DNA of 64,000 nt from positions 186,001 to 250,000 of the forward strand of contig OX337240.1 in the NCBI GenBank assembly GCA_946965045.2, written 5' to 3'. The DNA comes from Epithemia pelagica (lineage: Eukaryota; Protista; Bacillariophyta). This document shows positions 1 to 64,000 of this stretch, one piece after another (position 1 is the first letter of the stretch; every line of letters starts with the position of its first letter). The position numbers and the translations under genes are program-made. The notes below the pieces were generated by a model that ran no database searches, was not told the DNA's origin, and saw only the letters and a program-made list of their open reading frames with translations.

Positions 1-125
1 CCACCACCACCACCTTCTCCAAACCAGCAAGCAAAACCACTCAACCTAATCGTCGTGGCATTGAAGTTTGGACCACCCCTTGCATTGTAACCTGTTTTGG
101 CCAACAGTTGTTGGCGCAGTGTAGC

Positions 126-964
126 ATGTTGCTCAATCCGGCCAATCCGCAATTGTCGGGGTTGTCGCAATTTCCCTATTTTCCGCGAGGAGGTCCCGTG
201 CCAGCTTCCGACATAAAACCATGCACAAGGATTGGCAACCCTTGGGCCATGTCAGTGCGTGGGGTGGCATGGAAGTGGGATCGGGCATGATGTATGCCGT
301 GTCCGTCATTGATGGCCTCGTCCATCAATTGGGAGGATGGAAATTGCGAGCCGCCTGTCAGTGGCATCAACTACAAGCGCATGTGCGACAATCCAGTGGA
401 TTCTGGGGCGAGAAACCGGACCACCACACTACTTCCACGACCACTCCTACTCAATCGTCGTCGTCGTCGTCCCAACGTCCCATGGTCGAGGCGTGTCCCA
501 TGGGACACGTGGTAGAAACCACGCAGGCCTGCGACGCCTTGCTCCACCACTCTGCCGCCATTTGGCATACTGCACCGCCTTTTTGTCGGCATCACGACCA
601 GCCGGAACAGCGTCTCGCCCAGCAATCGGCCTTGAATCATCACCACCATTCCACCAACCAGAACAACCACAACAATAAGGAAATTCGATTGGCCGTGCCC
701 TTGGTGGGTGCCGGTGCACGAGGATTTTCCGTCGACGTGGCGATTCACGTTGCGGCGCAAGTCTGTGCCGATTGGATGTTGGAACATACAGCCACCACCA
801 ACGACAAGGATAGCAAGAAGAAGGACAATTCTCCACACACGGACCATGTTGGTACCATCACCTACACCACGGTCGTATTTGGACTCTTGGAACCAGCCCA
901 TGCCAAACAAGTGGTGGCCGCTCTGACGGGGAGATTTGAATCACAACCACATGAAGAAGAATGA
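126..964 (+). CDS. Macrodomain (ADP-ribose-binding/hydrolase-like) protein; 1-nt frameshift near 215; true start uncertain
   Basis: Frame 126-218 gives LLNPANPQLSG (cf. macro VNAAN). Frame 221-964 gives VIDGLVHQLGG, CPMGHVVET, IWHTAPP and LAVPLVGAGARGF, which match macro motifs in order. One extra A in the AAAA at 215-218 would join the frames. Confidence 0.7.
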
Positions 965-1541
965 TTGAATCGATTGGCCGTGCTCTTGGTGGGTGCCGGT
1001 GCACGAGGATTTCCCGTCGACGTGGCGATTCACGTTGCGGCGCAAGTCTGTGCCGATTGGATGTTGGAACATACAGCCACCACCAACGACAAGGATAGCA
1101 AGAAGAAGGACAATTCTACACACACGGCAACCATGTTGGTACCATCACCAACACCATGGTCGTATTTGGACTCTTGGAACCAGCCCATGCCAAACAAGTG
1201 GTGGCCGCTCTGACGGGGAGATTTGAATCACAACCACATGAAGAAGAATGATTGAATCGATTGGCCGTGCCCTTGGTGGGTGCAGGTGCACGAGGATTTC
1301 CCGTCGACGTGGCGATTCACGTTGCGGCGCAAGTCTGTGCCGATTGCATGTTGGAACATACAGCCACCACCAACGACAAGGATAGCAAGAAGAAGGACAA
1401 TTCTCCACACACGGACCATGTTGGTACCATCACCAACACCATGGTCGTATTTGGACTCTTGGAACCAGCCCATGCCAAACAATTGGTGGCCGCTCTGACG
1501 GGGAGATTGGAATCACAACCACATGAAGAAGAATGATTGAA
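685..1541 (+). repeat. Three tandem copies (285/287/285 bp) of the macrodomain gene 3' end including its stop codon
   Basis: Units 685-969, 970-1256 and 1257-1541 each start tcgattggccgtg and end gaagaatgattgaa; they differ by a few substitutions and a 2-bp indel. Confidence 0.95.
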
Positions 1542-3226
1542 GAAAAGGTGTGCTAGGTAGTTTTCCAAGTTTTCTCGTCACAGACTCTGCACCAAAACCT
1601 GAGGAACAACAGTTTTGTCGGTCGTGGACACTCCCGTATCGACTACCTATACTCCAAAACCCAAACAGTTGTGCAAGAAACAACCAGGAGAACGACCCAG
1701 AAGAACACGACTGTCCGACTCCTTCGATGGAACCATCTTCCCCACACTGCAACGGCACAAAACGATAAACCACCAACCATCCTCCATGGAGCAGCCGCAG
1801 CCAAATCATCCAGAGGACCAACCACCACATCAAGTGACGTCCTTTTCCCGCGTCTTGCAGCAATTACACAAGGCGTGTTGTCAGAGTGACCTGGACGATA
1901 CCACGACGTATCCCTGCATGTCTTTGCCGATCAACAAGGCTTGGTGGCTTTCAGTCATTATGATGTATGGTTGGGATTGGAACGATGGACAAAGCCACTC
2001 CGTCACGACAAGGCCCAACGATTGCAACAATTGCGGCAATTGCGGCAATTGGTACTCGACAATCACAACAACACGACTCCAACGACATCGACCAACCGTT
2101 GGTCGTCCTCGTCACCCCCACACGTCACATCGCACTCGTCGTCGCGTCATCACCGACAAGGCCCTTCGTGTCGCATCCCCTGTTATCCAGTCCACCGCCT
2201 AGTTCTGTTTCGGGTGGTGGTACAACGACGACAAGTACCATGGCACCCCCTTCGGCCTTTCATCATCAGTACGGCGATTCCCAAGTACCACCACAGGACA
2301 TGTCGTCGTCATCATTGTCGAGTGACGAATGGATTCGAGTCCAGTGCGAACGCATTAGTTTGCCCTCTCGACTCTTTTCCTTTTACATTGCCAATGCCCA
2401 ATTGGCCCAACGGCCTCCTGGAGCCGAAAGCAGTCGATGCCGACGAGAACGACGACATGTCCGGAAACGAAGCATGGACCAGTCCATGCACGTCTAAGAA
2501 CAAGAAGAAGAACAAGCAATGGTTTCGACTAGAGGGGAGGGACTGACTGTAATGAGGACGACGACTCGACCAGGACACGAGAATGCGTCGTGGTAGCAAG
2601 GTTGGACCTTTCTACAACGACTTGGTTGTTGTCGTCTCCTTCTTGGGGAAAAAAGAAAACAGTGTGCTGGACATGTGTGCAGGCACCACAGAACTGCAGA
2701 GTCTGTTGTACATTAATTTGAAACACATTGCTACCTAGAAAAAACCTTGATTCTACATGGGGATCCTGAAACACAAATCATTCTGCGCGTGAGTCTATCA
2801 TTCGCAATTACGGAAGAATCTCCTTTTCACCACCGTTCTTATACCATGGGAGAAACACTTGGAACAGATTTGCTTCCAAACAACCCCAAGAAGAATATGT
2901 TGTAGGAGCTGCCAAAAGTCTGTGTGGATCGTTCTTTGCACTCTCCTGGAGTACATGGTCTCATCTTGTGTGGTACGTACCGTTGTTTCATCGACACAGT
3001 GTGCAACCTGGTAGAAATTAGGATCTTGGTATAAACTATGATAGTATTATTCTCTGCTGTAATGAATGATTCTTCCACAACAACAACTAATTCATCTCCT
3101 GTACTTTTGCACCCATGGAGCAATACGATGAGTGATAGAGGATGGACTAAGTACTGGGAAAGTTTTTGCTCTCATTGTGGAAATGCGGCTTGCTAGTACG
3201 TTGTTATTTCTACAACTGTTTTTTAA

Positions 3227-3571
3227 TTAGGTATTGGGCCACTGCAAAAGTGCTTCGTTGTAGAGAGTCCGGAACGAATCGCAGCCACCAAGGCTCAACT
3301 TGATAGTAATGGTCATGGGCTCCAACGTCATTTGTGTATTGAGTGAGTATTGTGTCTTGATCGTGATGACACCTTTCACCATTGATCCACTGAGGGATTT
3401 CACACGTTTGTACTTGATCTGGTCGATCGAGCTAGCTGGAATGACCAGGTCTGGCAATGTGTCATCAAGTTTAGAACGATCGAAGGCACGGATAGATACT
3501 CTTGTTTTGTAGCTCTCTGTCAAGGAGCGCTGTAGTAGTAGAACTCCACGGTCAACCAGGAGTTTCCCATG
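3227..3571 (-). pseudogene. 3' part of a 179-aa host ORF (WBP2/GRAM-PH-like) split by the copia insertion
   Basis: Joins in frame with 12734-12928 across the GTCCC duplication (IKDGD|HGKLLVDRG). The C-terminus MVKGVI...TIKLSLGGCDSFRTLYNEAL resembles WBP2-like PH/GRAM domains; the family call is tentative. Confidence 0.6.
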
Positions 3572-3576
3572 GTCCC

Positions 3577-4079
3577 TGTCAGAGTCACTAGCATACACTG
3601 GGTATACTAATAGCTAGGGGAATACCGCGTAGTCGGGGTGGAGATTGATCAAGTCTCCACACCAACCTAGAAGTCTTTTGCGTTGCAAAAACTCCTGTAT
3701 CGATATAATGATTAAAGCTATAGAGTAAACAAAGTGATCTTGAGTTCCTCATTTTGATTCTTCGCTTTGGTTTCCAGGAATTGATCTGCTATCTTGCAAC
3801 GCACAGCTTGATTCAAATGGACGATAGTTATCTCATTTGTTGTTTGTTGTGTCATAGGTTAGTTAGCAAAACATGAGTGTCGTAGACACAAACGGCGAGT
3901 GGCCCGGCGTTCTGTGGCGCCAAAGCCCATCCTGCGCGTTATGCATGCGCGGATTCCGACATGTAGGCTTATATCATTGGGTCATGCAACACAAACTGCC
4001 AGTCGTGCAAATTCAATATTTCAAAAACACAAGTACAAATTTGGAAACGCGACTGGTGCTAAAAACATAAACTGCGACT
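3577..4079 (-). repeat. 3' LTR (503 bp)
   Basis: Identical to 12231-12733 except 3761 T vs 12415 C in my by-eye comparison. Contains a hairpin GTGGAGA-TTGATCAAG-TCTCCAC at 3638-3660. Confidence 0.98.
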
Positions 4080-4088
4080 CTCCCTCTT
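4080..4088 (-). promoter_or_regulatory. Polypurine tract
   Basis: AAGAGGGAG on the minus strand, immediately upstream of the 3' LTR. Confidence 0.8.
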
Positions 4089-4105
4089 GGGCTTGGTGTC
4101 ACAGG

Positions 4106-7100
4106 TCACCATCCTTGATTTAGTTTTCGGATGGTCTCAAAGGTTTCTCGAGCCAGACCTTTCGTGAGGATGTCGGCCCGTTGCAACTTGGTGTCGATTT
4201 TGGAAATCGTAATCGTTCGATCTTCCATATTGGATTTCGAGGACACAATGGTTGCGTTTGTGGCTTTCACCTGGGACCAAAACCAGTGCCACTTGTTGTT
4301 TAGCGAGCGAGATCGAGAGGTGAGACGTTGGTTGGTGGCCACAAGGTAAGCACTATTGTTGTCCTCATGGACTTCTGCAGTAATCTGTGGCACACTTGGA
4401 TTGATTCTCACACAAGAGTTTAACTCGTTCAAGACTTCTTGCAACCAGACTACAACTCGCATGGCTTGAGACAGAGCCACGTATTCGGAGTGAAAGGTGC
4501 TTGTTGCAATTTCGCTTTGCAATTGAGATTTCCAAACCAGAGGACTTCCCCCGAAGAAGATGATATACCCAGTTCGGGACTTGGCGCTTGTTGGATCATC
4601 TTCTGGTTCTCGGCCGTGCAGACCCATGAAGTCTGCATCGACATAACAATCAAGCCGATAATCTTTGCTTGGGCGAAAGATGGTGCCGTTGTCGATGGTC
4701 CGTGAGAGATATTGGATGATGGCTTTGACGGCTTGAGCGTGCGATTGTTTTGGATCATTGGAAAAACGTGCCACTTGGCTCACGGCAAACGTTATATCTG
4801 GCCGTGTGTTGGTGGAGAGATACAACAACATACCAACCACTGACCGATAGTTCCAATTGTCTTTCATGGGAGGGCCGTTGGGATCACTTCCCAATCCAAT
4901 CTGCGCTGCAGGGGTCCAATTTCCGTTGCAGTCTTCCATCTTTGTGGTTTGGAGGATGCGCTTGATTAAGCCGGGTTGAGTCATTACAATCTCGTCCTTG
5001 TTCCGCTTGAAATCGATTCCCAGGTATTCTGCGAAATCGGAGTCTTTTGACAATTCGAAACCTTTTGTTTTCAGTCGTTCAATGAATGCATCCACAAGAG
5101 TCATGGTGGGTGCAACGATGCCACAATCATCCACCCAAATAAAGAGAAGCATGTCTGGTTTCATGAAGAAACATTCGTCATAGTCGCTTTTCTTGAAACC
5201 ATCTTCCAAAAGAGCTTCAATGAGTTTTTCATACCATAATCTAGGGGCAATGGTCAAACCGTAGAGACTCTTCAGTAGACGTAGGCAGGTGGGTTCTGAG
5301 CGGGTTGACTTGAAACCAGGTGGTATGTGGATCCAGATGGGTTCCTTGAGTTTTGCCTGGACGAAGGCATTGCTGAAGTCTATGCATACCATTACCCATT
5401 GTTGACTTAGGGCGTAGATCATGCAAATTTGGATGATTGCCCAATTTACAACTGGTGAATAGGCGTCTGGTGCTTGTTCTTGAAGGTCGCCTCTCACGCA
5501 GTAGCGTCCTTTGTGCTTCTTGATTGTTCCATCGGCGTGGCGTTTTCGTTTGAAAACCCATGTGCCTGGTAGAATCTTGGTTTTGGCAGCCGACTGTGGC
5601 TCTTCAATCCATGTCTCTTTTTCTGTTAGCTCATCAATTTCTTGTTTTGCTGCCTTGCGCCAGTGAAGAAGGTCTGCATCTTTCAACGCTTGGTCGTAGC
5701 TCAGAGTGTCGGGGTCTACGATGGTTGCCTTGAAGAGTCCAATTGTGGCTTGAAAGGGTAGGTTGTCAAGAGTATCGACGTGGGCAAGGTAGGACTTGTG
5801 TGTGGGGTCCATGGATTCGACGAGACGATTGGGTGAGCGTCGGTTTCGGCCGGATCGACGAGGGGCTGGAGAGGCATGCTCCCTCTGGTTGGATGGCTCC
5901 CTCTGTTTGGTTGGCTCCCTCTGTGGCTTGTGTTCAGGTGGTTGTGATTTGGGGGCAGGAGGAGCCTGTGTTGGTGTACTCTCCCTCTGCTCCGTGGGCA
6001 TGGTCCAATCATCTTCAAGGGAAAGGGGAGGGATTTTGTGCGGTGCAGCCAAAGTGGTGGGAGGAGGATTGGTCGACATGCGCGACGGAGCATCGGCAGG
6101 CGACGACGGAACACTGGGTGGGGCAGACACTGGACGTGGAGTACTGACTGGGTGGGGCAAGGGAGGGGCAGCCGTGGTTGAAGTTGGTGGGACGGCAGGG
6201 GTGTCGTATTCCAGTGGAACAGGAGGGGTCGCGTTTTCCATGGCCTCAAAGATCTTGTTTTTGGTGAGTTCGGAGGCAGTGGCTTCGGGCGCGTCATTCG
6301 GAGAATCGTCGTCTGCTGATGGATCGTCGTATCCTGGTGAGTGCAGAATGTTGTCCATGTTTGCGAAGATTTGGTCAACTGTTGCATGTGGTGAGTGGGA
6401 GTTTTCGTTGGTTGCTGCCACTGTTGCAAACCAGTCGTCAAAGACAACGTGGTATTCCGGTGAGATTGTGCCCGTGTCGAGGTTAAGTACGAGTGGAGCG
6501 GTGAGTGCATGTTGTTGGGAGAATCCAACAAACATGCAGCGTTGACTTCTTGGCTTCCATCGTGGTAATTTCTTACCGTCTTGTATTGTTTTGTTCAGAA
6601 CATATGCCGGTGCACCCCAGACATGAAGATCGTGGAAGCGGCGTTGCTCCCATCTTGTCTTGGTGAAGAGGTCGATGGGGGAAATTCCTGTTTCAATCTT
6701 GGGGAGTCGGTTGTAGATGAAAACAGCATGGTCGACGGCCATGGGCCAAAGAGTTGGGTCTGCAACTTCGGGCCAATGGGTGGCGGCGTGTAACATCATG
6801 GTCCTTGCCATGGACATGATGGTTTGGATGCTGCGCTCTGCCACGCCATTGTGGTGGTGTGCGCCTACACCGGCAAAGCTTGTTACTTGCTGAAAGGCTT
6901 GCAGGTGCTCGGTGTATTTCTTCGAGGTGAAGGCGGTGCCATTGTCTGTGTGATATTGTTGAATGATCACTCCTTGGTTCTGACATCGTTGTTCGTATTC
7001 TGTTTTTGCTTTTAGTGTTTGGTGGGTGTTAAGGTGAGTTTGCATAGATACATCGATGTATCCACTTGCGTGGTCTACGAAAATGCATCCACCGCTAAGC

Positions 7101-8221
7101 ATTGCTTCTTCTTTGGTTTTACCTTTTGATGTGTAGAGGCGTCCTTTTGTCGAGCAGATGAAGTGGTCTGCTGAAACTTGTTGACCGGGAAAAAGGTGGT
7201 TCTTTTTCAGGGCTCCTTCTTTGTCTTGTATTTTGACGGTTTTCTGTCCTGGGGAGTGCCTGGTCTTTTGTTTTCCATAAAGACAAGCGGCACACAACGG
7301 AGGAGTTGTCAGTTTGCAGACGGCAGTGTGGAGTCGTCGTGACGACTCATCATTCGACAATACACCAGAGCGGAGAACAAACTGGACGACGCGGAAGGGT
7401 GCATGTCCAAGCCGGATGTGCCATTGGCTCCAGACCTTTTGTGGTGCTGAGAGGTTTATGTTTCGTTCGTCGACTGTGGTGACAGTGGCAACGAATGCAG
7501 AGACTGAACGGTTCACTCCTAGTCGGTGGTAGCAGATGCTTTTCGGTAAGTTGCTTTCGGCTTCGATTTCGACTTTTATTGGTCTTCGAGCAGGGTCGTT
7601 TCTCACACCGCTGAGTTTGAGTCCTTGTGGTTCGATTTTTATGGTTTCCCCTTGGTATCGTTGTAAGAGGCTGCTTGTACTGAGAAGCCGACAGCCAGCT
7701 GCGGGTATGTACAGAGCAAGGAGTTCGATGCATCTTAGCCGTCCATGGACGTCTTTGATGTACCATTCCACGACTCCTTGGCTTTCGACTTGTGCTCCTT
7801 CGACCAAACCTTGGACCTGATAGTCAGGAGGTACGTCCCTCACTTTGTTTGGAATGAAATCGCTCTTGTCGTTCGTGATGGAGACACTTGCGCCTGAATC
7901 CCAAATGAGGAGAAAAGCTTGTTTGTCTTCCATTTCTGACTGAAATTTTCGTGGATGATTGATTGCAGCTTGGAGCGCCAGATTTTGGCTCATGGTGTAA
8001 GCATGTGCCTGTATGGTGGTGGTGCTCATGAGTGATGGAAGTGGCTGTGGTCCTTGCAGTGGTCTAATCGTTGTCTTGTTTGTCCTGTCTCGTTTGTGTT
8101 TCTTACGGTTTCGTCGATGTTTTGGTTTCCGTGGTTTGGACTTTGGGTGAGATCGGTGTCGGTCGTGGTGGGAGCGAGGTTTCGGTGCCACAGCAATGGC
8201 ATGGGTTGGCTGGTATTCTCC
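4106..8221 (-). CDS. pol: Copia Pol polyprotein (protease, integrase, RT, RNase H); no ATG start, in frame with gag
   Basis: Protease WDSGAS; integrase H-H-C-C (HIRLGH..CAAC), VSADH, YHTDNG and GVAER; RT DFSNAF, LYGL and WVDD; RNase H YVDAD, EYVA, EDN and ADILTK. The ORF-track start at 8191 is a GTG. Confidence 0.97.
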   Translation of the reverse strand, partial: GEYQPTHAIAVAPKPRSHHDRHRSHPKSKPRKPKHRRNRKKHKRDRTNKTTIRPLQGPQPLPSLMSTTTIQAHAYTMSQNLALQAAINHPRKFQSEMEDKQAFLLIWDSGASVSITNDKSDFIPNKVRDVPPDYQVQGLVEGAQVESQGVVEWYIKDVHGRLRCIELLALYIPAAGCRLLSTSSLLQRYQGETIKIEPQGLKLSGVRNDPARRPIKVEIEAESNLPKSICYHRLGVNRSVSAFVATVTTVDERNINLSAPQKVWSQWHIRLGHAPFRVVQFVLRSGVLSNDESSRRLHTAVCKLTTPPLCAACLYGKQKTRHSPGQKTVKIQDKEGALKKNHLFPGQQVSADHFICSTKGRLYTSKGKTKEEAMLSGGCIFVDHASGYIDVSMQTHLNTHQTLKAKTEYEQRCQNQGVIIQQYHTDNGTAFTSKKYTEHLQAFQQVTSFAGVGAHHHNGVAERSIQTIMSMARTMMLHAATHWPEVADPTLWPMAVDHAVFIYNRLPKIETGISPIDLFTKTRWEQRRFHDLHVWGAPAYVLNKTIQDGKKLPRWKPRSQRCMFVGFSQQHALTAPLVLNLDTGTISPEYHVVFDDWFATVAATNENSHSPHATVDQIFANMDNILHSPGYDDPSADDDSPNDAPEATASELTKNKIFEAMENATPPVPLEYDTPAVPPTSTTAAPPLPHPVSTPRPVSAPPSVPSSPADAPSRMSTNPPPTTLAAPHKIPPLSLEDDWTMPTEQRESTPTQAPPAPKSQPPEHKPQREPTKQREPSNQREHASPAPRRSGRNRRSPNRLVESMDPTHKSYLAHVDTLDNLPFQATIGLFKATIVDPDTLSYDQALKDADLLHWRKAAKQEIDELTEKETWIEEPQSAAKTKILPGTWVFKRKRHADGTIKKHKGRYCVRGDLQEQAPDAYSPVVNWAIIQICMIYALSQQWVMVCIDFSNAFVQAKLKEPIWIHIPPGFKSTRSEPTCLRLLKSLYGLTIAPRLWYEKLIEALLEDGFKKSDYDECFFMKPDMLLFIWVDDCGIVAPTMTLVDAFIERLKTKGFELSKDSDFAEYLGIDFKRNKDEIVMTQPGLIKRILQTTKMEDCNGNWTPAAQIGLGSDPNGPPMKDNWNYRSVVGMLLYLSTNTRPDITFAVSQVARFSNDPKQSHAQAVKAIIQYLSRTIDNGTIFRPSKDYRLDCYVDADFMGLHGREPEDDPTSAKSRTGYIIFFGGSPLVWKSQLQSEIATSTFHSEYVALSQAMRVVVWLQEVLNELNSCVRINPSVPQITAEVHEDNNSAYLVATNQRLTSRSRSLNNKWHWFWSQVKATNATIVSSKSNMEDRTITISKIDTKLQRADILTKGLARETFETIRKLNQGW

Positions 8222-11200
8222 CTATGATGTGGTACAGAGACCGAGTGCTGATCGCAGCCATCGTCCAACAGAGCGGACCAAGGACATGCCAGAGTTTGGT
8301 GGAAGACATGTGACAATCAACCGGTGGGTGAGACAATCCACGGGTGAGTGGAGGGGACGCGACAAAGAGTGAACAATCTGCAAAGCAGCTGTAGCGCCTC
8401 CAAGACAGGAAAGGAGGTATGGGAGTGCCTTTCTTGGAGCCAGATGTGGACCAATATACAACAAACCAGTGCCGAGCAAACCGGTGAGAGCGCCTTGCTT
8501 CATGGTTATCATCAGTGATCTTGTAGAAGTCAGTGGTGGGAAGAATTGATGACGATTGGGATTAGAAGGAAGGTTCAGACGGAGTGGTTTCTTTTTCTTT
8601 CGTTTCGGTTTTGTCGTAAACTTGGTGGTCGCGACATGGGCGGCTGGTTTGCTGGGCAGGTTGGTCAGATGTTCGTCGTGGGAGTCCGGGGTGATGTCAT
8701 TTGGATTGATTTTGATGTCCATGGCATGACCAGGGAGTCCTTGTTTGTTCTGCTTGATGATGATGGCGCCATAGTCGGAGATGGTGGCCAACTCCCATGC
8801 TGTGTGCAGGGTACTGCTCAGACTTGGTGTTTCCATGCTGAGACGGCTGTGATGTACTTGCTCGTCTAGTTGGAGAGCGGTTAGTGCTTCCTTCAGTTTC
8901 TGTTGGAGAGAAGGTAGTTGTTGTTCTAAAGTCTTCTTCAAACGTGGATTTTCTTCTTTGTGATAGGCTGTGTGTGTGTGGATAAAGTGCTCCACTAGGC
9001 TCTCAATGTGGTCTTGACGGATGGCTGGGTCGTCTTCTCCCATCATTTGCCTTTGACGAGTTGCGAAGGGAATAATGGGAGAGGAGGGACGTTTCTTGGG
9101 GGCTGAGGGCTCGCCCGGCGCGTGGAAGAGTCGTGTTGGGGTGATGAACGACAGATCTAGGCTGTTGGGCGAGAGTGCACTGTTAGTACTGGGAGGCGTT
9201 TCCCACTCAATGGGGGATACTTCATCGTCTTGAATTGCCGGCATCTTCCTATCAGGTGTTGCTTGGTCTTGTTCATGGAAGTTGGGCGGTGCTTTTTGGT
9301 CTTGTTCTTGATTCACTGGACAGTCTGACGGAATTTTCGTGTGGATGTCAGTGTTCTGTGGATCTGCATTCTTGTCGAATGTGAATGTTGCTTCATAGAA
9401 GTCATACCAGGTGTCGTCGGTTCGTTCAGTTTCGCCGACATTTGAGTTGTTGTACTCTTTCCAAGGTGAGTTGATGGTTGCCACTTTGGCAGTGAGATTC
9501 AGTTTATTTAGATCTACGGTAAAGTCGATGTCCGGTGGTTCGGGTGCTGGATCTTGTTCTTCATCTGTCTCACTCTCGTTGTTTGTTTCGTTTGCCATCG
9601 TAGGTGGGCAGGCTCCGTCGTTGTTGTCATCATCGTGATCGTTGTCATCTGCTTCGTCGTCGGCGTCTCCATTTGGGTCGTCGTCGTCGGTGTCTTCATC
9701 TTCTTCCTCTTCGTCATCTTCGTCTTCATCGTCTTGGTCATTTTCTCTGTCGGCTGCATCGTTGTCGGTGGTGCTTGCGGTGTCACCTGTCTCGGTAGCT
9801 TCGTCGTAGGAGTCTTCTGGTGGATGAACAATGCGGTGCAGGTTCATGACGCGGCGTAGTTCATCCGTTGCAGCTTGGATGAAGGCTTGTCGGATGTTGG
9901 GTGGAAGAGCCATCAAATCTCGGTTTGGGGCGTTTGGATCGTTGTCTTCTTCTTCGTCCGATGATTCTGCGATTGAGAGGTCGTCAGGGTCAATGAATGT
10001 GAGGGGACGAAATGTTGCCGGAGCTTGATGAAGGCCATAGGGTGTGATTGGTCGTGGAACGAGAGGTGGGAGTTCGACCGATTCGTCGGTTTGGTCGGAA
10101 TCGACGTTCCTGAACAGAGAGGCCAAGTCTGGATCCTCTTTTTCGTCGTCTTGAAAGCGTGGAATCAGTGGAGGCGGTTCTGTGGTTGCGGAGCTTTCAT
10201 CGCTTGCATCGTTGGATTTGGAGTCGTCGCAACAATCAACCGGTCTCGTATCCAACAACATGTCGGTGGTTTCAACGGTGTTGTTGAGGAGAGACTCGTT
10301 TTGTGTGGTGTCTCGACGTTCTTCTCCCTCTGAAACAACAATCGACACATTATCATCATCATCTTCGGGGCCCGATGCGGAGAACGTGTCCCAGAACGAG
10401 TCAGGGATGGATGGCATGCTGTCGATGTCGTCTTGGGTTTGATCAGGAGCGACAGAGTCAAAATCTTCGACTGAGAGGAGGTTTCGGACGGGAAATCGTG
10501 CTGCCCAGGCGCCAGCATCAAGATCTAGGGAGATCATGTTTGCCTGAGGGGCTGTGATTCCGCCAGGGTTGGATGTTTTCTTGTTGGACTTGGAGTGCCC
10601 CTTGTAGTCATCCGAGTGCTGTGCCGTGGAGTGGGTGCCGGTCCATCGGCCACAGTGGGCGCACCAGTACCAAGTTTTCCCTTCGACTGTCTTCGTTTCG
10701 GACTGTCCTTGGGAGGGTGCTTGGTACTTCCAGTTGACGGAGGATCCCGAGTTTGATTTGATGGTTGTCTTGTTGTTGCTTCTGGAGGTGCGATTGGAGT
10801 TTCCCTTGGGTTTCTGGTTGAGAGATCCGCGACTGCCACCGCGCGAGTGTGCGCGTGGTCCGGAAGCTTGCTTGGAACTTTTGTGGGGACAATCTTTCGC
10901 CCAGTGGTCGAAACTGCCACAAATTAGACATGCTCCTTTCGACAAGGGGGTGTCGCCCATGTGTTGACGAAGGGCCATGGCTTGTACTTCCGAGAGGTTG
11001 GCAAAGGCTGCAGGAGGTGTCTTGGAGTCTTTGTTGTGGGTGGAAGCTGGCCATTTCTTGAGGTTCATGGCATCCATGTACAGAGCTTCGGCTTTGTCAC
11101 AGATGTGGGCAAAAGAGAGTCCTTCTTTATCAAGAGTATCTTGTTGGTCTTGTTCCGTCATGTATCGAATCTCGAGAATTCGTTGCTGAACTTGTGGGTA

Positions 11201-11998
11201 CAGATTCAACAATCCAAGGTTATACAGGGGATCTCCATTTGCGAGTGCAAAGGCTTGGAGAACGGACAAGGTAAGTGTTTGTTTGTAAAATCCTGATGCA
11301 AACAGATCCTCACAATCTGCCTTCATGTGTGCAGCCATTTCAGAGATGTTCTGCCCTGGATACATGAATGGGGTTCGGCTTGCGATCTTGGCGGATAGAG
11401 CATCGTATTTCTGAACCGAGTCAGATTGGAGAAGGTTAATAAAAGTCATCCAGGTAACGAGAAAGGAGTCCGTTGTGTTCGTCTTTGTTTCTAACATCTT
11501 GCGAATCTTCAGTTCGACAGAGTCGAGGAGACACATGCGTGCAGCGGTGTCGTTCTCTGAATCATATGGGTCGAAGTTGGCGCAGTGCACAGGGGCTGCC
11601 TTCTGCACAAGCTTGAGGTTAAAGCGAGTGTGCTCATTGACAATGTGTCGCATCTCTTCTGGGTTGGCTGGATCGGCGAGGTAGCAGATGGTGTCGAGAC
11701 CTCGGAGTACGAAGATGTCGTTGAGACGCTTCATAAATTCGTGGAGGTTGTCTCCCTTTTTGTAACGAATTGACAATCCACTGCAGCGAGTCTCGAATCC
11801 GGTGATGTCTTTGCCGAATCGTCGTTGGTGAGGAGTTGCAGGGTAGGTTTTGGCGGTTGGGTCGAGTCCTTTCCAGGTGGGGAGAGGCTTTCCGCCGGTC
11901 CAAGCCGCCCACTTGTACTCGTCGAGTTGAACAAGATCGCCCATTGTGGGCTTGGGTGGCTTGAAAGTGGGCTTGGGTGTAGTTTCAGAACTTGCCAT
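8222..11998 (-). CDS. gag: Copia Gag with two Zn-binding motifs and a very long acidic extension
   Basis: 1258 aa; CLICGSFDHWAKDC knuckle; WYWCAHCGRWTGTH motif; N-terminal WTGGKP segment of the kind seen in diatom copia gags. Confidence 0.9.
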   Translation of the reverse strand: MASSETTPKPTFKPPKPTMGDLVQLDEYKWAAWTGGKPLPTWKGLDPTAKTYPATPHQRRFGKDITGFETRCSGLSIRYKKGDNLHEFMKRLNDIFVLRGLDTICYLADPANPEEMRHIVNEHTRFNLKLVQKAAPVHCANFDPYDSENDTAARMCLLDSVELKIRKMLETKTNTTDSFLVTWMTFINLLQSDSVQKYDALSAKIASRTPFMYPGQNISEMAAHMKADCEDLFASGFYKQTLTLSVLQAFALANGDPLYNLGLLNLYPQVQQRILEIRYMTEQDQQDTLDKEGLSFAHICDKAEALYMDAMNLKKWPASTHNKDSKTPPAAFANLSEVQAMALRQHMGDTPLSKGACLICGSFDHWAKDCPHKSSKQASGPRAHSRGGSRGSLNQKPKGNSNRTSRSNNKTTIKSNSGSSVNWKYQAPSQGQSETKTVEGKTWYWCAHCGRWTGTHSTAQHSDDYKGHSKSNKKTSNPGGITAPQANMISLDLDAGAWAARFPVRNLLSVEDFDSVAPDQTQDDIDSMPSIPDSFWDTFSASGPEDDDDNVSIVVSEGEERRDTTQNESLLNNTVETTDMLLDTRPVDCCDDSKSNDASDESSATTEPPPLIPRFQDDEKEDPDLASLFRNVDSDQTDESVELPPLVPRPITPYGLHQAPATFRPLTFIDPDDLSIAESSDEEEDNDPNAPNRDLMALPPNIRQAFIQAATDELRRVMNLHRIVHPPEDSYDEATETGDTASTTDNDAADRENDQDDEDEDDEEEEDEDTDDDDPNGDADDEADDNDHDDDNNDGACPPTMANETNNESETDEEQDPAPEPPDIDFTVDLNKLNLTAKVATINSPWKEYNNSNVGETERTDDTWYDFYEATFTFDKNADPQNTDIHTKIPSDCPVNQEQDQKAPPNFHEQDQATPDRKMPAIQDDEVSPIEWETPPSTNSALSPNSLDLSFITPTRLFHAPGEPSAPKKRPSSPIIPFATRQRQMMGEDDPAIRQDHIESLVEHFIHTHTAYHKEENPRLKKTLEQQLPSLQQKLKEALTALQLDEQVHHSRLSMETPSLSSTLHTAWELATISDYGAIIIKQNKQGLPGHAMDIKINPNDITPDSHDEHLTNLPSKPAAHVATTKFTTKPKRKKKKPLRLNLPSNPNRHQFFPPLTSTRSLMITMKQGALTGLLGTGLLYIGPHLAPRKALPYLLSCLGGATAALQIVHSLSRPLHSPVDCLTHRLIVTCLPPNSGMSLVRSVGRWLRSALGLCTTS

Positions 11999-12216
11999 AC
12001 TGGAGGTGTCCGAGGCGTTTCCGTGAGAACTGGAACTGTTGAAGAGGATTTCTTCTTCAATTGGCTCAAAGGAGAAGTGGCTCCCTAGAGTTGATGGCGA
12101 ATCGTCGCTTGGGGTAGACAGCTTGTTGGCCTGTCAAAAATCTCGAGAAGGGGTAGTCCGACGATGATGGTCGTTGGGCTAGAACAGAGGAAACGGTAGC
12201 GGGTTAGGCTGTAATT

Positions 12217-12230
12217 TGGGCGTAATAACC
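12217..12230 (-). promoter_or_regulatory. Putative primer-binding site
   Basis: GGTTATTACGCCCA directly after the 5' LTR; resembles the internal (half) tRNA-Met type PBS GGTTATGGGCCCA of Drosophila copia. Confidence 0.6.
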
Positions 12231-12733
12231 TGTCAGAGTCACTAGCATACACTGGGTATACTAATAGCTAGGGGAATACCGCGTAGTCGGGGTGGAGATT
12301 GATCAAGTCTCCACACCAACCTAGAAGTCTTTTGCGTTGCAAAAACTCCTGTATCGATATAATGATTAAAGCTATAGAGTAAACAAAGTGATCTTGAGTT
12401 CCTCATTTTGATTCCTCGCTTTGGTTTCCAGGAATTGATCTGCTATCTTGCAACGCACAGCTTGATTCAAATGGACGATAGTTATCTCATTTGTTGTTTG
12501 TTGTGTCATAGGTTAGTTAGCAAAACATGAGTGTCGTAGACACAAACGGCGAGTGGCCCGGCGTTCTGTGGCGCCAAAGCCCATCCTGCGCGTTATGCAT
12601 GCGCGGATTCCGACATGTAGGCTTATATCATTGGGTCATGCAACACAAACTGCCAGTCGTGCAAATTCAATATTTCAAAAACACAAGTACAAATTTGGAA
12701 ACGCGACTGGTGCTAAAAACATAAACTGCGACT
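12231..12733 (-). repeat. 5' LTR (503 bp)
   Basis: Near-identical to 3577-4079. Confidence 0.98.
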
Positions 12734-12928
12734 GTCCCCATCCTTGATCGTGTTCGTTGCCTTGAGGAAAACCACCACATTGTCCACTCCAAAGATTGTT
12801 AAAGTCTCCCCGATCGTCCGAAGCTTTCTCTTGTCATCGTGAAGCACCATAAAACCGTTGGGGAGGTGAAGGACACTGGTTGGTTGGTTGATTGCTTCGT
12901 CCTCTAGCTGCTTGTTGCTGGTGTCCAT
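12734..12928 (-). pseudogene. 5' part (65 codons) of the host ORF split by the copia element
   Basis: ATG at 12928 (MDTSNKQ...IKDGD) is in frame with 3571-3227 once the element and one target copy are removed. Confidence 0.65.
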
Positions 12929-13345
12929 GGTACTGAAAAAGGTGGTGAGTATAAAAAAACACCGTTCCAAGAACCAAACCAGTGTTGTGGGCTTACCTTT
13001 TTGCTTTCCTCTTGTCTGTCAACCGAAACTCGTGAACGATTTGTGGAACGATGGAGCTGTTCAAACCAACAATAAGCCGGTATACTTGCACACCTTGATG
13101 CTCGTAAACAGCCCTCTTGAGAAGATATACAACAAATCGTGTACGCGCCACTTTCCAACGGAAAACACTTCCAGCGCGTCAGCAGAGAGCAGGCGAGCCA
13201 TGTTTTAATCATCGACCACAAAGAACCGATGTGCTAAGTGCAAACACAAAACCAACAACCAAACATGTCGACGTACATCAACAATTGTCGTCGCAGTACT
13301 CGCATCTGAGGCAACAAGTCGCATTCTGGGGAAGGGCTGGCTGAG

Positions 13346-13840
13346 GTGAAGGGCAAGACAACCAAACAACCTCTCTCTCTTCCAGCAATCACCAAAACGA
13401 GCAAGAGCAACAAGGGCAACAAGACCAACAAGATCAACAAGACCAACGAGAGCAACACAACCAACGAGAGCAACAAGGGCAACACGACCAACGAGAGCAA
13501 CGAGAACAACACGACCAACGAGAGCAACGAGAACAACACGACCAACGAGAGCAACAAGGGTAACACGACCATTGAGAGCAACAGGGGCAACGAGAGCGAC
13601 ACGACGAACAAGGGCAACGAGAGCAACAAGACAAACGAGACGAACGAGAGCAACAACGCGAATCACAAATTGCCCATCAATGCGTCAGTCTTTGGAAGGT
13701 ATCTCACCAGTGACCGCCGTGTCAGCAATGTGTCAGCTTCTAGTTCATCCTCGTACGGTGTAGACAGCAACCTGTCCTTCGACTTTATGGAAACGCAGCA
13801 GCAGGAGCTGGACATTCATGACGACTGGTCTAATAGCTAG
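13346..13840 (+). CDS. Hypothetical N/T/E/S/K-rich repeat protein (164 aa)
   Basis: Open frame across a ~27-bp tandem array encoding TNESN(K/E)(G/N)N; may be non-coding repeat. Confidence 0.35.
   Translation: MKGKTTKQPLSLPAITKTSKSNKGNKTNKINKTNESNTTNESNKGNTTNESNENNTTNESNENNTTNESNKGNTTIESNRGNESDTTNKGNESNKTNETNESNNANHKLPINASVFGRYLTSDRRVSNVSASSSSSYGVDSNLSFDFMETQQQELDIHDDWSNS
13398..13658 (+). repeat. Degenerate ~27-bp tandem minisatellite (accaacgagagcaac core)
   Basis: Repeated acgaccaacgagagcaac followed by aagggcaac or gagaacaac. Confidence 0.9.
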
Positions 13841-14227
13841 AAATACAACACTTTAGCGTATGCACAATTTTATTACTTCTGCGTTTCGATCGATACGATG
13901 GGACGGGACGCAACACTCCACCCAACCATCCCACCCAACGCACCACACCTTGTGCACAATATCAAGTAGAAAATGAAGGTCAGAACATGTACCTTTTTCC
14001 ATTCGAAAGGTAACAACCAGTCAAACCATAGTCATAGGGACGATTGTAAGGTTTCGAATGGAAAAAGGTACATGTTTAGGGTTTCGAACCGACCTCTGAA
14101 GCACCATGGTTTTCAACGATACCCCGTGTTGCATCCAAGGAATTTTCGTCTTGCGCGCGGGCGCGCGCCAGCCCGCTTTCTGGACAACTGACACATACCT
14201 GATCGTGCGCTGTGTCCGTAGTATTAA

Positions 14228-14399
14228 GAACTCCCTATGTCTAGTCCCTTTTGAGGAGGGTCGCCCGGCGCGGAGGGTAGAATGACGAGGAGGGAACACG
14301 TCGAGGAGGGCGCATGCCCGTCGAGAAGTGTTCCCGACGAGGAATTCTCCCGACAAGTAGGGCGCCCGACGAGAAGGGACGGCCAGGCATAGGGAGTTC
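14228..14399. repeat. 172-bp foldback (MITE-like) segment
   Basis: Perfect 12-bp IR GAACTCCCTATG / CATAGGGAGTTC that continues degenerately inward, plus an internal GGGAACAC / GTGTTCCC pair; no clear target duplication. Confidence 0.6.
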
Positions 14400-14642
14400 A
14401 TAAACTTACTCCCTATCAGACTATGAAAGTAGTGAGTCTCACCCGGGTCCATTTAACAAACTAGACATTACCAGAAATGTCGCTGAGACAGCCTACGACA
14501 GGGGCACTAGTAGCAAGATTTCAAACCATCCGTTGTGACTATCATCTAAGGAAGGAACGGTACGCCAGTTTATGGCGGTTTAATTATCGATAAGAAAGCA
14601 CCCCTAAGCGCATCCTACTAGAATCATCCGCGCGCAGGACAC

Positions 14643-14870
14643 GCGCACACCTACAAGAACATGCGCACACCTACAAGAACATGCACACACCTACAAGAAC
14701 ATGCGCATGGCCCTTCCTCACGTTATTACTAAAAATGTGCTTTCCAGAACCAGCAAGCGCATGACCCACATTTCACCAACTTCAACACCATGCACAGTCA
14801 AGAACCAATAGTCATCACATCCCTCCACCTTCATGCACAGTCAAGAACCAACACTCATCACATACCCTCC
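14643..14870 (+). repeat. Left subterminal repeats
   Basis: gcgcacacctacaagaacat x3 (14643-14702) and catgcacagtcaagaacca...catcacat.ccctcc x2 (14789-14870). Confidence 0.9.
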
Positions 14871-15070
14871 TATGTATGCACTCATCCTTGATTGTGTCAC
14901 ATCACCATCATGCGCATTACTCCAGCATCAAGTGCAAGCAAGTTGAACACAGTGCATTGAACTAACACCATGCACACACTCCCACTAACAACCAGCGAAT
15001 GAATGGAACACAATACATGTAGCTATATAGGAGTAGTATATGAAATGAAACCAATTGTCACTCTGATCAA

Positions 15071-17063
15071 TCACTGCCACGACCGTTTTCGTGGCCTTTT
15101 AGAAGGCCTTGTCACAGCATCATCATCTGCATACCCCATTCGAGAGCGATATTGCCCATTGAGAAACATCATGAACCAGATACCGCGGTCGCCTGCTCTG
15201 TCTTCACGAGCGATTTTCTCTTCCATATCCTCAAAATAGTCCATACCATCCTCATTCATACATCGACTTGAGTTCCAACTGCCTGAATATTTGAAGCGAG
15301 GATACCTTGCTGAGGATGTATCAATCATTTGATCAACACCATTTTCATTGTACCACCTTGGATTTAATTCAAATAGTCTCGCCTTGAAAGTGGTCTTGCC
15401 CATGTGAGTCCACACATCCCAGCAATCCACAAGGATGGTCAATATGAATGCCTCGTCACTTGAAGTGAATAACTTCAAGGCCTTTTCGCAATGTTCCTTT
15501 CCCTGCTGCTCAGTGTGGTCACCAAAATTGAAATCAATCACGGTTTTATGCATATTCTCACCATAGACACATGGACCAAACAATTGCAAGAGATATGAAT
15601 AGGCATAGTTGTCACACTTCTCTCCTCTCAATAACAGAAATTCTTCCAGGGTAGGCATTGGCCCAAAGTCTTCACAGTCGTTCAAAAGGCATGGATACCT
15701 CCGCTGGAAATTACTGTCACGCCATAGATCAAGACCCACATGTTCTAGATTCAGCAACAAATTATCTCACATCTCTTTATGAGAAGACGACATGATGAAC
15801 CAACACATTCACTCTTCGATTGACACTTACTTATAAATGCTTTTCGCATGGAAGCCAGAACATTTGATCGTTTGCTTCGGAACTTGTCAAGCATATAAGG
15901 TGAATGTTCAATCCACCACTCCTCTTGTTGTTTTGCATCCGTAATGCCTTTGCCTTTGAAATAGTGCTCAGCAAAATATGTTTTGCCATACTTCCCCCAA
16001 AGACCATTCGGATCTGCCTTAGTATCTTCGGACATGGAGAAATACTTGACATAACGCCATGCCACCTTCCGAACAAATGTATCAAAGAACTTCTCCGATA
16101 CCACCTCAGGCTTTTTCTTCGGCTTTTGCTTTTTATTCTTGTCCTTTTCGACAGAACCTTTGTGTGTAGTGGATGTTACAATCGTACTTGTCGGGCAAGA
16201 TGATTGATTATGGTGTACTGTTGTTTTCTGTGTTTCCTGTGCCAACTGATTTTGAATATCGTCTTGTAGAAGAGTTTCCATCGCCTGATCAGGCCCTGTT
16301 GTTAGCAAAGTAGATGATGAAGATGACGACATATCCGAAAGGGAAGAAACGTCGTTAGCAAAGGTATCACCTGATGCATTCAACCCACAAACACCCCCGT
16401 CATTAGAGCCGTCTCACCGACAAATTGTCCTCCTCCATTTTGTGCATCTAACAACTTACTGACAAGTCCTCCAGCAGGAAAATGTCTCTCATTAGGATCA
16501 AAATCATCTCCATCATACTCACTGGGTCCATTGCTCATATTCTGCAATGCTCGTTGCATTTCAGGTCCAGTGAGAATATTTACACCGACGTCGTCCTCCT
16601 CCATGTTATTAACTGCCGTGTTTGTTGGTTGCGCAAAACCAGATGATGGTTGTGTTCTCAGCCCACCCTGTTCATTATTGCTATCATCTGCTGAAGTCAC
16701 ATTGGCTCCATCTCTTTCTGAATTTGTTGCCTGCTCCAAAAGATTACCACTCCCTTCCACAGTTGTGCCTTCTTGTGCTTGTGCTTGATTGTTGTTCATC
16801 GAGATCTGTTCCTCTTCTTCCTCGTCATCAGAACTATCTTCTTGGAGTACTAAACCTCCATTGGCTGCTGCAATAAGAGCATCTTTGTTTGTAATTGTCC
16901 CGTCCTTGTAAGGAAGATTCTCTTTATTTCTTGTTGCCACTGCTGCCAAGATGCTTCTTTGTTGTCGTTCAACCTCTTTCTGATTACTTCCATAGTTTGC
17001 ATTTCGGACTGCTAAGGGTCGACGCGTCGTTGGAGCTGCATAACTGGTGGTGACTCCTGCCAT
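15071..17063 (-). CDS. Three-exon transposon accessory protein (~620 aa), divergent from the transposase
   Basis: Predicted exons 17063-16418, 16370-15831 and 15744-15071; GT-AG introns of 47 and 86 bp restore one frame. Motifs SKRSNVLASMRKAF, SSDEAFILTILVDCW and GMDYFEDM. Confidence 0.65.
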
Positions 17064-17627
17064 CGTTTATCTTGGATGCTCCGTCTGATTTATGACAAGG
17101 ATGTGAACAAGAGCAGGGTGACAACAAGAACTCTGATGGACAACCATTCAAATTCAAACGCTGGAATGCTCCATGTTTGAATCATAAACTCCGTGTTTGA
17201 ACGATGGTCCTTTAGAGAACGTATGAAGATGAGCATAGGTGGTTTCAAGTACATCATACTTGTCAGATGGAACATTGGTGCATGGGTTTGAATGATTGTC
17301 ATTTCCTTTCTAATGTCGACAGTGTCGGTATCCTCGGCATTGACACAGTGTTTGAATTCCAATCGCTGCTATCACCGTTGGTATCTAACCCGGCAGGCTG
17401 GATTGGATTAAGTAAATACACACGACCGTTTGAAAATATTATGATCCGTTCATGTACATAAGCGATTTTCAGTCGCTTTTATGCACCAACGTCGGCCGAT
17501 CCACCCAATGCGGAGAAATTCTGATATATGCCACAAGATTGACCACCGATGTCTCAATTTGCAGAAATCAATTACAGAGCATTTTTCATTACAAACCAAA
17601 ATCTAAAACCACCAGCATCGTACCATC

Positions 17628-20600
17628 ATGGGCCAGCGTCGTAAAGTAAAAAAGAAGTTGCGAAAGAGATGCTCAAATACAAGCCAACAAGAGGAGTCCT
17701 TCATATCCTTTCAAGTGTGTCGTTTCTGTCAATCACGTTTCGATGCAAGAGGAATCAGCCGTCACGAAACAGTTTGTGAATTGAAAATGAACACCCAAAG
17801 GAAATGGCCAAATGTTGGCGATGACAACAATGATTGTGCCAGTAATATGAATGCTGATCCAATGAATATTGATATCATGGACGATGAAACCACTATTCCG
17901 CATGCTGACCCACCAAAAGCATACTATGTACCTGGTGATACAGATAATATTATTCTGCGCAACAGCAAGGAGTGCCCGGTTGATTTTCCTGCGTTCCTCG
18001 ATAGAGATGGGAAGCAATTGAAACTTCATAAACACGATGCAGCCTTGGTCTCACTTATGATGTTACTTCGGAAAGCTGGTTGCCCCAAATATTTGTACAA
18101 TTCGATTCTGGCATGGTCGAGTGACACATACTCAAGATGCGGTCCTGGGTTCTTCCTGGACAACCATTCAAAGAGGAAAACGTTCATCGAAAAGTTTTCT
18201 TCCAAAGGTTTCAATTATCCCAAGGCCAAATTTTTCCCGGTACCAATGGAATTCACCCAAAAACAGGGTGTGGTTGTACCAGAGAGTGAGAAATCAATAA
18301 CAACACCAGTATTTGATTTGATCAGTCAACTACAGCGTGTATTACAAGATCCCGATGCAACCAAGAAAGAAAATACGATCCTCGATGATGACGATCCGTA
18401 TCGTCCATATGTTCCAAACAAGCACATCCAAAATATACAAGACGGAGAAGTATTTCGGAAAACAGTGGAAAAATATAGAGATGATCCAGATGCCTTCGTG
18501 GTTGGTCTTGTCTATTATATGGACAAAACACATGCAACAGGGGATGGAAGATATACATCGGAGCCTGTTGTAATGGTGCCATCTTTTCTAACGGAAACAC
18601 AAATGAGGAAAGCAAGGCGACAGATCATCCTTGGGACTATTACAGACATGGAAAGAAAATCATCGGCGGCAAAACATATCCTCGATAAAGGGACTCCTTG
18701 CCGAAATTATCATGCTCAATTGACTAAGATCCTCGAAGGTCTCGTCAGTATCCAAAAACAGGAAGGTTTATGGATGAAACTACGCCTCCATGGGATTATC
18801 AAAGTTGTCCGTTTGATATTGCCAATGATTGTTGTCAAAGGAGACGGGAAGTCTCAGGATAACCTTGCAGGTCGGTATGCCTCGCATCATCCAAGTGTTG
18901 GAAGACTATCATGGTGTTGCAACATTAAACCAAGGGATAGCAGATACCCATGGCATGAATGTTCTTATATCAATGCTGCAAGTACATACAAAATGTGCTT
19001 AAATGCATTGGGTCTTAATGAAAATCGAGAAAAACTGACTGAACAGGATGTTGATTACCAAGAGAGAGACAATGATACATTTTCGACTTTGACTGTTCCT
19101 ACCTGTTTGAGCACATCGCAAGTAAGTCAAGAAAATAACAGAGATGGAGGGGTCAATACCCTTGTGTCAGCTGCAAAAACCCAATTGCATGACATGGGAC
19201 AATATGCAGTCGATCTTTGTTTTTCCAAGGTTTACCTGGGTGAAGGAACCAATTCTGAACATGGGATTTTCTCGGCCAGTAGTTGTGATGTTCTTCATAC
19301 ATTGAAATCTGGGATAATGAGATACATCATGATTGACTTTTTCACGTTGATGACAAAAACTGAACGGGCCATGTTTGATTATGTCTACAATTCAATCTTT
19401 CGGGCAAGTAGACAGACTGTATTCTCGTATTCATCGAAACTTGGATATCCCGGAACATCATTCTCGACCGGGATCAGTAACCTGTCAAAAGTAACTGCCA
19501 ATGAGTGGGTTGGGATCATGTTTGCTTCAGCAGCTCTATGTGCCACTGCCAGAGGTCGCCTTATATTCGCGAAGAATATGGCAAAGAAATGGAACAAGGT
19601 GGTTGCGGAATGGAAAAAACGACAAGCAAAGCAAACATCCAAAACCACCAACAAGACATGTCAAGCGGACTTGGATCAAGTGCAAGAGACAAGTGAACCT
19701 ATTGCTGACAATGAGGATGATACTCCAAAAGATGAAGAGTACGAACTTACACGTCTTGATGATGATGATAGTGTTGACATTGATATCACAGCTGAAACTG
19801 TTTTTGATGATGACCCAGTTGCTTACAGGTCTATCTGGGATGTTGATGAGCGGGAACCATACATAGACTTCCTGCATCTATTCGAGACTCTTTTGTGTTT
19901 CAACAGCTGGATTCGTATGGATACATTCTGGGAAACAGACCCAGACTCACAAGAAGGACAAACAACAGCATCCAAGTCTCTCGAATCAGTGCGGATTTTG
20001 ATGGATGGCATCAGGAGATATGCACCCAGGCTCGATAAAAAAGGCAAATTGATGTCCAACGGGTGGATGATACCAAAATTCCACAATCTCATACACATTA
20101 TACAACAGATTCAGAATTTTGGACCAGCACGACTGCTTGATGTGGAGTCAGAGGAAAGTAATCATAAGGAAATTGTGAAATTGAATGCAAAAACGGTACA
20201 GAAACGTGGAAAAGGAATTTTTGAGTCGCAACTTGCAGAAAATATCTGGTGGATGCAAAGCTTGGAAATGCTGCAGGAAGCAACAGATCTTGAAGAAGAT
20301 CATGTCACCTTTCTCCAGGAAGGGAAGTCGCCTTATGAAATAAGGAGAAAAAAGGGATCCCAAAACCAACTCCCTACCACATCAACCTCGAATAGCCGTG
20401 GAACGGTCATAGTAGTATCCATGACCAGAGAAAAATGTTTGATTCCAGTACCTCACACGAACGTTCATACCTCTGGTGATAATCAAGACCAGTCATCAAA
20501 TGAAATAGACAAGGATCTTCCGTCTCCATTGGGTATGTCGATTCAAGTTCCAGGCACGACCAGAAAAGAACAAGACGGATCAAACCGAAACCAGACGAGT

Positions 20601-21485
20601 AGCGTACACAGGCGATTGACAGCAGCACCACACGAGGAGGATGTGGTATCAGTGAATATCGAATTCCATTCCAAAACAAATCATGACATGACATTGCCAC
20701 AGTTTTGTAATCACTTCTTTCGATTACATTACAAACGCTTTTTTCATCATTTAGACGGGATGAGTGATGATCCAACAAATGAGACTTCAACCACACTGGA
20801 ATTGTTCGGGAGCACAGAACTTAAGTTCGAAGACCCCAGGATAGGAAATATACGGGCTCATCCAAATTATCAAAGCGAGGGGCCATGGAGAGATTGGGTG
20901 ATGGCTAAAGTTCCAAAGAAAAAAAGGAAACCTCTTGATGAGGTATACAACCAACCTCTCGGAGAATTTGATACCATCCTATGTCAAACGATATGCTTCA
21001 TTCAAATACCCATTACTCGAACAGACCACATACAAATACAACCATCACCGGTATGTCAACCTTCAACTTCACCCGAGATGACCCATGTCCTTCTCCGAAC
21101 GACATATGTACGGAGTGCAGCTGATATCAAGAAATCATCCGTTCTCTTTCAAAAATGGCGTAAGCGTTTTGACCTACATCGAATAGCTGAAATTGTCATG
21201 GTTCCACTCCGGAATATTGTTGAGGTTGTTGGTGTAGTGGATGAGAACCCAGAAATGATTCAAGACCGTGATTCTATCCCAACATATTTCCATTCTTCAC
21301 TTGAAAAAGATTTACTCCAAGAAGACAGTCGTAATTTGAGAAACTTTAGTGACAATGTCTGGGCCGTACGCAACATCAAAGAATGGGCTTCCGAATTCAA
21401 TGAAAGTGCCCGTGACAATCTCGAGAAACGCTGTAATGAAATGAAAGAAAGATTGAAACAATCCGTTAGCAATTCGACCTCATGA
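17628..21485 (+). CDS. Plavaka-family DDE transposase (1285 aa) with N-terminal C2HC-type Zn finger
   Basis: CRFC..RH..C; YMDKTHATGDG..EP; KGDGKSQD; CDVLHTLKSG; FSTGISNLSKVTANE; IPKFHNLIH..I..FG...ESEESNH..VK; AHP..EGPWRDWV. These match Plavaka transposase motifs in order; the ORF is intact. Confidence 0.85.
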   Translation: MGQRRKVKKKLRKRCSNTSQQEESFISFQVCRFCQSRFDARGISRHETVCELKMNTQRKWPNVGDDNNDCASNMNADPMNIDIMDDETTIPHADPPKAYYVPGDTDNIILRNSKECPVDFPAFLDRDGKQLKLHKHDAALVSLMMLLRKAGCPKYLYNSILAWSSDTYSRCGPGFFLDNHSKRKTFIEKFSSKGFNYPKAKFFPVPMEFTQKQGVVVPESEKSITTPVFDLISQLQRVLQDPDATKKENTILDDDDPYRPYVPNKHIQNIQDGEVFRKTVEKYRDDPDAFVVGLVYYMDKTHATGDGRYTSEPVVMVPSFLTETQMRKARRQIILGTITDMERKSSAAKHILDKGTPCRNYHAQLTKILEGLVSIQKQEGLWMKLRLHGIIKVVRLILPMIVVKGDGKSQDNLAGRYASHHPSVGRLSWCCNIKPRDSRYPWHECSYINAASTYKMCLNALGLNENREKLTEQDVDYQERDNDTFSTLTVPTCLSTSQVSQENNRDGGVNTLVSAAKTQLHDMGQYAVDLCFSKVYLGEGTNSEHGIFSASSCDVLHTLKSGIMRYIMIDFFTLMTKTERAMFDYVYNSIFRASRQTVFSYSSKLGYPGTSFSTGISNLSKVTANEWVGIMFASAALCATARGRLIFAKNMAKKWNKVVAEWKKRQAKQTSKTTNKTCQADLDQVQETSEPIADNEDDTPKDEEYELTRLDDDDSVDIDITAETVFDDDPVAYRSIWDVDEREPYIDFLHLFETLLCFNSWIRMDTFWETDPDSQEGQTTASKSLESVRILMDGIRRYAPRLDKKGKLMSNGWMIPKFHNLIHIIQQIQNFGPARLLDVESEESNHKEIVKLNAKTVQKRGKGIFESQLAENIWWMQSLEMLQEATDLEEDHVTFLQEGKSPYEIRRKKGSQNQLPTTSTSNSRGTVIVVSMTREKCLIPVPHTNVHTSGDNQDQSSNEIDKDLPSPLGMSIQVPGTTRKEQDGSNRNQTSSVHRRLTAAPHEEDVVSVNIEFHSKTNHDMTLPQFCNHFFRLHYKRFFHHLDGMSDDPTNETSTTLELFGSTELKFEDPRIGNIRAHPNYQSEGPWRDWVMAKVPKKKRKPLDEVYNQPLGEFDTILCQTICFIQIPITRTDHIQIQPSPVCQPSTSPEMTHVLLRTTYVRSAADIKKSSVLFQKWRKRFDLHRIAEIVMVPLRNIVEVVGVVDENPEMIQDRDSIPTYFHSSLEKDLLQEDSRNLRNFSDNVWAVRNIKEWASEFNESARDNLEKRCNEMKERLKQSVSNSTS

Positions 21486-21681
21486 TCATAATTTGCCTCT
21501 ATGGGGGGTTGTCACATACCAGCACTCCCCTCCTAATCTCCCCCCCCAACCGTACGCGAGCCGACCAATTCAACTCAGAGTGTCACACACAAATTGGATG
21601 AAATAGTAGATACTTTCCATCGTTTTCCAAAAGTCATCCTCAGTCTTCAGTCAGTAAGGCTATTCTACTCCTCTTCAAACA

Positions 21682-22809
21682 ATGATCAACCCATACAAAT
21701 CGAGGAAGAAAACAGTTCTACCCTTGGTGGTCAAACCAAACTTTCCAGTCACAAAGATACCTCCATCTAATGAAGAAATGATGATCAACCCATACAAGCT
21801 AGAGGAAATAGAGACCCCCATGGTCAAAACGCACTCTCCAACCCCGAAAACTTGCGACGGTGAACATGACAAGAAGCCACCGCCTGCGTCCAAATCAATA
21901 ATCAAATGTCATCCACTTCCTTCTTCGAAGCTTGATACCAAGGAAGAAGAAGAGAAGAAACTTCCACCAATCAAGCGCCCATCGTATCAGTTGATCCCAA
22001 ACCCATATAAGAAGAAGCTCAAGGTTGCTGATCCATCTACTATTCCAATCTTGCTATTACATGACTCTCCTCCAATGTGTAAACCAAGAGCAAACCGAGA
22101 TAAGCTGCATCTCGAAGTTATTCGGTTCACTGAGCTTGTCAATAAAATCTATGGATCCAATGATGTTCCCCCAGAGCCAGTCTGTCCTTGGTGTTTTGTA
22201 ACCGACAACCTTTCAACAGATCGTAGACTTACAGGAAAATGTTGGCATCGCTTCGGTAAATCTCTCTCATGTGCCGATTGTTGTTATGGTTGTGGAGTGC
22301 CCATGAACGGATGTGATTCAGGTGGGAATGAACGTTGTTGCACCGAAGCCCTGTATATCCATGATTCGATGAATATCACACGCGAAGAATCAGACATAAA
22401 CAAGGTTCCATTGGTGTGTAAGTCTTGCTTAAGGCCATGCAATTCTTATTCAGAATGCGTCTTCTCGCATGGTTGTTGGAACTCTTGCAACAAGTACTTC
22501 GTCTGGCGATTCTGTCATATTGCTGGACGGGCGTTGGTGTACTCACAATTGAAGCCCAATTGCAAAGGACCAGGCACGATTCCCAAACATGCACAGGATA
22601 TTATCAAAAACGCAACAGAGTTGATGTACAACGAACTGCGAGATCCGATGGAGTCTTCTCAGTACACATCTCCATTTTGTCATGTTCTTGACCAAGACTC
22701 CTGGTCTAAATGGCTTGTCTCCATGTCTTTCGGTCGATACTACAATTACATGCCGTTCTTCCGTCATTGTTACACAGCCTTGATGTCTTCATCGAAACCA
22801 TTGTATTAA
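21682..22809 (+). CDS. Cys-rich hypothetical protein A (375 aa)
   Basis: Lys/Pro-rich N-terminus with repeated MINPYK; many CxxC; NKYFVWRFC and WSKWLVS..NYMPFF. Confidence 0.75.
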   Translation: MINPYKSRKKTVLPLVVKPNFPVTKIPPSNEEMMINPYKLEEIETPMVKTHSPTPKTCDGEHDKKPPPASKSIIKCHPLPSSKLDTKEEEEKKLPPIKRPSYQLIPNPYKKKLKVADPSTIPILLLHDSPPMCKPRANRDKLHLEVIRFTELVNKIYGSNDVPPEPVCPWCFVTDNLSTDRRLTGKCWHRFGKSLSCADCCYGCGVPMNGCDSGGNERCCTEALYIHDSMNITREESDINKVPLVCKSCLRPCNSYSECVFSHGCWNSCNKYFVWRFCHIAGRALVYSQLKPNCKGPGTIPKHAQDIIKNATELMYNELRDPMESSQYTSPFCHVLDQDSWSKWLVSMSFGRYYNYMPFFRHCYTALMSSSKPLY

Positions 22810-22870
22810 ACAAACTCTCGACTTCTTCGAAAGGCAAACTGGGAACAGATAACAAGATTTATAATATATG

Positions 22871-23938
22871 TCAATGATCATTACCATCCATATTTCCACG
22901 TTCCAACTCCGCCCTCTCAGCCATTCTTTCGAGACAATTACGGAAGCACCTGACAAAGAGTGGCATGTAGTTGCGAAAACCAGCCGTAGAATGAGGCAAC
23001 GAAAGCAACCATACTGCCCATGTTTTATCAGATGCTCGGGCATAATCGTATGGGGCACAATCGTTATCATCAAAATAGAAACGGGATCGCAATTCTTCAA
23101 GCCAAACGCTGCGGACAATAGTAAACATTGGCCAGGTGATTTGACGGGGAAAGTTCACACCATCGTAAAATGATGTTATTTGAAAAGTACGCGCCACAAT
23201 ATGGCGTATAAGCATACAGAACTGCCACACGAAGTGCTTGTTCTCAGATTCCACACAGACACTGCATGAATCCAAATCTGGTTGTGGAATCCCAAAAGGT
23301 ATTGAGCGTTCGGGAATTCGGAAACATTCCCTACACACCTGACAATGAAATGTTGGATGCCTGTGGCGGTGACATAAGTTACAACGCATCAAAAAATTCT
23401 GCTGCCAGATAACTGAATAATCGAGATATGCCGCACGTGTTACCACTGTAGTATTTCCATGATTGCACTGGTGATGTGGTGTGGGACGACCAAGGATAAC
23501 ACAGTATGGACAGAGTTTCTCACCTCTAAGCATTTCGTCAACTAACCGTTTGAATTCAGTCTGGATTTCATGACCAACACGCATCTCTTCTCTGAGTTGT
23601 TCTATGACTTGTGGTACATCTTCTTCTTCATTATCGTAATCAAAAAAGATCCTCCCAGCGTCCCTGTAACAAGGCCGATCATTCACTTCCAAGTTCCTGT
23701 CGTTGATCGCCCGCATTTCTCGTCGTCGTCTACGTTCCCGAACATAAAAATCTTCTTCCTCCGATTCTTCTTCCTCCGATTCATCTCCCGATTCATCCTC
23801 CGGTTGGTCCTCTGGATTGTCAGCCATTCTGTTTGCAGTCTCCTTCTCTTTGTTTTGCTGTGAATGCAAATACCTGTACTTGTTGCTTCTTCTTTGGATT
23901 TTTATGAAACCTCTGCTGTCATATGAACGAGAGTTCAA
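22871..23938 (-). CDS. Cys-rich hypothetical protein B (355 aa), paralog of A
   Basis: Acidic N-terminus; CPYC, CNLC, CQVCREC and CSVC; NKHFVWQFC and WAVWLLS..NYMPLF. Confidence 0.75.
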   Translation of the reverse strand: MNSRSYDSRGFIKIQRRSNKYRYLHSQQNKEKETANRMADNPEDQPEDESGDESEEEESEEEDFYVRERRRRREMRAINDRNLEVNDRPCYRDAGRIFFDYDNEEEDVPQVIEQLREEMRVGHEIQTEFKRLVDEMLRGEKLCPYCVILGRPTPHHQCNHGNTTVVTRAAYLDYSVIWQQNFLMRCNLCHRHRHPTFHCQVCRECFRIPERSIPFGIPQPDLDSCSVCVESENKHFVWQFCMLIRHIVARTFQITSFYDGVNFPRQITWPMFTIVRSVWLEELRSRFYFDDNDCAPYDYARASDKTWAVWLLSLPHSTAGFRNYMPLFVRCFRNCLERMAERAELERGNMDGNDH

Positions 23939-24419
23939 CTGGAAATAGATCCACGGATAACCGATCGGTCGTGTTTGTGTACAGAAATCGTCACAATATA
24001 CTATTCACTGTGAGTATTACCACATACTGTGAGGATAAGTGTAATCATTCCCAACATGGTCGCGTTTCACTCGCTGGGCTGACCTATCGGTGTGGCTTTG
24101 CAAAATTCCATGGACATGGAACAATGACATGCTTCTAGAACTCGAATGGCTCCAAATTTTCGTATAGACCATTTGGTTATCATTTGCATGGACGGTAAAG
24201 GCTCTGAACTTGTCTATCATCAACCAAAAGACTTGCAATAGACCCTACCGGTGTGGTGTTGCCGTCGTCCCAAAATTCTATGGACATGGAGCAAAGACAT
24301 TCTTCTAGAACTCGAATGGTTCCAAATTTTCTAGAGACCCTTGGGGTATCATAGGCATTGATTGATGGTAGGTAGTGGTTTTGCTGATAGGTGGGCATGG
24401 TCTTGTATATTAGAAATCT

Positions 24420-27400
24420 CTATTCGTCACTAGATTTCTGGCCCGACGCCAAGCCTCCAATTTCATGAGAATTGTCATCCTCGTTTTGTGTTACGGTAGC
24501 ACTCAAAGATCTTGCATTTGTGCTAAAAAACCAACCAATCGTATGATTTCCCACATTCTTGTCTTTCGGTGGTATGGAGTGTGTATGGACAGATGTTCCA
24601 TGTCTGATGATTCTCCCGTCCCATGCAATCGCAATGCCATGGAATAACCGGATACAAAGCCCATGATAAGTCTTGTCCTTATGCTTTATAAGGACATTGG
24701 GAAGGACGAAATACCAATTGTTGGTGCTACCCGGGTTGGTTTCTGTCCAGATTGTAAAGGACACTGATGCATCATGAATATCATAGTGGCTTGCATTCAT
24801 CAAATCGCAACTCAAAATGATGGATGATGACACACCCCTTTCGTTTCCTCCCAATTCGTTTGGGACATCCAAACCGAAGTTTGTTTCCAGGTGTCTGAAA
24901 GCCGATAACACACCAGGGAATTTCCTCTCACAGAATCGCCGAAAACCTCCACAGATTTTTGGCAATATATTCATCATGTTTGGAGATATTTTGAAAAGTT
25001 TGTCAGAAAAGAATGTACTTCTGCCACCCGTTTTTGTGCACACACCAACAGATGTCATGGTCCCCATATCACCATGGTTACACCTTGCATTGGCTGATCT
25101 CTCTAGTGTACCGCTCTGCGCGAAGTGACATGACCTCTTGTGTAACAATGAAAGTAGGTTTTTGTCATTTTGCTGAAGTGTTGTCACTTTGACATGGCTG
25201 ATGGTTTCGTTTTTACCCGCGTACCCACGTGTCCGAACAATGAATGTTGTATCTTCTCCGGTTTCCCTTACATCAAACAGGAGCGGACGGACCGAAGTAT
25301 CAGGCGGAGGGGACAGGTTTCTATACAATGCTCCATGGACGTACTTTCGGCATCCAGTCTTGTTAGCACTGGCTTTATTCAGCAGTGTTTCACGATACCA
25401 CACTCTAAGAGAATGTTGGTCATTTGGTGTCATTTTTGGTCTGGACTTTTCACTTGTATAATGATCAGGGGCCCAAAGTGGAGAACCACTTTCGACAACA
25501 GACGCTTGGTAGCATTCATGGACAACTCTCTTTGCACTTTGTGTCCAATCAATACACCAACACTTGACAACCTTTTTGAGGAATGCCCCACCACTTGGTT
25601 GGCCGTCGGAATGTCGTAAGCGCAGCCAGGATATAGGTAGTGCTACCAAAGATGAAGTGCATTCCGATGTTGCATACCCAGTATTCATTATCATTGCCGA
25701 AGTATAAAAAATACCGGCCAAAGGGATGATAACGATCACGTCATGGAAAATATGGTCCATACAATCATCACAGTTCTTCTTGGATGTGCGACAATGGAAG
25801 ATTGTATCGTCAAACGCAGACCACACGGTTTTGGGGTATTTCCGATGTCCCTTATGTCGTTGACAGCGATTCAGTACACATTCTACCAAGAAGGCACATG
25901 GAGACCGGGTTGTTAAGAACTTCGGGTCACATTCTGTCACATGAAGCTTGTTGTCTTCGAAACAACAATGGCTTGCTGGATCTTCCGTCACCTCACCAAC
26001 CATGTCTTTCATTTGTTCGTATATGTTAGGTAATTTTCCCATGATTGTCTGGAGGTCTGTTGGTGTGATGTCGTAGTCTTTCAGAACCTTTGTATAGCAG
26101 ATGCCGAACATTCTCCGATCATCATTGCTACTGAGACAGAGTGATAGTAAGTCGCGTAGTCTTTTTGCTACCTTGTCCATGTCAGGAATTCCAAAAAAAC
26201 ACATTTCTGTATGATCGGATTCATTTGGTTTGGAGAATTTTGTCGTCAAATGGCTAGGTTTCTCAGCCTGTCGTCTCTTATACTTCTTCATCGTTTCATG
26301 TGTTAGTGTCAACTTCGATAGGCCCTCTTGTCGTCGTTGCTTGTTCGTGGGTAGTCCCCTGGATGAACCAATGGTCTTACATTCTTTTCTTTTCCTTTCC
26401 GGTGAAGTATTCTGCTCGTCAGTATCGTCATGATTACCGTGTATTGGAGACTTGTGAATCTCCTTCGTACCTCGTTCGTCTTGTATGCGCTGATCCGTTT
26501 GTGTTGTCGTGTTGATGCTACTTCCCTTGTTATGGTCGTTTTTTGTCATTTGGTCATCGTTGTTCTTGTTGCTACCTTTTTGTTTGTCGGTACTATCCTT
26601 TCCTTCTTTGGTTTGTGTCGCATCATCTTGGTTGACACTGTCATTGTGACAGCTAGACGGATTATCACTGTCAGGTGTGTTGTTGGCATTCTTAGACCCG
26701 TTCTCTCCTGAATTTCCGTGTTGTTCGTAAGCAACAATCTCTTGCTTGCCACATTCCTTGCCCTTTTGTTTGTCTGTAGAACCGTTGCCATCTCTGCTTT
26801 GTATCTCTTCTCCTTGTCCACATTCATCTTGGTGACTGGAGGTTGCTTTCTGACCGCTCTGTCTGTTCCGATCATCCCTCTCCTGATTGTCCTTGGAATT
26901 CCAACCAAGTTTGGATAGGCCATCCTGCCCTCCACGACTCGCTGTAGTGTGATGAATGTCCTTTTCTCTCTCTCTACGAGGTGATTGATTTGGTTGACTA
27001 TTACCTCTATCAGTTGAGGGACGGTTAGGCTCTCTCTGGCGGGTACGCCTAGAATGATCGTTGTGTCCAGGATGACTGTCTCTAAGTGACAAATGGTGCC
27101 TGGAATGTTCGTTGTATCCAGGGAATCTCTCCCAATCCATCGGATCCATCGGATGTCGATTAGACCATTGATTGTGGCTATCTCTATATACCGAATGGTG
27201 CCTTGTATGTTCTCTGGAATGTTTGTTGTATCCAGAGAATCTCCTCCAAACCATCGAATGTCGATTAGACAATTGATTTTGATTATCATGTCTTCTTTTT
27301 CTATCCCGGTAAGTGTTTTCCATGATTTGATCTCTTCTCCCTCTAGACTCGTCTTGGTGGTTATCATGGTATCCATGTTGGTCTTGTCGTTCAATGACTC

Positions 27401-29726
27401 CTCTTCTAGTTTGTTGGTTATCTTGATCGAAATGTGAATGACGAGACCCATGATAATCCGATGTATTAGATCCTCTCGATCCTGGATGATCATCATTGAA
27501 TCGATTCTGTCCATGCTGACAATACACTGGCCTGTCATGTTCAGGTAGCGAACCCCACTCATTTGTTCTGGGGCTTCGAGTTGTCGACAGGACGTTGTTC
27601 TGATTCCGTCCTCCCCACAGCCCATGTGGATTCTCTCTCTTGTCCTTGGTTCTTTCGTTATCATGTTGGGTTTGCTCTGTTCTATGTCTTTCTTCAGGCA
27701 GCTCACTCCGGTTACCCCAATTCGCAGGCATTGCAACGGAACGTGATGAGTTATTTCCTCCCCACTGCTGGTATTTAGGCTTCTCACCCTCTGGTGACTG
27801 ATAGATTGCTTTGTGTTCAGAAGGATGAGTATATGTTCTTTGAACAGAACGTGTCATAGGACAGAAGTACAATAGACTTTGAATATCCTGGCTGCACACC
27901 ATACATGTGTTGTGGCCCCGCTGCATCCAATCTCCAACACATTCCCGACAAAATGTATGTCTACAAAGAAACAGTTCGCAATCCACTTTTCTGGTCATAC
28001 AAATCGAACAAACCTCGGGCTTGTATTTTGTCTCAACTCCTCTTTGTTCTAGTGTTGATGGCTTGTTACTCACGGGTGATTTTTTTGATGATTCTTCAGG
28101 GCGTCCCTCAATTGTAGTTGTAGTGTCTTCGACTGTTTTCCTATGTCCCTCTTCAGGGAATCCCTCGCTCGTAGTTGTAGTGTCTTCCGCTGTTTTCTTG
28201 TGTCCCTCTATCTTCTCCGCACCAAACATGTGGATGTTACTCTTGATCTTTTGTCCACACTGGGGACACCATACATTATGATACTTGAACCGTATTCGTA
28301 AGCAATTTCCGTGAACCAGATGTCCACATGGGATGAGGGTACAGACTTCGCTGTCTGTATCTGTTTTCAATGCCCTGTGACAGCATACACAAGAATCTGG
28401 ACAATATACAACGGTCGGTAGCAATCGATTTATATCTCTCTTGGAAAGTTTGGAGTCAAGTAACACCTCCTTGGGTTCTAATCCCACCTTCGGGCACGGT
28501 ATGAACAATATGTCACCATCCGTAGTCCACGTCTCTGAACACCCACCATCAGATAGATCGACGTTCTCCTGGTATTCGTATTTATCGGTACCACGTGAAA
28601 ACCCCACTTCAACAGGATCGTCGTCGCTGTTGCCATCGGAATTGTCAGGTCCCAACACCAAAGGAGAAATCGAATTGCCACCAACAGCATGCTCTAGTCC
28701 TCTCGAAAATTCATTATTGTACCGTATTTGATTACTCGAAAAACAATTGGATATCGTCATACTCTTGTCTATCTGACCTTCTTTCCGACCCGGGTTTGGT
28801 CGACTACTCATTATGTTTCCAAGCATTCTGATCACAATAGCTTGTGGCATTGGCTTTGGAGTATCCTTCTTAGGTTCTGGCATTTTCACAATGCGATATC
28901 GCCACTTGTTACATTCCTTGTTTGTATCATGTGTTGTTTCATCTTCTTCCACTAATGATGGGTCATAACATAGACTGACAGGCGGGGCACCTTTTGACGT
29001 ATTGACCAGGTCCCATTTCCGTAGTACATGACGCGTCGTTCCTTCCCAGTATTGGTCTGATCGATTATGTATTGGTTCGTAGATATGAAGTATCTTTTTG
29101 TCGATTTCGAAAGCCAATAAAGCTGGGTCGCTGACATCAGTTGCTGTTGTCAAGGCAATGATCGCCAATATCAGTGTGTTCGGATCCTGTTGTCTCCATG
29201 ATGACATAGGAATTTTCTTAGGAAATGGGTTCCTGTTTGCTTCATCAAATGTTACTTTGTCAACATATACTAGGTTCTGATGGTTGTGATGGACCATCAA
29301 TTTCAAACAAGTATAGAAAGACTCAATCGGCATGCCCGTCCTTGAAGTGTTGTAGCAAAGATCTCTCCGACGATGTCTATGTGGGATATGCAAAACACGC
29401 GTTGTAGGGTCCTGGTCATTCATCAACCCACTGTAAGACATGCATAGTGTGCACCTAAATAATGTCTTGATTTCGACATGCGTGTTGTCCTTCCCCATAC
29501 TCTTAGCATACTGGGTTGCTAGCTTCATGGCCGACTTGATGTTCTCGTTGTTTCTGTTAGTTTGTTTTTCCGCGAACTTGTCCAAGTAACCGTCACCAAT
29601 GTTGTCGATGGATTCATTCGAGTCCCATGAGTCTTTTCTTCTCTTCTGGTTTACTATAGGATCAAGAACGTGTGGAATTTCAATGAAAGGCGGTGGTACC
29701 ACACCATCACCTGTCTCCTCATTTCC
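24420..29726 (-). CDS. Giant protein: two RING fingers + low-complexity linker + C-terminal TET/JBP-like Fe(II) dioxygenase domain (main exon)
   Basis: RING-H2-like CVCC..CGHLVHGNC..CPQC (~28256-28391); C3HC4 CSIC..CRHTFCREC..CMVC (~27894-28011); HGDMGTMTSVG; NASHYDIHD (HxDxxD, His at 24786-24788); WYFVLP..LFHG..WDGRIIRHGT (His at 24600-24602). Confidence 0.8.
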   Translation of the reverse strand, partial: GNEETGDGVVPPPFIEIPHVLDPIVNQKRRKDSWDSNESIDNIGDGYLDKFAEKQTNRNNENIKSAMKLATQYAKSMGKDNTHVEIKTLFRCTLCMSYSGLMNDQDPTTRVLHIPHRHRRRDLCYNTSRTGMPIESFYTCLKLMVHHNHQNLVYVDKVTFDEANRNPFPKKIPMSSWRQQDPNTLILAIIALTTATDVSDPALLAFEIDKKILHIYEPIHNRSDQYWEGTTRHVLRKWDLVNTSKGAPPVSLCYDPSLVEEDETTHDTNKECNKWRYRIVKMPEPKKDTPKPMPQAIVIRMLGNIMSSRPNPGRKEGQIDKSMTISNCFSSNQIRYNNEFSRGLEHAVGGNSISPLVLGPDNSDGNSDDDPVEVGFSRGTDKYEYQENVDLSDGGCSETWTTDGDILFIPCPKVGLEPKEVLLDSKLSKRDINRLLPTVVYCPDSCVCCHRALKTDTDSEVCTLIPCGHLVHGNCLRIRFKYHNVWCPQCGQKIKSNIHMFGAEKIEGHKKTAEDTTTTSEGFPEEGHRKTVEDTTTTIEGRPEESSKKSPVSNKPSTLEQRGVETKYKPEVCSICMTRKVDCELFLCRHTFCRECVGDWMQRGHNTCMVCSQDIQSLLYFCPMTRSVQRTYTHPSEHKAIYQSPEGEKPKYQQWGGNNSSRSVAMPANWGNRSELPEERHRTEQTQHDNERTKDKRENPHGLWGGRNQNNVLSTTRSPRTNEWGSLPEHDRPVYCQHGQNRFNDDHPGSRGSNTSDYHGSRHSHFDQDNQQTRRGVIERQDQHGYHDNHQDESRGRRDQIMENTYRDRKRRHDNQNQLSNRHSMVWRRFSGYNKHSREHTRHHSVYRDSHNQWSNRHPMDPMDWERFPGYNEHSRHHLSLRDSHPGHNDHSRRTRQREPNRPSTDRGNSQPNQSPRREREKDIHHTTASRGGQDGLSKLGWNSKDNQERDDRNRQSGQKATSSHQDECGQGEEIQSRDGNGSTDKQKGKECGKQEIVAYEQHGNSGENGSKNANNTPDSDNPSSCHNDSVNQDDATQTKEGKDSTDKQKGSNKNNDDQMTKNDHNKGSSINTTTQTDQRIQDERGTKEIHKSPIHGNHDDTDEQNTSPERKRKECKTIGSSRGLPTNKQRRQEGLSKLTLTHETMKKYKRRQAEKPSHLTTKFSKPNESDHTEMCFFGIPDMDKVAKRLRDLLSLCLSSNDDRRMFGICYTKVLKDYDITPTDLQTIMGKLPNIYEQMKDMVGEVTEDPASHCCFEDNKLHVTECDPKFLTTRSPCAFLVECVLNRCQRHKGHRKYPKTVWSAFDDTIFHCRTSKKNCDDCMDHIFHDVIVIIPLAGIFYTSAMIMNTGYATSECTSSLVALPISWLRLRHSDGQPSGGAFLKKVVKCWCIDWTQSAKRVVHECYQASVVESGSPLWAPDHYTSEKSRPKMTPNDQHSLRVWYRETLLNKASANKTGCRKYVHGALYRNLSPPPDTSVRPLLFDVRETGEDTTFIVRTRGYAGKNETISHVKVTTLQQNDKNLLSLLHKRSCHFAQSGTLERSANARCNHGDMGTMTSVGVCTKTGGRSTFFSDKLFKISPNMMNILPKICGGFRRFCERKFPGVLSAFRHLETNFGLDVPNELGGNERGVSSSIILSCDLMNASHYDIHDASVSFTIWTETNPGSTNNWYFVLPNVLIKHKDKTYHGLCIRLFHGIAIAWDGRIIRHGTSVHTHSIPPKDKNVGNHTIGWFFSTNARSLSATVTQNEDDNSHEIGGLASGQKSSDE

Positions 29727-29826
29727 CTTGTTTATGGAAGCACAACGTCTCTAAGACAAAGAGATCAATCATTTTTGAGATTGTCTAATCCTTCTCGATT
29801 CTTGGCAAGTCGCTCGAACATCTTAC

Positions 29827-30876
29827 CTCGTTGTCTGCGGTTTTTTCATTGTCGTCGCTTATAATCTTCCTGACCTCTTCCACACGGTCTGATTTGAGGG
29901 CGACTTGGTTCGACGTTGTAATGGAAGTTGGTAGTACTTGATCCTTTTTCTCGTCAGTAGGATCATTACCAGCGACGACCTTCTGTCTCTTTTTTGCCGG
30001 CGAGTCTATACTCCGACGTTGCACGGCAATTTCTTTCGATTTCCTGGCAGACAGTACCTCTTGTTTTTCTATATAATGCAGTAGATCGTAGAACATACCG
30101 CCATCGTCTCCGTTTCTTCCATATTGTACCAAAGAATCTCTTTATTCAAGGTACATCTTGAACCATGTGTCAGGCATCGTATACAACAGTGCTTTCTCCA
30201 TTTGGATATTGGAAATCACGTCCATGTTCTCGTCCGATGTCGATTCTGAGATGAAACGGTGTATGGCCACCATATGTTCGATAACCCATGCGATTTTACC
30301 AACAGGTACGAGACGCGGTTTCCTGTAAAGGGAGGAATCATCTAGAAGGTATCGTTTCAATGCTTCTCCAATCCCACCGATCCCCTTGCGTGTCTTCTTA
30401 GAGACTAAGCCATGAGAGGAAAGAAATCTGATAATGGTTTGTCTCAGATTCTCAGCACCGTCTATAACTGTCGTCCCAAATGCCTGATTCCAAATATTGG
30501 AAACAGGACTGTAGAGAGTCTTTTTGAACAATAGTCGAGCAACCATTGGAGTCAACTTGTCATCATCATCCATCTCGTTCTCAATTCTTGTGAAACAGAG
30601 AACGGAGTGACAGATGATATCTTGGAATGCAGGCAAATAACAGATTGGTAGGAATATCTTCACATAATGGCCGTCATGTGGTACCTCCACTGTTGTCCAT
30701 TTTCCTGATTTGTCTTGGAAAACACTTTCATACCAATTGAGGACACTTTCGTATGTAATGGGCATAATACCGGTGTAGTGAGATTCCTCGCTTGTGTGTG
30801 TTCGAAGTGTATGATTGGTACCAGAAACAGTCATAGTCGACACGTCCTTTCTTTTGTTTCGCACTTCATCATTCAT
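29827..30876 (-). pseudogene. Probable upstream exon of the TET/JBP-like gene, interrupted by an in-frame TAA at 30142-30144
   Basis: ORFs 30876-30142 and 30132-29785 are in the same frame. A 100-bp intron 29826-29727 (GAG|GTAAGA...AACAAG|GGA) joins them in phase to the large ORF, which has no ATG of its own at its 5' end. Confidence 0.55.
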
Positions 30877-30969
30877 TGAAGAAGGGTCACCAGGATTCTT
30901 GGCGGTCGGTGGTTTTTGTAGCGAGGGCCCTTGATGCGGTTGCCCGCCATTTTGTACTTGTCACGATGC

Positions 30970-32290
30970 GCTTTTTGTGTAGCGTCTTTGTTTCAACAAC
31001 AAGAACAACAAGGGTAGTCGAGGAAGCGCTTTAATTGTAGCGTCTTTGAGACAACCTTGTGTACTTGTCTAAACAGTAAAAAGTGTGCGCTGAATTGTGT
31101 AGCGTCTTTGGTTTGGTCCTGAACTCTGGTGGTAACAAAACAACAACCAAATCGAAGGAATACACTACGACGCGCTTTATGTGTAGCGTCTTGTTCGTTG
31201 TGATCCAACAATCGGTGCCAGAATTTGCTACTCCAAAACCAGGGGTTGGTTGGTTGTCCAAGCAATCTCGCGACAAGAATAGAACAGAAGCAACTGGCTA
31301 CCACCGTGTCACACTGCTTGCTTTGGGTCTGTTCTATTCAAGTCGGAGTATCACGAGGACAGGAGGGTTCTTGATAAACAATCTAACAGATAGCCCGAAA
31401 CCGCTTTAATTGTAATAGCGTGATTGGAGTGAAGGACAGAGCTGAGTGAAACAAGCAACAATCAGACAGATGCCCCAAGCCGCTTTAATTGTAGCGTGGT
31501 GATTGGAATGGCAGAGCTGCAAGATAGTGCAAGTGTCAAAGATAGGACAAATGTTGACAATATTTCGAATGCTCTGGTGGTCGTTCTTCTTCTTGGGTTC
31601 CTCTTCTTCTTGTTTTCCTGTTGTAGCGGTTTTGGAGTGAAGGTCGTGGTTGAAAGGAAGCAAGCAACAATCAGACAGATGCCCCAAGCCGCTTTAGTTG
31701 TAGCGTGATTGGAATGGCAGAGTTGCAAGATAGTGCAAGTGTCAATGTCTCGAATGCTCTGGCCGTGCTTGAGTTCCTCTTCCTCTTCTTCTGGTGCAGC
31801 GGTTTTGGAGTGAAGTGTTGTAGCGGTTTTGGAGTGAAGGTCGTGGTTGAAAGGAAGCAAGCAACAATCAGACAGATGCCCCAAGCCGCTTTCATTGTAG
31901 CGTGATTGGAATGGCAGAGCTGCAAGATAGTGCAAGTGTCAATGTCTCGAATGCTCTGGCCGTGCTTGAGTTCCTCTTCCTCTTCTTCTGGTGCAGCGGT
32001 TTTGGAGTGAAGGTGGCTGAAGAGGAAGCAAGCAACAAAAAGGTGGCTGAAAAGGAACCAAGCAACAATCAGACAGATGCCCCAAGCCGCTTTAATTGTA
32101 GCGTGATTGGAATGGCAGAGCTGTTAGGTTGATGAAAGAAGTTGGATAGGTGAAAGGATTGAAAAGGGAATCTCGGCAGAGAGAAAGCAAGCAACAAAAA
32201 GGTGGCTGAAAAGGAACCAAGAAACAATCAGACAGATGCCCCAAGCCGCTTTAATTGTAGCGTGATTGGAATGGCAGAGCTGTTAGGTTG
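30970..32290 (+). repeat. Right subterminal tandem repeat array
   Basis: Core aagcaacaatcagacagatgccccaagccgcttt..tgtagcgtgattggaatggcagag at ~31453, 31662, 31859, 32060 and 32219, with a degenerate copy near 31377; shorter tgtagcgtctt repeats at 30970-31190. Confidence 0.9.
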
Positions 32291-33055
32291 ATGAAAGAAG
32301 CTGGATAGATAATGGGATTGAACAGGGGAATCTCGATAGCGTTCGGTGATCGGTTGTTGTTGTTGCTGCTGCTGCTGTTGTTGTTGTTTGTTGTGGTGTG
32401 TTGGGTGGAGGTGGAGGGAGATGAATGAGCATCGATTCTGGTGGTCGTTGATTGTTGAATGACTAGTATGCTAAGTTGTTCAGTTTTCTTTGGGACATCC
32501 ATGTGCGTCAGTCTTTCTGGCAGCTGCTGTGTGATGTGGTGGGAGTGGAAATTCGTGATTCAAAGGTGAGGGGACAGACGCTTGCGCATGAGGGTTGCGT
32601 CATGCGCGTCTCGGGGGGGTCGAGCGCGCCAGATAGTTGTAGTGCGCATTATCGGAGTGTGGCGCGCGTTATTCGTGGTTTGATCGCGGGCTTGTGCGCA
32701 TTAAAATTGTGGCATGCGCGTGATAGTCAGCTCGATCTCTAGAACTAGCTAGAGAAATGTGCATTGTTAGACCTAGATTTGCAGATTTAGTTGGAAAAGC
32801 AGGATTATAGTTAAAAACTGCGCATATAAAAATAAACTGCGCATAAAAAATTTTAATTCGGCGAATTTTTTCTAGAAATTCGCTTTTGGGGGTGGAAATC
32901 AAGCGCCAGGGCCCATTTCCCTCCTTAGATGATTACTTAGGCCCCCCGATCTCGTCGACGTTCCTTCCCTCTCGTTCTCGAAAATCAGGAAGGAAGGAAG
33001 ACCATGAGATTGTGCTTTCGACGGCTCCATCCTACCTAAACCAGTGTTTTGAACC

Positions 33056-36000
33056 ATGAATGTTATAGACTTAGTAACTAGTAGTGAGGAGAATGACTCA
33101 TCCAGCTCGTCGGATTCCTCCACCTCGATGATGTTTCTCTTCGAGGATGACAACATGTGGAACTGGAACCACGAGTACGTTCCGAGGGTCCTCGAGTGCA
33201 CTGGAGAGTCTGAGGAGCACAGTCTCTCCAGTGACCCTTGGATCCTCAAAAAGGGCTATCGATGGTAAGTTTTTTGTTTGATTGTTGCATTGTTGAGGCT
33301 GTTTGATGGCCGGGAAGATGATTTTTGGCCATGGTGGTCTTCCTTTTCCGTCGCTTTCTTCCTGGTCGCACTTAGCGTTTCCAGGCTCAACGGATTTGAA
33401 TCCTTCTCTCACTTGTCACTTTTCCTCGGATTATGAAATTGAAAAGCACCACTGTGAGGAAGACCATGATGAAGACTCGACAGACGACCCGCCGAGCCGC
33501 AGCGGCGGCAACCACTACCACATCGGAGAAGGAGAACATCACACCTCCGCCGACGACGACGATTGCGGGCAACAAATGGCCCTCGTGTGCAACGGAAGGT
33601 GTGGATGACCCTTCCACCTCCATTCCTCTCTCGATCAGCATTGCTCGACCAGAACAAGGGTAAGTCTGTTGATTGTTGCTTGGTGGCTTCTTGATTGTTG
33701 CATCGATTTCGTTCTTTGCTAACTCGTTGATTGTTTTGTTGTTCACAGGGGACGCCGCCCTCCGTTGGAGCCACGACCTGGTGTTCATCCCAACCTTCCC
33801 GAAGCTGCCGCGGCTTCCACCAACACAACCGGAACCCAACAACCCAACTCGTTGGCCATCAGGTATGTTGATTGTCGCGTTCATCATTGTTGGTTTGCTC
33901 GTTGTTTGTTGCGTGTCATGTTGCATTCGTTCTGCTCTAGCCGGTTGATTGTTTTGTGTCAGGAACGAAGAGCCTACCACCGTTGTTGTGGATTCTCTTC
34001 CTGACATGGTGAGCTCTCCCATGCGTCAGGTCATGGAGCTCCGACTGTCCTCCCACCTGATTCCTCCATCGTTGGACGTCATCGCCGCTGCTTTTTCGTC
34101 GCGGACCGATCTGGTCGTCGACGAGGCGACCAACAAGATCATGATGGTGCACCAGACCTCCAATACCGTGCCCAGTCTCCACGACCGCCCGAACGACCTT
34201 GCCGCTCTTTCGCGCTATGCCTTGTTGTCCAAGGATGCGCTCGGCCCGAACACTGGGGCTCTTTGCAACTCGTCGCTGAACACCAAGAGCTACGAACGGG
34301 AAAAGAAGCAGAACTTCAAACGCTTCCATCAGACTCTTCAGCAACACCACGAACTGGACATCCTGGTCCACCTCTTGCCCGATCCGACGAACCCCAAGAA
34401 GTTTACTCTTCGTTTCTTCCTCTTGCTCCGAGGAACGAAGATTCCCGAGAAGGAAAATACCCTGAACCTGGCAATGTCGCTTTTTGTGAGTACTTTGAAA
34501 GCGAAAAAAGGCAAGGTGTACCAACCTGCTGTGATCAAGAAGTTTGTTGATCAATGCTTTGCCGTCTTTCGAAGCAACGGTATTGAGTACTCTGTACCTG
34601 ATTTGCGTTCGACGAAAGGATCTTTTTTGGCACAGTGCGCAGACATCTTTCGGGTGGAAGCCGAAAAAGATCCAGACTATGGACGTCGTCCGAACAAGGC
34701 GATGGTTTGTATGAACGACGAAGAACTTTTCTGAACGCAAGCCGATGCTCCGATTGACTGGATCAACATCCCCGAAGACTGTCTACGTTGTGTGGTCTAC
34801 AAGGTTTCTCGCCTGACTGGAACGCGTGGTGGGGAGGTCAGTCGCTACTTGTTGTCGTTGATTGTTATTGAAACGTCTCTCACTCATTCGTGTTTTATTT
34901 GTAGACCTACTTATTGAAAGCGGACGAAGTGATTCACATTCCGGCCCTGTCGGATTCCTACGGTGAAGAATTGGCTGAGTTGCCGGCATTCCAACTGAAG
35001 GAATGCGACCGAGAGAAGACGTCGGGTCTGACTTGGGCGAAGCCGACTCTTCGTGATGACGAAGATCTCGTAGTAAATCTTATTGTAGACGATCCAAACG
35101 ACGAGTGGAGTACCTACAAACTCCTGAAGCACTGGATTGATCGCGGATTGCCGAGAGGATGGAAAGGCCCGCTCTTTCTCAATATTGCTTCGCAGAAAGA
35201 GCGCGAGTCTCGTCCTCGCGGGGACGACTGGAGGGCTGGCACGAAAATGGTTCCGGACACAAGCAAGGCTGCCAAAGAAGAATACGAGAAAGCCTGAAAG
35301 TTAGGTCACAACGTCACTCCCCCCATGCGTCCGTCTGGTCAGTTGGGCAAGAACTGGGCCAATCAAAACGCGAAGATCTAGTTCCGGAGGTGCGGCCACG
35401 AACAGTGGCAGAAGGCCACTTCCCGCACTGGTCGTCGTACTGGTATCTCAAACGTGGCAGAATCCGGAGTTCCTCAAATTTTGGTGAACAAGTTCGGACG
35501 GCACAAAACGGATCGTGCCAGCTTCAAGTACCAGGAGTTTACGTCGTCGACGTTCTCCAAGGCCGTCAAGGCCAACTGGTACAAAGGGTCTTCCACCTTG
35601 CCCACATCTCCAACTGGTAAGTACTTTTGTTTGATTGTTGCTTGTTGCGATTTGTGTCTAACTCGTTCTTCTTTGTTTCTTCAGTTGCCAAGAAACAGAA
35701 TTCTGTCGATGCAACAGAATCTGCCGTTGCAACCCCCGCCACCAACGCCATCGAGCCACACAAATCAACGCCGCCACCGAATTGTGATACATTGAATGCA
35801 ACTGGTTTGGAGGCCGATTCGAAACCGACTGCTAAAGCGATTCCGCCTCTGCTGGAAAATTCACCGTTCTCTTCATCGGCTTTGCCATCTTCGTCTGTGT
35901 CTCCCAAACCGAAGGTACAGCCACAGGCTGTCAATGGCGCTCCTTCGTATGGTTTTGTTACACAACAACCCGGTCAGGTGATTTTACAGCAACCTCAGCC

Positions 36001-36319
36001 AATGATGATGCAGCCTCAGCAGCCGTACATGATGCAACAACAATTTTGCCAACCCCCCTTTCCGATGCAACAGCAACCCATGATGGCCCAATCCATTTTC
36101 CCTTATGGCATGAATGGTATGATGCCCATGAATACCATGCCCATGAACACCATACCCATGAACAGCACGCCCATGAATAACATGCCCATGAATGGCTTGG
36201 TTGCCCCTATGACCATGACGATGCAACCCAACATGGCTCATCAACAGCCTTTCCAGTTCATGGGCCAATCTCCCATGGATGCTTCTTCATCCAACCATGA
36301 AAAGAAGAAGAAGGATTGA
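33056..36319 (+). pseudogene. Crypton-like tyrosine recombinase gene, multi-exon, three in-frame stops
   Basis: LTGTRGGE (catalytic R), GPLFLN, TSRTGRRTG (HxxR box with H>R), KFGRHKT and FKYQ (Tyr at 35529-35531). Introns ~33660-33748, 33863-33962, 34837-34904 and 35617-35684. Stops at 34732, 35295 and 35379. Q/M/P-rich tail. Confidence 0.8.
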
Positions 36320-36755
36320 TCAATGAAAGAAACCTGAGTAGTGGTTTGATTGGTGAGTCTCATCCTGTTTTTGTTTGTTTGTGTTTCGTTTTCCTCAACT
36401 TTGTGCTTCTGTTCCACAGGCAGTCTTCCATTCGTCCACGGTAGTCACTACTACTGTAAGTAGCTGCTACACACTCTTCTCTGATTGATTGTTGCATTTC
36501 CCATTCTCACACAATCTTTTTTCTTCTTCATTTTCCTTTGCCTCTGCTTTGGTCGTTCTGTTTCCTTTCTCGTTCCGTTGGTTTCGTCGTGTCGGTTTTT
36601 CATGGTGCCCTTTTCTTCCTTGGTTGGCTCGCCCCGCTCGTTTTCGCGCGATTCGCACGAATTTTTGGTAATTACTACTTCCCGCTCCTACAATAATATC
36701 GTACTCTAGTATAAAAATGTGAGACGAACTACTTTCATAGTCTGATATGGGGTTA

Positions 36756-37466
36756 GGGGGTATATTATCGGGCGCGTGGAGCATGTGCGGAGCATGATAT
36801 GGGCGGAGAAAGGCCAAACCAACCCGGATATAGGGCTTTCCTCCGCAAAATTTACATGCGGAGGAAGAGTGCGGGTGGAGCATGGTTGGAAGCAAAATCA
36901 CGCGCCCACACACCACACACTCAATGCGTCAAACAGTCGAAGTCTTCCGATGATGGATTTGTCATGGACAAAAGCGATGACAGAGTCTATCTAGGCACTA
37001 ATATTGTAAACAAGTACATATAGTCGGCCAACTGTTGCTGCCTTGCTCTTTAGGAGTCTTTTCCATCCTCATGGTGGAGGTTGTGTTTCCATAGAGCATG
37101 GAAATTGACGTGTCTTTCCCACATGAGCTCGTAGGGCCAACAGAACAACAGGTGAAATATCCAATGGATACTCTAAATGATAAGTAGTCTATAAAGGGAA
37201 TGATTATTGTGTCCGGAAACCACCCCTTTGCTTGCCATCGTCTTCCCAAAGTTGCTCTTCTCCTTCCTTTTCGATTCCATACTTAAGGCGACCCATACGC
37301 GTTTCCGTGACGGTCGAGGATTTTGAGCGCGCGCGCCGCGCATGCTCCGCATCTCTGCATCCGCCCACCGATAATATAGACGCGCGGAGCATGCATCGTG
37401 GAGCATGCATTGCTCCCCCCATATCCATGCTTCGCCCATGCTCCGCGCGCCCGATAACATACCCCC
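36756..37466. mobile_element. PIF/Harbinger (Tourist-like) MITE, 711 bp
   Basis: 30-bp TIR GGGGGTATATTATCGGGCGCGTGGAGCATG, 28/30 identical; TTA on both sides (36753-36755, 37467-37469); internal GGAGCATG repeats. Confidence 0.88.
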
Positions 37467-37794
37467 TTAGTATTATCCATCGTGGTGGAATTTTTCGTCC
37501 CCCGGACCCCGTATGACTGGGTGGGGGTTGGTGGGGGTTGGGGGTTGGGGTTGGGGGTCAATACCGTGCAACTAATATACTCGTAGTGCGACTGCTTGGG
37601 GCAGGATTTTGTGTTGGGGAAAAGAAGGAAGATAGAGGTGCAATTGTTCCAATCCAAAGTGGATCTTTCCACCAACCAAGAGAAAAGATAGAGAGAGACG
37701 AGGACAACGACGAGCGTTGTGGAGTGAGCGCGAGAAGCACAACACAGTCTTTCCAAGAAGCACAAGAAGAAGCACAAGAAGAAGAAGAACAAGC

Positions 37795-40700
37795 ATGTTG
37801 GTCGAACCATCGACTCGAATGGCCGCCACGGCCACAACGATAACGACGATAGCCGCGGCTGCTGCGTCTCCTTCCAACCAAAAGAACAACACTACGACCA
37901 ACAACAACACAGTTTCGTGGTTGGCCTGGCGAGTCTTGGATGTCGTCGTGTGGGGCACGTTTGTGACGGTGGCCGTCACGTCGTGGATGCATCATGTGGC
38001 CACACAGTATTGGGAACCGCAATTGCGAGCCGCCTGGTGGACCAAAGATCGACAAGCGTACGAATCCACCTATTATCCCCGTTCCTGTACGGCCGACGAA
38101 ATTTCCACACAGATCCGGCCGACTTGTTCTTGCCGCCGCCCCTGCCGACAAGAACGACTGGCCGTTCCATGGATCCTCATCGCTCCTATTATTATCACCA
38201 TCAATTGCAACATGGCTTTACTATGGTTCGATCGACAATCTCCGAAAAAACCATGCGAGGCTTGCGCAATCATGTGTTACAACGCAATCAAGAGATTGGC
38301 AAAACCTACTCTGTCTTGGAAAACGAGCATCGGTACAGTTTTGGATTGGATACGACCGTGCCCATTGTCGCACAAGCCGTCATGGAATTGACCAATCACC
38401 CGCAATTGACGTACGTATAGAGAGAGTGTCAAGTGTTGTGTTGTATTGTGTTGTGCAATCTGTGCGCAAGGGGTGATGTCGTCCTGCTTGTCTGGAGAGA
38501 GCGCCGAGAATGTGTCGTTGGGGGTTCTGTTGTTTTGCCTGACAACAATGACCAAAGACTCTCACTTTCCTTGTTGCACTTTCTTGCTACTGGTCTTGTG
38601 TATGGTTGTGCGCATGTCTTTCTTTGTTGGTTTTGTCGTTTCTCGATTCTCTGTGTTGTTCTTGTAGGGAATTGGTACGTCAAGTCATGGGACCGGATCC
38701 TGCCCTGGTGGAATTGACGGCCATTACAGCCACATACGGTGCCACGGATCAAGAGTATCACAAAGATGTCAGTCCCGAGACCTCCGCCTTGCAATATGGA
38801 CGAGCCTTTGATCCCTTGTGGAGTATTTTTGTCCAATTGCAAAATACGACCGCCGTCATGGGTGCCACGGGCGTTTGTCCCGGCTTGCACTATTGCAGTC
38901 GCGGCGATCATGCAAGCCTGTGCGAAACACACGGCTATCCAATGGTGGATCCCACGACCGGCTATTGGCGTGCCGGCGATGCCTTGCTCATGAGTATGAA
39001 TTCCTTTCATCGCGGACCGGCCCACAACGATCCCAACGGAGTGGATCGGGTCATGCTTATCTTGACCTTCACACCGCAACCTCGACACCATCACCCCGAA
39101 TCGCGACAAATTTCCCAAGGCTCCACCATGTGCCTGCGACATGATTCGTGGGTAGGTAGTATTTGGATTGGTTGGTTCGACTTGGACTCTCTCTATCTTT
39201 CTCTCAATCTCTGACCCCCCTGTGTTTCCATGTCCGTCCATCATTTTGGTTCGTTCTACTTTTATGACAGGGTCATACGTGGAAGGATTTGCAACAGGCT
39301 TCGACCTATATGCAATTTCCTTGGAATTGGTTGCGTTCCTACGGTTTGTACAATGCCAAACTCAACAAGGCTGAGTGGGGCTACGATTATTTGGCCAATT
39401 TGGCCTTTCGCATCACCAACGATGAAAATTTTTACAATGCCGATTATTTGGAGGAAAGGCAAGAAGAAGGCAAACTCTTGCCCTTTGTACCCCAATGGTT
39501 GCATCCCAAACACTTGACAGAAGAGGAATTGGGCCATGAATTGGCCTGGATGATTTACTTTCAAGCCACTTTGAAACGAGTCCATCAGTTTACCTCCATG
39601 TGCGCAGCCAGTGCCATGGTCCTCTATGTCCTGGTCTATACGCTCTTGGGAGGAAGTGGCACCAGTGCCAAGAACAACAACAAGAAGAAGAAACCGACGC
39701 GTGGATGGCAACGCGGCATTCTTCAGGTCAGTGTCATGGCCGTGGTGGTCTATTCCGGCTGGTCGGCGGCGCGTCACCATGTGGATGGTACCTTGTGGGC
39801 CCGCAACATTCGCCAACATCGCTTGTACACATCCGTCTTGAACAATGAGGCAAACTTTACCGATATTGTCAGCAAGGGTTGGTCGACTTTTCCCACACGC
39901 TCCGATGTCTTGCTCGAGTATCGACTGGGCGGATCGCATTATTTGGGCATTGTCAAGGATTTGATTGACCAGGGACATTATGGCAATCGTCAGTTGAATC
40001 GACTCGTGGAAGCCTTTGCTGTCCACGACCGTAGTGTGGGGCGCAACCCTTCGGCCATGGTCTGGATGGTACGCGACGCCGTGGCGAATTGGATATATCA
40101 GACACTGCGTCATGGACAAGACACGGGAGAACCCGCACGATTTTTGCAACAAGGACGGGGTGGCCGATGGATGCTCCAGAGTCACACACAATCCTTGGAG
40201 TTTGTGTCGCATCGACTCGTAAGTCGTGCAATGTATCCCGTCTTGCATCGATTGCTCCGCGCTGGCACCCTTGTTGTCGGAATGGCGGTTTGGCGTGTAT
40301 CGAACCACGGCCATGGCCTATCGACATGCTGTACCAACCTTACTGCAACTTCAAGAACGGCTCCGGACGACAGCCATGGAAACAGCCGATCAAGCCTCGA
40401 CTCAGTATCTCCTTACCAAGCCATCGACAGTGTCCGCTAAATCGTCGTCGTCGTCGTCGTCGTCTGCATCTACATCGTCATCCTTGGTTCGTCCCATGCC
40501 GGATCATTTGCAGGTAACCCCTGATTGTTCCGCCTTGGATACGATGGACGAAACATCGTTTCCCACGAAAACGACCTTGACAGTTGGACAACGGCGGTTT
40601 GTCGTGCCAAGGATTCCAGAACAAGAGATTGCATTGGGCAGTCGTAATGCCGTGTCACCCTCTCCGGTTTCCATGGTGGCTCGCATGTCCAACCCATTCA

Positions 40701-41185
40701 AGACACCCATCCGAGAACCTTTGAGAAATGCCTGGTTGGTATCCGGTTCGATTGCACAAATTCGACAAGGCGAATATTGGTACATGGGTGTGATTACCGA
40801 TGTCTATGCCGATGCTTATTACCGCATGGATATCCCAACCGTTTTTAAGGAATTCGAAGTGGGCAAGGTTCGGCGCTTTTATCCACCCTCCTTGGTGGGA
40901 GAAATCATTCAAGTCCGTTTTAAAACAGCTGGCAAGGAGCAAGACCAGTGGGAGTTTGAAGATTGTGTCGTGATTGCTTCCCACTTTGATCGCACTCATC
41001 CAGATACGAAGCAGTACTATTACCGTCGAGGAACATGGTTGTACACAGTAGAATTTGAGGATGGGGAGGTGTTGAACAAGGTTCACTTGAGTGACATTCG
41101 ACGTCTCGTCTCGGCGGAAGAGCAGCATGCCGCGAAGCAAACTCCTCCCTTTCAAGAACGTGCTCCGGCGTACAGTAAATTATAA
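37795..41185 (+). pseudogene. Fe(II)/2OG dioxygenase (PhyH-like) + TM + Tudor-like protein, copy 1 (two frameshifts)
   Basis: GATDQEYHKD and GDALLMSMNSFHRG..R; predicted introns 38409-38668 and ~39151-39270; 1-nt deletion near 38113 and net 5-nt deletion near 40261 relative to copy 2. Confidence 0.7.
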
Positions 41186-41841
41186 GAATGATCTCCATTG
41201 GTTGTGTATCTCAACGAGAAACACCAAACGAGAGAGTGTGTGATGGTGGGATTGCGCAAACGAAGTAGTAGTTGTTGAAGTATAAAGTATAGTCGCAGAA
41301 CCATGTGTGTGTGTCGCGTATAGAGCGAGCCAGTCCGTCAACGACTATCGCGTTAGACCTCAGAGACGACCCTTTGACCGACCAAGGTCCCAACAGGCCA
41401 ACAAGTCGGAGAGTCAAACACCATCTATAGAGGAGAGGAAAAGCTTCTGCATTGGGAGATCTTCGAGCGCAATAATCAATAGTCATAATGGCTTGTCATT
41501 TATCCATGGTTGTCGTCTGTTTTGTCCCAATAGGAGAGAGAGCTTCACCAGCGAAGAAGACCATTCTTCTTCCAGGGCTCCGGCGGAACCAAAAAATGAG
41601 ACCGCCATCCGACATTCATTGGAGATGTTGCCGCACGCCGCACGCCGCACGCACCCCTGGCCCCTGGGTGACGCCGACCGGCGCTCTGTCTGTCCATCGA
41701 CCTTAATAGGTCGCATTAGGGTCGCATCAGAGTCATCTCAAAAACACCCCAAAGAGATCTTTCGGTGCATCGTCGTCATTCGGCATGATGCAGTATGGAT
41801 TGTCAAGCAAGAGAGAATAGCCACAACCGAGAAAACTACTA

Positions 41842-43506
41842 TTGCAACCATCAATGAGGCCCTTGCACGACAGGCAGGATGAAGGACTGCCACAATCACC
41901 CAATGATGATTCCAGTACAGCAAAAGCAAGTGTGAATCTGCAAGAGCCGTTTCGACAGGTCATTCAACAGGCCTTGCAACGACGACAAGACAAGGGAACC
42001 CTGAGACGTTTGCCTCAGCAACAAGATCAAGCACTAGACGACGGAAATGAGGAAGATTCGACAATCACTACCAAGAGAATTTCCATAAGAAGAAAAAGAC
42101 TACAACGCATTGATTTTTCGAGCAATGATTATTTGGGCTTGGCACACAGTGAAGGACAATATCATGCGGTCGAAGCTCGATATAAGCAAGCAGTGGCAAG
42201 GCTACAACAGAACGACACTCTAGGTGCTACGGCACCACCCCTTACGGGTTCCACTGGATCTCGGTTGTTATCGGGCGATTCACGAGCCGTTCACGAGTTG
42301 GAAGATTCCCTCAAATCAATGCACAATTGCTCGGCAGCCTTGATTTGTAACTCTGGGTACGATGCCAATTTGTCACTGTTGTCCACCTTGCCCTGTCAAA
42401 TTGTCTTGTACGATGAACTGGTACATAATTCCATTCACATGGGGTTGCGATTGTGGCAGACACAACAACAACAGCAACAACCGGCTTCTAAACAAGAAGG
42501 AGGAGGAGAATCCTCACCCCCAAAGTGGTCGCAATCCTTTGGTCACAATAGCGTTTCAGATTTACGCGCCAAACTGGAACGCATTCGCCAGCAAGAAGAG
42601 GAGGATGGCAACAAGCAACAACCGAGAACGACGACGATTATCATTGTGGTGGAAAGTGTGTATAGTATGGATGGCGATGTCGCTCCCTTGGCGGAATTTC
42701 TTGAAGTCGCACAAGAGTATCAGGCCATGATGGTCGTTGACGAAGCCCATGGATTGGGAGTCTTTGGACGATCCGCACCATCCATCAAGGCAACAACCAC
42801 CACCACTCAACGAAAGGAGGTGCCCGTTCGGGGGACAGGCGTCTTGGCCGCCTTGAATTTGGAACGTCATCGAGCCTTGCTCGCCAGTGTCTTTACCTTT
42901 GGCAAGACCGCCGGGTGTCATGGAGCAGTCTTGTGTGCGACTCATGACACAAAGCTCAAGGAATATTGGATCAATTTTGCCTATCCCCTCATTTATTCCA
43001 CGGCCCTACCCTTGCACAGTCTGGTGACGATTCAAGTCGCCTATGAAACCATGACCACAATAGGGTCTCGCAATGTATCACTTCAAGAGCAATTGCAAGA
43101 CAAAATTACCATGTTTCGATCACTCTTGATTCCCATCTTGGAGGACCAAGAACAAGAGGGCGCTCAGTCGTCGTTGTTACCCAACACAAAGTTCCAATCA
43201 CCACCACAAGCAAAGGAACGACTCGTGTGGTTGCAACCGTCCAACAGTCCCATTCAAGCCTTGAGGATTGCCGGTGGAGCGACGGCCTGTACCACCTTTT
43301 GTCAACGCGTCGCACGTCAGTCGCAAGGCCACATTCAATTGTTTCCCATCAAAGCTCCGACCGTTCCGGCCGGACAAGAACGCATTCGAATCGTCCTCCA
43401 TGTACACAATACGACGGCTCAAATCCAATGGTTGGTTCAAGTGTTACAAACAACCATTCGACAAGAATATCAGCAACAACGACAACAACAGCGATCCAAA
43501 CTGTAG
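41842..43506 (+). CDS. bioF: 8-amino-7-oxononanoate synthase (class II PLP aminotransferase), copy 1
   Basis: DFSSNDYLGL, GSTGSRLLSG, SGYDAN, DELVHNSI, ESVYSMDGD, VDEAHG, TFGK (PLP Lys), YSTALP and PTVPAGQERIRI. Confidence 0.92.
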   Translation: MQPSMRPLHDRQDEGLPQSPNDDSSTAKASVNLQEPFRQVIQQALQRRQDKGTLRRLPQQQDQALDDGNEEDSTITTKRISIRRKRLQRIDFSSNDYLGLAHSEGQYHAVEARYKQAVARLQQNDTLGATAPPLTGSTGSRLLSGDSRAVHELEDSLKSMHNCSAALICNSGYDANLSLLSTLPCQIVLYDELVHNSIHMGLRLWQTQQQQQQPASKQEGGGESSPPKWSQSFGHNSVSDLRAKLERIRQQEEEDGNKQQPRTTTIIIVVESVYSMDGDVAPLAEFLEVAQEYQAMMVVDEAHGLGVFGRSAPSIKATTTTTQRKEVPVRGTGVLAALNLERHRALLASVFTFGKTAGCHGAVLCATHDTKLKEYWINFAYPLIYSTALPLHSLVTIQVAYETMTTIGSRNVSLQEQLQDKITMFRSLLIPILEDQEQEGAQSSLLPNTKFQSPPQAKERLVWLQPSNSPIQALRIAGGATACTTFCQRVARQSQGHIQLFPIKAPTVPAGQERIRIVLHVHNTTAQIQWLVQVLQTTIRQEYQQQRQQQRSKL

Positions 43507-43725
43507 TCCGTCACGATGCAACAAGACATGCTGTTGATATCAATTTCGATCTCTTCTTTTGCAGGATCGGACTCATCTCTGCGGACGACATTCCTCGAGA
43601 TTGGAACCGATTCGCTAGCGCTATCGTTTCCGATTTCCTCTTCCTAGTAAAAGCGTATCGATGGGTCTCGGGTCTTGTCCCACACTCCGTACAACTTTGT
43701 CGGTGCTATCGTATCTTCAAGAGAT

Positions 43726-45627
43726 TTAGCTGTGGATCCCCCATTCCTCCAGCTTCCCAGGAAGGAGAAGTCGGATCTTTTCCTTGAGAAAAGTCTCCAC
43801 TTGTCGTGCGCTCGCCCGTTTCTGGGGATCCTGTTCATGGCACATGTGCATTGCCTCGAATTTTCAATCGCCGAGAAACCACGCCAAGAAAACCACAAGT
43901 GAGTAGCGCGCGAGCCAAACAGCATCCACAAGTGTCATTTCACCTACTGAGAGTCAAAACGATTGGGTCTGTGATTGGGTCTGTGCTTTGCGAGATTCGG
44001 GCAGGAAGTTCCGGTCGTTGACCGTTCAGTACCATCTTTCCGACCTCGTGATGGTCTTTCACGTTCTCGAATTGTCGTTGGCGAGTCAGAAGTATATAGA
44101 AAAGGTTTCCAAGGGCATACACATCAACCTATATTAGAGTATGGCACATGATTCAGAAACAAAAGAATCCAAATATATACCGTATAGGGGGAGACACGTG
44201 AGACTCACCTTCTCCGTCTCTGGCAAGTAGCCGTATTCTTCCGGCGATCGCTCAATTCCACCATTCAGCTCATAGGTAAAGGGACAAACTTCTTGTGTTT
44301 CTGGATTCCAACGAAGAAACTGACCACGATTAAAATCATTGAGCTTGACTCTCCCATCGTCCACAACGACAAACTGGGAGGTTGCCAAATCGGTGTGAAC
44401 GACCGATGCTCGTCCCTCCTTGTCAATATTGTGAAGAGCCGACACTCCCAAGGTTGCTTGAATAGCTGGATATCATGACAATGATTGAGGATGATTTCTG
44501 AGAGTGCTGTCATTGGTGAAAACATACGTACCGTATCGCACAAAGTCTGTAGGGATTGTGGTTACTGACTTTGTTTCGTTCACTGTCTCCTTTTTGTTGG
44601 AGAAAATAATGTCATCCATGGAACCCTGGGAGGCAAACTCATAGATTCCAGAAGATGCACAAAAGACGTAAATGTCCAATATCCAAGGTGACACTGTCAA
44701 GTGTTCCATGACCATGGCGTCGAGGCGATTTCGATCCAAGTTCCGCGGTGAAAACATGTGTTTGGCTCGTTGCGTCTTGAGAACAACCTGTTCCACAGCA
44801 GTATTGTTTTTATGGTCATTATTGGCGGCATGGGAATGGAATTGTACGCTCCAAACATCGCGTCGATATCCATGATTGATCATAGACATGGATAAGATAC
44901 CGAGATGGAAAGGTGACGAACCTACACTCATGCCCAGTTCATGGATCGCATTGCAATTCGGTTTGGAATCGAGTTGCCAAGGATATTGAAATTTACAGGA
45001 TTCAGTTTCCGGAAATGATACGGACTGATCCTCATAGTCTTTTGAATTTTCCAGCATTTGTTGCTTTGTTACACTTGTCATGGGTCGTACCAGTCTTTGG
45101 CTTGGTAGGTCGTTCTCGACTTGTTGTGGTGGCGAGTATGGAAGACTGTCTGGAGTGGACACTATTTGAATCACCCTTGGAAATACCCGTGATGGTTTTG
45201 GTGGGGAATGAACCTTTCTTGCGAGCGTACTATTTGTCGGTCGTTCTATTGGCAATCGTAGCATCTGGGGCTGTTGTTGTTGTTGTTGTTGGGAGACTTG
45301 TGGTGGTTTCGAGCCGGTAGAAGAGTGCCTCCAAAGAAGAAGAAGCATAATGGAAACGACCATGACAGTTACAGCTATACCTAAGGAACTAGACTTGAGG
45401 TAATAGCGTCCCCGGTGCCTCGCAATCTTGGCCTGTTTCTCATCCTCCTCCTGCTGCTGTCGTTCAATGCTTGTGGGTATTCGCCCGAGCCGTTTCTTGC
45501 CGTTGTGGCGGTGTTTCGTCCATGATAACTTAGGAAAGGCTCTCTGTGAATCGCTCCTTGTTCCGAGTCTCTTGACGACGGTTCGATTGCCGGAGCCTTT
45601 GTTCTTGTTGCTCGATTCCATGAGCAT
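43726..45627 (-). CDS. Membrane-anchored protein kinase-like protein (PKDCC/VLK-like), copy 1, multi-exon
   Basis: N-terminal TM (IAVTVMVVSIMLLLLW); VVLKT; HTDLATSQF, KLNDFNRG, RSPEEY, YALGN and DPQKRASARQV; stop at 43726-43728. Confidence 0.75.
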
Positions 45628-46771
45628 CCACTCTTCTGGCTATTCAACATTCAACAATCTGGGTGTTCCGTTCTGCAGGTTGCATCGGAAGTTCCGCCTA
45701 GATAGCAGATGGGGACAGAACGCACAAAGAACGACCCATCGCCATCGTCAGAGAGATGTCTCTACATGTACTGTGGACTGGGGGGTAGCTTGTCGTTCCT
45801 TCTGCATGTCGACCAAACTGATCGCTCTATAGTCGCACTACAGTCGTGTAAAAATCTGGAAAGCTCTACTATTGTATAAGGGTATGGTCATGTTACGCTA
45901 TGGGTGCGAATGGACTGACGTTGGAGGGACGTCAGTTGATAAGTGCCAAGTGATGTGCGTCAGGAAAATGACCTGTTGCACTTGGAAGATTCCCCCAGGT
46001 TCCGATTGCGCCCGGCGGCAATTGGGAACTTCCAACACTTGCTAGAGCGACCAATCGTTCCATGCGTTTCCTTGTCGTCGTCGTCGTCATGTTGTGAATC
46101 CATTGATATAGTTAGTGATGATGAGGACGAGGACCGAAACGACATTCTGCTGTACATGAGAGTTCCAAGAAACGCCAACGAACAAGAGAATTGAAACTGT
46201 ACCACAATACCAACGTGTCCAAGCCATATTCCGGATCCTTTGATACGGCAAACGAGAGGACAATCGTCCGTTTTGTGGCGTCCTTTTACAGTCTACTAGA
46301 TAGAAGACTACGATTGCTCGAGGCTCGCCATTCCAAGAACAGGGGATTCCTTCCGAAAAACAAGTCTAGCGAGTGGAGGCCATTCGATTGTTCCTCCACA
46401 TTTCTTCTTTTTCTACTATTCTCTAGTAGAGGTAGAGAGAGCCTCGTTCTCTTGGGGATCCACGTTCGCCGAGCCTCCACCAGGCTCCAATTCCTCGCAA
46501 GAGCTCACAAGACAACGAGAACCAGAAAGTAACATGAGCACAGCTGTGGTGCCACCACAACCACAAATGGGTCAAGTAAGAATCCACAAATGGGTCAAGT
46601 AAGAATAAGTGATGGCCTAACAAACATTCCAAGAATTTGATTCACGTTTTAAATTACTTTAAATGACCAACCTGACGTTGGAGCACTGTTGTGATTGACA
46701 TCGTTCGAATTCTGTTATTAGATGGCTCACTTACACTTACGAAAGGTCGTCGGTGTCCATTCCTAGTATCG

Positions 46772-47131
46772 TCAACACGCTTCCAAGCAGCCACTACCCT
46801 TCTTGCCCTTACCCTTCTTGCCATCGCCGATTGGCAATTCTCGTGCCTTCTGCGAGGACAGATCTCGTTCCTGCGAGGAGGGAAGAGCATCCATCATGGA
46901 ATCTTCAGCATCCAAGCCGGCATGGGCAGTCGTCGAGGACTCGAGAAGGCGCTTCTGGGGAAGACGGACATGCATCTGTTGAGCATCGACAACAAGGGCC
47001 ACGAGAACAACGACCGCCATGAAGGACAACATCTTGAAACCAAAACGAACAGGAAAGAGACTCATGATGATCTTCTTGTGCTCGACTTGTTTTGTCTTGG
47101 AGGAACTGGTATGCAAAAATGAGCTTTGCAA
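46772..47131 (-). CDS. Small secreted RXL-motif, Lys/Gly-rich peptide precursor
   Basis: Hydrophobic signal-like MLSFMAVVVLVALVVDA; RLL, RDL and REL motifs; GKKGKGKKGSG tail. Start codon uncertain. Confidence 0.55.
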   Translation of the reverse strand: MQSSFLHTSSSKTKQVEHKKIIMSLFPVRFGFKMLSFMAVVVLVALVVDAQQMHVRLPQKRLLESSTTAHAGLDAEDSMMDALPSSQERDLSSQKARELPIGDGKKGKGKKGSGCLEAC

Positions 47132-47266
47132 AATTGTGTGAATGTCAAACGCAGTGGTTCTGCGGGGTCTTAAAAGTTTGAAAAGATAGAAAAGATCTTT
47201 GGGCCTCCTTGAAATCTTTGTGAGGCCACCAATTATTGCTCATCCACCGGTCATCCTACGAGATAA

Positions 47267-48645
47267 CCCTCGGTATCAGTGTCCACTGCTTAGCTGTTTT
47301 TTGTCTGTGCCACCTTCACAGGTTCCCAAGTGGACACAGACAGCATTTTTCGCTTTTGATGCAAATAGAAATTATCAAATTGCAAATTGGCACGCATGCC
47401 CAGCTGAATTTTTCGACGTTCGAAACGGACGCAAGCCCAACAAGTGTCCCCTGCGTGGATGACGGTTGGTTGTTGCATAATTCGGGGCAAGCTCACATTC
47501 TCTTTTCTTTTGCCAAAGCACATCGTACTTACTACTTACGAATGTTACTGGCTTTCCAGGTGAGCTTGATCCATTGCCAATTGCCATGTTGTCAATGACA
47601 TCACTCATGCTCACTGCCACTTGCCACTTTTGTTTGCTCTGCTCGTGGGAGACGCTACTCATCTGTTTAGTCGCTGGGCAGCTCATTACTTGCCATTGTT
47701 CATTCTTGTCGAACAGAAATGACTGGTTTTTGCTGAGCGCCATAACTTTGATTGCATTAAAAAAACTCTATACTCTAGACATTCTTTTGTTTATTTACTA
47801 GTAGTAGAACGCCAGTGCTTGTCATCCATGAGACTTTTGAGCCTTGTGAATTCGTGAATTCGTTGCAGCTTTGTTCTTTGTTGTGAGCACGACGATGACC
47901 CTCAGTTTCGCTATGAAAACGCAACAGAACAGCTCTCACAAGCTTGTACCGCTCACTTTGAGCACTCTGTGTCGACTACCTAGGTAGGATATGATAATTG
48001 GTCAGTAGGGTGTGGCAAGATGGCTTCCCATCTATTTGATGCAAAAACAACAGCGTTGAGAAATGATTGAGAATGACGCTATGATGAGAGACGAGAGAGA
48101 ATAATCTATCCTATAGAGCATATGACGGTAGCCAAAAAACAATCAAACAACAAACGATTACGACAAGGAAAAGATATTCCAGTTGACATCTGGCGGCTTG
48201 TCATCTACTCGTACGAAATGAGACAAAAGTAAAGGATCATGCAAGAACAATAGGAAAGACAGCTGAAGCAGTGATGCGTGAGAAAAAGGGAAAAGAGACA
48301 ACAAGATAAGTAATAAGCAGCAATAGAGAGAAACGGTTCAGTCCAGCATGATCCATCCATTGTTCTCACCTCACCCCCGTTATGGTCAAGCATTTGGCTC
48401 GGTTTTGGGTTTTTGTGACAGGTGTCGAGATGATGATGGATGCCTTAATGTGAATCGTGGTGACCCGGCGAGGACAACCACCAACCGTCAACTGTCACTT
48501 GCACGCTGGCCTTGCTTCAACCCTGAGGAATTTTAATGGTTAGACAGACAGACGAAAAACGAAAAATGCTGTCTGTGTCCACTTGGGAACCTGTAAAGGT
48601 GGCACAGACAAAAAACAGCTAAGCAGTGGACACTGATACCGAGGG
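47267..48645. mobile_element. Non-autonomous DNA transposon, piggyBac-like, 1379 bp
   Basis: 86-bp TIR (47267-47352 and 48560-48645) with 1 mismatch; CCCT...AGGG termini; flanks ATAA and ATAT; no long ORF. Confidence 0.75.
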
Positions 48646-49167
48646 ATATTGGGGCTTGCCATTTACCAGTATCCAGGTGGTTGTCGCCTGGTTTTTCCCA
48701 ATAGAGGAGATTGAGTACTTTCTCCATGTTCCATTTCCATAATACAAAAAATGAGGTCATCGAGTCCATCCGGTGACCTTCGCTGGTGAACGAAAACCTC
48801 CGACTGGGAGTGCAAAGAGTAGTCTTGTGTCGGAGGTCGGAGGAATGCCGGCTGCACCGTACAATAGATATACGAGTATGACTGGGTGGGGGTTGGTGGG
48901 GGTTGGGGGTTGTGGTTGGGGTCAATACCGTGCAACTAATATACTCGTAGTGCGACTGCTTGGGGCAGGATTTTGTGTTGGGGAAAAGAAGGAAGATAGA
49001 GGTGCAATTGTTCCAATCCAAAGTGGATCTTTCCACCAACCAAGAGAAAAGATAGAGAGAGACGAGGACAACGACGAGCGTTGTGGAGTGAGCGCGAGAA
49101 GCACAACACAGTCTTTCCAAGAAGCAGAAGAAGCACAAGAGGAAGCAAGAGAAGAAGAAGAACAAGC

Positions 49168-52100
49168 ATGTTGGTCGAACCGTCGGCTCGAATGGCCGTC
49201 ACGGCCACAACGACAACGACGATAGCCGCGGCTGCTGCGTCTCCTTGCAACCAGAAGAACACCACCACTACTGCCGCTTCCTGGTTGGCCTGGCGAGTGT
49301 TGGATGTCGTCGTGTGGGGGACGTTTGTGACGGTGGCCATCACATCGTGGATGCATCATGTGGCCACACAGTATTGGGAACCGCAATTGCGGGCCGCCTG
49401 GTGGACCAAAGATCGACAAGCGTACGAATCCACCTATTATCCCCGTTCCTGTACGGCCGCCGAAATTTCCACACAGAATCCGGCCGACTTGTTCTTGCCG
49501 CCGCCCCTGCCGACAAGAACGACTGGCCGTTGTTCCATGGATCCTCACGGCTCCTATTATTATCACCATCAATTGCAACATGGCTTTAGTATGGTTCGAT
49601 CGACAATCTCCGAAAACACCATGCGAGGCTTGCGCAATCATGTGTTACAACGCAATCAAGAGATTGGCAAAACCTACTCTGTCTTGGAAAACGAGCATCG
49701 GTACAGTTTTGGATTGGATACGACCGTGCCCATTGTCGCACAAGCCGTCATGGAATTGACCAATCACCCGCAATTGACGTACGTATAGAGAGTGTCAAGT
49801 GTTGTGTTGTATTGTGTTGTGTTGTGCAATCTGTGCGCAAGGGGTGATGTCGTCCTGCTTGTCTGGAGAGAGCGCCGAGAATGTGCCGTTGGGGGTTCTG
49901 TTGTTTTGCCTGACAACAATGACCAAAGACTCTTACTTTCCTTGTTGCACTTTCTTGCTACTGGTCTTGTGTATGGTTGTGCGCATGTCTTTCTTTGTTG
50001 GTTTTGTCGTTTCTCGATTCTCTGTGTCGTTCTTGTAGGGAATTGGTACGTCAAGTCATGGGACCGGATCCTGCCCTGGTGGAATTGACGGCCATTACAG
50101 CCACATACGGTGCCACGGATCAAGAGTATCACAAAGATGTCAGTCCCGAGACCTCCGCCTTGCAATATGGACGAGCTTTTAATCCCTTGTGGAGTATTTT
50201 TGTCCAATTGCAAAATACGACCGCCGTCATGGGTGCCACGGGCGTTTGTCCCGGCTTGCACTATTGCAGTCGCGGCGATCATCAAAGCCTGTGCGAAACA
50301 CACGGCTATCCAATGGTGGATCCCACGACCGGCTATTGGCGTGCCGGTGATGCCTTGCTCATGAGTATGAATTCCTTTCATCGCGGACCGGCCCACAACG
50401 ATCCCAACGGAGTGGATCGGGTCATGCTGATCTTGACCTTCACACCGCAACCTCGATACCATCACCCCGAATCGCGACAAATTTCCCAAGGCTCCACCAT
50501 GTGCCTGTGACATGATTCGTGGGTAGGTAGTATTGGATTGGTTGGTTCGACTTGGACTCTCTCTGTCTTTCTCTCAATCCCTGACCCCATGTCCGTCCAT
50601 TTTGGTTTGTTCTACTTTTATGACAGGGTCATACGTGGAAGGATTTGCAACAGGCGTCCACCTATATGCAATTTCCTTGGAATTGGTTGCGTTCCTACGG
50701 TTTGTACAATGCCAAACTCAACAAGGCTGAGTGGGGCTACGATTATTTGGCCAATTTGGCCTTTCGCATCACCAACGATGAAAATTTTTACAATGCCGAT
50801 TATTTGGAGGAAAGGCAAGAAGAAGGCAAACTCTTGCCCTTTGTACCCCAATGGTTGCATCCCAAGCACTTGACAGAAGAGGAATTGGGCCATGAATTGG
50901 CCTGGATGATTTACTTTCAAGCCACTCTGAAACGAGTCCATCAGTTTACCTCCATGTGCGCAGCCAGTGCCATGGTCCTCTATGTCCTGGTCTATACGCT
51001 CTTGGGAGGAAGTGGCACCAGTGCCAATAACAACAACAAGAACAAGAAACCGACGCGTGGATGGCAACGCGGTATTCTTCAGGTCAGTGTCATGGTCGTG
51101 GTGGTCTATTCCGGCTGGTCGGCGGCGCGTCACCATGTGGATGGTACCTTGTGGGCCCGCAACATTCGCCAACATCGCTTGTACACATCCGTCTTGAACA
51201 ATGAGGCAAACTTTACCGATATTGTCAGCAAGGGTTGGTCGACCTTTCCCACACGCTCCGATGTCTTGCTCGAGTATCGACTGGGCGGATCGCATTATTT
51301 GGGCATTGTCAAGGATTTGATTGACCAGGGACATTATGGCAATCGTCAGTTGAATCGACTCGTGGAAGCCTTTGCTGTCCACGACCGTGGTGTGGGGCGC
51401 AACCCTTCGGCCATGGTCTGGATGGTACGTGACACCGTGGCGAATTGGATATATCAGACACTGCGTCATGGGCAAGACACGGGAGAACCCGCACGATTTT
51501 TGCAACAAGGACGGGGTGGCCGATGGATGCTCCAGAGTCACACACAATCCTTGGAGTTTGTGTCGCATCGACTCGTAAGTCGTGCAATGTATCCCGTCTT
51601 GCATCGGTTGCTCCGCGAAACCATGGAACCCTTGTTGTCGGAATGGCGGTTTGGCGTGTATCGAACCACGGCCATGGCCTATCGATATGCTGTACCAACC
51701 TTACTGCAACTTCAAGAACGGCTCCGGACGACAGCCATAGAAACAGCCAATCAAGCCTCGACTCAGTATCTCCTTACCAAGCCATCGACAGAGTCGGCCC
51801 AATCGTCGTCGTCGTCGTCGTCTGCATCTGCATTGTCATCCATGGTTCGTCCCATGCCGGATCATTTGCAGGTAACCCCTGATTGTTCCGCCTTGGATAC
51901 GATGGACGAAACATCGTTTCCCACGAAAACGACCTTGACAGTTGGACAACGGCGGTTTGTCGTGCCAATGATTCCAGAACAAGAGATTGCATTGGGCAGT
52001 CGTCATGCCGTGTCACCCTCTCCGGTTTCCATGGTGGCTCGCATGTCCAACCCCTTCAAGACACCAATCCGAGAACCTTTGAGAAATGCCTGGTTGGTAT

Positions 52101-52543
52101 CCGGTTCGATTGCACAAATTCGACAAGGCGAATATTGGTACATGGGTGTGATTACCGATGTCTATGCCGATGCTTATTACCGCATGGATATCCCAACCGT
52201 TTTTAAGGAATTCGAAGTGGGCAAGGTTCGGCGCTTTTATCCACCCTCCTTGGTGGGAGAAATCATTCAAGTCCGTTTTAAAACAGCTGGCAAGGAGCAA
52301 GACCAGTGGGAGTTTGAAGATTGTGTCGTGATTGCTGCCCACTTTGATCGCACTCATCCAGACACGAAGCAGTACTATTACCGTCGAGGAACATGGTTGT
52401 ACACAGTAGAATTTGAGGATGGGGAGGTGTTGGACAAGGTTCACTTGAGTGACATTCGACGTCTCGTCTCGGTGGAAGAGCAGAATGCCGCGAAGCAAAC
52501 TCCTCCCGTCCAAGAACGAGCTCCAGCGTACAGTAAATTATAA
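49168..52543 (+). pseudogene. Dioxygenase + TM + Tudor-like protein, copy 2 (one nonsense codon)
   Basis: Frames are intact where copy 1 is shifted, but TGA at 50508-50510 replaces the CGA of copy 1 (39137-39139). Confidence 0.7.
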
Positions 52544-53220
52544 GAATGATCTCAAGTGGTTGTATATCTCTACCTTTACAACCAGAAACACCAAACGAGA
52601 GAGTGTGTGATGGTGGGATTGCGCAAACGAAGTAGTAGTTGTTGTTGAAGTATAAAGTATAGTCGCAGAACCATGTGTATATCGCGTATAGAGCGAGCCA
52701 GTCCGTCAACGACTATCGCGTTAGACCTCAGAGACGACCCTTTGACCGACCAAGGTCCCAACAGGCCAACAAGTCGGAGAGTCAAACACCATCTATAGAG
52801 GAGAGGAAAAGCTTCTGCATTGGGAGAATCAGGAAGTCTTCGAGCGCAATAATCAATAGTCATAATGGCTTGTCATTTATCCATGGTTGTCGTCTGTTTT
52901 GTCCCAATAGGAGAGAGAGCTTCACCAGCGAAGAAGACCATACTTCTTCCAGGGCTCCGGCGGAACCAAAAAATGAGACCGCCATCCGACCCATTCATTT
53001 GAGATGTTGCCGCACGCCGCACGCCGCACGCACCCCTGGCCCCTGGGTGACGCCGACCGGCGCTCTGTCTGTCCATCGACCTCAATTGGTCGCATTAAGG
53101 TCGCATCAGAGTCATCTCAAAAACACCCCAAAGAGATATTTCGGTGCATCGTCGTCATTCGGCATGATGCAGTATGGATTGTCAAGCAAGAGAGAATAGC
53201 AACAACCGAGAAAACTACTA

Positions 53221-54879
53221 TTGCAACCATCAATGAGGCCCTTGCACGACAGGCAGGATGAAGGACTGCCACAATCACCCAATGATGATTCCAGTACAGC
53301 AATAGCAAGTGTGAATCTGCAAGAGCCGTTTCGACAGGTCATTCAACAGGCCTTGCAACGACGACAAGACAAGGGAACCATGAGACGTTTGCATCAGCAA
53401 AAAGAACAAACGCAAGAAAATGACATTGATGGGATATCGGCAATCTCTACCAAGAGAAATTCCACCAGAAGAAAAAGACTACAACGCATTGATTTTTCGA
53501 GCAATGATTATTTGGGCTTGGCACACAGTGAAGGACAATATCATGCGGTCGAAGCTCGATATAAGCAAGCAGTGGCAAGGCTACAACAGAACGACACTCT
53601 AGATGCTACGGCACCACCCCTTACGGGTTCCACTGGATCTCGGTTGTTATCGGGCGATTCACGAGCCGTTCACGAATTGGAAGATTCCCTCAAATCAATG
53701 CACAATTGCTCGGCGGCCTTGATTTGCAACTCAGGGTACGATGCCAATTTGTCACTCTTGTCCACCTTGCCCTGTCAAATTGTCTTGTACGATGAACTGG
53801 TACATAATTCCATTCACATGGGGTTGCGATTGTGGCAGACACAACAACAACAGCAACAACCGGCTTCTAAACAAGAAGGAGGAGGAGAATCCTCACCCCC
53901 AAAGTGGTCGCAATCCTTTCATCACAATAGCGTTTCAGATTTACGCGCCAAACTGGAACGCATTCGCCAGCAAGAAGAGGAGGATGGCAACAAGCAACAA
54001 CCGAGAACGACGACGATTATCATTGTGGTGGAAAGTGTGTATAGTATGGATGGCGATGTCGCTCCCTTGGCGGAATTTCTTGAAGTCGCACAAGAGTATC
54101 AGACCATGATGGTCGTTGACGAAGCCCATGGATTGGGAGTCTTTGGACGATCCGCACCATCCATCAAGGCAACAACCACCACCACTCAACGAAAGGAGGT
54201 GCCCATTCGGGGGACAGGCGTCTTGGCCGCCTTGAATTTGGAACGTCATCCAGCCTTGCTCGCCAGTGTCTTTACCTTTGGCAAGGCCGCCGGGTGTCAT
54301 GGAGCAGTCTTGTGTGCGACTCATGACACAAAGCTCAAGGAATATTGGATCAATTTTGCCTATCCCCTCATTTATTCCACGGCCCTACCCTTGCACAGTC
54401 TGGTGACGATTCAAGTCGCCTATGAAACCATGACCACAACAGAGTCTCGCAATGTATCACTTCAAGAACAATTGCAAGACAAAATTACCATGTTTCGATC
54501 ACTCTTGATTCCCATCTTGGAGGACCAAGAACAAGAGGGCGCTCAGTCGTCGTTGTTACCCAAAAAAAAGTCCCAATCACAGCCACCAGCAAAGGAACGA
54601 CTCGTGTGGTTGCAACCGTCCAATAGTCCTATTCAAGCCTTGAGGATTGCGGGTGGAGCGACGGCCTGTACCAGCTTTTGTCAACGCGTCGCACGGCAGT
54701 CGCAAGGCCACATTCAATTGTTTCCCATTAAAGCTCCGACCGTTCCAGCGGGACAAGAACGCATTCGAATCGTCCTCCATGTACACAATACGACGGCTCA
54801 AATCCAATGGTTGGTTCAAGTGTTGCAAACAGCCATTCGACAAGAATATCAGCAACGACAACAGCGATCCAAACTGTAG
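53221..54879 (+). CDS. bioF: 8-amino-7-oxononanoate synthase, copy 2
   Basis: Same motifs as copy 1 (TFGKAAG); intact 552-aa ORF. Confidence 0.92.
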   Translation: MQPSMRPLHDRQDEGLPQSPNDDSSTAIASVNLQEPFRQVIQQALQRRQDKGTMRRLHQQKEQTQENDIDGISAISTKRNSTRRKRLQRIDFSSNDYLGLAHSEGQYHAVEARYKQAVARLQQNDTLDATAPPLTGSTGSRLLSGDSRAVHELEDSLKSMHNCSAALICNSGYDANLSLLSTLPCQIVLYDELVHNSIHMGLRLWQTQQQQQQPASKQEGGGESSPPKWSQSFHHNSVSDLRAKLERIRQQEEEDGNKQQPRTTTIIIVVESVYSMDGDVAPLAEFLEVAQEYQTMMVVDEAHGLGVFGRSAPSIKATTTTTQRKEVPIRGTGVLAALNLERHPALLASVFTFGKAAGCHGAVLCATHDTKLKEYWINFAYPLIYSTALPLHSLVTIQVAYETMTTTESRNVSLQEQLQDKITMFRSLLIPILEDQEQEGAQSSLLPKKKSQSQPPAKERLVWLQPSNSPIQALRIAGGATACTSFCQRVARQSQGHIQLFPIKAPTVPAGQERIRIVLHVHNTTAQIQWLVQVLQTAIRQEYQQRQQRSKL

Positions 54880-55097
54880 TCCGTCACGATGCAACAAGAC
54901 ATGCTGTTGATATCAATTTCGATCTCTTCTTTTTGCAGGATCGGACTCATCTCTGCGGACGACATTCCTCGAGATTGGAACCGATTCGCTAGCTATCGCT
55001 TCCGATTTCCTCTTCCTAGTAAAAGCGTATCGATGGCTTTCGGGTCTTGTCCAACACTCCGTATAACTTTGTCGGTGTTATCGTATCTTCAAGAGAT

Positions 55098-57010
55098 TTA
55101 GCTGTGGATCCCCCATTCCTCCAGCTTTCCAGGAAGAAGACGTCGGATCCTTTCCTTGAGAAAAGTCTCCACTTGTCGTGCGGACGCCCGTTTCTGGGGA
55201 TCCTGTTCATGGCACATGTGCATGGCCTCGACTGGTCAATCACACAGAAACGAGAGTAGGAAGAAAAAAAAAACACAAGTCAGCAGCGGTCGAAGCAAAT
55301 GGTGGTCCCACAGCATCCACAAGTGTCATTTCACCTACTGAGAGCCACAACGATTGGGTCTGTGCTTTGCGAGATTCGGGAAGGAAGTTCCGGTCGTTGA
55401 CCGTTCAGTACCATCTTTCCGACCTCATGATGGTCTTTCACGTTCTCAAATTGTCGTTGGCGAGTCAGAAGTATGTAGAAAAGGTTTCCAAGGGCATATA
55501 CATCAACCTATAGAGTATGGCATGTGGTTCAGTAACAAAAGAATCCAGATATACCGTGTAGGGGAATACCAGTGAGACTCACCTTCTCTGTCTCTGGCAA
55601 GTAGCCATATTCTTCCGGCGATCGATCAATTCCACCATTCAAGGAATAGGTAAATGGACAAATCTCTTGTGTTTCTGGATTCCAACGAAGAAACTGACCA
55701 CGATTGAAATCATTGAGCTTGACTCTTCCATCGTCCACAACAACAAATTGGGAGGTTGCCAAATCGGTGTGAACGACCGATGCTCGTCCCTCCTTGTCAA
55801 TGTTGTGAAGTGCCGACACTCCCAAGGTTGCTTGAATAGCTGGAAATCATGACAATGATTCAGATTGATTTCTGAGAGTGCTGTCACTGGTGAAAACGTA
55901 CGTACCGTATCGCACAAAGTCTGTAGGGATTGTTGTTGTTGACTTTGTTTCGTTCACTGTCCTCTTTTTGTTGGAGAAAATAATGTCATCCATGGAACCC
56001 TGGGAGGCAAACTCATAGATTCCAGACGAAGCACAAAAGACGTAAATGTCCAATATCCAAGGTGACACTGTCAAGTGTTCCATGATCATGGCGTCGAGGC
56101 GATTTCGATCCAAGTTCCGCGGTGAAAACATGTGTTTGGCTCGTTGTGTCTTGAGAACAACCTGTTCCACAACAGTGTTGTTTTCATGGTCATTATTGGC
56201 GGCATGGGAATGGAACTGTACGCTCCACACATCGCGTCGATATCCATGATTGATCATAGACATGGATAAGATACCGAGATGGAAGGGTGACGAACCTACA
56301 CTCATGCCCAGTTCATGGATCGCATTGCAATTCGGTTTGGAATCGAGTTGCCAAGGATATTGAAATTTGCAGGATTCAGTTTCCGGAAATGATACGGACT
56401 GATCCTCATAGTCTTTTGAATTTTCCAGCAGTTGTTGCTTTGTCACACTTGTCATGGGTCGTACCAGTCTATGGTTTGATAAGTCGTTCTCGACTTGTGG
56501 TGGTGGTGGCGAGTATGGAAGACTGTCTGGAGTGGACACTATTTGAATCACCCTTGGAAATACCCGTGATGGTTTTGGTGGGGAATGAACCTTTCTTGCG
56601 AGCGTACTATTTGTCGGACGTTCTATTGGCAATCGAAGCATCTGGGGCTGTTGTTGTTGTTGTTGTTGTTGTTGTGAGGTTTGTGGTGGTTTCGACCTGG
56701 TAGAAGAGTGCCTCCATAGAAGAAGAAGCATAATGGAAACGACCATGACAGTCACAGCTATACCTAAGGAACTAGACTTGAGGTAATAGCGTCCCCGGTG
56801 CCTCGCAATCTTGGCCTGTTTCTCATCCTCCTCCTGCTGCTGTCGTTCAATGCTTGCGGGTATTCGCCCGATCCGTTTCTTGCCGTTGTGGCGGTGTTTC
56901 GTCCATGATAACTCAGGAAAGGCTCTCTGTGAATCGCTTGTTGTTCCGAGTCTCTTGACGACGGTTCGATTGTCGGAGCCTTTGTTCTTGTTGTTCGATT
57001 CCATGAGCAT
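55098..57010 (-). CDS. Membrane-anchored protein kinase-like protein, copy 2
   Basis: Paralog of 43726-45627 with the same motifs; stop at 55098-55100. Confidence 0.75.
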
Positions 57011-57651
57011 CCACTCTTCTGGCTATTCAACATTCAACAATCTGGGTGTTCCGTTCTGCAGGTTGCATCGGAAGTTCCGCCTAGATAGCAGATGGGGACA
57101 GAACGCACAAAGAACGACTCATCGCCATCGTCAGAGAGATGTCTCTACATGTACTGTGGACTGGGGGGTAGCTTGTCGTTCCGTCTGCATGTCGACCAAA
57201 CTGATCGCTCTATAGTCGCACTACCGTCATATAAAAATCTGGAAAGCTCTACTCTGATGATTGCAATGATATGACCACCACCAAGACGAGTCTAGTGCCC
57301 AACGTCACGTTATAGGAGTATATCATGCCAAGTGTGCAATTGTTTCATTCGTCCTCGTGATATGGGCAGTCTCAAAGGAAAAGAGCCTATGCGGTATGGA
57401 GCGCTCCAGAATCGGTGTTTTGTTGTGGTTGATAAGACTGCTTCGTCCCGTAAAAAGCAATCGAATCGATTGTTCTATCGATTGAATCGATAGAACATGT
57501 TTCTATGTTTATTCCAAGTTCGAGGCACCTCATTGCTTCGACGCAGCGAAACCAACCAAATTCTACTACCTAGTATCGATGCAACTACCTAGAACTCATT
57601 TTCCACTACTTGCGTCTCGTGGGACGGGTTCAACAGAGTTTCCAGTTTCTC

Positions 57652-58785
57652 TTAGTACTCTTCAGTTTCGAGAAGAACCTGGCAGCTTTTGATACATATG
57701 CTTCGAACCTCCATATCAGTACATGGTTCACCATCTTCTTCTTCTTTCAGCCACTCGGAGCATTGCAATGGTGTGTCATCCTGTAGCACAAAGGGACGGC
57801 GACCCTTGTCATTGTTGAGACTGACTGTGTGGTCATTTCTCTTCCAATGACGTTCCATTTGGGACAAGTAGTATGGCATGTACGAGGGAGGAAAGGAGGC
57901 CGTATCCTCATCCAAGTATTCCGCCGTATCCTCATTAATGTCCGCAATGTACGTACTCACCGCCATTCGGAATTGTCGTTCGGGACGGTAGTTTGCCTTG
58001 CCCGTTCCATGGGGTGAAATGGCGCCCAAGACGACTCCTTGATCGTATCGAAACTCTATGCCCACGTCGTGCCACGTTTCACGATCGGCCACTTGAAGCA
58101 TGCCACCCGAGGTTGGAATGACAATGGGGAAGAGTACATTGTAAAAGCTTCCGTCCAAATCGTCGTTATCGATATGTATGTTGGTTCCATTGAATTAAGA
58201 TATCGCAATAAAAGACGATCGGATGAGCGACAAGCTTTGGCTACCATATGCTTCACCCAAGGTTTCCAAAATCGTGTCAAAGCCAGCCTTGCGAAAGAAA
58301 CTCAACATGACTTCAAAGGTCCATTCATCCCCTGGATCAATCCAAATCATGTCTCCTTCTGAATTCAAGTTGTTGGAGGTTCGAACGATCCACGTAGTTC
58401 CATCTTTCAATTGAATGAGACCTTCTTCGGTCTCGGTAATGGGCCTCGAATAGAGCAATTGGTCCACCACTCGCACGAGGCCGGATTCTTGGACATAGTC
58501 TTGAAAGACGTGGGCCAGTTCGGGTGGCAAACCAATGAGCGAGGTTTCCTGGTCCACAAGTTGCTGCGTATCGCGTCGCACCAATGGCACAATCTCACCA
58601 GGGGCCAACTCTTTGGGAGGTTCTTCCTCGGCCGAAAAGAGGTGCAACAACGACGAGGAATGTTCTTCTTCGGTCAAGTCTTGTTGTGCAGCTGCTGCTT
58701 TCACCAGATCGTTTCGAGTAATGGTATGGTATCCCCAGGACCGACCGAACAGGTACGCAATCAGAAAGGATCGGCAAGACACCAT
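57652..58785 (-). pseudogene. Putative Fe(II)/2OG oxygenase-fold protein with a single in-frame TAA (58195-58197)
   Basis: ORFs 58785-58195 and 58158-57652 share a frame: SSFIAIS*FNGTNIHIDNDDLDGSFYNVLFP...SPHGTG...FRMAV (HxD...H...R). Confidence 0.55.
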
Positions 58786-59981
58786 CTTATTCCTCCCGAT
58801 CTGTGAAGATTGTGAGCAGCTTTGGTTTCGCTGAACAGGCCCATTAAATAATGCGCAATGACCACGTGACTGGCATGCGCGGACAACTCGGAGTCATTCA
58901 CGCCGGGCGAGGCTTCAATTTCCACAGAGGTGCAAAGGACACTCAAACCACCCGACAAAAAACAAAAAAGACACACACAACACACAAGTCGTTCTTTCGA
59001 GTTGGGCGACAGTGTCTTGTTGGATCACATGTCCGTATACATGCCTTGTTTGGGGCTGGTCCATGGCTGGAGAAAATAATAATAAAACTTTATCGGTAGG
59101 ACTCGGGGAAACGCATCAGGTCCTCCTCATCACAATGCACAACAGTCTCACCAAGGAAAAAGGCCAGTAGCTTTGGATCCAACAAGAAAATCAGCCTCTT
59201 TCGACAAAAAGAAGCACAAAAGGAACGACTCCAGGTGCCGGAGCAACAGGAATCCATCGAAAACTGCTCCTTCACCATCCAGGTAGTAGTAGTACCAATC
59301 GAATGATTTCAAAACAACAACAACAACAACAACAACAAGGGGACGAGACTGTTGGGTGCCGCTGGGAACGGCTACTACTCCCACATAGAGACGAGTCCAG
59401 TACTCTAGAGCCTCAACGTTTCCTCGCCAATCAGGATGAAAAACTCACTGGAATCCCAACCAAACGATATAGAATACTGCTGTTCCCCAAGCAAGTTTGT
59501 GTTTGGGTGTTGTTGAGGTGGTGGTGGTTTTCAACCATGCGTGCTTGACACAACAACAACAACACCAACAACAAATAATGAGAAGAATGGCATTCGTCAC
59601 GTACCAATTCTACTACCAGACAAGGTGACCACCAGGATTGCTTTTCTTCTTATATATCCATGGAGTGAGATGAACCTTGTCGTCACTTTCGTGTCGTTTC
59701 CTATTATGCAGTGTCCCAGCAAGAACACAGCTTTGGATGGACACATACCAGTCCGTGTCCCTTGGTGGTTTTTGTTCTTTTTATGGGACACTTGTACCAT
59801 GGAGAGGCTTTCGTGGGCCTTCTTGTCGATCGAGCGACCCGTCGTCCAAGACAGACTGTAGTATCGTTCCACATGCTTTTTGTTGTGGTCACGACGGTGA
59901 ATCGTAGTAGTAGTAGTAGTAGTTGTGGAGGACAAGGAGACCAAATTCCTCGGTCCATACTGGTGGTGAATGACAAAAAGA

Positions 59982-60067
59982 AACCAACCAACCAACCAAC
60001 CAACCAACCAACCAACCAACCAACCAACCAACCAACCAACCAACCAACCAACCAACCAACCAACCAA
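59982..60067 (+). repeat. (AACC)n microsatellite, ~21 units
   Basis: Perfect aacc run. Other short arrays: (ACA)n near 59312-59338 and (GATT)n near 60776-60799. Confidence 0.95.
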
Positions 60068-60954
60068 TCGAGCATTCCAAACCATTCGAGGGGAACGAGG
60101 CACACACTACCAAGAATAACCAATGGAAGAGGACAATCGTCGTCCGTGTCCTTTCACACCGTCTAGGTAATAGAACAACACGATATAGAGAGATACTAGA
60201 GGCAGGCATTCCAAGAATAAAAAGGGGATTCGTTTCAAAGCAAGTCGAGGATTGCCGAGGAGCGAGCTAGAAAATGGATCCTAGAGCTATATATAGAGTA
60301 GTCTCTAGAGGTAGCTGTGGTAGCCAGAAGTCCCGGAACCTCCGAAACCCATTGAGTCCGTCAGTCCATCGTCCGAGACTCGGAATCCCAAAAAACAAAA
60401 AATCCAAACCGTGCTCCCCCAAGAACGCAACGGTTGAAATTTGGGGGACCACCAAGGGAGAATTTTTTCAAAAAAAGGAGAGCGCCCAGCCAGAAAGAGG
60501 ACACGACACGGCACACGGCACCAACCAAAAAATCCAAACAAACTCAACGACATCTTCTTCTCAAAATATCGTGTAGGGCAAACCTCTCTTCCCATTGCAT
60601 TTGTAAAAGAGAGCCTTCGGCTTGTGACTCTCGCTCTCTCAACAACAATCGTTTGTTTCTCCTATTACTGTGTTTTTGTTGGTAGCCAACCAAGAAAGAC
60701 AACCACACCGCCACACCTCTTTTTTGCTGGATGCAAGTGGATCGATCCAAAGAGGTGTGCACGACGACCACCGTGTGATTGATTGATTGATTGATTGATT
60801 CGGACTGGACGACGACGACGACAAGGATTGAATTGGATCGCTTCTCTCCGTAGAGTGCAAAGTGTTGAATCCAAACACACACTGGCACACACAAACGAGA
60901 GGAGAAACAAAAAAGTCTTTTTTTGGCAAAGAAAGAGAAAGAGACTGAGACTGA

Positions 60955-63900
60955 ATGGATCCACATTCGACGCTCTTTTCCGCGGCCCACGCCAACGACC
61001 AGGACGACATGGATCGTCCCACCATGGAGGAGAACCACGATGCACCCGCACGCAACGAAAAAGAACAGCAAGACCAAGACGCCTTGTTGGAGGAGGAGGA
61101 TACCGGCGAGATTACCACGGACGATGAAGACGAACATTTGCGAGCCACCCGCAACAAAAGTAGTAGCAACAACACGCACTACTTGTTGGGGCAAACGCAG
61201 CCCTACGACGACCACGACAAGGACGACGACGACCGTGAGGAACCCTCGGAACCGGTCGAACAGCAGAGTCTCGTCTCGGGCGATTCGACCCGGTTTCACG
61301 ATGAACCACCGTCTCTGCCAGGAGGAGGAACAACAGAGGACCCGCACCAAGGAAAACAAGAAGACAAGCAAGATCGGTTTGTGGATGACCATCCTGACGA
61401 CGACAACAAGGTAGAACAAGTCCAAGGAGTAGACGAACAAGACGACGACGAAGAAGAAACGGATCAATTTCCCACCACCACTCCTACGGCCGGTACGACC
61501 ATGAGGATGGATTCCGACAATGTATCGGTCGTGTCTCACAAGAGTAGTGCCCGCACGCAAAAGGAATGGCAATATCGACCCCACGGGGAACGGGCCTTGT
61601 ATTATCCCGACCAGGACAATCGCACGGTTCGACAGTTTGTCAATCGCAATCCCCTTCCACAGCGACAACCGGGCGACTTGGCGGGATCCTTGCATCGCTA
61701 CACGTCTCGGTACAGTACCCGGTATTTGCAAACGTTGCGCAAATTGGATTTTTGTCGCGACGATCGCAAGCAGGACATGACGTGGGGACGACGGTGGGCC
61801 TTGCATTTGCTCGATACACCCTGGTACAATCCCCGGGCCCGGCCGACCGCCACCACGCCCGATGAATTGCTGGGTCTCGTGGCATCCTCGTCCAATAGTT
61901 CCATATCACCCGCACCGGTGCGTCGCAGTCCTGGTCGACCGTCACAGCGACCGGAACAAGCGCGCCTCATGCATCGAGGAACGCATCACAGTCATGGCGA
62001 CGATGGGGCTTCCTTTTCCTCCATTTCCGTCTCTCTGGCCTCGGCCAGTGTCGCCACGGGAACTCCCCCACGCACCACCACCACGACAAGTCCCTCTTCG
62101 CCACGCGGCGTGGTTCATCATGCGACGACAGCCTCGACGCGCAGTACCCGCACGACGCATTCGTCCACGACCAAACGACCCGATACTCCCACCCCGAGCG
62201 ATGCCCATCCCTTTACCAAGGCGACCCAGGAACTGCCCTCGTTGGAAAAAGCATGGGCCTGTACGTATACCCCTTGTTTTGTTTCATACAATGCAGTTAC
62301 AATGCATTGGGATCCTCACAGTTGTGGACTTTTCTTGTCGTGTGTTGTTCTTGTTCTTGTGGTTGTGGTTCTTGTTCTTGTGGTTGTGGTTGTGGTTCTA
62401 CGACACCATAGACTTTGAACATGTCGCCTTGGCTCGTTACATTGTGTCACCCTCGTCTTCGACAAGTAAAAATGCCTCGTGTTGCAATAATAAAAGTGCT
62501 GGCTTGGATCGGGCCGATGCCAATGAACATTACTTACCGACCAAATTGTATTCGCCCTGGTGGTGTGCCACACCGCATGCCCAATTGGGCGATTGGGGCT
62601 TGGGTATGGGCCTGTACTTTTCGGCCGTGCGGGCCATTGGCATTCTCATGTTGTTGGTGGGCCTATTGAATTGGCCCAATTTGCAATACTATGCCAGCAG
62701 CGACTATCACAATCCATCCAATACAGCCCAAGCAGAGGATGCCTATGAGTCGTTGCGACCCGTCTTGCAAGGATCGGCCATTTGTACCGATACCACCTGG
62801 GTGCCCTGTCCCGATTGTACCTCCACCTACTTTGCCAGTGACCGATTGGTCACCACCGCCACCAAGGTGGGTGGCGCCAATGGATCGATGCAAACCACGA
62901 CGTTTGCCTTGCGCAACAATTGTGTGGCCATTGATAGCGTAGGGGAAACGGGAGTGTCCAATTACTTGACCTTGCTGCTCATTGTCGTGGGCCTCTACCT
63001 CGTCAACAAGTACTTGTCTGCCATGGAAATTACCTTTGATGAAGATGAACAAACGGCGCAAGATTATTCCATTGTCGTCAAGAATCCACCCGGCAATGCC
63101 ACGGATCCCAAGGAATGGCAAGACTATTTTGAACAAGAAGCCTTTTTTACGCACGAAAATCATTCATCCTTGGACGACCAAGACGACGACAAGGACGACG
63201 ACGAAGAACAACCGCAGTCGGATGAAGGCGAAACTCGTCCCACTCGTCGTAAACCACGTGGTCACAGTCGTCACCGTCCGCGTCGTCCGCATGTCACGGC
63301 TTGTACCATTGCCGTGGACAATGACTTGTTGGTCCGATGCCTCGTCGAACGCCGGGAAGTGTTGCGTCGTTTGGAATTCTTGGTCGATCCGGGCACAGCC
63401 CTGGATTCCTTGACCTTGGCCCGTGTCGCGGCCAAACTGGAACGCCATCGTACCGTCTTGCAATCCTTGTGGGCCCACGTGATTTGGCCCGGCATTCCCG
63501 AATACTTTGCCCGTCTCGTCGTCTTGACGGCCAAAATTCAAGGTCTGGCCCAACAGGCGTACCCGGCCACCAAAATTTTTGTCACGTTGGAAACCGAGGC
63601 CTCGCAACGCGCCATTTTGTCCGCCTTGACCGTGGGGAAACATCATGTCAAGCGCAACAACTCGGCCGCCTTGCCTTCCAGCAACAGTCCGCAAATGAAC
63701 AATCCCTTCTTGTTTCGGGGCAAACAAGTGTTGCATGTCAAGGAACCGGATGAACCCAATACCATTCGATGGCAAGATTTGAATGAAACCACGTGGAATC
63801 GAATCAAACAACAAGGCATTACCACCTTGGTATCCTTGGGTCTCATTATTCTCAATGCCTTTGTCATTGGTAAGGTCCACGATAGTTCCATTGTCGCCTC

Positions 63901-64000
63901 GGCCTTTTTGGTGGCCTTGACCAATGTGCTGTTCCCCACCTTGGCCAAGTTCATGACCTCGTTTGAAAAGCACGCGTCCGAGGGAAGCAAACAACGATCC
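60955..64000 (+). CDS. OSCA/TMEM63 (CSC1-like) channel protein, 3' truncated by the window end
   Basis: Exon 1 60955-62260, intron 62261-62411, then an open frame to 64000. Motifs AWAYFEH, LGDWGLGMGLYF, DEDEQTAQDYSIVVKNPP, IFVTLETE and EPDEPNTIRWQDL followed by TM helices. Confidence 0.82.

Follow-up and report, generated by a model that had tools for sequence, protein, structure and literature searches.

The locus analysed here raises the question of whether a transposon outside fungi can carry its own enzyme against host DNA methylation. The clearest candidates for enzymes with which mobile DNA could counter cytosine methylation are the TET/JBP genes carried by transposons, and the literature searched describes fungal cases only, with none outside fungi. 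In the window, by which we mean the whole 64-kb stretch of DNA that was analysed, a Plavaka-type element contains a gene for a TET/JBP-like dioxygenase with two RING fingers. In a non-fungal genome this appears to be a new context for the pairing. The reading that we consider rather probable is that of an autonomous Plavaka element with a long-term RING-RING-TET/JBP cargo, which would oxidize the element's own 5mC and so help it to escape silencing.

The element occupies positions 14543-32931 (18,389 bp), its ends being the limits of BLASTN similarity to two other copies. Both belong to the same assembly (ENA ERZ21939226), copy 1 on ctg1273l (L001/L005) and copy 2 on ctg1341l (L002/L004). The similarity to L001 and L002 starts exactly at 14543, and that to L004 stops exactly at 32931. 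The termini CATCT..AGATG are found in the window copy and in copies 1 and 2. The terminal inverted repeats, read from the sequence, are 15 nt long, start with 5'-CATCT and are identical at 14 of their 15 bases. The left one, 5'-CATCTAAGGAAGGAA, lies at 14543..14557 (plus strand), where the similarity to the copies begins, and the right one, 5'-CATCTAAGGAGGGAA in reverse complement, lies at 32917..32931 (minus strand). The initial annotation had placed an inverted-repeat-bounded unit of about 18.4 kb at 14541-32933. This unit stands, but the outermost 2 bp on each side (14541..14542 and 32932..32933), also read from the sequence, are an AT target-site duplication. The duplication is 2 bp long, AT/AT in the window copy and GA/GA in copy 2, and removing copy 2 with one GA in silico restores an interrupted copia ORF of 1217 aa. 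Copy 1 is uninformative on the duplication because a retroelement cuts off its right end. A search for an additional copy with both ends, made via the Cys-rich B protein (see below), returned copy 2 again and nothing new. The subterminal regions are repetitive, as the initial annotation had stated. The left one (14558..15070) contains ATGCGCA/ATGCACA motifs and tandem arrays of 20 bp and 43 bp, and the right one (32560..32916) has ATGCGCA five times, always on the minus strand. Across the 64 kb of the window ATGCGCA matches 13 times, and ten of these matches fall in 14661-14917 or 32583-32844. At the left end three matches are on the plus strand, and the two on the minus strand are readings of overlapping palindromic TGCGCA cores; at the right end only the minus strand matches. 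Internal tandem repeats (about five units of about 159-209 bp) are found at 31393..32335, with arrays of 159-197 bp at 31619-32335, and 607 bp are missing within these repeats in copy 1.

An intact Plavaka-type DDE transposase of 1285 aa is encoded at 17628..21485 (plus strand), in agreement with the initial annotation. The HMM proposed there as a check, Pfam Plavaka (PF18759), gives no direct match to this protein even at E up to 10, and for this reason the Plavaka assignment goes through transitive homology. A first word-based search with the transposase as query returned only the self-match. A second search, using its catalytic region, found the relative P0169, which aligns with residues 288-874 at 7e-42 (BLASTP) and itself passes PF18759 (45.2 bits, cut-off 26.3). 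The nearest ESM Atlas clusters are also Plavaka and carry PF18759; the 90%-identity cluster of the transposase has 53 members. In an alignment of nine family members, D406 and E843 never vary, and D299 is kept in all rows covering it; judging by motif context, D299/D406/E843 are a candidate DDE triad. PlavakaB elements are defined by 5'-CATCA..TGATG-3' termini and a 2- or 3-bp target-site duplication (Kojima 2025, PMC12730594). The window termini agree with this consensus at four of five bases and the 2-bp duplication is within the range, and by these two features the element seems to fit PlavakaB. We read it as a giant DNA transposon that is autonomous and was active recently, a member of the Plavaka lineage within the CACTA/EnSpm-Mirage-Chapaev-Transib clade and probably nearest to PlavakaB.

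The accessory gene and the two paralogous Cys-rich genes noticed initially are also present. The accessory gene, head-to-head with the transposase and in opposite orientation, consists of three consecutive ORFs from the ORF list (229, 210 and 227 aa; 15071..17063, minus strand), which may belong to a single gene interrupted by short introns or stand as separate ORFs. It has no Pfam match to a known domain, and it is kept beside the transposase in L007 (35-42% identity, E 2e-42), L006 (5e-15) and L009 (6e-5). Cys-rich gene A (21682..22809, plus strand) encodes 375 aa with N-terminal NPY-K repeats; a second family of the same genome has, at the corresponding position, a homologue with 40% identity. 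Its paralogue, gene B (22871..23938, minus strand; called product 318 aa from 23827), matches A in BLASTP at 2e-8 and shares with it the invariant scaffold CPxC...H...C...CxxC...C...C..NK.F.W.FC. An IBR-like identity of gene A was considered and set aside, the Atlas leads being weak (0.83-0.84, under the useful range); the AF2 model of this protein is of low confidence (pLDDT 39, from an 8-sequence alignment). Across all proteins encoded by the element, Pfam gave RING matches and no others, even at E = 10. A sixth gene, not listed in the initial annotation, lies at 29784..30950 (minus strand). Copies 1 and 2 (L001 and L002) have it intact, with called products of 388 aa, and it has no Pfam match; in the window copy a substitution at 30144, unique to it, and the loss of 1 bp at 30912 break the gene.

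Are these genes part of the element's biology, or only passengers? That host genes were captured passively and do nothing for the element would be compatible with the broken state of the 388-aa gene in the window copy, and large Plavaka elements with varied cargo are known in red algae and Amoebidium. However, the co-occurrence of transposase and dioxygenase, which had been proposed as a check, recurs at other loci. First, the two genes are linked in the diverged second family, which keeps the same gene order although synonymous sites between the families are saturated, with a between-family pN/pS of 0.3-0.5 in the dioxygenase and in Cys-rich gene A. Second, the pair is found again in a distant lineage, in another assembly, at 22-27% identity. 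The catalytic residues of the dioxygenase are invariant as well. Against this record, passive capture is extremely improbable.

The RING-RING-dioxygenase protein corresponds to a 1760-codon ORF at 24420..29702 (minus strand; ORF list). Translation probably starts at Met59 (29528), giving a product of 1702 aa. The gene is found inside the element in three full or near-full copies and is intact in all three (1699-1702 aa). Both RING motifs and the HxDxxD...H motifs reported initially were recovered. RING finger 1, RING-H2-like (residues 438-482; 28257..28391, minus strand), is the second zf-RING_2 stretch and was found by a regex match. RING finger 2, of the C3HC4 type (residues 565-603; 27894..28010, minus strand), was found by regex and by Pfam, with 30.5 bits for zf-C3HC4_3 (cut-off 27) and 27.1 bits for zf-C3HC4 (cut-off 21). 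Besides the RING fingers and the C-terminal dioxygenase, the protein contains a long disordered linker. The C-terminal 581 aa (24420..26165, minus strand) are predicted to consist of a Cys-rich lead-in and a TET/JBP-type double-stranded beta-helix. This predicted helix is closest to TET/JBP structures and not to other 2OG oxygenases, in line with the type originally proposed, although identity to the human TET2, Naegleria NgTET1, Chlamydomonas CMD1 and Coprinopsis CcTET structures is just 7-13%. The window dioxygenase has no match to Pfam PF12851 (Tet_JBP), the model suggested for checking it, or to PF20515. In the Pfam scan only one of 51 homologues matched Tet_JBP, weakly (E 0.0055), and the family HMM profile found no TET among all PDB sequences. 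The TET/JBP assignment is therefore made by predicted fold and transitive homology. On this basis, the C-terminal domain appears to be a TET/JBP-fold dioxygenase with an intact H-x-D...H iron site.

The catalytic motifs read NASHYDIHD...DGRIIRHGT. The predicted Fe(II) ligands are H1639 (24786-24788), D1641 (24780-24782) and H1701 (24600-24602), all encoded on the minus strand, and this triad is invariant in 51 homologues. So is D1644 (24771-24773), with an HxD+3 spacing identical to that in TET2, NgTET1 and CMD1. In these enzymes the HxD+3 residue (TET2 N1387, NgTET1 D234, CMD1 D350) hydrogen-bonds N4 of 5mC (PMC11040006, PMC7854593). By motif spacing, which is not a residue-level superposition, D1644 would take the position of this 5mC-contacting residue. 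R1540, kept in 47 of the 51, stands 99 residues before the HxD histidine; the proximal 2OG arginine stands 121 residues before it in TET2 (R1261) and 101 in CMD1 (R244), this comparison again being one of spacing and not of superposed structures. In contrast to TET2 (R1896) and NgTET1 (R289), where the distal 2OG arginine follows the second histidine, there is no conserved Arg/Lys in the 40 positions past H1701 among the 51 homologues. Instead, arginines precede the distal histidine, R1700 directly (48/51) and R1697 (40/51).

Canonical TET chemistry is not assured, because a conserved distal arginine is absent; in CMD1 the lack of a working one accompanies the use of vitamin C. CMD1 has no working distal arginine, and the loss of this contact explains why it uses vitamin C in place of 2OG and produces 5-glyceryl-methylcytosine (PMC7854593). 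An enzyme of the same fold may write another base modification, for example by adding a CMD1-like group to 5mC from a co-substrate that is not 2OG or by hydroxylating thymine as JBP does, and so mark or shield the element without erasing anything. The structures that match the predicted domain best include CMD1 and JBP2, and other activities have been allowed for divergent transposon-borne TETs (Kojima 2025, PMC12730594). We regard this alternative as rather unlikely.

We return to the oxidation of 5mC as the preferred function. Across the copies, decay at CpG sites runs about five times faster than at other C/G sites, and therefore the copies appear to be methylated. The host would methylate the CpGs of the element, and the element-encoded enzyme would flip out and oxidize (or otherwise modify) 5mC on the element DNA. 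Likely targets would be promoters and the CpG-containing ATGCGCA subterminal motifs, the latter being presumed binding sites of the transposase or an accessory protein. Transcription and excision could then continue despite methylation-based silencing. The RING fingers would probably add E3-ligase activity against chromatin or silencing factors. There are precedents for such a strategy. VANC of Arabidopsis VANDAL elements and TnpA of maize Spm/CACTA are element-encoded, act on their own repeats and lower methylation, and Spm, which shares a broad superfamily with Plavaka, also has subterminal repeats. Unlike the window cargo enzyme, neither protein is a dioxygenase. The self-contained anti-silencing system put forward in the initial annotation is partly supported: its genes and their linkage are confirmed, whereas anti-silencing is inferred, and the CpG decay in the copies shows that methylation is not fully prevented. 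The cargo enzyme probably lets the element undo methylation-based silencing by the host. The substrate could also be RNA, or a protein on which the enzyme and the RING E3 module act together, in which case the enzyme would act in transposition or host manipulation unrelated to DNA methylation. We consider a non-DNA substrate very doubtful. No RNA evidence for the element was found in the organism's runs (X1-X3), which behave as genomic DNA, and the sole match from an RNA library is a 186-nt piece of a poly-A seawater metatranscriptome, 96% identical and lying on the dioxygenase domain. Copies with and without intact genes lie together in one genome and can be read by methylome data, making this a tractable system. 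If the host is a diatom, the element is also relevant to the question of whether 5mC is removed, and by what route, in a group whose TET enzymes and active demethylation are uncharacterised.

The closest known counterparts are the TET-carrying PlavakaB elements of Agaricales (Iyer et al. 2014; Kojima 2025, PMC12730594). Both have a Plavaka-type DDE transposase, CATC termini, 2-bp duplications and a TET/JBP-fold gene inside the element, for which escape from methylation silencing has been proposed. Unlike these, the window element is 18.4 kb long, resides in a marine, apparently diatom, host and not in a fungus, and adds the conserved accessory gene, the two Cys-rich paralogues and the 388-aa gene. 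Its dioxygenase differs in being fused to two RING fingers and in being invisible to Pfam Tet_JBP and 2OG-FeII_Oxy_6. It also differs from the PE type of Kojima, which lists Plavaka among its carriers and is defined by HxE, in having HxD. It has no conserved distal arginine. The giant Plavaka elements of Bostrychia (17-19 kb, PAG1-3; bioRxiv 10.1101/2025.02.11.637652) similarly have several conserved accessory genes, tandem repeats adjoining a cargo gene, and a cargo of the 2OG-oxygenase type, for which modification of the element's DNA by its own cargo has been proposed. However, the PAG3 oxygenase has its best match in 2OPW_A, not in the TET family, and carries a fused ParB-like domain; PAG2 combines a DNA methylase with SET; and neither RING nor TET is reported in the red-algal elements. 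Conversely, none of the ParB-like, DNA methylase and SET domains was found in the window element. A young, multi-copy and precisely delimited non-fungal element shows that the Plavaka-plus-TET partnership is older, or was re-invented more often, than thought.

Homologues of the dioxygenase number 652 at E up to 1e-3, in marine protists, and point to a large unannotated clade of marine-eukaryote enzymes that have the TET fold and whose co-substrate site is unusual. A bolder reading, which we find quite improbable, is that the cargo enzyme founds a Pfam-invisible TET/JBP clade widespread in marine protists, perhaps with another co-substrate or a new base modification after losing, like CMD1, the distal 2OG-binding arginine, and that the double-RING fusion edits both the DNA mark and chromatin or silencing proteins. 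Against the preferred reading, linkage of the two genes is not general elsewhere: no dioxygenase lies beside the Plavaka relative of L006 on its 12.9-kb contig, and no Plavaka transposase lies near the dioxygenase homologues of L008 and L010 within their contigs. The neighbour of the L010 dioxygenase is weakly MULE-like, and a separate RING gene is present near the dioxygenase homologue of L008.

The C-terminal domain of the RING-RING-TET/JBP-like protein (window 24420-29702, minus strand) is placed with nucleic-acid oxygenases by its fold. The ORF has 1760 codons; translation probably begins at Met59, which leaves 1702 aa. The protein comprises two RING fingers (residues 438-482 and 565-603), a long, low-complexity middle part and a C-terminal region with the motifs NASHYDIHD and DGRIIRHGT. 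A Pfam scan of the last 581 residues gave no match, and the family profile found nothing among PDB sequences. Searched exhaustively with phmmer, the C-terminal domain has 652 homologues at E up to 1e-3. In an alignment of 51 homologues, of which one matches Pfam Tet_JBP, and weakly, H460, D462, D465 and H522 are invariant. These correspond to H1639, D1641, D1644 and H1701 of the full-length protein, which together with the two RING fingers bears out the RING-RING-dioxygenase with HxDxxD...H motifs proposed in the initial annotation. An AlphaFold model from this alignment was confident (pLDDT 83.8, pTM 0.87). Foldseek ranked human TET2 first (9e-11), then CMD1, CcTET and NgTET1, with FTO next, lower by five orders of magnitude; the AlphaFold-DB matches were JBP2, CMD1, NgTet, JBP1, TET1-3 and 'Tet-like 2OG-Fe(II) oxygenase' clusters. 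Since TET/JBP structures head both searches, the domain does not score as a non-nucleic-acid oxygenase, in line with the initial reading.

In known enzymes, the residue at HxD+3 (TET2 N1387, NgTET1 D234, CMD1 D350) hydrogen-bonds the N4 amine of 5mC and shuts out 6mA (PMC11040006, PMC7854593). In the dioxygenase family this position is an invariant Asp (D1644). TET2 and NgTET1 grip 2OG with two arginines; in CMD1 the second Arg has no co-substrate contact, vitamin C is used and the product is 5-glyceryl-methylcytosine (PMC7854593). For the first 2OG-binding Arg, R1540 makes a good candidate in this family. No conserved Arg was found past the distal His in the 51-homologue alignment, and R1697 and R1700 stand ahead of this His. 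Given the missing Arg and the CMD1 precedent, the product of the enzyme is uncertain.

The Atlas cluster nearest to the dioxygenase domain is mainly from Bacillariophyta, and related sequence was found in marine, sediment and biofilm metagenomes. The RING motif occurs in none of the 150 dioxygenase homologues listed and a RING match is present in L007, which represents a second, diverged family of this genome; the RING-dioxygenase fusion seems limited to families of the Epithemia pelagica genome. On the metagenome scaffold L008, a stand-alone RING-finger gene (8982-10079) lies 2.2 kb from a 756-aa dioxygenase homologue. Its similarity is confined to the RING motif (2e-4), and it may correspond to the RING-TET fusion in unfused form.

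The 1285-aa transposase had no match in a Pfam scan. A search with its residues 270-900 retrieved P0169, which passes the Pfam Plavaka cut-off of 26.3 with 45.2 bits and aligns with residues 288-874 at E 7e-42, so that the Plavaka-type assignment made initially is supported via this homology. Residues D299, D406 and E843, within the motifs YMDKT, GDxKSQDN and ExxxK, are kept in nine relatives. In the ESM Atlas the transposase falls among Plavaka clusters, which is a lead only. Plavaka has been split into A and B; PlavakaB, which holds all the TET-carrying Plavaka families, has 2- or 3-bp duplications and CATCA..TGATG termini (Kojima 2025, PMC12730594). By comparison, our element has CATCT..AGATG termini and 2-bp duplications.

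Transposase and dioxygenase genes are linked at two other loci, L007 and L009. The gene order of L007 (accessory, transposase, Cys-rich A, Cys-rich B remnant, RING-dioxygenase) is that of the window. Protein identities to the window are 53% (transposase core), 40% (Cys-rich A) and 42% (dioxygenase). Saturation is reached at synonymous sites, and the pN/pS values are 0.32, 0.50 and 0.48. L007 (ctg1362l) is located 2.72 Mb into the contig to which the window belongs. The gene caller gives its transposase as two ORFs, its Cys-rich B gene looks degraded, and its 647-aa dioxygenase ORF has a RING-bearing ORF upstream. In L009, a contig of a different assembly (ERZ28668935), a 1721-aa protein with a C-terminal domain homologous to the dioxygenase (27% identity) and a Plavaka-like transposase of 1263 aa are arranged tail-to-tail, and the accessory gene is head-to-head with the transposase. 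This transposase is 22% identical (E 4e-30) and has a profile score of 1222 bits. Not every locus shows this linkage. The 12.9-kb contig of L006 carries a transposase and an accessory gene and no dioxygenase, and the dioxygenase homologues of L008 and L010 adjoin other genes, a separate RING gene and a weak MULE match, respectively.

The inverted-repeat-bounded, subterminally repetitive structure described in the initial annotation was confirmed. Base composition falls to about 0.42-0.46 G+C at ~14.5-33 kb, a block with long ORFs on both strands. The left terminus starts at 14543 with 5'-CATCTAAGGAAGGAA and the right terminus ends at 32931 (reverse complement 5'-CATCTAAGGAGGGAA). AT adjoins each end; the extent first proposed, 14541-32933, therefore holds the element together with its 2-bp target-site duplication. 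Tandem arrays were found at 14639-14881 and 31619-32335 by repeat search. The 64-kb window has 13 ATGCGCA matches, ten of them no more than 400 bp from one end of the element. The five on the right are all minus-strand matches; of those on the left, three are plus-strand matches and the other two come from palindromic cores that overlap and are read on the minus strand. The motif includes one CpG. At 14635-14990 the subterminal units switch between ATGCGCA and ATGCACA, the expected CpG-deamination product of ATGCGCA.

Two further loci of the same assembly (ERZ21939226) were retrieved for comparison; L003 coincides with the window. BLASTN similarity to both copies starts exactly at 14543, and that to copy 2 stops exactly at 32931. 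An insertion with reverse-transcriptase genes cuts copy 1 off at the position that corresponds to 32862. The right end of this copy (L005 6944-8612, ctg1273l) is short by 69 bp and adjoins a gypsy-type retroelement (RVT_1, RNase H and rve genes). Copy 2 has GA on either flank and sits in a copia-type pol gene (L002 5509-6966 with L004 5974-7770, ctg1341l). Joining its flanks minus the element and one GA gives a continuous 1217-aa ORF across the junction in silico, and deleting 0, 1, 3 or 4 bases instead gives no uninterrupted ORF; the target-site duplication is therefore 2 bp. Identity among the three copies is 98.7-99.3%, so the element transposed recently. Clustering at 90% identity puts the transposase in a group of 53 sequences; the members listed are all from ENA, at least five of them full length.

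TET/JBP genes borne on transposons are known from Basidiomycota and Pezizomycetes (Kojima 2025, PMC12730594). Giant Plavaka elements of red algae have other cargo, including PAG3 (ParB-like domain and oxygenase, best match 2OPW_A) and PAG2 (methylase and SET) (bioRxiv 10.1101/2025.02.11.637652), and giant Plavaka repeats of Amoebidium have tyrosine-recombinase cargo. Full-text literature searches turned up no paper that treats TET/JBP, diatoms and transposons together, nor any stramenopile case among the Plavaka or Kyakuja/Zisupton papers found. Our element has the same partnership as known transposon-TET systems and probably shares their purpose, but differs in its host group, its RING-RING-TET architecture, its divergent enzyme clade, the unusual co-substrate site and the additional conserved genes. 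The structural reading of the element is supported.

Differences among the three copies were polarised, with copy 1 as outgroup to the two closest. Of the 128 changes between these two, 26 turn CpG into TpG/CpA; per site, this rate is 0.019, about 5 times the 0.0037 of other C/G sites. With all three copies, CpG changes are 63 of 283 (5.7-fold). The element has a CpG observed/expected ratio of 0.76, and its flanks have 0.86 and 0.94. Such decay is what CpG methylation usually leaves behind; the presumed substrate is thus present on the element, and prevention of methylation is incomplete. An element-encoded enzyme could remove or alter 5mC at promoters and ATGCGCA motifs, so that the element stays active. 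That the dioxygenase acts on 5mC in this way is plausible by analogy with the fungal precedent and the anti-silencing factors of other DNA transposons. Spm TnpA is one such factor. Another is mentioned for VANDAL (bioRxiv 10.1101/2025.02.11.637652). A poly-A metatranscriptome yielded a single 186-nt piece (96% identity) on the dioxygenase domain; the Epithemia pelagica sequencing runs behave as DNA.

The accessory gene (three ORFs, 15071-17063), in which no known domain was found, is kept beside the transposase in L006, L007 and L009. Cys-rich A and B, initially described as paralogous, are indeed so by their similarity (2e-8) and common invariant cysteine scaffold. Fold prediction gave no usable model, and the IBR-like leads from the Atlas are all sub-threshold. 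The N-termini of Cys-rich A (window 21682-21990) and its homologues have repeated NPY-K/R motifs, for example INPYKSRKK, NPYKLEE and NPYKKK, kept in several homologues. The 388-aa gene near the right end is whole in copies 1 and 2; in the window, a substitution at 30144 together with a 1-bp deletion at 30912 disrupts it. The window copy is thus not fully intact, though its transposase and dioxygenase are.

The element's immediate neighbour on the left is a copia-type LTR retrotransposon (3575-12738) with 510-bp LTRs (3575-4084 and 12229-12738) that are 99.6% identical. On the minus strand it has a pol ORF (4106-8191; RVT_2, rve, gag_pre-integrs) and a second long ORF (8222-11998) with no Pfam match. 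Just beyond the left end of the Plavaka element, a 9-bp-period array of more than 20 CAACRAGRR units (13354-13682) lies in overlapping ORFs. An 8.4-kb tandem segmental duplication (37511-45870 and 48876-57253, 95.4% identical) carries in each duplicate an unannotated ORF of ~385 aa and an aminotransferase class I/II ORF (41842-43506 and 53221-54879).
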